64,000 bases of DNA from Paraspadella gotoi (lineage: Eukaryota > Animalia > Chaetognatha). Positions 1-64,000 of this stretch are shown piece by piece. The stretch covers positions 18,712,471 to 18,776,470 of the forward strand of contig CM119269.1 in assembly GCA_051294375.1 (NCBI GenBank). The letters are read 5' to 3'. Both the position numbers and the translations under genes were made by a program. The notes beneath the pieces are model-generated. The model searched no databases. It saw nothing but the letters and a program-made list of their open reading frames with translations, and was not told the origin of the DNA. How positions within the stretch are numbered: position 1 is the stretch's first letter; every line of letters begins with the position of its first letter.

Positions 1-130
1 TGGCAAAGCGAGACCGTCCTAGGGTAACCGCGTCAGTGACAGGAGGCGTCACTGAGGGTCAGAAGCTCCCAAAGCCAACAGTGAGATGCCCCATCCCAAT
101 GGGCATCACAGGCAACCCGGCTGTTGCCAT
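1..130 (+). repeat. GC-rich hairpin-rich dispersed repeat; inverted copy 21510-21630, diverged copy ~41440-41530
   Basis: gggtaaccgcg.cagtg.c...aaagccaacagtgagatgccccat.tcaatgggcatca...caacccggctgttgccat is shared. Confidence 0.7.
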
Positions 131-227
131 TGAATGATAATACTGTTCCAATTGAAAACGCTATTTAGTTATTAAAAACTTCAATCGTTTAAACTATGGT
201 CCACAGCATAAATCTATTCAATTTTAG

Positions 228-3200
228 GTGAAACTGCGACGAGCTGTCGACGACTGGCGTCGAAGCCGCGTTCGCCTGATTCTCAATCTCGGCGACATTC
301 TAGACGCCTCTAGCACCCGCCTTGGGCGACGTCGCGAGGACCTGGCGGCGGTGGAGCGGGAATTCGGACGCCTGCTCCTGCCCACTGGTGGCGGAATCAG
401 AAGTGAACTCGGCGGCGGCAGCCACGGCACCGAAGTGCTCCATTTGATCGGCAACCATGACCTCTACAACGCCGATTTAGGCGAGTGGCAACGAATTCTG
501 CTAGAATCGATGACTATGTCAGTGCCTGGACCCGATTTCCGGCGCTCCTTTTCACCGACGCCCGGAGTTCGCTTCCTTGTGCTCCACAGTTACGCCCTCA
601 GCGTGCTCGGCGGCGACGGGATGATGGGCGGCCTCGACGGGAGGGCACTGCTTAACGCGCGAAACCCGAACTACAACAAGAACTTGGTCAAAAATCTTGA
701 GGGTGTCGAGCGGAGGTGGACCGCCTACAACGGGGGACTCGGCGACGAGCAGCTCGAGTGGTTGCAAGCCAGACTGACTGCGGCGTCGGCGGCCGGCGAG
801 AAGGTCCTACTCTTTTCTCACATCCCTCTTCATCCGCAGGTGTGTCTGGGGTTAATAAAGAGCGGGGCGGAGGGGTGAGACACGAGGCAGTTAGAGGGGC
901 CAAGATACTTATTTTTCTGCTCAGCGCTTTTGTACGCCAAGAAAAATAAATTTAAAAAAATGGCAGATAAGTAGTCGGTAGCGTTAACGCCAGAGGATGA
1001 GACAGACGTGGGGACAACGATAATTAATTAGGATGGAATGTGACGTTAAATGTCGACACTTAGGAGATACGGCATATCATATAGCAGCATTGAGTCCGGC
1101 CTGAGCTTCGCGATAGGCTGTACCCCCGAGTTACAGGCGGGGTTAAGCGCGCGGCCGGTCCCACTTATGAGTCGAATGTGAACGTTAAATATCGCGGAAA
1201 ATTTATAATATGGCATATTCGGATAGCTTAACAGGAGTAATTCTTGAAAACTTTAGAGGTTCTTCTCGTAAATCTTAATATTTCCAAAAAGGACAAAATG
1301 TAAAATTTGATTTTTTACGATTCCTAAAGATAACCACGCTAGACACCCGCCTTAGCGGCGCATGGTATTTTTCTTGCTTTTTTGTGTAATCTTTTTTTGC
1401 CTCTCTAATATGACGCGCCGTAAAGACAAAAGTGTTAAGAGAGCCAGAATTTGATTCAATCAGGTTAAAGCGGGAAAGTTAATGAGTACTGTTTAACGTG
1501 TTTTTTAAGCTAGCGTAATTTCTTGTGATAAAGGATGGGAAGGTGTCTCAAAATAGATGTGGAGGTAAAGTTATGAGAAATTTGAAGTTTACAAATATAT
1601 GGTTTTTTTTAGCAATTTCCGCGTTCTTTTAAAGAGAAACATTTGATGTCAAATTTCTAATCAATATTTTTACAACTGTGTTTCCTCCATCGTTCGAAAT
1701 TTCAAATTATCGTGCGTTGTGTTCTGTGCTCGATCTTCATGCCAGACCGATGTGAGACACATCGCCAGCAAGCCAACATTTTTTTTATTGTAAAATGGTA
1801 GAGTGAGATGAGACTGCGGGGTTTCCGCGGTGCGAGTTGCTCACACGGCACTTCTGAGAGTAATGCTAGTAAACGCGTTGAGGGAAAGACGACGCACTGA
1901 ATTGTCTACTAACGTGCCTAATCCGCTAACGGCCTAATCTCGTAAGCACTAATGCCCATAACCTAATCTGCTATCCCTTAATCTACGCCTTTGATCCCGT
2001 AAGCGTGCGAAACCACTAACACAAGATAATGCCTCAATGTTTTGTCGAAGTCGCGATGCTGACGTCTGGAAGTCTATGCCACAGGTCATGAAGATACAAT
2101 TTAATTTGAAATCGCATGGTTAAGAAAAAGTAAGTTACTGTAGTAAACTGGTGTTCTTATGCGAGAGTGTTAGAAAAAAAAATATTGTTGAAAATCATTT
2201 TGGCATTACTCATTTTGCGGATCGATGGCGGATGAAATCCGAATACATTCAAGGTCCGTTATATAATATTAATCATTATATTTAATTAGAATGGTAGGGA
2301 TTCCCATGATTCCCTATATAATTTAAGCTAGTTTTCAAAAACTCAGATACAGTAAAACATTTTAGAACAAATTTGTATTTAATCCATGCTAGGTATCCAG
2401 TTGTTTATCAAGATTTTAAAAAAAATAGTAAATTCATCATAAAGTTCCAGGAATTATAGTCGACAAAGTGAGTCTGAAATAGAGAAAAGCCTTATATCTC
2501 CTAAAGAAATGATTTTGACAACTGATATTGCTTGAGAGGTTTCCGATGATAGTCCTAATTAATTAAAAGCATATATTATTTTTGTAGGCGTGAACTAACT
2601 TATTCCGATAAAAAAATTATTTCGATGATAGTGGCGTCCCTCTTAACTGCCAGACGACCACCGGCTAGAACCCCGGACCTTTGGGTTGGGAGGCGAATGA
2701 CTTGCCTCCGGCACCAATGGCCGCTGATGACGGTTGGTGATTTTATGTCCACCATACATCCCCCCTCCCCGTAGGGAGAAGTCTGTTGCGTCTCTTCAGT
2801 GAATTGTTGTTGGTGGAAAGTTCGTCACCAGTGAGGCATGTCGCCTGATGTGTTGTGGGCGGAAAGTGCAGTCGCCAGGTTGAGGCATGTCGCCTGAAAG
2901 GTGTTGTTGTGCTGTTGTGTTCGGAAGTCGGGCTCACCAATGAAGAGACAGTAATTATTGATAAGTGTTAATGACAGAACCATTCAATATAAGCAGTCCC
3001 TGAGCTTCGGATCAGGCTGTAACACCGAGTTAACAGGCGGGTTAAGCGCCCCGTCCCTCTTAACTGCCAGACGACCACCGGGCTAGAACCCCGGACCTTT
3101 GGGTTGGAGGCGAATGACTTGCTCCGGCACCAATGGCCGCTGATGAACGGTTGGTGGATTTTAGTCCACCATACGAGTAACGCGGAGAGTTAGTTTTAAA

Positions 3201-6200
3201 AAAAGCTTAAATTTGAAATCCCCTGGAGAAGGGGATGAGGCTCGAATGAAACTTTCTGTATATGACACAAATGAAAAATGGCGTAACGTTTACTTCCGTG
3301 CATAAAAAAATTCACTGTTACAATATTATTATATTCTTTTTTTGATTTTTGAACGTTATAGTTTCATATGCTGATATCCAAATATCAATGCAACTCTTTC
3401 ATATTTATTCGAATAAGAATATGTAATAGAAAAAAATAAAAAAAAAATAATAGTACTAATAGTTAGTGTTATGTCTCAATAGATGGAAAAAAAACCCTCA
3501 TTTAAAAATTCGATCGGGAAGTGGGGTAACTAAGGCTTACCAATGGCATCCTCCACGCCGATTGTTCTCTCAAAAATTTTTTTTATTTAATACATTTGAA
3601 GGGAAAAAAAGTTTGGATAGCAGGTTGGCAGAAAGGGTACAAGTAATCTGGACTTATTGACATGATAACCATGACTTTTAATATCTTGTGAAATGGGGGC
3701 AGTAAAGAAATCTAAAAAATTCATCATTAAGTCAGTCAATGAACCCTTTCCAATGAGCTATTACGAGAAATATTTTTCTTAATTAAATGGATGATAAATA
3801 ATAAAATTAAATTCTTGCTATATTTAAAAATAATCCACAATACAAATTAACACAATGATATTTTGCTTTGTCAAATATGTTACCAGCTATATCATTTTTT
3901 ACAACTTTAATATGATAGAATAGAGCAGTGTGTCAAGCTTTTAGTTTGCAGTTAAAGATAATGAAAAATGACAATTTTTTTTTTCACAGACAAGAAGGTA
4001 GATGTCAAGACTGTTTATTATCAAGCTGAAAACATTTTTGTATTTATCATTTTTAATATTTAAAATATATTTTATCAAGCTACAACATAAATTTTTGCTT
4101 GTTTTTTACTTTAACTGAAAAATATAAGCAATTTTATGGAATAAAAATTTAATATAACAAAATGTAATTCAGTTCTTTCCTTTTTCAAATTACAAAAGAA
4201 AAAGAAAAAATTTCATATGTCTTCATTGAAATTTTTAAGCAAAAAACTGTTATACTTTTACTCTGATTTAAACAAAAGCTGTGTAAAGATTATTGGATTT
4301 AATTTAATAAAACTCTTTTAGAAAGGTGTCCCATGATAGGGCTTTCAATTTGATACCACATCCACTTTGCTACCTCTTCTTTCAAAAGTTATTTAAAAAA
4401 TAACGTTTTTAAATTACACAGTACAAATCTTTGTTAAATAAAAATTTCGGCAAAGCGGGGAGTATCTCACTTATTTCTGTTGGTACAATACTTAAATTTC
4501 AAATAAAACTTGAAGAAAATTTTTTTGTCATTTAGAGACATATCACTTTCAGATGTACCCATCGTATAATAATTTATTTATTTATTTCCCCAAAAAAGCC
4601 TAATTAGAAAAATTGAAATTTTTTCAAATTGTTGGGAAAAAATTTCATCCGACTATGTGCTCATTGAGAATAATGGTTTTGGCATAGAAATAAAATTTAT
4701 CAAAAAAATAAAAAATCAGCCCTCTAGAAAAATCAAAAGGCTAGAGGCTGATTTTTTTAGAATTGCAAAATTTTTTTCCTGACTCATAATCCATTATTCT
4801 CAAGTTTCAAAATATTTTTTTCCAAAATCATTCATCAATTTTTTTAATTAATTTAAAATGTTTTTATGATGTTGTTTTTGTTTGAGAAGAATTGAAAAAA
4901 AGTGAAAAATATAGTAATTATATAAGGTTTTGTGAAAATACCTTTAAAATATTAATAATTAGACACAAGGGGAGTAAGCAGAGAAAATTCCCATTCATAT
5001 AATAGAAAATTGAAATGATTTGGTCATATTGTTATTTGATTAATTGACTAATTACAAAACCAAATGATTCATATAAATTGAGGGAAATGATGGGTAAAAA
5101 ATATTCATCTTGGTCTCGGGTTAACTATTAGGTTATCGTTAAAGTTTTGTTTTAATATTTAATATTTTTTTTGCATTTATAAAGCAATGGTCTAAAATTT
5201 GTGTAAGCGTTTTGAGCTATATTGCTTCATCTTTTTACTATTTTTGATCTAGTTAGCTTGTTTTGTTGATGTCAGGGTAGTGGTCAGATACCAATATGTC
5301 CAGTAGTGTATATCGCACATATTACGAAAAGTAGTGATCAATTTAAATTCGGCTGCAGAAACAATTTTAAAGGGACAAAATCAGCACGAGGACCGTTTCG
5401 CCGACGTTATTTTGTCATTGTGCTCACTATCAGCACTCAGAAGACATAGACAATGCCGTATGCAAGAACGTCCATTAAACAAAACTAGAACGCAAACGCA
5501 TATGCACATGCACATTGCACATGAAGCTTCTTATATTACATCAGATAGCAAAGTACCATAGCATAAAGGAAAAAAATAAACTGGCGCTTTAACTTTTACA
5601 TTTTTTTTCGGTACATTAATTATAAAAAAAGAAATTTATATTATTAATTAAAATAATTTAGGTTTTTGTCTTTTGAAAGCGCCGTATTTCAACCAAATGC
5701 AACAAAAAGAGTACATAAGAAAATCAGTAAGCAAAAAAATTATTTCCTTTATTTTCATTATTAAATTAGTTTGTTTTTTATTTATATATAATTTTCCATA
5801 TTTTTAAATATTTTTTGAGTTAAAAGTATATCATTAAAAATCTTTGTTTTTGGTTAGTTTCATGTCAAAAGGATAAATCTATTGAAAAGAAACTTATGCT
5901 TGAGAATGGTTTTTTGATATTGTGAGGCATAAATAAAAGTCTGGGTAATTATAACGAACATTTTTATTCTAAATCTATATTTATATTCATCTTTAATATT
6001 AGTTCCAGAGCCAAAAAATAAAATATACTTAAGAAAACAAATATTGAATATTTTTTAAAAAAGATCCCCCATAAGATGCACACGATCATTAGCGGTAATT
6101 AATTAATTAGTGAAAAGAATTATTAATAACACATAACACAACTAATTAATTGATTTAGCACGACAAAAACATCGACAACTATGATGGCGATGACAACGAC

Positions 6201-8315
6201 GATGATTAATTGAATGATTGATTGATTAATTAACTAATTAAAATATTATTTAATAACTACTTTTATTGATTTATAAATCAATTAATAGATTAATTGATTG
6301 ATTATTTAATTATTTAATTGGTTGATTAATTAATTGATAAATTAATTGATTAAATGAATAATTAATGTCGCTAACATTTATACTTGATATTGTAAAAAAA
6401 AGGATAATCAAATAGTGAAACAGGTTTTTTTTTTTTTTAAACTCAAAAATCCTCTCGTAGTACATTATTAATCTGCCAAGTATTATCTAAAAATATTATA
6501 TTTACTTTAATCATTGCATATAGAACAGAACAACATAAGGATACACCCGCAAGCTTCAACGAAACTATAAGTATAAATGGTAAGAACAACTATGCTCCGC
6601 TGAATTGAGATAAAAACATCCGCGGTCACCAAAGCCCTTAGCTTAACGATAATCTCGCCGGTTGAAAAGTACAGCTTTTGCTTCGTTAAAAGTTTAACAA
6701 TGCCAAGCATCCAACGAAGCCCAGTACTAATAGGCCGCCATTAGGACTAATTGTAATAAAACTTCCTGTATGACCGCCTGGCGTTTAATGACCCCGTAGA
6801 GAACCGAGAAGTTGCCTGAAAATTCCCTGCTCAGTTTCCGCCAGTGACTCACGTTTATGTATTTATCCAGGCTAGTGTGTGAATAAACTGACGTAAAGTT
6901 GTGATAGATTGGCCGTCTAGGTGACTTTTAATTTTAGTTTTCTAATTCGTCTTTTCATTCATTCAGATTTTATCTTCGTACATTCAATGTTTCTTTTTAT
7001 TTCCTTCGCTGTCTCTGTTTTCATCTTTCACATAATAAGAAAATCACTGCGGCGCAAAATATTTAACTTGCCGGTTCTTGTTTTAAGATATTTTTACTAT
7101 TTTTCTTTTTTTTTAATTTTTATTTTTATCGAGCCAGGACAGGCTTCGCCTGGTCCTGGCTCTATAATTTTTAGGATTGCTTCTTTGTGACGTAGTCGTC
7201 GTCGTCGTCGTCCGTCACGCTGTTTTCATATATAAAAACTACTACGCTTTTATAGTTTGGCTGTGACTTACCCGTTTTTTTTAAAATAAAAATTATTATG
7301 AATTATGATTAAAGTTTTACAAAAGTGTGCGATCATAGTAAGTTAAAAATTTAGATATGGCTTTTCATCTTGAAATAGCTGTGATATTTTCATATTAACA
7401 TTTGGATTTAAGTATTTTTGTTTGAATTTCCACTTCATTATGATTTACTGCAATATGCAAACTGAGATTAAAGTACTCATATAATATTCCAAATTAGTAT
7501 ATAGAAATGCTTTAATCTAATTTACATATTGCAGTATATAATATTGAAGATGAAATTTAAAAAATTTGTTTTGAAATTTTTAATAAAAATTGGAACTCAA
7601 AGGATTTTTTTAATGAGAAGCTATATCTTAATTTTAATACAAATATAAATTAAATCTTTTACAAGCTGCGATTGGAAAAAATTGGAAAAATTTCCAATTG
7701 TAAACAATTGTAACATATTTTTGCCTTTCTTTTATTCTTTTAAATTATATATTGAGGCCTCGGCCCTATTACTGTGTCCGGTCAATCTAAGGTCATTGCC
7801 AAAGCAAGGGCAAAGTGGACCGTGTTGAGTAGACCGGCACGGAGAAAGAGGAGAGAGGAAGGTTAAGAGAGAGAGACCGGAGGTAAGTCGCCTCAATATA
7901 TATATTTGTCTCTCTTTCTCTCTCTCTCTCTCTTACGATCTCATGCCTGATCGTTTCGTTTTTTGAAAAATTCTGATTATTTTTTCCTTCTTAAAACTTT
8001 TATTATTGCCATTTATTCCGCGCTTTTTTCACAATACAAAATCCCAAATTTACATCCGAGATTCTCCTGGATTTTTTGGATAAAATGTTAGGAATATCTT
8101 ACTTGACCTACATTTCAACCAAACTATGTCGAGGAACATGACCTAATAACGCTTTTGATGGCAACGGAAACGTTACGTATATAAAAAAAAATCAACTTGA
8201 CCGAGATCACGTCGCCGTTGCTAGGCAACGGATCCGATATAACGAGAGTGACCTAATATTACGTATCGTTGGCGGGAAAACTTTCTGTCTCTCTCTCTCA
8301 CTCTCTCTCTCTCTT

Positions 8316-8369
<54 letters not shown>

Positions 8370-8435
8370 AAAAAACATTTTAGTCACTTTTTTTTCACCA
8401 CGACGAGCAAACGATTAAACGAGTTCCAGCTCTCT

Positions 8436-8468
<33 letters not shown>

Positions 8469-8521
8469 TCTCCTCTCTCTCTATCTTTCTCTCTCTCTCC
8501 TCTCTCTTCTCTCTCTTCTCT

Positions 8522-8553
<32 letters not shown>

Positions 8554-8669
8554 CTCCTCTCTCCTCTCTCCTCTCTCTATCTCTTTTTTTATTTTTTTAG
8601 TCTCTTTTTTTTTCACCACCGTCACCGGCGACGAGTAAACGAGTTCCGGCACTGCGGCGTCAGTCAGCT

Positions 8670-8743
<74 letters not shown>

Positions 8744-9864
8744 CTCTCTGTACGATCTCTTTGCGTGATCGTTCGTTTTTTTGAAAAATTTGATTATTTT
8801 TCCTTTAAAGACTCTTATTATCGCCATTTTTTTAATACAAAATCCCAAATTACATCCGAGATTTTCGTGTTTACATTTTAGATAAAGGTAAAAATAACTT
8901 AAAATGACATGCAATGTCACATGTGCATCAGCTAATGTGACAGGTAGGCGATACCTGTATGTATGTATGTATCGTTTTCTTAAAAAATAATTTTTTTGTG
9001 TTTTTATTTATTACGTAACTTTGGACCGGTCGGCCCATTATTATAATATACATAATGAGTCGAGAAGAGAGATATAGTCAAAATAAACATTACTTTTTTG
9101 TTATTCTGATAATTTGTACTATTATTAAATGTATAAATATTTTTAGTGTTAATATTAAATCATTTTTATCTTTTTTTTAAAATAATAATTATTTGAGTTT
9201 TGTTAACTTATTATAAATTAATTAAATATGCAAATATAAAATTGACCTCGGTCTGGTTTCTTCCTAAAAAAAGAACAATCAAAAATTTCATTCAAGATTA
9301 AAATTTATTAAAATGAGAAAATAAATTTTTTTTTTTGATAAGTAAAAAAAATATTTGGAAATCAAAAAATTCATAGTCGTTAACTGAGTATTGTGAACTA
9401 TATATTTTGTTAATAGGGATTATAATTTATTTCTATCACGTTCTAAATATTTGTTTGCGGTGCTCTCTCTGTCTCTCTCTCTCTCCGTCTCTCTTTCTGT
9501 CTCTCTGTGTGTGTCTCTCTCTTTGTCTCTCTCTGTCTCTCTCTGTGTGTCTGTCCTCTCTGTATGATCTTTTGCGTGATCGTTCGTTTTTTTAAAAATT
9601 CTGATATTTTTTTTTTTCTACTAAAAACTTTTATTATCGCCATTTATTATTTTATCTCAATACAAAATCCCAAAATACAATAACTTACTTGACCTAGATT
9701 TCGTGGTCGTTGCGGGCAACGAGTAAACAATGTCGAGGAACATGACCTAATAACGCGTTACGTGTATAAAAAAAATCAACATGACCCAATTTCACGACGC
9801 CGTTGCGAGGCAACGGATAACCGATATAAACGAGAGTGACCTAATAATGCGTCTCGTTGGTGGG

Positions 9865-9901
<37 letters not shown>

Positions 9902-9914
9902 ACTCTCTCTCCCT

Positions 9915-9958
<44 letters not shown>

Positions 9959-11596
9959 ATCTCCTTTTTTTTTTACAAAAAAAATTCTTATTAAGTTTTT
10001 TTTTGCTTTTCTTTTTTGAATCAGTAGGGCGCGAACCCGAGTCCTTTGGATTGGAAGGAGCTCGCGCTACCTCCGAGGCTCCCGGACGAGTTCAGCTTCT
10101 TTCTTTCTCTTTAAATTATATGTTGCTCTCTCTCTCTCTTTTTCCCGTCGCTGTTGCTTCTGATTCTGATTTGTGACGTCGTCGTCGTCGTTGTTGTCGT
10201 CCGGCATCACATTTTTATCTTGCCAACTTGCATAACTTTTTCAACTTGCATAATTTTTTCAACTTGCATAATTTTTAACTTGCATAATTTTTTAACTTGC
10301 ATAATTTTTTAACTTGCATAATTTTTTAACTTGCATAATTTTTTTAACTTGCATAATTTTTTAACTTGCATAATTTTTTAACTTGCATAATTTCTTAACT
10401 TGCATAATTTTTTCAACTCGCATAATTTTTTCAACTCGCATATTTTTTTCAATTTGCATAATTTTTTGCAACTTGCATTTTTTTAACTTGCATAATTTTT
10501 TCAACTTGTATAATTTTTTTAACTTGCATAATTTTTTCAGCTTGCATAATATTTTCAACTTGCATACTTTTTTCAATTTGCATAATTTTTCAATTTGCAT
10601 AATTTTTTCAACTAGCATAATTTTTTCAATTTGCATAATTTTTTTAACTGCATAATTTTTTTAAACTTGCATAATTTTTTCAACTTGCATAATTTTTTCA
10701 ACTTGCAATTTTTCAACTGCATAATTTTTTCAACTTGCATAATTTTTTCAACTTGCATAATTTTTCAACTTGCATAATTTTTTCAACTTGCATAATTTTT
10801 TCAACTTGCATAATTTTTATACTTGCATAATTTTTTATACTTGCATAATTTTTTTAACTTACATAATTTTTTTAACTTGCCACCATTTTTTCGACTTTTA
10901 ACTATCTAGTTATCGAGTTTCATTAGTTAGGCAGTGAGGAAGTTGAAATGTGTGTCCATTTTCTTTGTTTCATATCGATTCAAATATTTTTTGTTTGAAT
11001 TTCCATTTAATATGATTTACTGCAATATGCAAATTAGATTATAGTAATTTTCTTTGATAGTAAAAAAACTTGGCGAGATCACTATACTTTTAAGATTTTT
11101 TTTCTATTATTCTTATAAAAATATAAAAATAAAGCCATATGATCAGACAGTCAATGCGGTATAGTTCTTAAAAAATAGGTTATTTTAGTTATTAATTTAT
11201 AGATGAAAGATAATATATTATGATAGTGGTACAACCAATATAAAAATTATCCATTCATTTAATAAATAAGCTATCTTGCCCCTGCCTCTATCCGACTCGC
11301 CCTTCCCCCACTCTCTATAACAGTCCTCCAAATACTTTGCCTGGGATTACGACAAGGCCCTCGACTGCCTGGCGAAATTCCCCGACACCGTGGTCGCGGC
11401 CATCGCTGGTCACGATCACGCGGGAGGCTTTCATCGTGACAAGGAAAGAGGACTCTCATTCCTCACCCTTCGATCTATGGTCGAGGAAATGCCCGGCACT
11501 GAAGCTCATTACACGGCCGTGCTGCATCCGGGCAAGCTCGTTGTCACGCGAGGCAAGGATCGAATGATCGAGATTATTTGGTCGACTGGGGGTTGA
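228..11596 (+). CDS. ADPRM: Mn-dependent ADP-ribose/CDP-alcohol diphosphatase-like metallophosphoesterase; last two exons 228-839 and 11324-11596 (5' exons lie outside the window)
   Basis: Calcineurin-like motifs NLGDILD, LIGNHDLYN, YNGGLGDEQLEWL, FSHIPLHP and AGHDHAGG. Acceptor ttttag at 227, donor cag|gtgtgt at 840, acceptor aacag at 11323. The phase-0 join gives ...HPQ|SSKYFAWDYDKAL...WSTGG*. Intron is ~10.5 kb. Confidence 0.85.
2635..3173 (-). mobile_element. Second copy of the TRIM-like element (one LTR truncated)
   Basis: Near-identical to 17520-18060, including PBS and PPT. Confidence 0.85.
3530..5415 (+). repeat. Long AT-rich dispersed repeat; direct copy split across 57491-58230 and 60856-61330
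   Basis: Long colinear matches, e.g. ggcttaccaat..catcctccacgccgattgttctctc and ggcaaagcggg..gtatctcac. Confidence 0.7.
8285..8750 (+). repeat. (CT)n microsatellite cluster within a repeated element family (also 7905-8280 and 9460-9960)
   Basis: Direct inspection. Confidence 0.9.
10016..10085 (-). repeat. tRNA-Gly-derived SINE-like fragment
   Basis: gagcctcggaggtagcgcgagctccttccaatccaaaggactcgggttcgcgccc: A/B-box-like with a cttccaa loop, similar to the module in the LTRs. Confidence 0.45.
10224..10880 (+). repeat. Minisatellite, ~18-20-bp unit aacttgcataatttttt(c)
   Basis: Over 30 tandem units with a variable T-run. Confidence 0.95.
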
Positions 11597-13977
11597 CAGA
11601 TGGGCCGACCAACTTTTGCGGACAGCAGACCTGTACAGATTTGAAAAAGTAGGTTGAGGGGCTGAGGGCGGGAAATTACCGTAATCGTTCTATGCACGGA
11701 TTCGGGGAAAAAAAATTACTAATAGTATATCACTTATATTCATTTTTTATCATTTCATTTCTGTTTATGCTTGTATTTACTGAAAATGAAATTTATTAAA
11801 ATTTATTAATATTTAATTCATGATTATTATTCGAAACTTGTCAGTGAAGTGAAGTGAAGTGAAGTGAAGTGAATAATCCAGATGATCCCCAGTCGACCGT
11901 CGTCACGAAGAAGAATTTCACCACGTGATCTCTCTCTCCCCCTGCCTCCCCCCTCCCTCTATTTTTTTTTCATTTTTTTCACTGACCTCAAATATTCCTA
12001 TTTTTCTCATACTAAATTCTTGTCACATTCATCATCGTCAAATTTTTGTCGGGGCACAGCGACTTTCAATTCTTGGGTGAATTTTACTTTCGACGACCGA
12101 AGTAAGGGGGGCTTAGAATAGTTTAGGTTAAAGGGTGGTGTGGGTTAACAAGGTTTAGGGTGAGGGTAATTAAATAATAATAAGTATTTTTTTTAAAAAA
12201 CGCCAAAACCTCGTTCGGCGAAAGTAAAATTTAGCCGTTGTACCAATTTCTTACTATATTACTATATTACTACATTACACAAATTGGAAGTCGTTTCTTT
12301 GAAACAATTCTTTTCAACTTCAACTGTTTAAACTAGAATACAGTTAATTTTATATCCGTTATAAATTGAAATAATTAACAATTAGTTATAATTAAAGAAT
12401 TTATTTATGAAAAATATTACTTTTTTCAACATCGAAGCGGTTCGTTATTTTTGTTTTTTAAGGTTATTTTCGTGTTTTATGAATTTCAATTTGGTACAAT
12501 TCCTCTCCAGTCTTCTCGTACGAGAAAATAACATTAACAATATACAATATAAAAATTATACGTACCATCATCGTTGGACCCCCGTTTTGACGAAATGAAA
12601 TAAACTGTTACCAAGTTTGAGCAAACAATGCCGGATCTGCCCACGATCATTAATTTGTCAATTAATTAATTAATTGACATGATCCGACATTTTTGTTTTT
12701 AAGTCTTTTCGACCATGACAAAAGCAACGACGACGTTAATGCCTATAACGATTAGTTGATTGACTTACCTGATTGATTGATTTATTAATAGAATAATTAT
12801 AAAATTAAATAAATTGATTGATTGAATAATTAATTGATTGATTAATTAGCTGATTTATTAATTTATTAATTAATACATCTTGCATTTACATTTAATATAA
12901 AGAGGAAAAAAAGCAAAAACAATTAGTAAAACAGGTTTTTTCTCATTTAAACTCATTTCCACTCGGACGATTTCCAGCTTAATTACACACTTTCCTGCCC
13001 ATATACAAAATTTTTTTTGTTTAAAAAAAAATAACTTTTCAAACCGTAGTGATAGTGGGGAAGGATGCTCGAGCCAGCTCTCGAATTGCGAGTTTGAAAG
13101 ATGCGGGGAGTAAAGGGGCAGTGGGTGTACGAGGCCGGCCGAGTCCGCCGCTGTGAAAAAAAAACAGCTGAGTCGCTCTTTGTCACGACTCACAAGTCAC
13201 GATACAGTTCGTTTCGGCTGTTAACTGCGGAAATCTAACACCGCCAACCCATCTTATCTCATTTCGTCGATCAAAAAAACAAGAAATGTAAACACACAAA
13301 AAAAAAAAAATGGTCAGGAAGCGAACCAGACTGGTCGCCCTCCTCGTGGCCCACTAAAATATTTACTAAATATTTACGTTCATGCAATCCTCTTCCTCCG
13401 CAGTCCGCAGCCAAACGTTTAACTTTAATCAACCCTTTAATTTTGTAGTCCGTTCTTTATGGGGGCTGGTTTTTACCAATATCATCATCCTGTTTCTCTT
13501 TGTAGTTTGTTATATACTGTAACTTTTATTCGGAAGTCTCTGTTGATAAATTAAAATTTTGAATGAGGAAAAAAAAAAACTTTTTCCTAAAAGATTTATT
13601 GCCCAAATTTCGAATATATATTGAATTGGCCTCTTTTATTACTTTCAAGTTACAAGAGTAGAACTGACTTCGAGATTACTTAAAGTTAAATCAATGTATG
13701 CATAAAAACTGAGATTATGACAACGGAAAGAAATGACTGCGCAGAATAAGTTCGTTGGAGATCATTTCGTAAATGCCGATCATTTCCTTCGTCTTTCTTC
13801 ACCTCGCCTTCCTCACCCTCGACAGATTCGCGAGTGTCAAGTAGCACTTTTGTATCAAATGAACCTCGAATACGCCTTCACTCCGTCTTTACAAGTGACG
13901 TCCAAAATTCGTCAAAGGTTTTGTGATATTTCGGCATATTCTTGCTTGGTTGATCACACGTGTTTGCGACGGTCACG

Positions 13978-15616
13978 ATGATGACGACGGCAAACATGAA
14001 GCGCGGTTTCTTGATCGCCATTGGAGTCGTGGTCTTTTTCGGGCTTACCTACCACCTTAAGTCCCTCGAAGCGGATAAGTTGGACGCCATCGCTCAGCTG
14101 AACTTTCAAGTGAATTCGCTCTTCAAGGAGCTGCGCAATCTTAAAGATCTCATAACGATACGAGGAGTATACGACGAACTTGGAAGCGGCGCCCCCAGTG
14201 CCTCGTTTCGCCTCGCCTGGCTCCGTTTTCTTAGACGTTGCTCCGACGAAAGGGTGAGATTTCTTCTCCTTCGCGAGGATCTTGTGCGAAGCGTCGACGC
14301 GACTCGGCATCCTTCGGCCGCGGTGCTCACTAATTTTTCTCACCTGGTCGTCTTCCGCGACCAAGTCGGCATCCTCGAGAGAATTCTCGGCGCGCCCGAG
14401 TTCGGCGTTAGCGGTCGGTTCAATCTCGACGCGCATTCGGTCAGGGGCGTGTCCAAGACCGGCGCCGTCGTAAAGTCGCCGATCGGGCAAGACACAACTC
14501 CGTCGCCGCCGAAGGATTCCGTCCTCTACGGATTCGTGATTCTCGACGGAACGCCGAGTCGCGTCAACGTTTCCATCCTCTACGAGCGACGCAACGACGA
14601 CCCACAGGACGGAGGGTACTACTGGGTACCTTGGTCGCCCAGAGGCGTCGCTATGGCCTTTTCCCTTTTCGAAACTCGTTCCGTCGACGTGGAAGGGTTC
14701 GAAGAGACGTTCCAAGTGCCCGCCAACATCTCGCAGTATTTGTGGGAACTGGAGGCGGCAGAGTTTATCGCCTGTGACGAGGAAAGGAACGCCGCCTTTG
14801 CCAAAAAGTCCATCAAGTCGGTGACATTGCACAAGACTAAGGACAAGGACAGAATAAGGAGGACGATGCGTCTAATCGTCAGTACGTACTTCTAAGTGAA
14901 TTTTTATAGTTACTACTAATTATAGTTTGCGCCGAGAGTGCTCGTGTAGCGATTGGACAGGTTACTTTTGGGTCTGTTCCACTTAGGTTTAATTAAACTC
15001 ATAGTCGTATTCATGTGATACACATCGAAGACGGTTATTTTATTTTTATTCCTCAGCACTCCGCAAAACTATGGCAAGTTGGCGAAAACGTAATTGGATA
15101 TTTGCCGGGACTCTACTCGGTTGGTACCGTCAGTGCTCCGTGATACCGCACGACCTGGACATGGACACAGCGCAATGGATCGACGACTACGAAGATTGGA
15201 TGATCGACTACTTTCGCACCCACAAGCTTCTCAAACTTTACGTCAAATTTGGCCTCAAGGACGACAGTCTCGAGTTCAAGCTCGGAGACAAAAAGTGGTA
15301 CACCATAGACCTTTTTTGGATGTACTCCCAAACCAACCAGTCCTGGGTGGGCATCCAAACGTTCGACGGACATTACACTAAAAAGGTGTCATTCTATCCG
15401 CCGATCGGGCGCATCTGCTCGGCGGACTTGCACGAGTACCTGGTCTACGTGCCATGCGACTCTTGGTCCATCATTCGGACAGAGTACGGGGCTGAAAAGT
15501 GGTTCCAGGGTAACCCGCGTTACAACTATAAGAAGGACGCTTACAACTGGCGGGTTAACGGGTCGTGGACTGCTAAACAATGGAAGGGAGGCGCCGTTTA
15601 CAAAATTTATCAGTGA
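13978..15616 (+). CDS. Fukutin-like (LicD family) type II membrane phosphotransferase; exons 13978-14881 and 15057-15616
   Basis: N-terminal TM (FLIAIGVVVFFGLTY). The phase-1 join a|gtacgt...cctcag|ca gives LIVTLRKTMASW. WIFAGTLLGWYRQCSVIPHDLDMD matches the fukutin GTxLGWYRQC...DxD signature, followed by FGLKDDSLEF and IDLFWMY. Which ATG starts the gene is uncertain. Confidence 0.85.
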
Positions 15617-16706
15617 TCTTCCTTGTTTTCCAATTTACATTTAGTGATTTAAATTGTTTTTGTTTTTTGTTAATAATCTTTAAGTTTTGCTTACCTCACC
15701 GCCAACACTGAAAACACTACTCGTCCAATGCTAGACTTCCTTGGCCGACCGACTTTTTGTATTATAATTATGTATTTATGTTCGTAATTTTTTTATCCAG
15801 ATATACATCATTTCGTAGGAAAAGATATGCAATTTTTATACATTCAACAATACGTTTGGCCAAGGATTTGCAGCATCACAGGATTAAAACATACTCATAA
15901 CCTGATTTATTAACACGAACGACACTTTATTTAGCTCTTAATTATTAATTATTAATTATTTAAACATTGTTAATTTTTTATTTTTGTGAATTGATGAATG
16001 CCTTCGTATTCACGAAATGGTCAGGATGTAAAAAGTTCTTAATGAATATAAGATTTAGTTTATTTTAAATCTTATTAGGATCATTTTAGAGATTACATAT
16101 GTAAATAACTTTATAAATAGATAATATTATACATTAGAAGAGTTTCTGTTTTGGCAAAAAAATATTTTTACTAATTTTCGTTAATATTCAGTTTCTTAAG
16201 GGCACTTGTTAGAATGTTTGTAATTTTCTTTTTTAGTGCCAACGTTGACGTCATGGTAACCTAAAATCTTCATTTCGACTATACGAAAATTATTCATTCA
16301 ATTGAGATATGGTCGGTAAAGATTACCGAAAGAACAAAATTTTTATAGTGTTAACTTGTTTTCCCTGTGCTTCACTCATTTGAATGGCTAATCCTAAATT
16401 CAATTTTTATGTCGCCGTTTCATCGTTAAATATTTATTCACATATTACTCAAAGGCACTTTTGTTTTTCTCTGAATAGAAAAAATACAAACACTTTTGTT
16501 TCGTTTAAGCTTTACTGTAATACTTTCCTAAATTACTTTCCTTATCAACAAAAATTTGTTAAAATAAGACTAACATTTTAAAAGGTATGAAAAATTCGTA
16601 CAGTTATCAAAACGTAGTAGTTAGTCCAGAAAGGTGGTTTATTCATGATACGCGTTCTGATCAAATGATTTTGAGCGAGTTTTAAAATAAACAAATAATA
16701 AAATAT

Positions 16707-18517
16707 TTAGCAAGAAATATGCAACGCCTGCTCACAGGAGACAAGATCTTCCAATGAATCCAACACAACGTCAGCATGGATTAAGTCGTCTCTCCTTCCT
16801 ACTCCCGTGAGAACGCCTATCAGGAAACTGCTGTTTTAATACCTACGGAACGTGGACTAATTTTTTACTCCGATTATTAACATTATTACTTTATTCAATT
16901 CACTAGATATGTACGTAGATACAGAGTAAAGTGATTTTCCGAACTAACGATATCTGTCAAATTTCGTACCTATGGTTTTTCCAAGCTTGGCGTCCTTCCC
17001 CATTTGGGTGTCGGCTCGAGTGTCACCCACCATGACGGCGTCCTTGGGATCCACATTCAGTCTCCGACAAATAGCGAGGACGCAATCCGGATCCGGTTTT
17101 GGTTTGAAGCCCTCGTCGCCGTCTAAATTGATGATTTTCACAATCGTTAGTCGTTTAAAATCAATTAACAAATCAATGGCTGGTAGCCAATCAACTTACG
17201 AGCTACAACTAGGTCAAAAAATCGACCCAATTCCAAATGCTTTAATGCGATAACGGTGCGCTCTCTCGAGTCGTTGGTGCATAAAACAAGCTTGATTCCG
17301 CGGTTCTGGAGCAGCTCCAGTAGTGGATGGAGATCGCAAGTCGGCACGAGTTGATCCGGCTTTAACTCGCAGTCTTTCCAACATTCTGACAGAGCCTTTA
17401 TTGATTGTGAAGAGACAGTAATTATTGATAAGTGTTAATGACAGAAACCCGTTCAATATAAGCAGTCCCTGAGCTTCGGATCAGGCTGTAACACCATGTT
17501 ACAGGCGGGTTAAGCGCCCCGTCCCTCTTAACTGCCAGACGACCACCGGGCTAGAACCCGGACCTTTGGGTTGGGAGGCGAATGACTTGCCTCCGGCACC
17601 AATGGCCGCTGATGAACGGTTGGTGGATTTTAGTCCACCATACATCCCCCCTCCCGTAGGGAGAAGTCTGTTGCGTCTCTTCAGTGAATTGTTGTTGGTG
17701 GAAAGTTCGTCACCAAGTTGAGGCATGTCGCCTGATGTGTTGTGGGCGGAAAGTACATCGCCAGGTTGAGGCATGTCGCCTGAAAGTGTTGTTGTTGCTG
17801 TTGTGTTCGGAAGTCGGGCTCACCAATGAAGAGACAGTAATTATTGATAAGTGTTAATGACAGAACCGTTCAATATAAGCAGTCCCTGAGCTTCGGATCA
17901 GGCTGTAACACCATGTTACAGGCGGGTTAAGCGCCCCGTCCCTCTTAACTGCCAGACGACCACCGGGCTAGAACCCCGGACCTTGGGTTGGGAGGCGAAT
18001 GACTTGCCTCCGGCACCAATGGCCCGCTGATGAACGGTTGGTGGATTTTAGTCCACCATAATTGTAAGATTACTCAATTATTCAAATTACATTTTCTTAT
18101 CAACATAACAGCGTTTTAAACTTTGAATCCAGTGATTGGCTACAGTATACTGTTTATATTACCTTCTCGGCGCTCTCGCTACCCACAAGCTGAGCGATGG
18201 CCCCGATAGCCTTTTGGCGAGCCTCTTGCATCGTGATTTCACAGAGGTATCCTTCTCCGGCGAAGAAGCTGCACCGCGACTTATCAAAACCGTAGGCTTT
18301 ATAGATGGCTTCCTTCACGTCCTTGCCCGTAAAATCCGACAAGCTTTATATGAACCCAAATCCCGGAAAAGTAAAAAATTAACTAGCTAAATAAGAATGC
18401 AATTAGCTTTTATGAATATATAAACCATTGTATGAGTGATTCCATCCAAGATTTGTATAGGGCGTCGAAGCTGATTAATGTTCCGTCCTTGTCGATGATG
18501 ATTAATTTTGGTAACAT
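16707..18517 (-). CDS. HAD-superfamily phosphatase (phosphoglycolate phosphatase-like); exons 18517-18426, 18343-18163, 17395-17200, 17122-16970, 16816-16707
   Basis: MLPKLIIIDKDGTL (motif I), LCTND (II), KPKPDP (III), MVGDTRAD (IV) and GVLTGVG. All four introns are GT-AG and frame-consistent. Confidence 0.85.
17408..18060 (-). mobile_element. Complete non-coding TRIM-like LTR element (LTRs 18060-17827 and 17642-17408; ~184-bp internal region) in HAD intron 2
   Basis: Two near-identical ~234-bp direct repeats. On the minus strand, PBS TGGTGAGCCCGAC follows the 5' LTR and PPT GGGAGGGGGA precedes the 3' LTR. TSD attg at 17404-17407 and 18061-18064. Confidence 0.88.
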
Positions 18518-19563
18518 TTTCAAGGTTCGATATATCTTTTTTGACGATTATGAATTTATATTCTGGCGTTGCGAACGGGCCAGCATCCGGGTTAATTAGG
18601 TGACCAAATTTTCCGCCGTCCACACTAAAGAATAGCGGTCTTTAGTTAAGAATGATAGATTAGAGTTGAGTTCTGCCAGAACTTCTGGATAGCGAATCTC
18701 CAAGTTCACAGATTAGGAGCGAAATTCCCTTCTTCTTTTACTATCTTGATTGACAAACATTTCGTCTTTTGAGCTGGGTGTGCAAGATTATAAAAAATCA
18801 GACTAATAAAAACCAAGTTTGTAAATAAATAATTTAGATATAATTATTTGTTTTTATATCGACAATTATTGTAACAAAGATACTATCTAATTAGAAAACT
18901 CGGGCGGAAAGTAATTTAAACCAGAAGACAACTCTAACATCCCTCTCCCAATTAAATTATCAAATACGAAATAAATTTAATATTTAAAATAAATAAAACT
19001 GTAAATCACAAGTTAAAATAAATACTATTTATTAAATAGGACAAATACTTTGATTTGTTTGATCTTTTTTTTTTTAATTTCTTGAAAATTATTTTAAACA
19101 ACAGATGTCTGCGATATAATCAACGAATAAACATAAGAGCAATGCAACTGGGGATAGTGATTAAAAACTCATGAAAAAAAACTCAAGACGCCAGTTCTTG
19201 ATGAACACGTCACGGCTCTTCGTTACCACACAACGCGACAGCACTCTTACTTTACTCTGTGCCGCTTTAGACTTGGTACAATTACTTGAAAAACCAGTGT
19301 TTAAGTACCACTACAGAATCAAGATATTGCCGTGTTGATTTTTTTTGTTATTATTGGTGTTGACTGTTGTTGATTATAAGATATTTCGCTTTTTTCTATG
19401 AAATGTAACACTCAAGATCTGGAATTTCAGAAAATAATACGATAATTTCGCCGGAAATATATTGGAGGTGCTTATAAAAAAGCCTGCCTAATCTTTGCCA
19501 AAAAAGTATGTGGGGAGCTTGGCGGGACTGTAGTTATAACCTCGGCGCGCGTCTTGCCGAAAG

Positions 19564-22500
19564 ATGATCCGCGTGCAAGGGAAAACTAAATACGAACGAC
19601 TAGCCACTGACGAGGATGATATCGGTCTTGATCGAAAGGCAAGTTGTTACACACAGAATGATTGGTTTTGATCAACATTTACGGTTTATGATTTTTGTAT
19701 TACAGACTGTACTGATTTGTTTTGGATGTTTTTAAATTTTTGTTTTAACTACAAACGGTTTGAAAGGAAAAAAAATTGAAGGCTAAATTATAATTCCTAA
19801 CATTAGCGAAAACGAAGTTTGATGTGTACAACAACGCGTTTATTGTACACATCAAACTTCGTTTTCGCTAATCATTAAAACAACGAAATGAAAGGAATAT
19901 CACAATATAATTCCTAACATATAACATTTGATGAGAAAAATTCTTATCTTTTTAAATTATCTTAATATGTACTTATTTAGTAAAAATCACTAACGATTTA
20001 TGCGTTGCTTATTCTGAAGTTATCATGGATCTCTTTTAATAATCACTATTATTTTTAATATACTATTATTAATATTAGAACTGCATTTTACCCCTCTGCA
20101 GATTGGTGTGGAAGGCACAAGCAACCGAATCATCGATGACTCTTCCCGAGTTTTGCCGCAGGCCGGCGCCGCCTCGGGAGCCGTCCGTCCACGTCGTCGA
20201 AAAACTTCTCGCGATGAACTCGACGAAAACGCGGAGTCGACGTCGGGCGAATCTCGGATTCTTCTTCAAAACGCGAAGAAGGAAGCAGAGATGATGGAAC
20301 TCAGCGAGATGATGATACAAACCGAGGGAAACCAGTGCAAAAAGTAGGCGATATGAAAAGTAATAGTATAAATAAATGTTACTCTATAACAAAGCGGTAA
20401 AATTTTACATTCGTCGACTTGGATTTTACGGTCGATTATCATTTTTATTATAACTACCCTTATATTTAATTACACCTAACCCAAACCACCCCTAACCATC
20501 CCTAAACACCCCTAACCCTAACTACCCCTAAAATAGTATATTATAGCAAACTAATTCTGTTCTACTTGCCTTCCTGATTCAGCTTGTCAAGGGAGCCTGG
20601 AGATTTTTTCGAGATCGAGGTTCAAGAAGGCGACACGCTTCAGGGCCTGGCGTTGAAATTTGGATGCCCGGTACCTACCGAATAGACTGACAGCTTGACA
20701 TCTTATTGACAGCTTATTCAATATGTATCTCTTTGCATTAAAACCTATCTTTCGGTTCTTTTCGACCCAAGGTTCAAGAGATCAAGCGGGCAAACAACAT
20801 GTACTCTAATCAAGAAATCCATTCCTTGCGAAGACTTCGCGTGCCTATGAAGAAGCACGGACTTTTATCGGAGCTCTTCGCCCACGATGCGAAAAGACGA
20901 AGGAGTGGGAACTCTGGGAGAAACGCGTCGGCCGGAAGGGCCGGTGCTCGAGAAGAGGTTGTCGACGTCGTCGAGGACGTCGAGGACGAAAGCGAAAACT
21001 CCGACCAACTCGTCGAAGAAAATGACTCTAGTGCCTTTGTCTGCAATCCGCCTCACACTTCCGTTAACTCCATCAGGGAATTGGAAAATCTTTTTCCTTA
21101 TCGCAACCTGACAGGTGAATGATTGGGAAGGAAATTATCGGGACAAATTACGTTTTTATCGTCGCAAATGCTTGCGATTTTGTGACGATGGTTGGATGGT
21201 TACCCAAGGATGCTCTCGCTTTGCCAATGCAGAGGGAAGTAATTAGTCCTGTGGATGGAACGTAACGCTTGGCATGGTGAGGTAGGGTTAGGGCGAATAT
21301 ACCACCACAGGATCCCCAAGCTAAGACATCACTCGGGTTCTCCAGGCCTGAGAGGTGTCTGACAAGACTGCTACAATAGTGGGAGAGAGAGAGAGAGCGA
21401 GAGTAGTTGGGGTGTAGGCGTTTGTAGCGTACCCGAATTGGGCAGGGCATAGGCATTTGTTGTAGCGTTCACTAAGAAGGTTGCATGTTCGATAGTAGGG
21501 CTCACCACTTATGGCAACAGCCGGGTTGTCTTTGATGCCCATTGAGATGGGGCATCTCACTGTTGGCTTTATGGGCTTCCGACAATCAGTGGCGCCGACT
21601 GCCACTGGCGCGGTTACCCGAGGATGGTTCCGCTCTGCACACGCAGATGGAAGTCGTTAGGACTGGATGGAACGTAACGCTTGAGATGGTGCGTTCCCCC
21701 TTTGAGCAAATGGGATTGGCTAAACGATGGTGGATGTGAGGCGGTGTGAATATGCCGCCAGTGTATAAATTTTATCTCAATCGGTCAAGTGATTTAAGAG
21801 ATGTGATTTTTTACACTTTAGTGTTCCAAAACAAGATGGGGAAAATCGAATTTTATTCCAAAGTTTCAGAATAATTGACCTGTCTGAGCTGAGCTCTCTC
21901 TCCCTCTTTATTATCAGCTTGTCAGCTTCGTACTCGTGATGTTAAGTATCGCATTCGCGCATGTTATCATTATTTTTATCTCTCACACAAATATTCAATT
22001 TTTTAAATTCATTTCATTTTTTTATACTCTATACAATTTATCAATAGCAATTCTTTCATTTATCTAAATTTATTCATTCCTTCAAATGAATAAATTGATC
22101 AATTTATTTCATTCATCCTTTTAATTTTTAATTGTCTTTTAATTTTTATTACTTTATTTCAAAACATTGTACCTTATTTTTCGTTAAAGCTATATGACTT
22201 TATATCTTGCTTTTTGTCTGTTTGTCAATCTGTTATTGGATATTCCTTTTGTTTTATACTTCCAAGTTAATTTTATTTTTTATGTATTAAGCCAAGTTTG
22301 TTATGTATGAATCATAGTTTTCTTGTATAAAATTTAATATTTTGAGTATCAAAGTTTGTCATGGGTTCATATATTGTTAAGCGATTGCGACGATCCTTAT
22401 GCTTGTAAGATTTTTTACAAACGTGATTGAAAATTCATAATATTTTCTTTGAGCCCCTTAAGTCTTAACCCATGGTTTTCTGTAATTAGTGTTTATAAAT

Positions 22501-23666
22501 TCTAGTTTTACCATTTACACTGCGGCGCCAAAAAAATATCCCGACTATTTCTTTTTTAATTTTGAAAAAAAATTATAAAAAATATAGCTTTTTTAAAAAG
22601 CTATCGTTTGAAAAAAAAATGGTTCAGGCAGTAGAATACAGCAATATTTTAAAGTCAGTCTGAAAACGGAATTGGGTCAAAATGATTTTTGGAGGTTAGG
22701 TTGATGATACTTTTTTTTTTGACTGATGATAAAAGATTGTTTTTCTATATAGTTTATTTACTTATTTTAATTTGATTTAGGTCAAAAATGGTTGACACCT
22801 ATCCCTACAAATATTTTATGCTGAATTTGTTTAGCTAATTTTATATTCTAAACATTTTATAATAGGGAAAAGTTATTGACTCTTGTTGACTGAAAAACAA
22901 CAATTTCTTTTTTTTCGATATTTTGTACTAATCGATTTTGACGTTCTATAACTTTTGAATGCTTTGCTCGATTTTATTGGGACTTAGACCAATTGCTTCC
23001 TCCTTCAATAAGCTTTGTTTTATGGGTCTATATATTAGTAGAATTCAGCCATCCAATACGGTTTTTTCGATGTGAAAAAGTGTCTTATTTTTTTTGCGCC
23101 CCAGTGTACATATTTTTCGGATATTCAATTCTAAAACAAAGGCTTATTTTATCGAAGCTACATCCTATGTCGTCTTCCATCAGCTTTTCCAATTTCCTTC
23201 TTCAGATTGCGAGAGCGCGTCCGATTCCCGTCGCGATTCTTTGGCGGGCAGCGAGTCTGACTCAAACTCTCCGCTCATCCGCACTTTTTACCTGAGCATT
23301 CGCGAGAACCTATCTTCTTCGAGCGTTTCCGGTCGACAGGCGAGACAGGCCTCGCGATTTCTTTCCAAAATGGACGCCGATCTGACGCGCATCCGAGACT
23401 CCAATTCCTCATCCAAGAACTCTCTTGAGGAGGTCGCCGACTCCCTCACATCCACCCGCATCCGGCCTCTGGGAGCTCCCCCGGATCGTGAGGGCGACAT
23501 CCACGGAACGTTGCTAGGGATGAACTGGTGGATGCTGCTTCTCATCTCCGCCGCCGTCTTTCTCTTGTTGTTGTTCACTTTTTACACATACGCGAAGAGA
23601 CAAGCCAAGGGAGTAGACACTAATTCCACGAGTCCCACTCATTTTACTCCTCATTCTACCAAATAA
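19564..23666 (+). CDS. LysM-domain and C-terminal TM protein (LYSMD3/4-like); exons 19564-19638, 20102-20343, 20583-20670, 20772-21114, 23206-23666
   Basis: EVQEGDTLQGLALKFGCP|VQEIKRANNMYSNQEIHSLRRLRVP is a LysM domain. FLSKMDADL segment and TM (WWMLLLISAAVFLLLLFTFY) are as in LYSMD3. The first intron has a GC donor (aag|gcaagt). Confidence 0.8.
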
Positions 23667-23986
23667 TATTTCTGTTTTCAAGTCGCGAATCCAACTCCAG
23701 TTAAAATAATTTTTTTAAAGTTGGAAAAGTTTTTTGAAATCCTATTATATTAATTTTTAATAATAATTATTGATCTAAAGACAGTTATGAACCCATCTTG
23801 AAACTTCCTATCCTTTAAATTTGATAATTTTGCGGGTTCGCGACTTGGGATACGGCGCTTCCTATTTTTTTTATTTTCTGTAATTTTTCTCCCCATGAAC
23901 ATGATCGAGGACTCGAGCATCGTGAGCACCTTAAGCCGAAGGTGCTAAAAAGTGCAATGTCTGGATGATAAAGTTTCTTCATGATT

Positions 23987-26900
23987 TTAATATTTGTGTA
24001 GCATTTCCGAGAAAAAATCTGTATTGAGTTTTACTACGGAAAAAATGGATTCGCTTTTGAAAAACAAAGGACATTTATTAAACGAAGAAAGAAATCCGGT
24101 GATCCGCAATTTACAAATAGTTATTTTGTAAATTATTTTGCTAATTTTAAAAATTGAAAACGAATCTATATTTGTTAATTTAATACCATTTTTACGTTCT
24201 TTAAGATTCCCTCTCAAATTGTCTTCAGTGAAGATTCCTGATGTAGGACTAAAGTGCTATTGTTACAATTCTTTAAAAAAAACAAACAAATATAAAAAAT
24301 TCAGTTAATGGATGAAGATTCGTCAAAGGCAGGCTTACAAAGCTAGTTTCTTTGCGAAGACAAAAATATATTGTGAGCTTTTAGTACCATGGAGAATTTT
24401 AAAATTCCAAAGTAATACGTGATTTTAAATTGAAGAGCCAATCCTGTGCGTAATGACTAATGTGCGTAAAAACAATTCATCTCTAACGTGAGAGATTGCA
24501 GTTAAATTGAGATGAGATCTCATCTCAGGGTTGAGCAACTAAATTCTTTTCAAAAGTCTGTTTAAGTGACACGTTTATTTCCTCACCATTGTCAAGGGAA
24601 CTATTACAGAGAGAGGTTCACGACTGATATCAAGGGTGTCCATTTCGATGACTCCCTTGGCCATCGTTTCGGCTTCCCTCGACCGTCTTCTTCGCGAAAC
24701 CGCTGCTGCTCCCGAAGACCGTTTCCAGGACGTTGACGCAGAACTCGCGTCGCTAGCCGATCGCTCATGTGACCGTCGATTTCGGGGCGAAGCACCACCG
24801 CTACGGGCCGACGTACGTTTACCCTATCAATCGGGATAGAGGTTAGCATTTTATTCATCAACTTAAAAAAAATTGACCAATTTTCGCTCCTGTGGGTGAC
24901 CCCCATGGAGGCCCAAATCTCGTCTGAGGGGTCAAATATCGAAATTCGCCTCGACAGGTCTATATGTTTCAACATATTTGGTCCAGTAGTTATTTCGGAA
25001 CCGATTCTCGGCTCGAAAAAACGGCGTATCATTTTTTAATATGAAGCCTTCTGTTTTTTTTTATCAGACCTGAGGGCGGCGATTTAGCGGCGCTGTGTCC
25101 CGCCTGAGGATCGTGACCAAGACGAACCTCGGATGTTCGGCGCAGCCTCTCCGTTTTAACCATGAAAACGAAAAGGTTTCGTTGTCGAGCGGCAACTCAG
25201 AATCGCTGTCCGACCGGAAGGAGGGGATTCTTGGAGAGCCACGGGAGTTCCTCCCGATCGGCGACTCTGGCAGACTGGAGGGACAAAGGTGATAAACCTG
25301 TGGATGGAACCAGGGTGGTAAATAAAATTAACAACTTAGTAGCTTTGTCTGTAAAGTTGTGTAGTTAGTGAGTCCTCACCTTGGTCAATCGCATGATATT
25401 GTAGTGAATACTTTCCATCGGAGAGGCTTCGAACTTGAAAAATATTTCCATATGTTTTTCAAGTCGTGCGACGTTGGAAGCATCGACGACAGAACGAGTC
25501 TTCCTCTGGCGGGAGGAAGATTCGACCAGGGTTGCGTGAAGTACTGGGGAGAGGCGAAGCGAGGTGGCGTTCAGCGAGAGTTGATCCTCACTGCCGTAAA
25601 AAATACGAAGGAAAAACAATTAATTATTTTTTAATTAAAAATAGTTAATAATTAAGAACGTCCCAAGCGTAGGAAATAAATAAATCTATCTTGTCGATGG
25701 AGTTAAGTAGTTTTGGCCATAAAGATTCCCTTAGTAAGACAGATGAGATCTTGGTCTTTGTCCAACTCTAAATTACATCGACCAATTAGATAGGCTTACC
25801 CGCACAAAACAATAGACACTTCCAACTCGCCAAAAGTTGGCGACTTCTTGACTCTACTCCCACGAGCAATATCCGTGAACGTTTCGCTATGAAACAAAGC
25901 GGAGACTCTTTCCTCGTAAATAGTATCCAAGCAGTTGCAAACTCGCACCCCAACCTCCTGCGAAACGTTAGAATTCGCCATAACGAATTCCGCATCCGTT
26001 ACGCGACTCGTTTTGTCGTCCACAGCGTTTTTTCCATCGTTGATTTCGTTCAATGTCGTCTTTTTGTTTGTCATAAATTCGTTTTCCCGAGCGCCGCCGG
26101 AGCTTTTCCGCCTCGCTTCTTTCCAATGATTAGCCCTTTTTTTTTCATCCGATATTCTCTCTTCTCGCACTTTGCTTTTAGCCTCCGGCATTTGACTGAT
26201 GGATTGTTTTTGCTCTTTCAGCTCTGAAAAAAGCGAGGGGGAAAGAGGAAAGAGAATCTGAAGCGTTGTTTTTGGTTGGAAGCCAATATATAGATACAAG
26301 GCTTCTATAAAAAAAATGTCGATAAATTGAGAAAGTTATCCCAACAGTCATGGCTAAGAGAAAAAAAAAACAAAACAAAAAAAAAAAAACCAGAAGCGTT
26401 CTTTCAGTAAGGCTATGAGTATTTTCCGTATGTATCTATTTCTAACCGGCAATGTTAATGTAGTTTTCGGAATTGGGCGACAGTTCATCCTTGTTTGACT
26501 TTTTGCTCCCAGTCGTCAAAGTTTCGAGTTGCTCTTTTGAAATTGTCACTTTTTGTGCCATCAGCGTATCTTCACTGGGGTGGGTGGAGTCTCTTCGTAC
26601 TCTCCCGGGGAAAATTTCGTTCGGCTTGTTCAGAACCGGAACGGAAAGCGCTAACTCGTAAATGTTTTCGTAGGACGAAACAGTGGAGGCGGAGCGGTTT
26701 TGAGCGCTGGATATCCGGGCCGACTCTCGGTTGCCGATTCTAAAAATGGCCAGGATATTTATTGACCACTTTGGAGATGATCTTACTGGAATATAATACA
26801 TATTGTTTTCATACCTAGTTGGCAAAGTTTTGTACTCTCGAAAATTAGTTTCATCCGGATTGAAGTAAAAGTAGGGCGATGACCTGATCGATTCAAGAAG

Positions 26901-29900
26901 CTTTGATTCAACGGATCCGTCGGGTTTCGTTGTGGCGCAGGAAGCTATTCTCAGAACCGTCGGCACACCTCCCGCTATCGTCGTCAAACTCAAAGACTCT
27001 GTTGTCATTTGCGAGAGATCGGAGAAAGTTTGGGCAGCGGCGTCTGTCACCGTGGTCGATTGAGTTGCGCATGAAATTTCAATTTCACCACTGCAAGACT
27101 CTGGTTTTTCTGTTTTTAAAATATAAATATCCAATAATTTTAGGAACACAGCGCTTAAATGTCGTACTTGGTCATATGGTTATGGAAAAATTAATAAAAA
27201 AAAAAGTTAAAATCTTAATAGACCTTTTTCATAAAACAGTGATCCAACAGAGTCGTTTCCTGTCAAAGTCTGATAAGCGGGATCGCAACGCAACGCGTCG
27301 TAATGGTGGAATCTCCCGTTGGCGTCCACCACGAATTCCACAGTATCTCGCGAAGGCTGACAAGGTTTACAAAATTTAAGCTTTTTTATTGTTGCCTCTC
27401 ATTCTTTAATGAATAATCGAAATTAAAATTATCCTTTCAGAATTTTGAAACTTTCAGTCCTGGTCAACTTTTTCGTGTTTTCATCATCTTTCATCTCGAT
27501 AGCGGTAGCAGACCAAATTTAAATTTTAATGGGAACAGCATTAAACGAATCCATTATTAGTATTAGTTACAGAAGGCTTCATATTATAAAATGTGGTACC
27601 CCTTTTTTGTGACCAGAATCTGTTCCCACCAAACTAGCCGATCGAATTTAATAAATTTTGATATTCAACCCCTGACAAGAGATACAGGGCCCTGGGGGTG
27701 GACCCCTGGGGGGCCAAAAAATGCTAAAATTTTTTTTTTCATTTTTCAAAATTGTTTAGTAGCATCAGGTGCATTGACGTTTTAAACATAAGAAAAAACA
27801 TTTTAGAACTAAAATTGATAAATTTGCAATAATTAAGCATGGTTGAAGATGCATGGTTCATCGTTTTACTTACAATTTTCCCAAATGATTCCAAATCTGA
27901 CTTTAACTGCTGATGTTCATGAAGTTAAAAATTAAGGTAAATGAATATTTTTGAGGTAATAAATACGTTTTATTGGAAGAGTAAAACGTCTGTACAACTG
28001 TTCAAAACAAAAATAATAAAAATAAAAATAAAAATTTTTGACCATTTTTTGCCCCCGTGGGTGACCCCCCGGGGGGCCCATATCTCGACTCAGCGGTCAA
28101 ATATTGAAATTCGCCTCGATAGTTCTATTTGTATTCACATAGGGATCGTTCATTCCAAATTTCAATAAATTTAGAAGTTTTCTCGGAACGAGTTCTGGTC
28201 ACAAAAAAAGGGTACCTCATTTTATATTATGAAGCCTTCTGTATTGTGTTAAAATATTTTTTTGCAAAAATGTTCCGAACCATAAGTAATTCGTTAATTA
28301 AAATTATTGCTATATAACGTCAAAATTTTTTTGGGAATATTTTAAGTTTTTTTATTTGATTCTGATAGAGCTAATAATTTGCAAAAACTATTAAAATTAT
28401 CGGATGATGAGGATGAGGATGATTTTTTTAGGTTTTTCCCAATTTTGACCCACTTATCATCAATATATTGAAAAAAGAATTATACTTTGTGTAGACAACT
28501 TTTATAAGCTATCTGAATCTGCTTTTAAAAATACAAAATTAAAAAAAAAATTTTTGACATTTCTTATCTATAAATAAATATTAAAAAAATTAATTACTAG
28601 TGCTTCTAGCCATTTCAGAAAATTTTGGTCCCAAATCAAACTTCTGACTCACCCCATTGACAAAGTTTGGCCCTAATCTCGATGCTATTTTTTCGCGAGG
28701 AAAATGGAACCTTCTCCACCTCCGTTTTCGCGTGTCTAATAGAATCCGATTCTCTTGGAAATCCTTTTTCTCAAGACAGTTTTTTTTCTCGGCGGAATGT
28801 TCGCCAAAAACGAGAGCGGGGCACACGCTCTTAGTTACCGGCAAATAACTGGCGGAATTCTTGTTTATTCCGATCCAAATGAAGTTAGAGATCATATGTA
28901 AGGAATCGAAACATTACAAAAATATTGAGTGCAAAATATAGAATAAGAAAAAATATGGAGACAAAAAGAGGAACCGGAGATCACCGCGACATGCTCACCC
29001 ACGAAGAGAACTCTCCTCAACGATCGGAGGAGGCTGCATTTTATGAAAAACCAGCTTGGATGCTGGACGCGCCCGTGGTCAGGTATATCGAAATTTGACG
29101 TCATTTATAATTTATAATTATAATTTATAAGCCGTATAAGGGTTACTTTCGCCGACCGGGGTTAGGGTTGGGCATGGGTTAGGGGTGGTTTAGGGTTAGG
29201 GGTGGTTAGTAAGACGTAGTGAAAGTTACATACGAAAATTCTAAAAGTCAATTATGAACAACATACCATCAGTGAACATTAATTTGTAAAAAAAAAATAA
29301 TTTTGTTTTTTAATTTTCGCAGTAGGCTATATTTATATATAGTACTATCCTTATAAAATCCAAAAAATTTAAAATAGGCTTTTCTTAATTTTGATTGCAG
29401 ATTTGAATTCCTCGTCAAAAGTTGATAAAAAAATATAAATCATTTTTAAAAATTCTTTCATTAAGTGGGTTAAAAATTAAACTATATTTAATATATAAAA
29501 AGTTAATTTTCAGTTTAAAATATAGCTTTTTTTAATTTTTGACCCACTTAATGAAGGAATTTTTCTTTTTATCAATTTTTTATGACGAATCCAAATCTGC
29601 AAAAAAATCTTTAAAAAAACTGTTTTGAAATTTTATCATTTATTGGTTTAGTACTAGTATAAATATGGCCTACTGCGTAATTGTAAAATTTATTATAAAA
29701 TTTTTTATTACATAAATGTTCATAAGTATAATGTTGTTCGTTTTTCACTTTTAGAATTTTAATAAAAGTTAAACTTAGGAATTTTACTACGCCTTAGTGG
29801 TTAGGGTTAAAAGGGTTAGTGTAATTAGGTAATATTTTTTAAAAATTTTTTTAAAAAGTATTTTTAAATGGTTTTTCAAAAGCCGCCAAAACCGTGGTCG

Positions 29901-32900
29901 TCGAAAGTAAAATTTAGCCCATTATAAATTAATAAAACGACTCATAATTAATTACCCCGGTAGGTCGAACGCCCCTCTACTCTCAAACCTTCCCCCGTAC
30001 ATCGTCCACAACACTCACACTCCTTCCCTCGCGTCGTATACCGTCAAGCCGGCTCCCTATTCCGAAGATGGTCTCTCTGTTTTTCATCGCGATGGACACC
30101 TTGTCGGGTAAACCCAGTCAGGGTTAGCATTAAAAAACCCACCCAAAAAAAAACCCTATAAAAGCAGCTAGAAAAAAAAAAACAAAAAAAAAAAACCTAA
30201 AGTGTTTTTTTTTTTTTAAATTACTTAATTTTTTAATGTGAAACATTAAATTAATATATTTTTTATTGATAAAAAATAATCCTAAACCAATGTTTTACAT
30301 TTTTTCACTTTCGTGCTGACTTATTTTTGTGAAATCCTTTCTTTCGTTGTGTTTTGTATTGAGAAATAGTTTGAATAGGAAGTAAGGTAGTGTACATATT
30401 TGCGGTTCTGGCTTCTGTACCATTTTCCTTATATTAAGTAATCGTGAATCGCAAATTAAGTTAAGAGCTGCACATTAGAAATGATTGCTATTCTCTCATT
30501 ATTATTTAACACAATTCTAGGCTTCTTTTAAAGTTATGTATCAGAAAAAATTCAACTTCAATATAATTATGTTTGAATATTTGGAACAAGTTAAAGAATT
30601 TGTTTAAGATTAATAATAACTTCTGAAGAGACAGTAATTATTGTTATGTGTTAGTGACAGAACCGTTCAATATAAGCAGTCCCTGAGCTTCGGATCATGT
30701 GTTAAGCGGGTTAAGCGCCCCGTCCCTCTTAACTGCTAGGCGGCCACCGGGCTAGAAGTAGAACCCCGGACCTTTGGGTTGGGAGGCGAATGACTTGCCT
30801 CCGGCACCAATGGCCGCTGATGAATGGTTGGTGGATTTTAGTCCACCATACTTCTATTATAAAAAGAATCTATTCATAATTTCATATAATTAGGCAACTT
30901 GCCCCTGACTCTGGACAGGCTATTTTGGCATAAGGTCTCCTCCCTCTAAAAAGACTATTTTAAATTTAAACTAAAAAAAATAAATTATACTATTCTTAGC
31001 TTAATTAAATATTTTGATATTTTATTAAATTAACTCAAATGTTTTATCTGAACATCAAAATTTATTTTTAGCCCAAAAGACAACTTAGTGCAGCAAAAAT
31101 GTTCTAAAGATGCTCTTTGACTTTTAATGTATTATTTAGTATTTAATTACTATTTTTTAATAAAATTAAGTTTTTTCACTTTTTTCATAATGTGTTTTAT
31201 TCAGAAAATATAATATTTATATTTATTACATTTCTGTTTACCATAAAAATATTCATTAATTAATACTATTATTAAATATAATATTATATATAATATGACA
31301 GTCTGCTTGCTTAAATTTAAAAAAAAATCCAATAAAACACAATAAAACCCCCTCCAAAAAAACAAAAAAACTGGCTGGGTTTTTTGCCAATCTCGAGTCA
31401 AGTTACATTTTTGGTTGAAATTTACGGGCTAAACCATTTGAGATTGTTGAATAAAAAGTTTGTCGTGCAGTACGACATTCTTTTATTGTAGCGGCATTCC
31501 TGGAGATTTTGCTAATCATATCGGAGAATACTTTGTATTGGAACTACAGTCAAATTTGTTTAAGGGTTAGGGGTTCTTGAACCTCCAAATTTAAGCAAAC
31601 TCTTCTGCAGGGACAAGACGGCCGCTATTGTGGAAGCATTGAAGCCGGGTCAAAAACGAAACGGCGTCCGTCCTAGCGGAACTGATTCGCGGCTTCTCTC
31701 GAGGGACGAGGATCCCTTGTGGAACTTTAAGCGCCGGACGGCCATTCGAGGTCCAGAGGGCGAATTGGAGACGGAGTTTCGATCTCGTGGAGGCGGAGAA
31801 GGTAAGGATAAATATTTAGCACTTAACGCATGGGGCTTTTTTCTATTCTAATTGACTAATATATTATGCTAATATCCTTGTTTTCCCATTTTGTTGGAGC
31901 AGATGAAACCGTCGCTCCTAACCGCTACACCCCCTCGGCCTCTCCTCCTATCCGAACACCGACCAAATCCGCCTACCAGGAACAGTGCGATCAGATTTGG
32001 CACCGTTCCGACCCCCGGCGGCGCAAACATCCCGGGTCTAGCCCCTCAGAATCAGAGGCGGCAGGAAAGTCCACGGCAAACTCGGTCGGCTTCGACCCTT
32101 TGACCGGGCTAGACGTAGGTCGGACCTATTCTAGTCTAATTGGGAAAGGCGGCGGTGGTAGGAGATCGGGCGGGGTCAGGGAAGAAGCTCGTCGATGGCG
32201 CGAGATCGAGGAGGCTCGTCCTTCTCATTTCCCGCCATGGGCGACGTACGATGGGAATGAAGAAGCCTCCCCGATGGCGTGCGGGTAAAAGAGGGGGAAG
32301 ATGGTCGTAAAGGGTCCGTAGCTCCTTTGCGCTTTGAAGGATGGGAGACTAGCAAGTCGTTTAAATTATTTGCTTCGTATATAAAAGTTGGCTTATGTCA
32401 AACGTGACATTTATTTTAGTAACAAAGTATAGTCTTATTATGATAATAAACTTTTTTTATTTTAAACTAATTAATCTACTGTTATATAGCCTTAGATGAA
32501 AAATTAGGATGGGGAAATAGATAAGCTAGAAGAAAAAACGCAAAGCATTATTTTTCTTAGGTGACGGCTAATAGTATTAGTAATTATGTAATATTAATAC
32601 TAGTTATATGATTTGTGAAATACTCACCGTGAGATAACCAGCATTTGAAAGGCTCTCCGTGGGCTTTGCCGCTCTATTTTTAGTTTCAGGCATGTTATTG
32701 TTTTGTTCTGGTAGTTCCGTTTGCAATACCAAAGTTCGATGCTCACCAGGAATCCTGAGTTTGGGAAAATATTTTCTTCATGAAATGATGTATCCAATTG
32801 TTCTATGTGATCTGAAAGAGCGAAACCCTCACCTTGTTTGCCTGGATGAAACGCCTCTGCAACAGCATAACCTTATTAGCGCTACCGATATTAAAGCGAA

Positions 32901-32939
32901 AGCCAAGATACTGGTAGCAAAGAGTAAAAAGTATTCCAT
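23987..32939 (-). CDS. Single-pass membrane protein with N-terminal TM + CCC, long low-complexity linker and degenerate C2-like domain (synaptotagmin-like architecture); exons 32939-32833, 32754-32628, 28859-28653, 27380-27224, 27100-26447, 26223-25800, 25590-25380, 25297-25070, 24823-24587, 24256-? (3' end uncertain)
   Basis: Ten consecutive exons join in frame at GT-AG sites. Starts MEYFLLFATSILAFALISVALIRLCCCR. C2-like segments: FGELEVSIVLCGEDQLSL, NETFSFSW...VLVTILRRD, KGVIEMDTLDISREPLSVIVPLT. Confidence 0.65.
27570..28241. mobile_element. Tc1/mariner-type MITE
   Basis: ~50-bp TIR cagaaggcttcatattataaaatgtggtaccc..., flanked by TA on both sides. Confidence 0.8.
28955..32288 (+). CDS. Uncharacterised ~282-aa protein nested antisense in intron 2 of the C2-like gene; exons 28955-29082, 29964-30107, 31611-31801, 31903-32288
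   Basis: Four GC-rich exons with GT-AG junctions and matching phases (2,2,1), METKRGTGD...EEASPMACG*. No domain recognised. Confidence 0.6.
29210..29796. mobile_element. hAT-type palindromic MITE
   Basis: TIR taagacgtagt/actacgcctta; 8-bp TSD gtggttag at 29202-29209 and 29797-29804; long internal inverted symmetry. Confidence 0.7.
30624..30850 (-). mobile_element. Solo LTR of the TRIM-like family
   Basis: tgaagagacag...gtccaccata with TSD cttc at 30620-30623 and 30851-30854; small internal deletion. Confidence 0.85.
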
Positions 32940-33006
32940 TTTTGGCACGGTCTGTATAGTACAGTAAACTTAAGCGTTGTGAAAGTTGCAGATCAAAATT
33001 CGAATA

Positions 33007-33733
33007 CAGAAGGCTTTATATTATAAAATGTGGTACCCCTTTTTTGTGACCAGAACACGTTCCGAAAAAACTACTGGACCAAATTTATTGAAATTTAGTA
33101 TGAACGATCCCTATGTGAATATAAATAGAACTATCGAGGCGAATTTCAATATTTGACCCCTGGGCCGAGATATGGGGCCCCAGAAGGGTCACCTTTAGGG
33201 GCAATAAATGGTTAAAATTTTTTAAAAATTTTTTTCATTATTTTTGTTTTGAACAGTTGCATAGACGTTTACCTTTCCACAAAAACGTATTAATTACCAC
33301 AGAAATATTAGTTTACCTTAATTTTCAGCTTCATGAACATCAGCAGTTCAAGTCAGTTTGGGAATAATTTAGGCAAATTGGAAGTTAAATGATGAACTAT
33401 GCATCTTCAAACTATGCTTAATTATTAAAAATTTTTCAATTTTACTTTTAAAATGTTTTTTTTATATGTTTAAAAGGTCAATGCACCTGATGCCACTAAA
33501 AATTTTTAAAAAATAAAAAAAAATTTAGGTTTTTTTTGCCCCCCAGGGGTCCACCCCCAGGGCCCTGTATCTCTTGTCAGGGTTTGAATATTAAAATTCG
33601 CCTCGATAGTTCCATTTATATCGTCATTAAGACTCGAAATGTAAAATTTCATGAAATTCGATCAGGTAGTTTGGTAGGAACATATTCTGGTCACAAAAAA
33701 GGGGTACCACATTTTATAATATGAAGCCTTCTG
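33007..33733. mobile_element. Tc1/mariner-type MITE, second copy in opposite orientation (partial third copy ~24880-25053)
   Basis: Same TIRs, TA flanks and internal homology. Confidence 0.8.
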
Positions 33734-35379
33734 TAATTAATCATAAATAATCTTGTAATATAAAATATTTATTTTTGTAAAAACAATTTTTGATTTCTTG
33801 ATTTTTGCAGTAGCCTATATTTATATAAAATTTTAAAATTTAAAAAAAAAATTTAGTTTTAAAAGCAGATTCGAATTATAAAAGTTTATAAAAAATATAT
33901 GTCTTAAACTTTCATGAAGTAATATATTTGTTGTATTAAAATTTTAAATTTTTTTTATTGTTTATTAAAATTTAATAATGTTAATTTTATCAGTTTTTAG
34001 GATTTTAACCCATTTAATAAAATAATTTTTTAAAAATAGTTTTTTCTATCAAATTTTCGTAAGAAATAAAATCTGCTTTCCAAACAAACAAAAATTTTTT
34101 AAAAATTTCTTATGGTAAGTTTTTTGTATAGATATACTATTTATTCCTATTCTTAAAAACCTTTTTAATAATATAACATACAATTAGGGAATGTTAACAT
34201 ATTTTAGTAGTGGTTTTAAGCTGAAGTCCGGCGTAGAGAAAATTCAACCAACGTTGCATTCTTCTCGGTACCGTAGGGTATTGTGCGAATAGGAAAAAAA
34301 TTAAACTTATATCAAAAAGAAAAAATATAAGTGATTATTATTATATGATGGAGGTCTTCAACCACCAAAGCCTGTCCAAAGTCAGGGGCAAGATAGCTTA
34401 TTTATTAAATGAATGGATAATTTTTATATTGGTTGTACCAATTTCATATTATAAAATAAAATTCGTTAATTTTTTGCCATTGAAATCTAATGGTAAATTC
34501 TAAAATCACCACCCGATAGGCTTCTGCAAATATAGAATTTCGTTCACCCCAATCTTCTAAACCATAAACCACTGCGCACCATCTATTGTATTGCTGCTAG
34601 TGTTTCCCTTACTGATTGAACCAGTATGATTAACTATTAAGCTTAAAATGTTCATCGTTTAGACCCTCGGCTTGGTTTTTTATTTCTTTTTCATCTGGTC
34701 AACGTAGTACCTATTATCAAACAAAAAATAAGAAATATACAAATACAGATAAGTAATGCCATCAATTAATAAAAAGTGTTTTGAAAAAATTTCCTGTGTT
34801 TAGCCAAATTTTCTGAGTGAGTGAATAATTCGGGATTCGCAAAAAAGTGTTTATTATAAAAAGGTTTCGTCGCTGTGTTTGATCAGTAATAGCGTCGTCT
34901 AAATTCTATTTGTGGTAGGTTCAGCGAAGATGCCACGCGGTTTAGAAAGCTATAGAGAAAGCTTCAGCCGACCCAGCGGCCAGTTATGAAAAGAAGTTAG
35001 TGAGACAAGCTCCGTCGCTCATCGCTGCTCGCGTACCGCGGGACGCGCGTTCACGAGGCAGCAAGTCACGTGACAAAAAGGAGAGAAGGAGCGGCGACTC
35101 TTCCGTCTTGTTCATCGCCGCCGAACCGGAAACAAAACAGGACCGATATTTCTTGAGCTTTTGCTGTGGCTCCCACTCCGCGAAGGAGAGAAAGAGAGAA
35201 GGGTTATTGGTCTTAGCTAGTGGAACAAAAATATAAACATGCCACTTCTTTCTGACAGTACTGGCAGTAAAAAGATTCAAAAGAGAGATGAGACAAAAGC
35301 GGGGGCCTCTCGGTTAACTCGAAACGACTAAAATAACACTGATGACAACTGAAATTCGTAGAGTAAAGTTGGTGTTTTG

Positions 35380-35548
35380 CAACCAACCCACAGGTTCGGG
35401 GTTCTAGCACAGTGGTCGCCACGCAGTTAACAGGGACTGGGCGCTTAAACCGCCTGTAACTCTGTGTTACAGCCTTTTCCGAAGCTCAGGGACTGCTTAT
35501 ATTAAACGTTTCTGTCACTAACTCATAACAATTATTATGGTCTCTTCA
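35380..35548 (+). mobile_element. Diverged partial solo LTR of the same family
   Basis: ggttctagc...gggcgcttaaaccgcctgtaactctgtgttacagcc...ccgaagctcagggactgcttatat...tctcttca. Confidence 0.75.
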
Positions 35549-36052
35549 AAATCATATTTTCTGTATTTTTTCTGTTTCACTTTGGTCGATGAAGTAAAAA
35601 GTTAATTATGTCAATTAATGTTTTTAAATCCTGAAACGTAAAAAAGGTAAACGTAACTTGAGGGCTCTCGTCAGCCGACTTGCCATTTATAATCGTTATT
35701 TGGATTGGAAATAGCAATATTAAAATTTAAAAATATAAAAAAGCTCAATATTTACAAAGATAACAAAATATCTGTCCCACTTAAGTTAAAAATGCATATA
35801 ATTTGCCTATAGTTGCTCTTTTGTTAAGACAGAAAAAACCTTAACTATAAGGGACGAAAATATGTGGGCTAAGAAAGTAATTGTCGTCAGGTAGTAATGT
35901 TATGTCATGTCATATCAAGTCACGATAAATACTCAGTCACTGCGGCGCAACTTATTTGAATTACCGTTCTTGTTTTTTTTTAATCGAATTTTTAAAACGG
36001 ATGTAGAAAAAAAATAAAGGTTAGTAGTATGCAGTAGTACTATAAATTTTAA

Positions 36053-36229
36053 GGGTTAATTTTATTTTCTCTGACCGGGGTTAGGGAGGGGTTAGAGTTT
36101 AAGGATGGTTTAGGGTTATGAGTGTTTAGGGTTAGGGTAATAATTTTTTTATTTTTTTTATATGTAAATATTTTTAAATGGTTTTTCAAAAGACGCCAAA
36201 ATCGCGGTCAGCGAAAGAAAAGTTTAGCC
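36053..36229. mobile_element. Short TIR element carrying degenerate TTAGGG repeats (other copies 12075-12236, ~20395-20530, ~29138-29920, ~38360-38538)
   Basis: ~25-bp TIR gggttaattttattttc.../...gaaagtaaaatttagcc, internal gttaggg tract, and TSD aattttaa at 36045-36052 and 36230-36237. Confidence 0.65.
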
Positions 36230-37422
36230 AATTTTAAAAAATTTTAATGATAAATGGGTTAGAAATTAATAAAATTATTATAATATTAATAAAAAATTAT
36301 CATTATCATCATTATTTAAAAAAATTGACAGGTTTTTATTTTCATAGACAAATCATTAAAATTTCACAGATCAGTGGTTTGTTAATCCATTGAATTTTGT
36401 TTTCCCTCTAGTAGGGGGGCGAGTCAAAAATTTAGAGCGAGTACATACTCAAACGAAAATTTATAAGTATACTTTAAATGGACAAAAAAATTCTTATATG
36501 GCTCTATACCCTAGTAATTAATTTTGTAATATTTATTTATAAATAGGAAAGGCGAAAATTTTTTTGAGAAATTTTAAGTTTTAAGACCAGATTCAGATAA
36601 GAAGACGTAATAATTTTTAAAAGCTGTAATTATATTTCTTGTTTAACTTTTTAGCTCTATCAGAATCCATCAAAAAATTTTAAGATTATAAAAAAAATTG
36701 TTTGCTCTATATAGTAATATAATAATTTTAATTAGGCGAGTACCCTCAGAAAAAAAACATTTTTGACAAAAAATATTTTAACACTATAATCTATGCTCAT
36801 GATAGATTTTTTAACGCTGTATACATTAGCATTTAAATTTTATCGGCTATGGCTACCTCTAGCCTTGAATCTCAGTTCGCGTAATACTAGGGCGAGATGA
36901 CCAAATTCAAATTTTAATGGGAACAGCATTAAAGAAATATATTATTGGTATTAGTTTTACTTTTTTTAATTGATTCTGATAGAGCTTATAAAGTTAAACA
37001 AAAAATATAATTATAACTTTTTAAAATTTCGATGTTTTATTAGCAAAAATTTTAAATCATCTTAATTTTGACCTATTTATCATCAAAATATTAAAAAAAA
37101 ATTATACTTTGTATAGACAACTTTTTATAAGCTATCTGAATCTGTTTTTAAAAGTATAAAATTTTTTAAAAATTTTTTATCTATAAATAAATATTAAAAA
37201 AATAATTATTAATGTTTAAAGCTATTTTAATTTTATTTGAGAAGGTTCTCATTTCAAATTTCTGACCTACCCCATTGATATAGATTAGGCCTAGTAAAAC
37301 ATACTTTTTTAAATAGTAATACGATTGTTTTTAATTTTTTATTATTTTTATATTATATATTTTAAATGGTTAGCAATTGGGTTAAGAATGGTTAAGGATT
37401 AATCATGATTTTGGGTGGTCAG

Positions 37423-38357
37423 TAGAGTGGAGCACTCAACAAAAAATTTATTTGAATGATCGAACAATGATATTTAGATGTGAGATAGTATGATTAACTA
37501 GTATAAAAATATTTTGTTTATATTATCTCGGGAATAGAATAATAAAATATAATATATTTGTAGTAATATCTTTATAAAATAGTAAATTTTAAAAATAATT
37601 TTTATAAAACTTTTAATAAAGATTTAGATTCTTCATAAAAAGTTAAATCAAAAATATAAAACATGTTATCAAAAATTCTGTCATCTTCAATGTTTAAAAT
37701 AAGAAAAAAGGTGAAAATTCTTAACTTTTTTATTCTCTGTAGTAGAAACTTATATATGTTAAAACGTTTTAGTCATTTTTTGTGATCTAAACATTAAAAT
37801 ATCATATAATATATTTTATAAAAGTTTTTTAGTTTTTTACAGCGAATCCAAATCAGTTCTTAAAAATTAAAAAAAAAATTGAAATTTGACGATTTTATAA
37901 AGATATTACTACATAAATAATTGAATTTGCTATACTGTTATGCTAAAAAAATTTTTAAAAGGATTTAAAATTCATTAACTATATGTCCATAGGCAGCAAA
38001 AAAATAATGTTCAATCACTCAATCTTTTCATCACTCCATCCTAGTGGTCAGTAAGGCAGGCCATAATTGATTATTTTTTTTTCTATAATATAAAATTCAT
38101 TTGTCCATCATATACTTAATCAATAGTTACTGTTATTTTTTTAATTAGTGAAGCAGAGTATAACATTGAAGCATTTAAATATTTATCAATTCATAGGGAA
38201 TGAAAAAAAAAATTTTAATTTAATTTTTTAAGAACGGATTCAGATAGCTCATAAAAAGTTTACACAAAGTATAATGCATTTCGTTATCCCACAGGGATGC
38301 TTTAACGTTATTTATATTACAGAATACAGAACTTAGTTTTTACCGTGTTCCGCCTTA
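37423..38357. mobile_element. Two abutting hAT-type MITEs (37423-38043 and 38052-38357)
   Basis: gtggtcag at 37415 and 38044 and gtggttag at 38358 separate elements with TIRs tagagtggag/ctccatcccta and taaggc/gcctta. Confidence 0.6.
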
Positions 38358-39224
38358 GTGGTTAGGGTTAGGGGTAGTTAGAAAAAGTTTTTCTACCCTT
38401 ACCAGTATCCTTTTCTTTTTTTTAAATTATGTAATTCGGTAATAATTTTGTAATTTTTTTTTAATTTAAAAAAAATATTTTTAAGTATTTTTTTTTGAAG
38501 AAGCCAAAACCTCAACCGGGAAAGTAAAATTTTACCCCTTTCCACCGGTTTTATAACTTGGTGGTATTTGTTTTTACATTGAGAAACTACTATTTATGAC
38601 ACTTGTTAAACTTTTTAACTGTTATTTTTCCCTGTCTCCCAATTTCATTGAGTTCGTACGAACAAAGGGACAGCGGAATCTTCGGCTCTGAATTCGATTC
38701 GCTCTTTCTTCTCCGTTCGAAGATCATCGGCCATGTTTCGTCGCTGTTCTTGTTTTCCGTCATTTCATTCAATGTTTGCTTTATTCTGTGTCAGTCACTT
38801 TTTTTTACCTAGTTTTGAAAATTAAGTATTTTCTCTTTTCTTTCCGGAGTGGGTGTGTCGAAACCGATAGCTCTAGCCTTATGCATATTATATGATATAT
38901 TTTCGTCGACCCCATTTATTTCGGTTTTTATTATATTTTCCTGACTTCGCTATTCATGTTTTCTCGTTTCTATTCATTACTCACAATGATTTTATTACTT
39001 TTTGATCGTCAATGCATCTGTTTCTATTTTGCGTTTTCCCGCCCTTAATCAGATGGAACTGGGTAGCACTACCTCAAACTACGATTTGGCCATTGACTCT
39101 TGATGTGTGTAGTTCGTTCGTATTCCTCATCTTTTAACAAACAGACGAAACCGTAACCTCGTGGAAAAAAACATTTCATTCTTCGAGTTGATAGTTTGCA
39201 AACTGGTTTGAGATCAACGTTTAA

Positions 39225-42200
39225 ATGATGGTGATGACGTCCTCCGTTGGGTTTGGAGGTGGGGGCAGCAGGTGAGTCCGGTTACTTGGGAGTGGGAGAT
39301 TTGGGATGAAATTTGCGGGATTAAGAAAAGACGAAACGTCGCTTTTCATTGTTTTTTTTCTGACGATCCAGCTTAATTGGCAACACCGGAAACGCTAGTC
39401 AAAGTCAGCTCTCACCGTCTTCGTCGAACATCCGCGCCCCCGGTGCTCAGCAAGTCAATTCCACAGGTCGTGACTGTTCTGTATATGTATTTTGTTTGGG
39501 TTAATTCATAACTGCTCTCAGACCGTTTCTACATGCCAATGCGTATCAAAAATAAAATTCTACCGTTCGTAAAGGTTGGATTTAATTTTTGTTCTCAGGC
39601 TTTAATCCGACGCTCGGTAGTCTAAGCGGTATTCAACTGAAACAACGGGGCAATACGCCAAACAATTCCCAATCAGGTAAAGTTTGATCCCATTCATCCT
39701 ATTCGATGTTATTCATATCACAGTAAAATGGATCGAATTAACTGTTATGAAATTGCTATCCCGTGACACGAAAGAAATCATTGCCGTGGTTTACTGCTTC
39801 AAGATAAACGTACTGTTTTTTTTATTAGAGAAATGTTTGACGTTTTTTCTGTTAAAATTTTATTTAAATTGATGGCTCATCGCTTCTCTTGATAATGAAG
39901 CACAATCATTAATTTTTAATTCAGTATCCTTGATTACAGCGATATATTTTCAGCTTTATTGACCTCTACAAGGTCCAGAAGGGCAGTTGGTTTATAAGAG
40001 ATTCATTATCAGGCCTTTCGGCAAGCATTTAAGCATCAAAATTGATTGAGAATATGCAAATCCGTGTGCACTGACCAATGTGCACTGACCACTTGTGACC
40101 AGTCACCATAATTGGCAAGTTAAACCTGGGAAAGTATGAAAAGTAGCTGTGGCTAACAGTATGACAGTATAACAGTATAACAGCATCCTCTTAAAACATG
40201 AATAACTTCAAAAAAAATATAGTAACTAATTGAACACACCAACTGCATCAATTTTTTTTACCAAAAGAATCAAAGTAATTTGTCACTTAATATAGGTCTT
40301 GCAAAAGAAATAAAACTTATTTATAGTATAAAAACTTTGATTAGGTGAAAAACCGAATTATCTTTTAAAAAAATCTTTTGAGGGATAATTTTTTTTAGCG
40401 GCGACGAGTTTGTTTCAACATGTTCCAACATGTTAACCGTAACTTGCCCCATACGCTAACTTGCCCCATACTTGCCCCTAACTTTCCCCTAACCCTAACC
40501 CTAACTTTCCCCTAACCTTAACTTTCCCCTAACCCTAACTTATATTTTTAGTTCTAACCTTAATTTTTAACTAAATAATAACAAATAATAACAAATTATA
40601 TCTAAATTCTTTTAATTTTTTTTTCTCCAAGAAATTATCATTTTCCATTCCGTTTCGTTTTCCCATAGACCTGTAGAGCGTATTAATGCCAAACAGACCA
40701 AATGCTCCCCCTGACTTTGAACGGGCCTCCATTCCTCTTACATGATAAAGACATACCTGTCAAAACCCGGAAAGCTTTTGAATAGTAGTATTAGTAGTAG
40801 TATTAAGTTTTTAATCGGGGCATACTATTGTAATCCGCAATATAAGAGATCTTGGGGGGGGATTTTAAAAACCTACATTTGGTTTCAATGAAAAATAATC
40901 ACTTATCAGTGAAAAACATTCTTTTCGTTCAGGCTTTCCGGGAAACTCTATCTCCTCCCTCGTGGTTGGTGCCGGAAGCAACAATGGTACGTCGTCAGCG
41001 CCGGGAATCACTCGGGGCGGCGCCATGTCGGGATCGGCGCCCGGCGCCTCCTCAGTCAGCTCCATCTTCTCGAACCTTCAATCGTCGCTCTCGAGCGCAT
41101 TCAGCCAACCTCCGTCGGGATCGAGCCTTTTGCACGATGACAGGGAAAACTCAACAGGTGAAGGGAGTCTTGTTTTGGAAATGGTTTATAATTCAGCGTT
41201 TTGAATAGATTAGATGAGCCATGGCGAGATGTTGAGAGTGGGATAGGTAGATAAGATATGCAAGTGATGAATTGATAAGGGGAAGCTATAAGCAATTTAA
41301 AGCAAATGATATTTAACTGATTTAGAATTCGTCGTGATAAGAAAGCTTTTAATGGGAACCTCTGCCTTAATGGCAAGTAAGTAACTTCGGCAATTACAAA
41401 TCGTGGGTTGCATCCCTCAGGCAAGATGGAGTCAGCATAAATGCACCCGTGGTAGAACGGCGACCGCAGAGGGTCCCAAGACTCTGACCTGCGATGACGG
41501 TGAAATGCCCCGCACTCAGGGCATCGTTGGTAGTCCCCCACACTCCCATATTGTAACGGTTAATTGTTATACAATATACATGGCGTTGTATCACATAAAT
41601 ATTTTACTTTTTTCTAGAAAACGGAATCCTCCATACTCTGGACCCGTCCGAGTTTCCGTCCCTTGGCGGACGAGGACGCGCTTTTGGCGCTGGGAGTGGC
41701 TCTCTCGGGGTCGTTGGCGCCGCCCTTCCCTCCAGCGGGAGCGGAGCTGGAAGCAGTGGCGGGGGCTCGAGCGGGCCATCGAGTCTCGGCGGCACTTCCT
41801 TGAATCTCGGCGGCGTCGGCGGAAGCCTGGGAGGCTCCGGCGGTACCGGTTTGATCGGCAGCGGCGGCGTTATTGGCTCCGGTTCGTCCAATGCCTCATT
41901 AACGTCTTCGCTTTCTTCGTTGTCCAACCAGAATCACCAGAGTCAGAACATGTCTTTACAGCAGGTAGCTGCAGAGGATTTGTAGAAATATATAATTGTA
42001 TATAATTATTTTCTCAGTTATAGCGAGCCGACTGACTTGTGATGGTTACCGTGGACTGTAGCTTCTTTTCTCTTCCTTCAAGTCCATGTCCCCGTCTCTC
42101 GGGTCCGGAACGTCGAGTTCCTTGGGACTGGAATCGTTGGCGCCGGGATCAGGGAGTGTCGTCAATCTACCCTCATCGGCGTCGCTCATGAACGGGCCTC

Positions 42201-45200
42201 AGACTTTGGCGCCCTCTTCGTCGTCGCTTCTCAACGCCAACTCTAATGCCTTGCCCACTCCGCTCGTAGGAAGGGCGGCTTATGGTAATTTATTGGATCC
42301 TGGCGTCGGGAGGGCTCAAAAAATGAAAATGGGACAATTACGAAGAAAAATCGTAATTTTCTTTTTAGTTTAGAAGTTTTAACTATGAAATATATTTTCA
42401 GGAATGTTTACTGATTCTGTTCCGAGGGTGATGATCTAACTCTTCGTTACAGCAGGAATGATGAAGCAAGCGAATCAAGATGCTCAGCCTGAATTTCAAA
42501 TACAACCGGACGAATTTCCTGCCCTTCCAGGAGCCAACAAACAATCAGGTTTTTATACAATTTATGTACGTACATAAATAAAATCGTTGATGAAACTATT
42601 TTCTAACTTTGTTAAATTTATGTACCATAATGGAAAAAAAAGTTGTCGCGGTTTGGAAAAATCGGTTAATTTTATTGACAAATATATTTTTTGGCCGGTA
42701 AATAGGTTTTTATATGACCTCCTTAAGACTGAATAAAATGATTATTTCTCAACAGCATAAAATTATTTAATGCATTCAAAAACTTCCAAAATAGGTTGTC
42801 TCCAACTGTTTTCAACTCTTTTTGATCAAGAGGACAACTCGCATTATTGTTAATATTATATCTCTGACATAACATTTTTTATCAGATTTAGGGGAAAAAA
42901 TGGTCCTTGGAAGGCAGTGAAAAAGATTGATCACCTTTAAAGTAAACCAGGCTTGAGTTGTTATTGCATAATCTTTCATTTCAATAAAATCTAAATTTTT
43001 TTTGGGGGGGGACTTGTTTGATATTTGTTTCTGATAATATATCCAGAGGTAAATAAAAATGATAACTTTGCTCATAGAAAGGTTACCCGGAGCATTATAA
43101 CTTTTATAGATACTTTACAATTTAAAAAAAATATTCTGGAGCATCTACTGCATTAATATATTTTTAATGCCACTATCTTTTTATCGTCTCAATCGCTTTG
43201 CGTTTGCGACGATCTCGTAACGCTTTTGCGCATAAGTGGCGTCGTCGTCGGCGTTCCAACTTATCAATTGCCTTTTTGATGATTAAATTTGGGTGTATGA
43301 AGCTGAAAATTTATATACAGCTTCTCATCATCGAGGTCTTTGAAATTGGATGAGGACAGTTATTAAATGTTTTGTTTACGTTTTTAGTCGGATCTGCTTT
43401 CAGCAGATCCCGACTCTATAATTGTCGGTCCGTCGGTCCGATCATGTCAGAACATCGAATTATGATAAATTATGCAAAAAAAATATGTCCGTCCGTGTCT
43501 GTCTGTCCGTCCGTCCGTCCCACCTTAGCAAAAAACACCAATTACTCTTGATTGGATGGATGAATTGGAATGAAATTTTGTGTGTGGGTAGGGAAGTGTG
43601 TGATTGAGCTGTATATGAAGTTTCGATGGAATCGTCCGAGTGGAAATGAGTTTAAATGGAAAAAAACAAAAAAATATATTTCACTATTTGAACACCAATT
43701 ACTCATGAGTGGATGGGGCGATTGACTTGAAATTTTGTATTTGGGTAGAAAGGTGTGTGATTAAACTGGATATCAAGTTTCGATGGAATTGTTTGAGTGG
43801 AAATGAGTTTAAATGGAAAAAAAACAAAAAAACTGTTTCACTAATTGATTATGCTTATTTTTCCTTTATATTAAATGTAAATGCAGGATGTATTAATAAA
43901 TCAAATAATTAATTAATCAATAATTAATTAATCAGTCAATCATTCAAGTCAATTGTTATTGACATTATTCTCATCGTCGTCATTGCTTTTATCATGGTTA
44001 GTGACGAAAAGACCTAAAAAACTTGAATTATTTAATTATTAATGAATTAATTACCGATAATGATGGTGGGCAGATCCGACATTGTTTGCTCAAACTTGTT
44101 TTAAAACAAACAAATTTCCTCTATTATTTTTATGTCTCCTTCTCTCTCTCTTTTCTCTTTTTAATTATATGTAGCTCTCTTTTCCCCTGTCGCATCGGAA
44201 AAAAAACGAGTCTGCAGCTGCTTCTGTTGATTCGAAAACGGGCTCTGCAGGGTTTTTTTTTCTTTTTTTCTCTTTTTCCTGCTGCTTCTTTTGATTTTTC
44301 TTTTTTTCTGGCTGCCTCTGCTGCGCCGTCACGGTGAATCAAGACCTCAGAAAAATCCTCGAAGTAGCCATCTCATATTAGAAATATTATTAAATGTCCC
44401 AATCCTACTTGGTCTCAGGCGGTCAAAACCGAAAACAAATGTAAAAAATTATTATCCTTTCTTTTCTGGTAATTAACCTATCTTTTCCTATTTGAGATGA
44501 AACCGACCAAGTTTATCCCTATGCCATCTATCACTACATAAGAAAATTTTGTCTATTATATATCGATTTAAAGATATATCATTTCTCTTTAAAATAAGCT
44601 ATGAATTGTTCAGATTCACATCAAATTAATTGAAACCAAGCAATTTTATAAAAATTGCTTAAAAATTTGTTTTCTAAATTTAACATTTGGACTTTTTTGT
44701 CTTTGAGAGGGTCGTTTAGGGATGTTTAATCAGACCAGATATATTTATTATATTTAACAACTAGGATTAGGTTTTGAGAGTCTTGTATCAATTCCATTTT
44801 CTCCGATTCTGTTTTACATAAGAGAAATGATTTTTCCCGATGAGCATCTTCAAAAGAGAAAATTCAAGAGAATATATAAGAAAATAACTATGATTGCAAG
44901 GAAAATCCATCAACTTTCAGTTTCCCGTTTATTGCGGTTTATCCAACCGGAACATCTGACTATGTTTATTAGTTGATATATGGTCTTGTTTATATGGGTA
45001 TCCTCCGGTATCCTCCGGTTTTGAGTTTTGAAGTGAGATATAAGCTCTGCCAGTGAACTCCTCAAATCACAAGAAATTTATAAGAAATTAACTACGAAAT
45101 TTTTGTTATTAGTCAGAAGTATTATTCTGATTGAGATAAAGACAGTCTTTTTATAACAATAAAGTTTTATTACGGACATGTTTTACCTCTGCAGTACGAG

Positions 45201-45326
45201 CCTTCATAACATTGAGAGAGAGAGAGAGAGAGAGAGATAGAGGGAAGGAAAGTAGCCAACAAAGACGTGAGACAGGACAATGGTGAAATGTGAGGACAGG
45301 TTAAGATGGGGAGAGAGAGACAAGAG

Positions 45327-45357
<31 letters not shown>

Positions 45358-48300
45358 AGGGAAAGGAAATGAAACTGTTGTTGGCAACTTTCCTTCCCTC
45401 TATCTGCAAGATCACTATATTATAAATTTTTGGTTTTATGTTATTATCTGTTGTAATATGTATGATCACAATTATAAAAGACGTTACATGACTTATCATC
45501 TGGTTAGCTGCTAGTATGGTAAAAATATGTTTTGGGCATGAGTTTTATCTAAAATTGCATTATATCGTAAAAACTACTGATTTCAAAATTAATTGACGAT
45601 ATAAATTAACACTTCGTTTAATTTTAAATAGGTAAAAGACGGTAACAATTGTAGGGATGATAAACATGATGGAATTTTTTATGATAACTTTGCTGTTGGG
45701 AATAATGGCAATAACAATGAAAAAACGGTAACCGGGGACATAGCGAATAGTGCCGAAAATCGACTGATCGGAATGTAGGAAAACAAGTTTGAGCAAACAA
45801 TGTCGGATATCTGTAATTAATTCATTAATAATTAAATAATTCAAGTTAATTAATTAATAGGCAATTAATTAATTAATTTGATCTCAAATGTTTGTTTTTA
45901 GGTCTTTTCGTCACTAATAAAAAGCAATGATGACGATGAGAATAATGTCGATAACAATTGATTTGATTGATTGACTGATTAATTAATTATTGATTAATTA
46001 ATTGACTAATTGATTAATTAATTGATTTATTATTTGATTTATTAATACACCCTGCATTGACATTTAATATAAAAGGAAAAAGAAGCATAATCAATTAGTG
46101 AAACAGGTTTTTTTGTTTTTTCCATTTAAACTCATTTCCACTCAAAGGATTCCATCGAAACTTTATTTCCAGTTTAATCACACACCTTTCTACCCAAATA
46201 CAAAATTTCAAGTCAATCGCCCCATCCACTCATGAGTAATTGGTGTTCAAATAGTGAAATATATTTTTTTTTGTTTTTTCCATTTAAACTCATTTCCACT
46301 GGATGATTCCATCGAAACTTCATATACTGCTCAATCACACACTTCCTACCCACACACAAAACTTCATTCCAATTCATCCATCCAATCACGATTAATTGGT
46401 GTTTTTTGCTGAGGTGGACGGACGGACGGACGGACGGACGGACGCGGGCGGACGGAAGGGCGGACGGACGGACATCGTTTTTTTTTTTTTTTGCATAATT
46501 TATCATAATTCGATGTTCTGACATGATATAAGTGAGTGCCCGACAATATTGAGTGGGCGGACAGACGGAGCGACAAAGTGAATTATAGAGTCGGGATCTG
46601 CTGAAAGCAGATCCGACTAAAATAATCATAATTTTTCAAAAAAACGAACGATCACGCAAGAGATCGTACAGAGAGAGACAGACACACACAGAAAGAGACG
46701 GAGAGAGACACGGAAGAGAGACGGAAAGAGACGGAAAGAGAGAGAGAGAGAAAAGAAAGTTTCCAACAAAGAATTGAGATAGGATAGTGGTCAGATGTGA
46801 GGAAAAGTTTAAGTTAGGGACAGAGAGAGAGAGGGAAGGTAAGGGAAAAGAAATTGATGTGAGACATCGATATTTATAAATAAATTATTATTTATTTATT
46901 TATTTATTATTTATTTATTATTTTATCTTACTTTTTGTCGTAATTCGTTCTTGTTAGAATTGTTTTGTCATGTGGTGTTTGTTTTCAACAACATGGAATT
47001 AGTTTTAATCATCGTTGCAAATTATTCAATATAAATAAACATTTAAAAATAGATTTGATTCTCGGTCGTCGCTTCAAAAAAGTCAGAATAAGCCATTTTG
47101 AAATTGAAAACGAAGCATCTCAAAACTAATATTAATCCTATTTACATATTGTAGTAACAGATAATAAACTAAGAACTTTTTTTTTACAAAAGCATTTTCA
47201 CATAGAAACATTTTTTTATTGGCTAAAATATGTACAGATTAATGAGGATTGTGATCAGAGAAAAAATATTTTGACATTTTTTCTTTAAAATAAAGAATTA
47301 AAGTCAAAGACTCAAATAAAAATTAACTCTCAGCTGTTACAATAATTTTATTTAATCAAAGTAATGAAACAGGTGGTGGGTGGATGGCGGCTAGATCCAA
47401 GAGCATTAGGTAGGAAGGGTAACGGAGGTGGTAGGAATTTTCCGTGGTCGGATGTGAAACTGATGGTCTGTGTACTCGGTAGGAAGGGGTAACGGAGGGG
47501 TAGGAATTTTTCCGTGGTCGGATGTGAAAACTGATGGTCTGGTAGATTTTTCCGTTCGATGACTGATGTCGTACTCGTAGGAAGTAACGAGGTTAGTTTC
47601 GGGTCTGTACTGACTTCTTTCGTCTTTCTATTCTCTTTTTTTTTTTCTGTGAAACTGATGGTCTGTGTACTCGTAGGAGGGTAACGGAGGTGGTAGGAAT
47701 TTTTCCGTGGTCGGATGTGAAACTGATGGTCTGTGTGCCGCTGCTGATTCGTCCGAAAACGATTTGGCTTCTCTCTTTCTCTTTCATTCTCTTTTTTTTT
47801 TCTCAGGGGCTGCGTCTGCTGATCAGTTTATTTGACAATGAAAGTTTTTTTTTTTCAGAAACTAGACATTGTATAATTTTCTCTCTTTTCGTTGTTTAAT
47901 AAGATAAGCAGATTCGAAAACGAAAGTTTTTAGTATTTTTTTTTCTGTAATAAAAATCGTTGTAAAAAATACTAAAAACTTTCGTTTTCAGAAACTGTAA
48001 CTTTAATTTTCCTCGGTACTTTATTATTTTTTTTAATTGACAATTGCAAAATAGAATTTTTCTTTTTGTTTATAAATTTTTTTTCTCAAATTTGATTTTT
48101 TTTAGTATCAAAATTTTTTGTCAATCCAGATTTTTCTTTTACGATTGCAACATATGAATTAAGACTCATCCCTGAATCTATCTTAATGGAGATGATGCAA
48201 TAACTATTTGACATGAGATTGAGAAAAGGTAAGGATTTTTAATAGTAACGGTTTAACTCAAAAAGTAATAAAAAAGAACCGGAAATTAATATAAATGAAA

Positions 48301-50352
48301 AGTGTAGATATGAAAAAGATAAAAAAGAAAGAATTTTTTTGGACTACTCATTTTTTTTGCGATGAGTTACGATGAGTAATTTTATTTGGGGAGGGGGGTG
48401 GCCATAAGTTACAAAAATTTTATCCATAATAGTCGAGGCTTAATGTTTGTGTATTCAATTTCAGGTGAAAACCGCAGCGAAGAGGGATCGAACAAGATGG
48501 CGCCCGGAACCGGCGTCTCGACAGGCGTCACGACGGGGGGCAACGTGGCCGACGTTTCGGGAAACCTGGGCCTTATTCCCGCCGGCGGCGTCACGGCAAA
48601 CGGCGGTTTCCGCGGCCCCAACGTCCCGGGCGCCGTCGCGTTGCAACGATCAGGGAGAGGCATTCAAACGCATTCCGACGGAAAAGTATGGAATAATTTC
48701 GTAAAATTGTAATGTTCATTTAAGAATTTTTTCCTGAGAGTTGAAAAATATTTTCCGGTCAAAAATTACGTATTGCAATGATATTTGTTATAGCACTTTC
48801 ATGTCAACATGGTCGGTCGGGAGCATGGATAGGATTGTCAGAAAATCGTTCGACTATTAAATTTTAATGAACTTTTTACGTAAAAGTGTAGAGCGCCCGA
48901 CAAACAGTGTGTCCCAATGGTACTGTCTGTTAACAAAAGCTTACTGCTCCTATACCAGATCGAAAAACTTAAATCAACTAACATAAGCGCATAAGTATGG
49001 ACCATTTTAAAAGATTTTTAAAAAAATTAAATCAAATATTTGTTAATATTTAATAAATATATTTTTTAATATTGATTAATAGAAATAAGTTTGAATTTAT
49101 TTGCAACAACGATTTTAAGGACGTACATGTTTCGGCTTTTTTTTTGTTTGTTTTTTGTTGCAAATAAATTAAAACTTATTTCTACTAATCCAAACACAAC
49201 GAAAAGAAAGGAAATTCGCTATGCCTAATACTCAATATTGATTAAACTTTTATAATGCAGTATTCATTCTGTTTTCAATTATTTATTTACCTTGTTCATA
49301 TTACTTTTTTAACTGATTTAGTAATATTCTATTAGTAATATTCTATTGAATAAATATAAACCATTTTATTCTGGCTTAATGACTAAATCTCTCACACTTA
49401 AAATAATAGAATTTATTTTATTTTATTAATTTTTTATTTTTTTTAATATATGCATTTTTCTTCTTATTAATGTACCTATTATATTCGAAATTAAAATTTG
49501 AATAATTTATATCAATTTAAAATATTTTTTATATAATTTTTATCGTCGCAATCGCTTTTGCGCATAAGTGGCGTAGTCGTTGCGTCGGCGTTCCAACTTA
49601 TCGATCACCTTTTTGATGATTAAATTTGGGTGTATGAAGCTGAAAATTTATATACAGTTATACACTTATACAGCTTCTCATCATCGAGGTCCTTGAAATT
49701 GGGTTGGCCCAGTTATTAAATGTTTTGTTTACGTTTTATCAAAACAAACAAATTTACTCTTTTTATTTTTTGTCTCCTCTCCCTCTTTTCTCTTTTAATT
49801 ATATGTAGCTCTCTCTCTCTCTTTTCCCCAGTCGCTGATTCCTTGGGCTCTGCAGGGGCTTTCTTTCTTTTTCTCTCTTTTCTCCTGCTGCTTCTGCTGA
49901 TTCGTCCGCTGATTTGTCTGATTCGTCTGCTGATCCACTCTCTCTCTCTCTCTGTGTTTTCATTAAAAAAAATTGAATTAGGATTGAACTCGTAAAATTA
50001 GGCATTGTATTCATGCATGTTATCATTTTGTATCGCAACATTGGGTTTTTATTTCGTTCTTTCTTTTCGTCACTCTTTATTTTTATTTTTTTTCTTTCCT
50101 TTCTATTCTTTTTTTCCTTTCTATTCTATTCTTTTTTTCCTTTCTATTCTTTCTTTCCTTTCTATTCTTTCTTTCCTTTCTATTTTTTCTTTTGTAGCCA
50201 TTGTATTAATCCTTTCAGTTTCGTTGAGTTGAGATTTAAGCAAAGTTCGAAATTAGTTTCTTCAACGATTTTTATTTTTGTACGGACATGTTTCGACTCT
50301 TTTTCGAGTCTTCATCAGCGTTAATAAATATTTTACAAATTTGTGCAAAAGA

Positions 50353-50419
<67 letters not shown>

Positions 50420-52186
50420 GAGAGAGACAAAATAATACATTGTGCAATGTACAACCAGGAATAAATTTAAACTAATAGTGAATTTAACAATTAATCTAAT
50501 AATAAATAGATAGTAATGAAAGGAAAGAAAGTTTTTAAATGTGAAATGATACATTTTTTGTGAGGGATAGATAAGTGACTGTTGAAGTGAAAAATTAAGA
50601 ATTATGATAGAGCTCAAAATGAGCAGACCCCCCTTGGTTTATGCAAATGAAAGGCCCCAACGATGAAGCCGGGTCATTGACGCGTCATTGGTTGAGATGA
50701 CAATCTTATTGAGTTCGTTGTCATTGCGGGAAAAGACCAAGTGCAACTCGAATGTCTCTCTGGCCTGATACGCCTGCCGACTGCCCCCTTCTCGTCTGCT
50801 GGCGAGGCGGGCGGTTGTCCGTTCTTCCGAAACATGTCCGTACAAAAATAAAAATCGTTAAAGAAACTAATTTCGAACTTTGCTTATATTTTTTCTTTAT
50901 ATTTATTCTTTTCTTCTTTTTCTTTCTGTTTATAAATTAATTTTCTTTTTTCAAATTTGTTTTTTTTTAGTATCAAAATTGTTCGTCAATCCAGATTTTT
51001 CTTATGCGATTGCGACGATCCTTATGCTTTTAAGATTTTTTTAATATAATTTATTTAAAAATATAAAATAGAAGCTAAAAATTAAAGAAGTGAAAAACTA
51101 GGATATTTTTTTAAATGAATTCGAAATATAGGATCATAAATGGAAAGAATTTATCTTTAATATCGTTATCTCAGAAATGAGATTTAAAAACACAGTACTG
51201 CGCAATATGTAAATGTTAATGGACAGTTCCATGAAGACACACTGTATATGCATGAATCGTCATTGCAACTTATTAACTTACCGTTTCAGGTCACAAATAT
51301 TCCAAGCGGAATGGTTATGGACCAATTCGGTATTGTTGGTCTACTTACCTTCATCCGAACAGCCGAGCAGGATCCCCAATTGGCGCAGCTGGCCATGGGA
51401 TCAGACCTAACCACTCTTGGTCTCAACTTGAATTCTCCAGAGTAAGTCCTTAAACAAATTAGCTGTTGCATGTTGCGGTGACTTCACTTTCAAATTTCTT
51501 ATTAATAAAAAATGTGGGACCTGCTATGTCATTATTTTGTATGAGTGATGGAGGCCTTAAACCACCAAAGCCTACAGTCATGTTTGTATTATATATATAT
51601 AGACGAGTTCAGTTCTGCAGCGGCTGTCCAGTTTCTCTCTCTCTTTTAATTATATGTCGCTTTCTCTCCTTTTTTTTTCCATCGCTGCCTATTCTGATTC
51701 GTCTAAAAACGAGTTCGCTCTGCAGCGACTGTCCAGCTTCTCTTTCATATTTTTTTCTCTCTCTCTTTCTTTCTCTCTCTTTCTTATTCACTCATACACG
51801 CATTTGTTTGTTTTTATTTACAATGAATGGCTATCATCGCGTCAATGAATGACTATCATCGCGTCAATCGCATAATTAATTACTATTACATCAATCAATT
51901 ACTATTACATCAATCACTCAATTACTATTACATCAATCATTCATTTTTTTGGGTTATGTATAAATCTTACTTTATTGTTGAGTATTGTGGAATTGTCATA
52001 TAGGTCTATATTTTTTTATGCTATTGCGAGAATCCTTATGCTTTTAAGATTTATTTTTAGAACAAAGTTTGAAGAGAGAATTTAACAACGATTTTTATTT
52101 CATAGTGAAACGGACATGTTTCGACTCACATACGAGTCTTCTTCAGCGCCAATTCAATTTGTGAATTTGAAGAGAATTTTGTGCAT

Positions 52187-52230
<44 letters not shown>

Positions 52231-55200
52231 CAAAGTTTCCAACACAGAGTTTGAGAGAAAGGATAGTGTTCAGTTTTTTATTAGGGACAGGTGAAGGTGA
52301 GGACAGAGATAGTTTGTGAAAAGAAATTGAAATGGAGAGAGAGAGAGAGACAGTGCCTTAAAATATATTACATTATGAAATGTACAACAATGTTAAAATT
52401 GGTAAACTTTAATAATGAATAATATCAACAATTAACTACAGTAATAAATTAGTGAAATGAAATAGAAGTTCAGAAATGTGAAATATTTTTTTTGTTAGTG
52501 AGGGATAGCTAAGTAATTAGGAAAAGGGAAATTTCAAGTAATAAGAAAGAGCTCAAAAATGAGCTGGCCCCCCTTGGTTATGAACAAATGAAAGGCTAGA
52601 TTGATAAGGTCGGGTCATTGGTGTGTCATTGGCTGAGAGGACAGGTTGGTGGAGCCTACTAGTGCAGAGCTGGGAAGACTTCCTTGCGGGAAGAAACCAA
52701 AGGCTACTCGGATGTCTCTCTGGCCTGGTACGCCTGCCGACTGCCCTCTTCTTGCCTGCTGGCGAGGTGGGCGGCTGTCCATTCTTGCCACTTTCGCGAC
52801 AGGAGTGGTGGCCTCCCCCCTTCCTCCTGCAGCCGTCGCTTTGGGCGGCGCTCAGTCCACAGAGAAGGGAATGAGTTGCTGCAGTTGAAGGAGAGGTATC
52901 ATCTGCCCATCGCCTGCCAAGGGTCTCCGCCTATCTCGTTGAGTGGAGATGGGGGAATCATTGTGCGGACGTGGTGGAGACGGGGCCTCCACCACGCTTT
53001 TGATAAGCGAATCATAGCTTGGAGGGAGATCGAATCGTCCTCCATCATGGTTCAAAGAGGGCTCGAGGGCTTTGATGTAGATTGCCTCTCTAATACCTCT
53101 GAAAACCAGCTTGGGTCATGGGACAGCACGAGACAGTCTGATTCTCTGAATAGATGGCCAGTATTAGCCGTGTGTTCGGCTATAGCAGATAGGTAGTGGC
53201 CTCTAGCGTCACGATAGGGTCTCGTATGCTGCTGGAATCGGTCTGTTAGAGACTTTCCTGTCTCGCCCACGTATGCTGCTGTGCAGGCTTGGTTGCCCGC
53301 CCTGCACAGGCCGCCCAATAGACGGCTCCTGATGTTTTCGGTCTGGGGATTTTATCTTTCGGTTTCACCAATAGCTCACGCAGAGAGCCGCGGGCCGTCA
53401 CTGAGGTGGAGATCCCCTGCTTTGCTAGCACCGCACCAATGACTCAGTGATCCCCTGGTGGTAGGGAGGGACAAGTGACCCACGTTCTTTGGGCGCTTCT
53501 GCTTATCTTCCAATTGCGCTGTGGTGGGCGCGGTAGGCACTTCAGCAGCAAGCTCCCTTTCTGCCTCCTGGGGGACGGAGGTAGAAACTGCATCAGCGGC
53601 TACTTGGGCAGCCCCTAGGTGGCCACTGCCCTCAACCAGACACGGCCGGTACCTAGCCCTCTCGAAGGCCCACAATGGGTAACCATTGATCGCCAAGGCT
53701 CTTTTGACGTGCTCAAGCTCGGCGGCCTGAAGCTCGGGGGTCGACGGAATCAATGCTGCTCTCCTGGTAAGGGACCTGACCGTGGCAAGCTTGTGAGATA
53801 AGGGCGCATGAGAGTCAAAGGGAATGTATTGGTCTGTGTGCGTCGGTTTGCGATATACTGAAAATTCCAATGAGCCGCCCTCTTTGCGCTGTATAAGCAC
53901 ATCGAGCATTGGAATTGACCCATTCTCCTCTTTCTCACATGTCCACTTAATACTCACATGAATCCCATTCAGGTGATTCAGGAGATCCTCAATGAGGTCT
54001 CGTCTCACGGCCAGGATGGTATCGTCTGCTTTCCGATACCAGAAGAGGATTGACTCTGCCCATGCAACGATCGAAAAGAGGACAAAGCTTCCACCTCATA
54101 GTCCTCCATATAGAAATCTGCCAGAGGACTTGATGTCGACTTGCCCATCCCTAAGCCACCAGGCTGGGCGTAGTACTGTCCATCGAACCTGAAGTACGCC
54201 AGTTCCAGGTCGAGCCGTAGCAGTGCCATGATGTCATCCAATTGGATTGGCGTACGCTCGTGTAATTGCCGGTCTTCCCTCAAGCGGCGTTCTGCTGATT
54301 GTAACGCCAATTCTTGGGAATATTTGTAAACATGCTCTTTAAATCACACGAGACCAAGAGATGAGTATCGGGCACTATAATATGCTGCAGCTTTTCAGTC
54401 AGATCAACAGAGTTCCGGAGGTGGTGTTGATTACCAACGAGCGAGTGAGGATGCGCCCCAACTCCTTCGTCATTCCATTAAAAATGGAATTGCGGGCTGA
54501 TACGATCGGGCGTAATGGTAAACCGGGCTTATGTACCTTCGGCTGACCGAAGAACAAAGGAGGCTGCGTAGAGTCAGGATTGACTCTGTGAAATACTGAC
54601 GGGGGACAGTACTCCGTATTCTTTTCGTTACGGTCTGAATCCGAGCTCTGTAAGCTAGAGTTGGATCCTTTGGCAATAGATGGTAGGTTTGCCGATCTGC
54701 CATCATTTTTCGGACTTTGTTTTTGTAGTCATGGGCGTCCATGACCACCGCAGCTCTTCCCTTGTCCGCGGGATGAACCATGATTGCCTGATTGCATTTT
54801 AGTGAGGCAATGGCCTTGCGTTCACTTTTTCCGACATTTGGCGGGGGCGGAGCTCTTTTTGCGTTGAGCATCCGCGCCGCCGCCGCCCGAAGGGTAGCCG
54901 CCGCTTCGGGCTGCTGATCCAGGAGTCTTGCTCCTGTCTCTACACCGACAATGAGGTCAATAGCAGGTAATATAATAGGGGTTGGAACAAAAGATAGGCC
55001 CTTACGGAGTACAAATCTTCGTCATTGTTCAAAGTATAAGAGGAAACATTGACGAGCCATCGTTCTTGTGCAGCTCGGATTTCATCGTCTGTCAGCCGGA
55101 ACAATTCGTTTCGTGCCGATTTCGCCTATCCTTGACGAGTTTGTCGTGGGCATGACGCTGCCGTAGGTAATCCAATTTCGTCTTTTGACGCTGCCTTGTC

Positions 55201-55862
55201 GCCCGGAAAGTTTCGGCGGCGTCATCTTCGATGCGTTGGCGCCAGGAGATGAGATCTTCAGGAGCTAGAAGGCGGCCCAGCGCCTCTTGAAGACGTCGCT
55301 GTTCCGAGCGGAGCCGCGTCAGGTTGGCATGACAACGATCGATGAAGTTTGAGAGGAGGCTGCGTTTTGCGCCGTTCGATAATCCGTAGGGCCTTTTCTC
55401 CTGTGATATTGTTTCGCACTTGGATGGCGTCTGGATGACGTCATATTTCCGACATGAGAGAGAGAAGTGAAGATGGTTTGACCATCTAGAGATTGCTTTT
55501 GTGACGTGGGACAGTTTGTTTATTAGCGCTTTCGTGGGACGAGAGATTTGGTGGTTAGACATTGTGTTTTTTTCCTTTCTGTTTCGTTGTGATTTGATTT
55601 AGAACAAAGTTTGAAGAGAGATTTAACACGATTTTTATTTCATAGTGAAACGGACATGTTTCGACTCACATATCAGTCTTCTTCAGCGCCAATTCAATTT
55701 GTGAATTTGAAGAGAATTTGTGCATAAAGAAAGAAGAGAGAGAGAGAGAGAGAGAGGACAGAGCAAAGTTTCCAACACAGAGTTTGAGAGAAAGGATAGT
55801 GTTCAGTTTTTTATTAGGGACAGGTGAAGGTGAGGACAGAGATAGTTTGTGAAAAGAAATTG

Positions 55863-55898
<36 letters not shown>

Positions 55899-58800
55899 TG
55901 CCTTAAAATATATTACATTATGAAATGTACAACAATGTTAAAATTTGGTAAACTTTAATAATGAATAATATCAACAATTAACTACAGTAATAAATTAGTG
56001 AAATGAAATAGAAGTTCAGAAATGTGAAATATTTTTTGTTAGTGAGGGATAGCTAAGTAATTAGGAAAAGGGAAATTTCAAGTAATAAGAAAGAGCTCAA
56101 CATTGTTGTACATTTCATAATGTATATATTTTTAAGGCACTGTCTCTCTCTCTCTCTCTCTCTCTCCATTTCAATTTCTTTTCACAAACTATCTCTGTCC
56201 TCACCTTCACCTGTCCCTAATAAAAAACTGAACACTATCCTTTCTCTCAAACTCTGTGTTGGAAACTTTCTGCTTCTCTCTCTCTTCTCTCTCTTCTCTT
56301 TCTTTATGCACAAAATTCTCTTCAAATTCACAAATTGAATTGGCGCTGAAGAAGACTCGTATGTGAGTCGAAACATGTCCGTTTCACTATGAAATAAAAA
56401 TCGTTGTTAAATCTCTCTTCAAACTTTGTTCTAAATCAAATCACAACGAAACAGAAAGGAAAAAAACACAAAGATTTATTTTTATACAGTAATCTCTGTT
56501 GAGTTACATGTGGCGTTTTTTAGATTGATCTGTTACTGAGTAACTTTTTATTAATTCAGGAATCTTTATCAAAACTTTGCATCTCCATGGGCGGATACAC
56601 AATGTCGACCTCAAGACATCGACTACCACGTGCCCCAAGTAATCTAAAAGCCTTACTTGAGGCTCTAAAATCTTCGTCACTCGCAAGCCAACCAAGAGTC
56701 CATACCCTGCTCTTTCTTTTTACAGGAATATTTGACGAACACGATGATCCGCGATAAATTGGCGCCGATCAAACTGACCCGATATGGAGACGATTTGCTG
56801 TTTTTTTTATTCTACGTCTTTCCCGGAGATGTTCTTCAAATAGCAGCAGCAGCCGAACTGTGAGTAATTGGCTTTTCATTGATATCTTTTTAATCGGATC
56901 TGCTTATCAGCAGATTCCGACTCTAATTAACTTTGTCAGTCCATCGGTCCCACCTCAAAATATTGTCGGTAAATCATTTTATCATATCAGAACCTTGAAT
57001 TATGATAAATTATGCAAAAAAAATGTTGGTCTTTCTGTCTGAAGGTCCTTCCCACCTTAGCAATAATCTCTAATCGGAATGAAATTTTGTGTGTGGGTAG
57101 GAAAGTGTGTGATTGAGATGGATATAAATTTTCAATGGAATTGTGCGAGTGGAAATGAGAATAAATGGAATATTTATTCATAATTATTATATTTATTAAT
57201 AATCGGATAGATAAATTGAAATAAAATTTTGTGTGTGAGTTAGATTCTTTTCTGACCAACCAAAACATTTTTAAACCCGAAATGACATGTTCTATGGATT
57301 CGTCTGATCAAGAGCAGTTAATTGGTGCCCATTTCATTTTAAAAAAAATACAGCACATTTAAGTTCAAAAATCTATTGAAAAAGCAGAACTTAAAGAAAT
57401 CGTCCTCGGGTCAATCCTTTACAGGAATTGAGAGAAAGGTTGGTTAAACTTATTATAATTTTTACTTTGATCGATTTGGTTCATTAAATATAGGCTTACC
57501 AATAGCATCCTCCACGCCGATTGTTCTCTCAAATATTTTTTTTTATTTAATACATTCGAAAGGGAAAAAAAGAAAATTCGGAATGCAGGTTGTAGAAAGG
57601 GTACAGATAATCTGGATTTACTGACATGATAACCATGACCTTTTATATCTTGTAAAATGGGGGCAGTAAAGAAATCTAAACAATTCAATCATTAAGTCAG
57701 TCAATAAACCCTTTCCAATGGGCTATTACGAGAAATATTTTTTCTTAATTAAAATTGATGATAAATAATAGAATTAAATTCTTTGCTATATTTAAAAGAA
57801 AATTATCAATACAATTTAACATAATGATGTCTTGCTTTGTCAAATATGTTGCCAGCTATATAATTTTTTAAAACTACGCAGTACAAATCTTTGTTAAATA
57901 AAAATTTTGGCAAAGCGGGAGTATCTCACTTATTTCTATTGGTACAATACTTAAATTTCAAAATAAAACTTGAAGAAAATTTTTTCGTCATTTAGAGACA
58001 TCACTTTCAGATGTACCCATCGTATAATAATTGATTTATTTATTTCCCCAAAAAAAGCTTAATTAGAAAAGTTGAAATTTTTTCTAATTGTTGGAAAAAA
58101 AATTTCGTCCAACCTATGCTCATTGAGAATAATGGTTTTGCATAGAAAATCAAAATATCAAAAAAATTTAAAAATCAGCCTCTAGAAAAATTCTAACTCG
58201 AAATCCATTATTCTCAAGTTTCAAAATATTTTGCCATGCTTAGTAAATTAATCAAATTATATTTACTTATAACGCTAATACTTAATTTTTTTTGTTTTGG
58301 TTCACAAATGATGTAAAACGATAACAATTAAAAAGACTATATATTAAAATTTGCACATTTTTTTTACATAAGGTTTTTTGACAGATTGTAACTAATTTTA
58401 AGAAAATTTTGTATACAATTAGAACTATTATGGGGATTATTCAACCCATGAGCCGACATGAATTCCAAAGGGTCATCACAATGCCAAAAAAATATATTTT
58501 TTTAAAATTTATTATTTTTTTTCTTCTAAACAGTTTTTTAATGTGGGTGGTGAATTCTTTGAAAGTCAATATTTTGAAAATAAGAGAAAATGTTTTTTTT
58601 ATTTTTGAATTATGATTAAGGTTTGATTAAGAAACGGCTTTTTCATTCATTGATGCTTAAAAAATTTTATTCAAAAATTAACGACTATGATTATAAACAT
58701 GAGTTTTAGTTATTAAATAAAAGGACAAGTTTTGACTTTAATCCAAGCCTTCTTCAGCGCTAAAGATGTCCGTTTTTAATTACATAAAATTCACAAGGAA

Positions 58801-58911
58801 ATTTGAATTGTTACAACGATTTTATTTAAGTTGCAGACATGTTTCGACTCAGAGATTTTCGAGTCTTCATCACGCTTTTGACAGTTGTGAATAATGGACA
58901 ATTTGTGAGTT

Positions 58912-58949
<38 letters not shown>

Positions 58950-61900
58950 AGAGGTTAAAGTTTCCAACATTTCCTTGTAAATCTCTATACAACAACGAAA
59001 AGAAAGGATATACCATGGATACATAAATTCAAATTCAAAACAAAATAGAGAGAAAAATATATTTTTTATTGTTTAAAACAATGGTTGTGAGATATTTTGG
59101 TCTCACGCTCGCGAAGGCAAACATTCGAACGTTGCCCGTTTTGAATAGAAAAGACGTTCTCATTTTCTGTGAAACTTTATTAGTCAAAATTCTACGGAGA
59201 CCCATGTTAAGACAGTCGGAACGGGCAACGTTCGAATGTTTTTCCTTCGCGAGCGTGGAGACCAAAATATCTCACAGTAAAAACGGGTTTTTGAAGCGGG
59301 TACAACGTTTGAGCTCTGAAGAGAAAAGTGAAAAAAAAATACGGACAACGCGGACATGGTTCGGCTCTGATAAGAGCGCGAATTTGCTTCATGAAAATAA
59401 AAAAAATTTCACAAAGCAAATTCGCGCTAAAGAAGGCTCTCATCAGAGCGGAAACATGTCCATATTTTTTGCTTCACTTTTACATTTGTTTTTAAACAAG
59501 AAAAAACTTTGTATCTAAAACTTACCAACTACAACAAAACGAAAGAAATTACAATATAAAATCTATTTTTAATCAATAACGCTGACTTCCCTCGTTATTT
59601 TGTTAAGTTAGTGATATCGGTGTAGGTTTATTGTAGATTCGCAAACTCAAAGTGGATTCCACATGGCCTTTGAACCTTCACATTTGATATGTCTTTAAAA
59701 TTCGCGTTTTAATGCTTTTAATGGAGACGAATTAATTTATTTGCAAACATTTTTTATTAAACGAACATGTTTCAGCTCACAATTTGAGCCTTTAAAGAGG
59801 CTGGTTTTACAGGGCGCCACACCCGCAGCGGTGTCACCTCGTGGCGACAGCGAGACAGCATTTTTCATGTAGTCCAGAGCTTTGGATCTGGCAGTAGGCC
59901 CATGCCTACAGGCGGGTTACCGGTCCATCCCACTTTCTACATGACAACCTCAGGGCTCGAACCAGGGACGCACATTGGGATGGTGCATTAGTCCACTGAG
60001 CCACTGAGGCGCTGTGAAAGAAACAGCTTTAATCCATCTGTGGTGATAGGACCACCAGACCTTCATCAGCGTCAAAGTTGTTTGTGAATTACAAATTTTT
60101 CTACAAACTTCTGGAAACTTTACCCCCTCTCTATCTCTCTTTCCCCCTCCCTCTTCTTCTTTTTGTGCCAAATTCATAAAATTAGTAAAATCATATTTAT
60201 TTTTAACTTATTTTTACTTCTTTAAGATTATTTTGAATTTTGTACTTTTCATTTCATTTTTATTCAAAAGTAGTTGAAATATTGGCTATTAATTGTTCTT
60301 ATTATTGTTATTAGCGAGGATAATGGCGCCACCCTCGAGGTTATTATAGATCAATTTACTAAATAAAATAATATAAAAAACATATATGAATATAAACATA
60401 ACAGTAGAATTATTGTTAACTTAAATTCAAAAGAATAGTATTAGAAAAATCTTTCAAAAATGCAATTTATTTCCTTTTTTTTAAGTTTTGAAATATTAAT
60501 GTAAGTATTTAATAATTTTAGTAATATACATGTATACATATAATTTAATAAAAATTAAAATATTTAGAACTATGTATAATTAACCAGAAAATAAGCTTAA
60601 AAATAACTAATTTTAGTCTAGAAACATTTTATTTCAAAAAACAACAGCTATTTTTGAACCGGAAGTGGTACGCCACATAAAGTGGCGTGGAAAGTCCATA
60701 AATCACAACCTGAAATTTTTATTGTGATATTCGTTTTTTCACTAAAATTGGAATAAGAAACTTTGCGAGAACCAACAACTTTTTTAAAGTAGGATATTTT
60801 TGGGAGCCCTATAATATATAAGGTTTTTGANNNNNNNNNNNNNNNNNNNNNNNNNGGTTTTTGAAAATACCTCTAAAATATTAGATAATTAGACAGCAGA
60901 GAAAACCTCCCATTCATAAAAAAAAATGAAAATGAATTTGTCATATTGTTATTTAGATTAATTGACTAATTACAAACAAATGATTCATATAAATTGAGAA
61001 AATGATGGGTAAAAAATATTCATCTTGGTCTCGGTTAACTATTAAGTTATCGTTAAAGTTTTGTTTTAATAATATTAATATTTTTTTTGTATTTATAAAA
61101 GCAATGGTCTAAAATTTTGTAAGCGTTTCGTGCTATATTGCTTCATCTTTTTTACTATTTTTGATCTAGTTAGCTTTTTTGTTGATGGTCAAGGGTTATG
61201 GTCAGACACAGTAATGTCCAGTAGTGTATATCGCACATATTACCAAAAGTAATAATCAATTAATTTGGCTCAGAAACAATTTTAAAGGGACAAAATCAGC
61301 ACGAGTTCGTTTCGCCACGTTATTTTTCATTGTGTCGTATATAAGGACAGGTTTGATCCAGCTCTTTTGATTTAAAATGATGCTGATTATCTCAGGAACT
61401 TTAGCTTTTTTGTTACTTGGTTACCAGGTGGGAACAGAATCTTTTTTTGCAAAAGATAAAGAATCAATATCCGAAATGATCTGACGAAACACAAAAGCAC
61501 CGAATGCAATGATTGTTTCGTCGTAAGCACTATAAAAATTCGATCTTCTACCAATTCTGTTGAATCATGGAGAACCAAGGCATCTTTAGCAAAGATATCA
61601 AAATATAAATCCCTCAACAGAAACTAATTGAGCCAAAAATTAATATTTTTTAAATTTTTAAGTTTTTTATTATATATAAAAATACTTAACCATACAGCAA
61701 TTATATATTTGGGATAACTTTTAATTATTCTTTTAAAATAAGTTTAAAATAAGTAATTTGTCAATTGAAATAGAATCGTTTCGTCACCTTTTGCCATAGT
61801 ATTATTAGTTCCTGAGCGTTATATACTGCAGTATATATAATGTTCAATCACTGCTTTCCCTTTCAGTGGCTTGTATGGAGGCAGGGAAAATTGTTAATAG

Positions 61901-63448
61901 TGGTGCTACTGTTATAAGAATATATTGATATTGATAAGAAAATTAGGAATTCAGAGAGTTTTGATTAAAAACTTGCAGGGACTTATTATTTCATTATCTT
62001 ATAGGATGCAGGCCTTAAACCACCATAGCCTCTCCAAAGTCAGGTGCAAGATAGCCCATTTATTAAATGTATAAATAATTCATATTGATTATACCAATTT
62101 AATAAATATAAAAATCAAATTTACATAAAAAATTAAATAAATAAAAAATGAAGTCAAAATAAAATTATGTATAACTCGCTAAATGGATACAACTAAAATA
62201 ATAGCTAACAAAAGTTAATTTTATTCAGTATTATCGTTGTAACATTTAGCTTGATTAATATTTATCTTTAGTTTTTCTGAATTATTTTGACCAATTAGGT
62301 ATTTTATATTATTTTTCTCATATATTATTATCTAATCTTGCCAGTTTATCTATTTTTGTCTTTTAATTTTTGTCTATTGAAATAAAATTACATGAAAGCT
62401 AATAATTTAAAGATGACGGAAGTCACGTGACTTTGACGCTTTTGATCCACCCCGTAGTGATTTTTTTAAATATCTTTTTTTGGGTGCAATTGATAGCCCT
62501 TGAGCATACAAACCGATACACAACGTCATTTCGGGTATAAAAACTTTGGTCGGAAAAAAAAAGAATCTAGTGTGAGTAAAAAAGTATGTGATAAAGCTGG
62601 ATATAAACTTTTGATGGAGTGGAATAGTTTAAATTAAAAACCAAAAGATACATTTATTTGAATTTTCAAAATTTTTGTTATATCTTTTTAATTGATTGAT
62701 GGTTAATTGATTGATAATTTTTTAAATTGATTAATTGAAAAATCTTATCTTTTATAATGTTATGATCTAGTTATGATTAGTTGTTTCTTTCTATTTATTT
62801 ATGAATTTTTTTGTCACATTCTTCGGACATCCCCTTTGGTTAGCTGCTTACCGCTAAATTAACTCATTTGATTCAACTCATTTGATTCAACTCATTTGAT
62901 TCAACTCATTTGATTCAACTCATTTGATTCAACTCATTTGATTCAACTCATTTGATTCAACTCATTTGATTCAACTCATTTGATTCAACTCATTTGATTC
63001 AACTCATTTGATTCAACTCATTTGATTCAACTCATTTGATTCAACTCATTTGATTCAACTCATTTGATTCAACTCATTTGATTCAACTCATTTGATTCAA
63101 CTCATTTGATTCAACTCATTTGATTCAACTTCGTTTTATTGATTATATTTTTTTAATGTTTTCTCATCAATGATTCCTTATCATCCCATCGATAATTGGT
63201 TATCATCCCATCGATAATTGGTTATCATCCCATCGATAATTGGTTATCATCCCATCGATAATTGGTTATCATCCCATCGATAATTGGTTATCATCCCATC
63301 GATAATTGGTTATCATCCCATCGATAATTGGTTATCATCCCATCGATAATTGGTTATCATCCCATCGATAATTGGTTATCACATCAGTCTTTCGTTTTTT
63401 CATTAATTTTTTTTGATAGTAACGTCTGGCGAGATTACTATATTATTA

Positions 63449-63479
<31 letters not shown>

Positions 63480-64000
63480 TTTCTTAGAAATCGGTTTTTA
63501 TCGTTATCATGGTATCCAATGATTTTCATTGCGTCACATAATGATTATTATGGAGTGACGTTCATTGTGAAGCCAAATTTAAGATATTTCTTTTCCGACA
63601 GATTTAATCGTGACTGGAGATTTCACAAAGAAGAAAGGATCTGGATCACGCGAGCCTCCGGCCAAGAGCCTTCTGTTAAGACCACCACTTATGAAAGGCA
63701 ATTCTCTCTTTTTTACGTATAGAAAATGTTTATTCATAGTGTTAGGGATTTAATTCATAAACAAGTTTTCACTTGCCAATTATTCACAAATGTTTCGTGA
63801 GTCAATAGTCAATAGTCGAGTTATCAAATGGGGTCGGGCTTTTAAAATATTGATAACCGTGTTCAAATTTAAGAAACGTGAAAATGAAAAGCGAACCAAT
63901 AACTGATTGATTTAAATTATCTTCGTGATTAAGTCGTTTGAACAAAATAATTATACTTTCAGGGGCACGTACTTTTACTTCGACTGCCAAAACTGGAGAA
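39225..64000 (+). CDS. CNOT2: CCR4-NOT subunit 2 (Regena/NOT2), 3'-truncated by window; exons 39225-39271, 39372-39466, 39599-39676, 40933-41157, 41618-41964, 42083-42284, 42453-42548, 48465-48685, 51290-51441, 56560-56638, 56726-56859, 63602-63697, 63963->64000
   Basis: LDPSEFPSL, GMMKQ...EFPALPG, GIQTHSDGKVTNIPSGMVMDQFGIVGLLTFIR, LAMGSDLTTLGLNLNSPENLYQNFASPW, DLLFFLFY, LFNRDWRFHKEERIWI, YERGTYFYFDCQNWR (NOT box). All joins are in frame. The first three exons are less certain. Confidence 0.92.
43381..44096 (+). mobile_element. Helentron-associated (HINE/DINE-1-like) non-autonomous element
   Basis: Poly-T start, terminal hairpin gtcggatctgc-tttca-gcagatcccgac and (GTCC)n microsatellite. Inverted copy at 45784-46621; partial copies at 56887-57170, 12612-13000 and 6070-6440. 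Confidence 0.6.
45784..46621 (-). mobile_element. HINE/DINE-1-like element, inverted copy
   Basis: Reverse complement of 43381-44096 with (GGAC)n. Confidence 0.6.
47408..47735 (+). repeat. Degenerate ~65-70-bp tandem repeat
   Basis: gtaggaagggtaacggaggtggtaggaattttccgtggtcggatgtgaaactgatggtctgtgtactc, 3-4 copies. Confidence 0.85.
50237..50887 (-). mobile_element. 5'-truncated PLE (3' end + pLTR) with inverted terminal segment
   Basis: 50610-50825 is homologous to 52550-52785. The ~55-bp inverted repeat taagcaaagttcgaaattag...ggacatgtttcg occurs at both ends. Confidence 0.75.
50282..50321 (-). ncRNA. Hammerhead ribozyme of a related PLE remnant
   Basis: acg-CTGATGA-a-gactc-gaaaaa-gagtc-GAAA-catg-TC-cgt. 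Confidence 0.8.
52109..52150 (-). ncRNA. Type I hammerhead ribozyme in the 3' pLTR
   Basis: Reverse complement is identical to 56342-56383. Confidence 0.85.
52852..55562 (-). pseudogene. PLE RT + GIY-YIG endonuclease ORF, broken by several frameshifts
   Basis: PADKGRAAVVMD, YFRFDGQYYAQ..GLGMG.STSSPLADFYME, WYRKADDT, IPMLDVLI, VYRKPTHTDQY, SGAVYW..C..C..AYVGETGKSL..RF.QH, spread over several frames. Confidence 0.88.
55649..55690 (-). ncRNA. Type I hammerhead ribozyme in the 5' pLTR, ~90 nt upstream of the PLE ATG
   Basis: Same motif with a 2-nt variant at the top of stem II (gactgatatgtgagtc). Confidence 0.75.
56342..56383 (+). ncRNA. Type I hammerhead ribozyme in the inverted PLE pLTR
   Basis: ggcg-CTGAAGA-a-gactc-gtatgt-gagtc-GAAA-catg-TC-cgtt: intact core, 5-bp stem II, and the short palindromic stem III (ACATGT) typical of PLE dimeric hammerheads. 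Confidence 0.85.
58800..59010 (-). mobile_element. Degenerate PLE pLTR remnant with mutated hammerhead
   Basis: acaacgatttt...gacatgtttcgactc...gagtcttcatca, (AG)n and aaagtttccaaca shared with the pLTR. Similar remnants lie at ~45170-45400 and ~46735-46860. Confidence 0.6.
59086..59276. mobile_element. MITE-like foldback element
   Basis: ~55-bp imperfect TIR tgtgagatattttggtctcacgctcgcgaagg...ttcgaacgttgcccgtt. Confidence 0.65.
59793..60059 (-). mobile_element. Distantly related solo LTR with clear A/B boxes, inserted into a hammerhead motif
   Basis: Ends tctggtgg...cctcttta parallel tatggtgg...tctcttca. Contains TGGCTCAGTGG and GGTTCGAGCC. TSD cctt at 59789-59792 and 60060-60063. Confidence 0.7.
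60831..60855. other. Assembly gap (25 N)
   Basis: Run of n, with ggtttttga on both sides. Confidence 0.99.
62859..63130 (+). repeat. Perfect 14-bp tandem repeat (aactcatttgattc)n
   Basis: About 19 identical units. Confidence 0.95.
63178..63381 (+). repeat. Perfect 22-bp tandem repeat (tcatcccatcgataattggtta)n
   Basis: About 9 identical units with no spacers. Confidence 0.95.

Follow-up and report, generated by a model that had tools for sequence, protein, structure and literature searches.

A short repeated element in a 64-kb stretch of animal DNA (the window, meaning the whole stretch that was analysed) raises the question of what a tRNA-like block is doing inside each of two LTRs, and of how an element without coding capacity might obtain an RNA from which it can be copied and moved. 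The preliminary description of the locus had seen in it a possible tRNA counterpart of Cassandra and a type of family not previously described. We examined the architecture of the element, the block and the sequence that follows it, and compared all three with published families.

Architecture and distribution of the element

The layout first proposed, in which an LTR, a PBS, 184 bp of non-coding sequence, a PPT and a second LTR are framed by a 4-bp target-site duplication (TSD), was recovered in full, with its coordinates, PBS, PPT and ATTG duplication in place (Table 1). At less than 1 kb, with two LTRs, no coding capacity and an internal region bounded by a PBS and a PPT, the element at 17408–18060 has all the features of a TRIM. 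No ORF of at least 120 aa was found over its internal region, and four short frames scanned across the element gave no match above the Pfam cut-off. Similarity between the two LTRs is 97.9 %, all differences being short indels in homopolymer runs, which indicates that the insertion is young. Both junctions are spanned by contigs of runs X5 and X2, which come from two studies, and the element is therefore not an assembly artefact.

Contigs leaving the element into unlike flanks did so at position 17642 (at least 13, 65, 19 and 122 contigs in runs X1, X5, X9 and X2, respectively) and at position 17827 (at least 14, 74, 40 and 152), and among the contigs listed from these four runs the agreement between flanks was 0.42–0.49. 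An exact 4-bp TSD was present in 3/3 testable insertions, these being the ones with both ends intact, and two further insertions in the window were not assessable. The termini of the element are fixed, and its insertions are many and dispersed. Its summed contig depth was thousands-fold that of the flanks in X5 and X2, which is not to be read as a copy number, and runs from other organisms each gave 0–2 low-depth contigs matching the element, which is no evidence of spread. The fixed ends, 4-bp TSDs, PBS and PPT support the original view of a non-autonomous, Gypsy-mobilized LTR element whose LTRs contain a tRNA-like block.

At least five copies or solo LTRs had been claimed for the 64 kb. Four insertions do belong to this family (family 1), but the fifth, at 59793–60059, is a solo LTR of a second family (family 2). 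Within family 1, the 3' LTR of the copy at 2635–3173 is interrupted at 2635, and its continuation probably lies at about 1167–1100. The family 2 LTR (60059–59793), known from a single copy, is 66 % identical overall to that of family 1, and the AT-rich 3' part of the LTR is not conserved between the two, at 58 %. No autonomous Gypsy partner sharing the PBS and termini was found within the 64-kb window.

A HAD-hydrolase gene has the copy at 17408–18060 in one of its introns, on the same strand as the gene, and the copy ends 12 nt before the intron does; subtraction of the element and one TSD leaves a host intron of 110 nt. The host is an animal with spliceosomal introns, and in a quick CNOT2 tree built from 53 of 108 matches the 8 closest relatives fell in a clade that joined none of the named groups sampled. 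A 767-nt skip in run X9 was considered as the empty site of a nested insertion, and this reading was dropped, as the skip is the GT..AG intron of that gene. Run X9 looks RNA-derived, given its spliced contig, and has 1,111 contigs on the stretch, many of which run into unrelated flanks and so do not demonstrate independent transcription. The position in a host intron, like the twister-like motif in each LTR that is described below, had escaped the preliminary description.

Table 1. Positions in the window of the element, its parts and its relatives
Feature	Positions	Strand	Basis or remark
Whole non-autonomous LTR element (TRIM), 653 bp	17408..18060	-	Termini TA...CA; junctions also on X5 and X2 contigs
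TSD ATTG (+ strand), left copy	17404..17407		4-bp match; 5 and 6 bp fail
TSD ATTG, right copy	18061..18064		4-bp match
5' LTR, 234 bp	17827..18060	-	LTR–LTR comparison
3' LTR, 235 bp	17408..17642	-	LTR–LTR comparison
PBS, tRNA-Trp type	17813..17825	-	12/13 against the Trp PBS of PMC10886601 Fig. S2; CsRn1-clade motif
Internal region, 184 nt, non-coding	17643..17826	-	ORF and Pfam scan
Polypurine tract (PPT), then TG, then 3' LTR	17645..17655	-	Sequence reading
Small hairpin at LTR 5' end	17621..17640; also 18058–18039	-	Folding; similar hairpin opens family 2 LTR
tRNA-like block, 3' LTR, 71 nt	17539..17609	-	A box degenerate, from 17601; one mismatch in B box; probable internal Pol III promoter
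tRNA-like block, 5' LTR	17956..18027	-	A box from 18018; no Rfam tRNA match
Predicted type P5 twister, 3' LTR	17461..17536	-	Consensus parse and descriptor; no Rfam match
Predicted P5, 3' LTR	17536–31/17466–61	-	Parse
Predicted L1', 3' LTR	17523–19	-	Parse
Predicted L1, 3' LTR	17512–10	-	Parse
Predicted P2, 3' LTR	17509–07	-	Parse
Predicted T2, 3' LTR	17506–05	-	Parse
Predicted P3, 3' LTR	17504–17486	-	Parse
Predicted P4/L4, 3' LTR	17485–68	-	Parse
Predicted twister, 5' LTR, identical sequence	17878..17953	-	Predicted cut 17929/17928
Predicted unit RNA between both cuts, 417 nt	17512..17928	-	Inferred
Host GT..AG intron of HAD-hydrolase gene, 767 nt	17396..18162	-	Skipped in one X9 contig
Second full-type copy (96 %), 3' LTR split	2635..3173	-	Twister motif intact in 5' LTR; TSD not assessable
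Solo LTR, family 1, 4-bp TSD	30624..30850	-	P3 of twister motif deleted
5'-truncated, decayed LTR (85 %), family 1	35380..35548	+	Twister core mutated
Solo LTR of diverged family 2, 267 bp, 4-bp TSD	59793..60059	-	Canonical A and B boxes; twister motif 59943–59866

The tRNA-like block

The 71-nt block was found where the preliminary description had placed it, at 17609–17539 on the minus strand. Its designation as a whole tRNA-like module was an overstatement: the layout is tRNA-like and the block of the 3' LTR aligned over its full length to the Rfam tRNA model, but this alignment scored 12.9 bits (E 2.6 on 101 nt) against a gathering threshold of 29, the A box is mismatched and ARAGORN reported 0 tRNAs. 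The same covariance-model check, which had been proposed at the outset, gave no match for the block of the 5' LTR or for the family 2 copy. Likewise, the T arm as first quoted is that of the 3' LTR, whereas one extra G is present there in the 5' LTR, in the solo LTR and in many contigs. The block folds better than its shuffles (z −3.7, 0/200), but not as a cloverleaf. We take it to be not a functional tRNA but, probably, the remnant of a tRNA- or SINE-derived promoter.

Pairs of A and B boxes with one mismatch each arise by chance 0–8 times per shuffled window. Between families 1 and 2 the B box is identical at 10/11 positions and the A box at 6/12; the A box is canonical in family 2 and mismatched or degenerate in family 1, and the B box qualifies in both. 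Common variants at 17539 and 17542 (G-U to G-C) keep the acceptor-like stem, and another at 17595 shifts the A box towards the consensus. The sense strand of neither family contains a T4 run. This absence is not significant, with 858/5,000 dinucleotide shuffles also free of T4; among GC-matched tiles of the window, only 3/44 lacked one. The first T4 sits 122 nt past the 3' LTR of the 17408–18060 copy.

A predicted twister ribozyme in each LTR

The 76 nt that follow the block in each LTR (17536–17461 and 17953–17878) parse as a circularly permuted twister opened in P5. The order in family 1 is P5, P2', G-A-C-G-G, a 6-nt linker, U-A-A, C-C-C, G-C, P3, P4 and P5', with 7 bp in P3, 5 bp in P4 and the loop U-C-C-G-A-A-G-C. 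Written generally, as P5, P2', G-A-X-G-G, U-A-A, P2, G-C, P3, P4 loop U-C-C-X'-A-A-G-C and P5', it corresponds to published twister elements, for which the available portions of PMC8501958, PMC5113685, PMC11662667 and PMC5408937 served as reference. The catalytic residues are present (general base G in L1' and general acid A in L1), as are the pseudoknots T2 (G-C and C-G) and T1 (three pairs and A.A), and the predicted cut in the 3' LTR falls between 17512 and 17511 (U^A), with its counterpart in family 2 predicted between 59919 and 59918.

A descriptor of this motif matched 4/7 LTR segments and nothing else in the window, the three failures being two decayed segments and the split LTR. Its 0 matches in 150 window shuffles and 0/80,000 LTR shuffles overstate the significance, because the descriptor was written after the sequence had been seen, and conservation in family 2 is the better evidence. 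All 16/16 core bases (L1, L4 and catalytic) are identical between the families, as opposed to 63 % of bases elsewhere (naive p 7e-4), and the changes from family 1 to family 2 include compensatory ones, from C-G to U-A in T1, from U-A to A-U in P4 and from A-U to G-C at one P3 pair. P5 has a different sequence in family 2 and still pairs over 7 bp; one P3 pair is broken. These compensatory changes come from two families, one of them represented by its only known copy. In the shallower contig comparison the variants inside the motif, among those listed, were confined to loop L3 and a change from G-U to A-U in P5. Run X2 had further variants in the linker and in both T1 X-X' partners (CpG sites), at about 9–12 % of depth, and none at core bases among 40 of 79 entries.

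Several features are atypical. P1 is missing, with a linker of 5–6 nt in its stead, and P2 comprises two clean pairs and a mismatch or bulge. P1 has been reported to be dispensable and flaws in P2 to be tolerated (PMC5113685, PMC11662667, PMC5408937), and the accessible literature yielded no tested example with exactly the absent P1 and flawed P2 of this permuted motif. The Rfam twister models matched neither family at E values up to 10. The predicted minimum-energy fold mispairs the T1 and T2 strands, and the twister-compatible nested fold lies 8–10 kcal/mol above it when pseudoknots are not scored; the folding z-scores of the motifs are only −1.9 and −2.6. As for a hammerhead, no core in workable order was found on the sense strand of the element. 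The LTR motif is, in our judgement, very probably homologous to twister and probably active as one.

Elsewhere, a loose twister pattern returned 17 metagenome loci that were attributed to chance (P4 of at least 3 bp in 0/17, none similar by BLAST), and a tighter pattern had 0 matches in viral contigs.

Relation to known elements

The suggestion that this type of family was undescribed did not hold. The tRNA counterpart of Cassandra has been published as Helenus, a group of TRIMs with tRNA-like sequence in their LTRs (Kojima 2024; PMC10886601). In the available portions of that paper, animal Helenus elements have 4-bp TSDs and a Gypsy-type PBS, most families have an A box TRGCY..YGG and a B box GGTTC, and Pol III activity is unvalidated; tRNA-derived sequence was assigned there by Censor against tRNA/SINE2 and was looked for here with Rfam. 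The element shares with Helenus (TRIMp3) its size of less than 1 kb, the tRNA-like block in both LTRs, the PBS, the PPT and the 4-bp TSD seen in animals. Its PBS is likewise of Gypsy type, and two Synergus families also use tRNA-Trp. Unlike Helenus, whose LTRs start with TG, its LTR starts with TA. Within its LTR the block sits close to the 5' end and no T run follows, whereas in many catalogued animal Helenus LTRs a T run comes directly after the block; in Helenus-1_MLe and the Synergus-2 families the block is likewise far from the LTR 3' end. A further difference is the twister-like motif, the accessible text of PMC10886601 making no mention of a ribozyme for Helenus.

Twelve longer motifs from the window had 0 matches in the published Helenus consensus set, by a motif search that can miss matches across line breaks. 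Of six shorter motifs compared with the available Helenus supplement, two matched, in unrelated places only, and the Trp-PBS control was found. None of the animal Helenus families listed there has the lengths of this element. To judge from these sequence comparisons, which were made with the accessible published set, the 653-bp family is not among the published Helenus sequences, and no extension of the host range of Helenus is claimed. By eye, the consensus LTRs of the Trp-primed Helenus-2_SyJa and Helenus-2_SyUm appear to contain a hammerhead-like core with three stems after the tRNA block, a putative parallel that supports a design of promoter plus ribozyme. Cassandra and Ajax (TRIMp3) also have a small-RNA-derived internal promoter in TRIM LTRs, but theirs is derived from 5S and not from a tRNA, and Cassandra RNA is described as ended by Pol III termination inside the 3' LTR, which leaves a short repeat (PMC10886601).

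In its tRNA-Trp PBS motif and 4-bp TSD the element resembles CsRn1-clade Gypsy elements (PMC2582038), which differ in being autonomous and coding. It is from the PBS and TSD that we infer a helper of CsRn1 type.

The closest likeness in working is to plant LTR retrozymes, which are non-coding and have a ribozyme in each LTR (predicted in the present element), a PBS, a PPT and 4-bp TSDs (PMC4918200, PMC5680766, PMC7761336). They depend on Gypsy, and their unit RNA, lacking an R region, is circularized, as is proposed here for the 653-bp element. In these papers, as far as they were accessible, the problem of RNA ends is solved by circularization and reverse transcription round the circle. Plant LTR retrozymes have type III hammerheads, a tRNA-Met PBS and a length of 1–1.5 kb, and the accessible accounts describe no tRNA-derived promoter, whereas the present element is from an animal and has a predicted ribozyme of twister type, a tRNA-Trp PBS and 653 bp. 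As the candidate ribozyme is a twister and not a hammerhead, the element would be retrozyme-like in its working and no retrozyme by the published definition. As late as a 2026 preprint, LTR retrozymes have been called primarily plant elements with type III hammerheads (10.64898/2026.07.22.740005), and animal retrozymes are described as having no LTR, PBS or PPT (10.64898/2026.07.22.740005, PMC7229834), in the portions of these sources that were available.

Among ribozymes, the motif resembles type P5 twisters and the T-variants of Perere-3 in having all core elements with a weak or absent P1 (PMC5408937, PMC8501958, PMC11662667), and it shares with schistosome twisters the GC-CUGUA start of P3. 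The Perere-3 twisters, in the accessible descriptions, are of type P1 and belong to an autonomous non-LTR element, at its 5' end, whereas the LTR motif is a permuted one with a P2 strand of 3 nt, lies inside LTRs and is missed by Rfam. Schistosome hammerhead SINE-like repeats also combine a Pol III promoter with a self-cleaving ribozyme downstream of it (PMC6765202), but they and the animal non-LTR retrozymes are tandem repeats with type I hammerheads that are described without LTRs, PBS, PPT or 4-bp TSDs (PMC6765202, PMC7229834).

The literature consulted was mostly open-access. It contained no account that we could find of a twister in an LTR element (the sequence tables of PMC11662667 may include the motif), of an animal LTR retrozyme or of an LTR element in which a tRNA promoter and a ribozyme are combined. 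The predicted twister after the tRNA block does look to be the new part.

Proposed mechanism and alternatives

Our preferred reading, towards which the evidence inclines us slightly, is that this non-coding LTR mini-element, with a tRNA-like block that is likely a Pol III promoter and a predicted twister, spreads as a retrozyme-style circle with the help of a CsRn1-type Gypsy. Pol III would begin transcription in the 5' LTR, near its position 34. With no T4 in the element, Pol III would lack a terminator there, unlike in many catalogued animal Helenus LTRs, and would read through the 3' LTR. The twister of each LTR is predicted to cut at U^A (17929/17928 and 17512/17511), and from these two cuts a 417-nt unit would gain its ends, a 5'-OH and a 2',3'-cyclic phosphate, and it would lack a terminal repeat. 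RtcB has been reported to circularize animal retrozyme RNA in vitro (PMC7229834, available portions), and by analogy with retrozymes it may close the 417-nt circle, whose junction would have the same sequence as the LTR. The tRNA-Trp would then prime at the PBS and reverse transcription round the circle would rebuild both LTRs, with the PPT priming the second strand and the Gypsy integrase leaving the 4-bp TSDs.

The alternatives differ in which part of the LTR they treat as idle. An ordinary Helenus-like TRIM would have acquired its LTR from a SINE-like piece that contained a twister, now inactive or irrelevant, and would produce a linear Pol III transcript that runs into the flank and has a long R region that would serve ordinary strand transfer. 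The lack of an Rfam twister match, the missing P1, short P2 and competing fold all fit such an element, as does the T4 at 122 nt past the 3' LTR, which makes a linear template with a terminal repeat possible, and Helenus is thought to have come from insertion of a SINE into an LTR (PMC10886601, available text). However, 16/16 conserved core bases and compensatory changes in pseudoknot and stems at 34 % divergence are hard to obtain without selection on the ribozyme fold, and we regard this alternative as unlikely. In another, an active twister is preceded by a tRNA block that is only a passenger, the unit being cut from Pol II or host read-through, or from a transcript driven by a TATA-like stretch in the 3' third of the LTR. 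The degenerate A box of family 1 and the sense position of the copy in the intron of a transcribed gene agree with this, and so do stretches in the 3' part of the LTR that we take to be TATA-like and AATAAT motifs; plant retrozymes, too, have been proposed to depend on read-through (PMC4918200, PMC5680766, PMC7761336, accessible portions). Against it, that AT-rich part is not conserved in family 2, whereas the near-identical B boxes of the two families, the canonical A and B boxes of family 2 and the common variants that keep the acceptor-like stem or improve the A box are not what a passenger would be expected to display. A passenger block is, in our view, distinctly improbable.

The remaining alternative is a dimeric, tRNA-derived SINE that target-primed reverse transcription has spread and that resembles an LTR element by chance. 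The combination of a tRNA-like head and a structured body recalls SINEs, the copy at 35380–35548 is 5'-truncated, and RTE non-LTR elements are known, from the available part of PMC8501958, to have twisters at their 5' end. Such a dimer is largely refuted already, and we give it hardly any credence, given the PBS and PPT, the 33 nt conserved upstream of the tRNA block, the 4-bp TSDs in all three testable insertions, the solo LTRs with TSDs, the lack of an A-rich tail and the sharp ends in four runs.

Implications

The family as first flagged is a new Helenus-like family, and with its predicted twister it would bridge Helenus and the LTR retrozymes. The broader proposition, on which we are evenly divided, is that animal LTR retrozymes exist that are tRNA-Trp-primed and CsRn1-dependent, combine a Pol III promoter and a ribozyme in their LTRs (a twister here, a hammerhead in Synergus Helenus-2) and spread through RNA circles. 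LTR retrozymes have so far been plant elements with hammerheads in the accessible accounts, and against that background the added ribozyme would matter. If the prediction is true, this would be the first case of an LTR element based on a twister, and it would give a biological job to a permuted, P1-less form of a ribozyme whose roles are little known, the retroelement case found being that of RTE non-LTR elements with a twister at the 5' end (PMC8501958, available portions). That Rfam is blind to the permuted motif suggests that TRIM libraries be re-screened with permuted ribozyme descriptors. The predicted cut site and the 417-nt circle bear on how TRIMs of the Pol III type may obtain usable RNA ends.

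Termini of the element and its genomic setting

The integrated LTR of the 653-bp non-coding LTR mini-element begins with TA in every copy (at 17642 in the element), and a TG before the LTR (17643-17644) occurs only after the polypurine tract (PPT). The integrase would therefore leave a TA end at U3, which would be unusual. The internal region of the element also holds a short direct repeat of ~22 nt (17717-17774).

An acceptor site of the HAD-like hydrolase gene that hosts the element lies 12 nt from it, and this closeness might influence splicing of the gene. In one contig of sequencing run X9, the source of which may or may not carry the insertion, the intron has been removed.

In the second copy of the family, the 3' LTR is interrupted within the predicted twister motif by ~1.47 kb of unrelated sequence, which starts with CAC, ends near GTG and is perhaps a DNA transposon; the LTR fragment on its far side is degraded.

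Among the other features of the window, the LicD/fukutin-like gene has few close relatives. The broken reverse-transcriptase-like frames, for which no Pfam match was found, look Penelope-like in their motifs. The tandem arrays have units of 17-18, 14 and 22 nt, and the several dispersed inverted repeat families may be MITEs.

Features of the window surrounding the LTR mini-element
Feature	Position	Strand	Remark
Metallophosphoesterase fragment	228-878	+	
Sequence interrupting second copy	1167-2634		
LicD/fukutin-like gene	13954-15616	+	spread over two frames
HAD-like hydrolase gene	16800-18600	-	short introns; hosts element
Reverse-transcriptase-like frames	53000-55600	-	broken
CNOT2/NOT2 exons	56560-56860	+	
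Solo LTR, second family	59793-60059	-	4-bp TSD
Tandem arrays and inverted repeat families	10225-10950, 62791-63425, 27557-33746, 43534-46287		

Predicted ribozyme motifs in other LTRs

The solo LTR of the second family contains canonical A and B boxes, and its predicted twister motif shows compensatory changes when compared with the first family; its 3' third differs from the LTR of the element and is GC-rich.

Helenus TRIMs carry tRNA-like sequence in their LTRs, and Helenus-2_SyJa and Helenus-2_SyUm (PMC10886601) are Trp-primed wasp families; the text of that paper does not mention a hammerhead in their LTRs. Inspected by eye in the supplement of that paper, Helenus-2_SyJa-LTR and Helenus-2_SyUm-LTR seem to contain a type III-like hammerhead 3' of the tRNA block, read in both as three stems with complementary loops.
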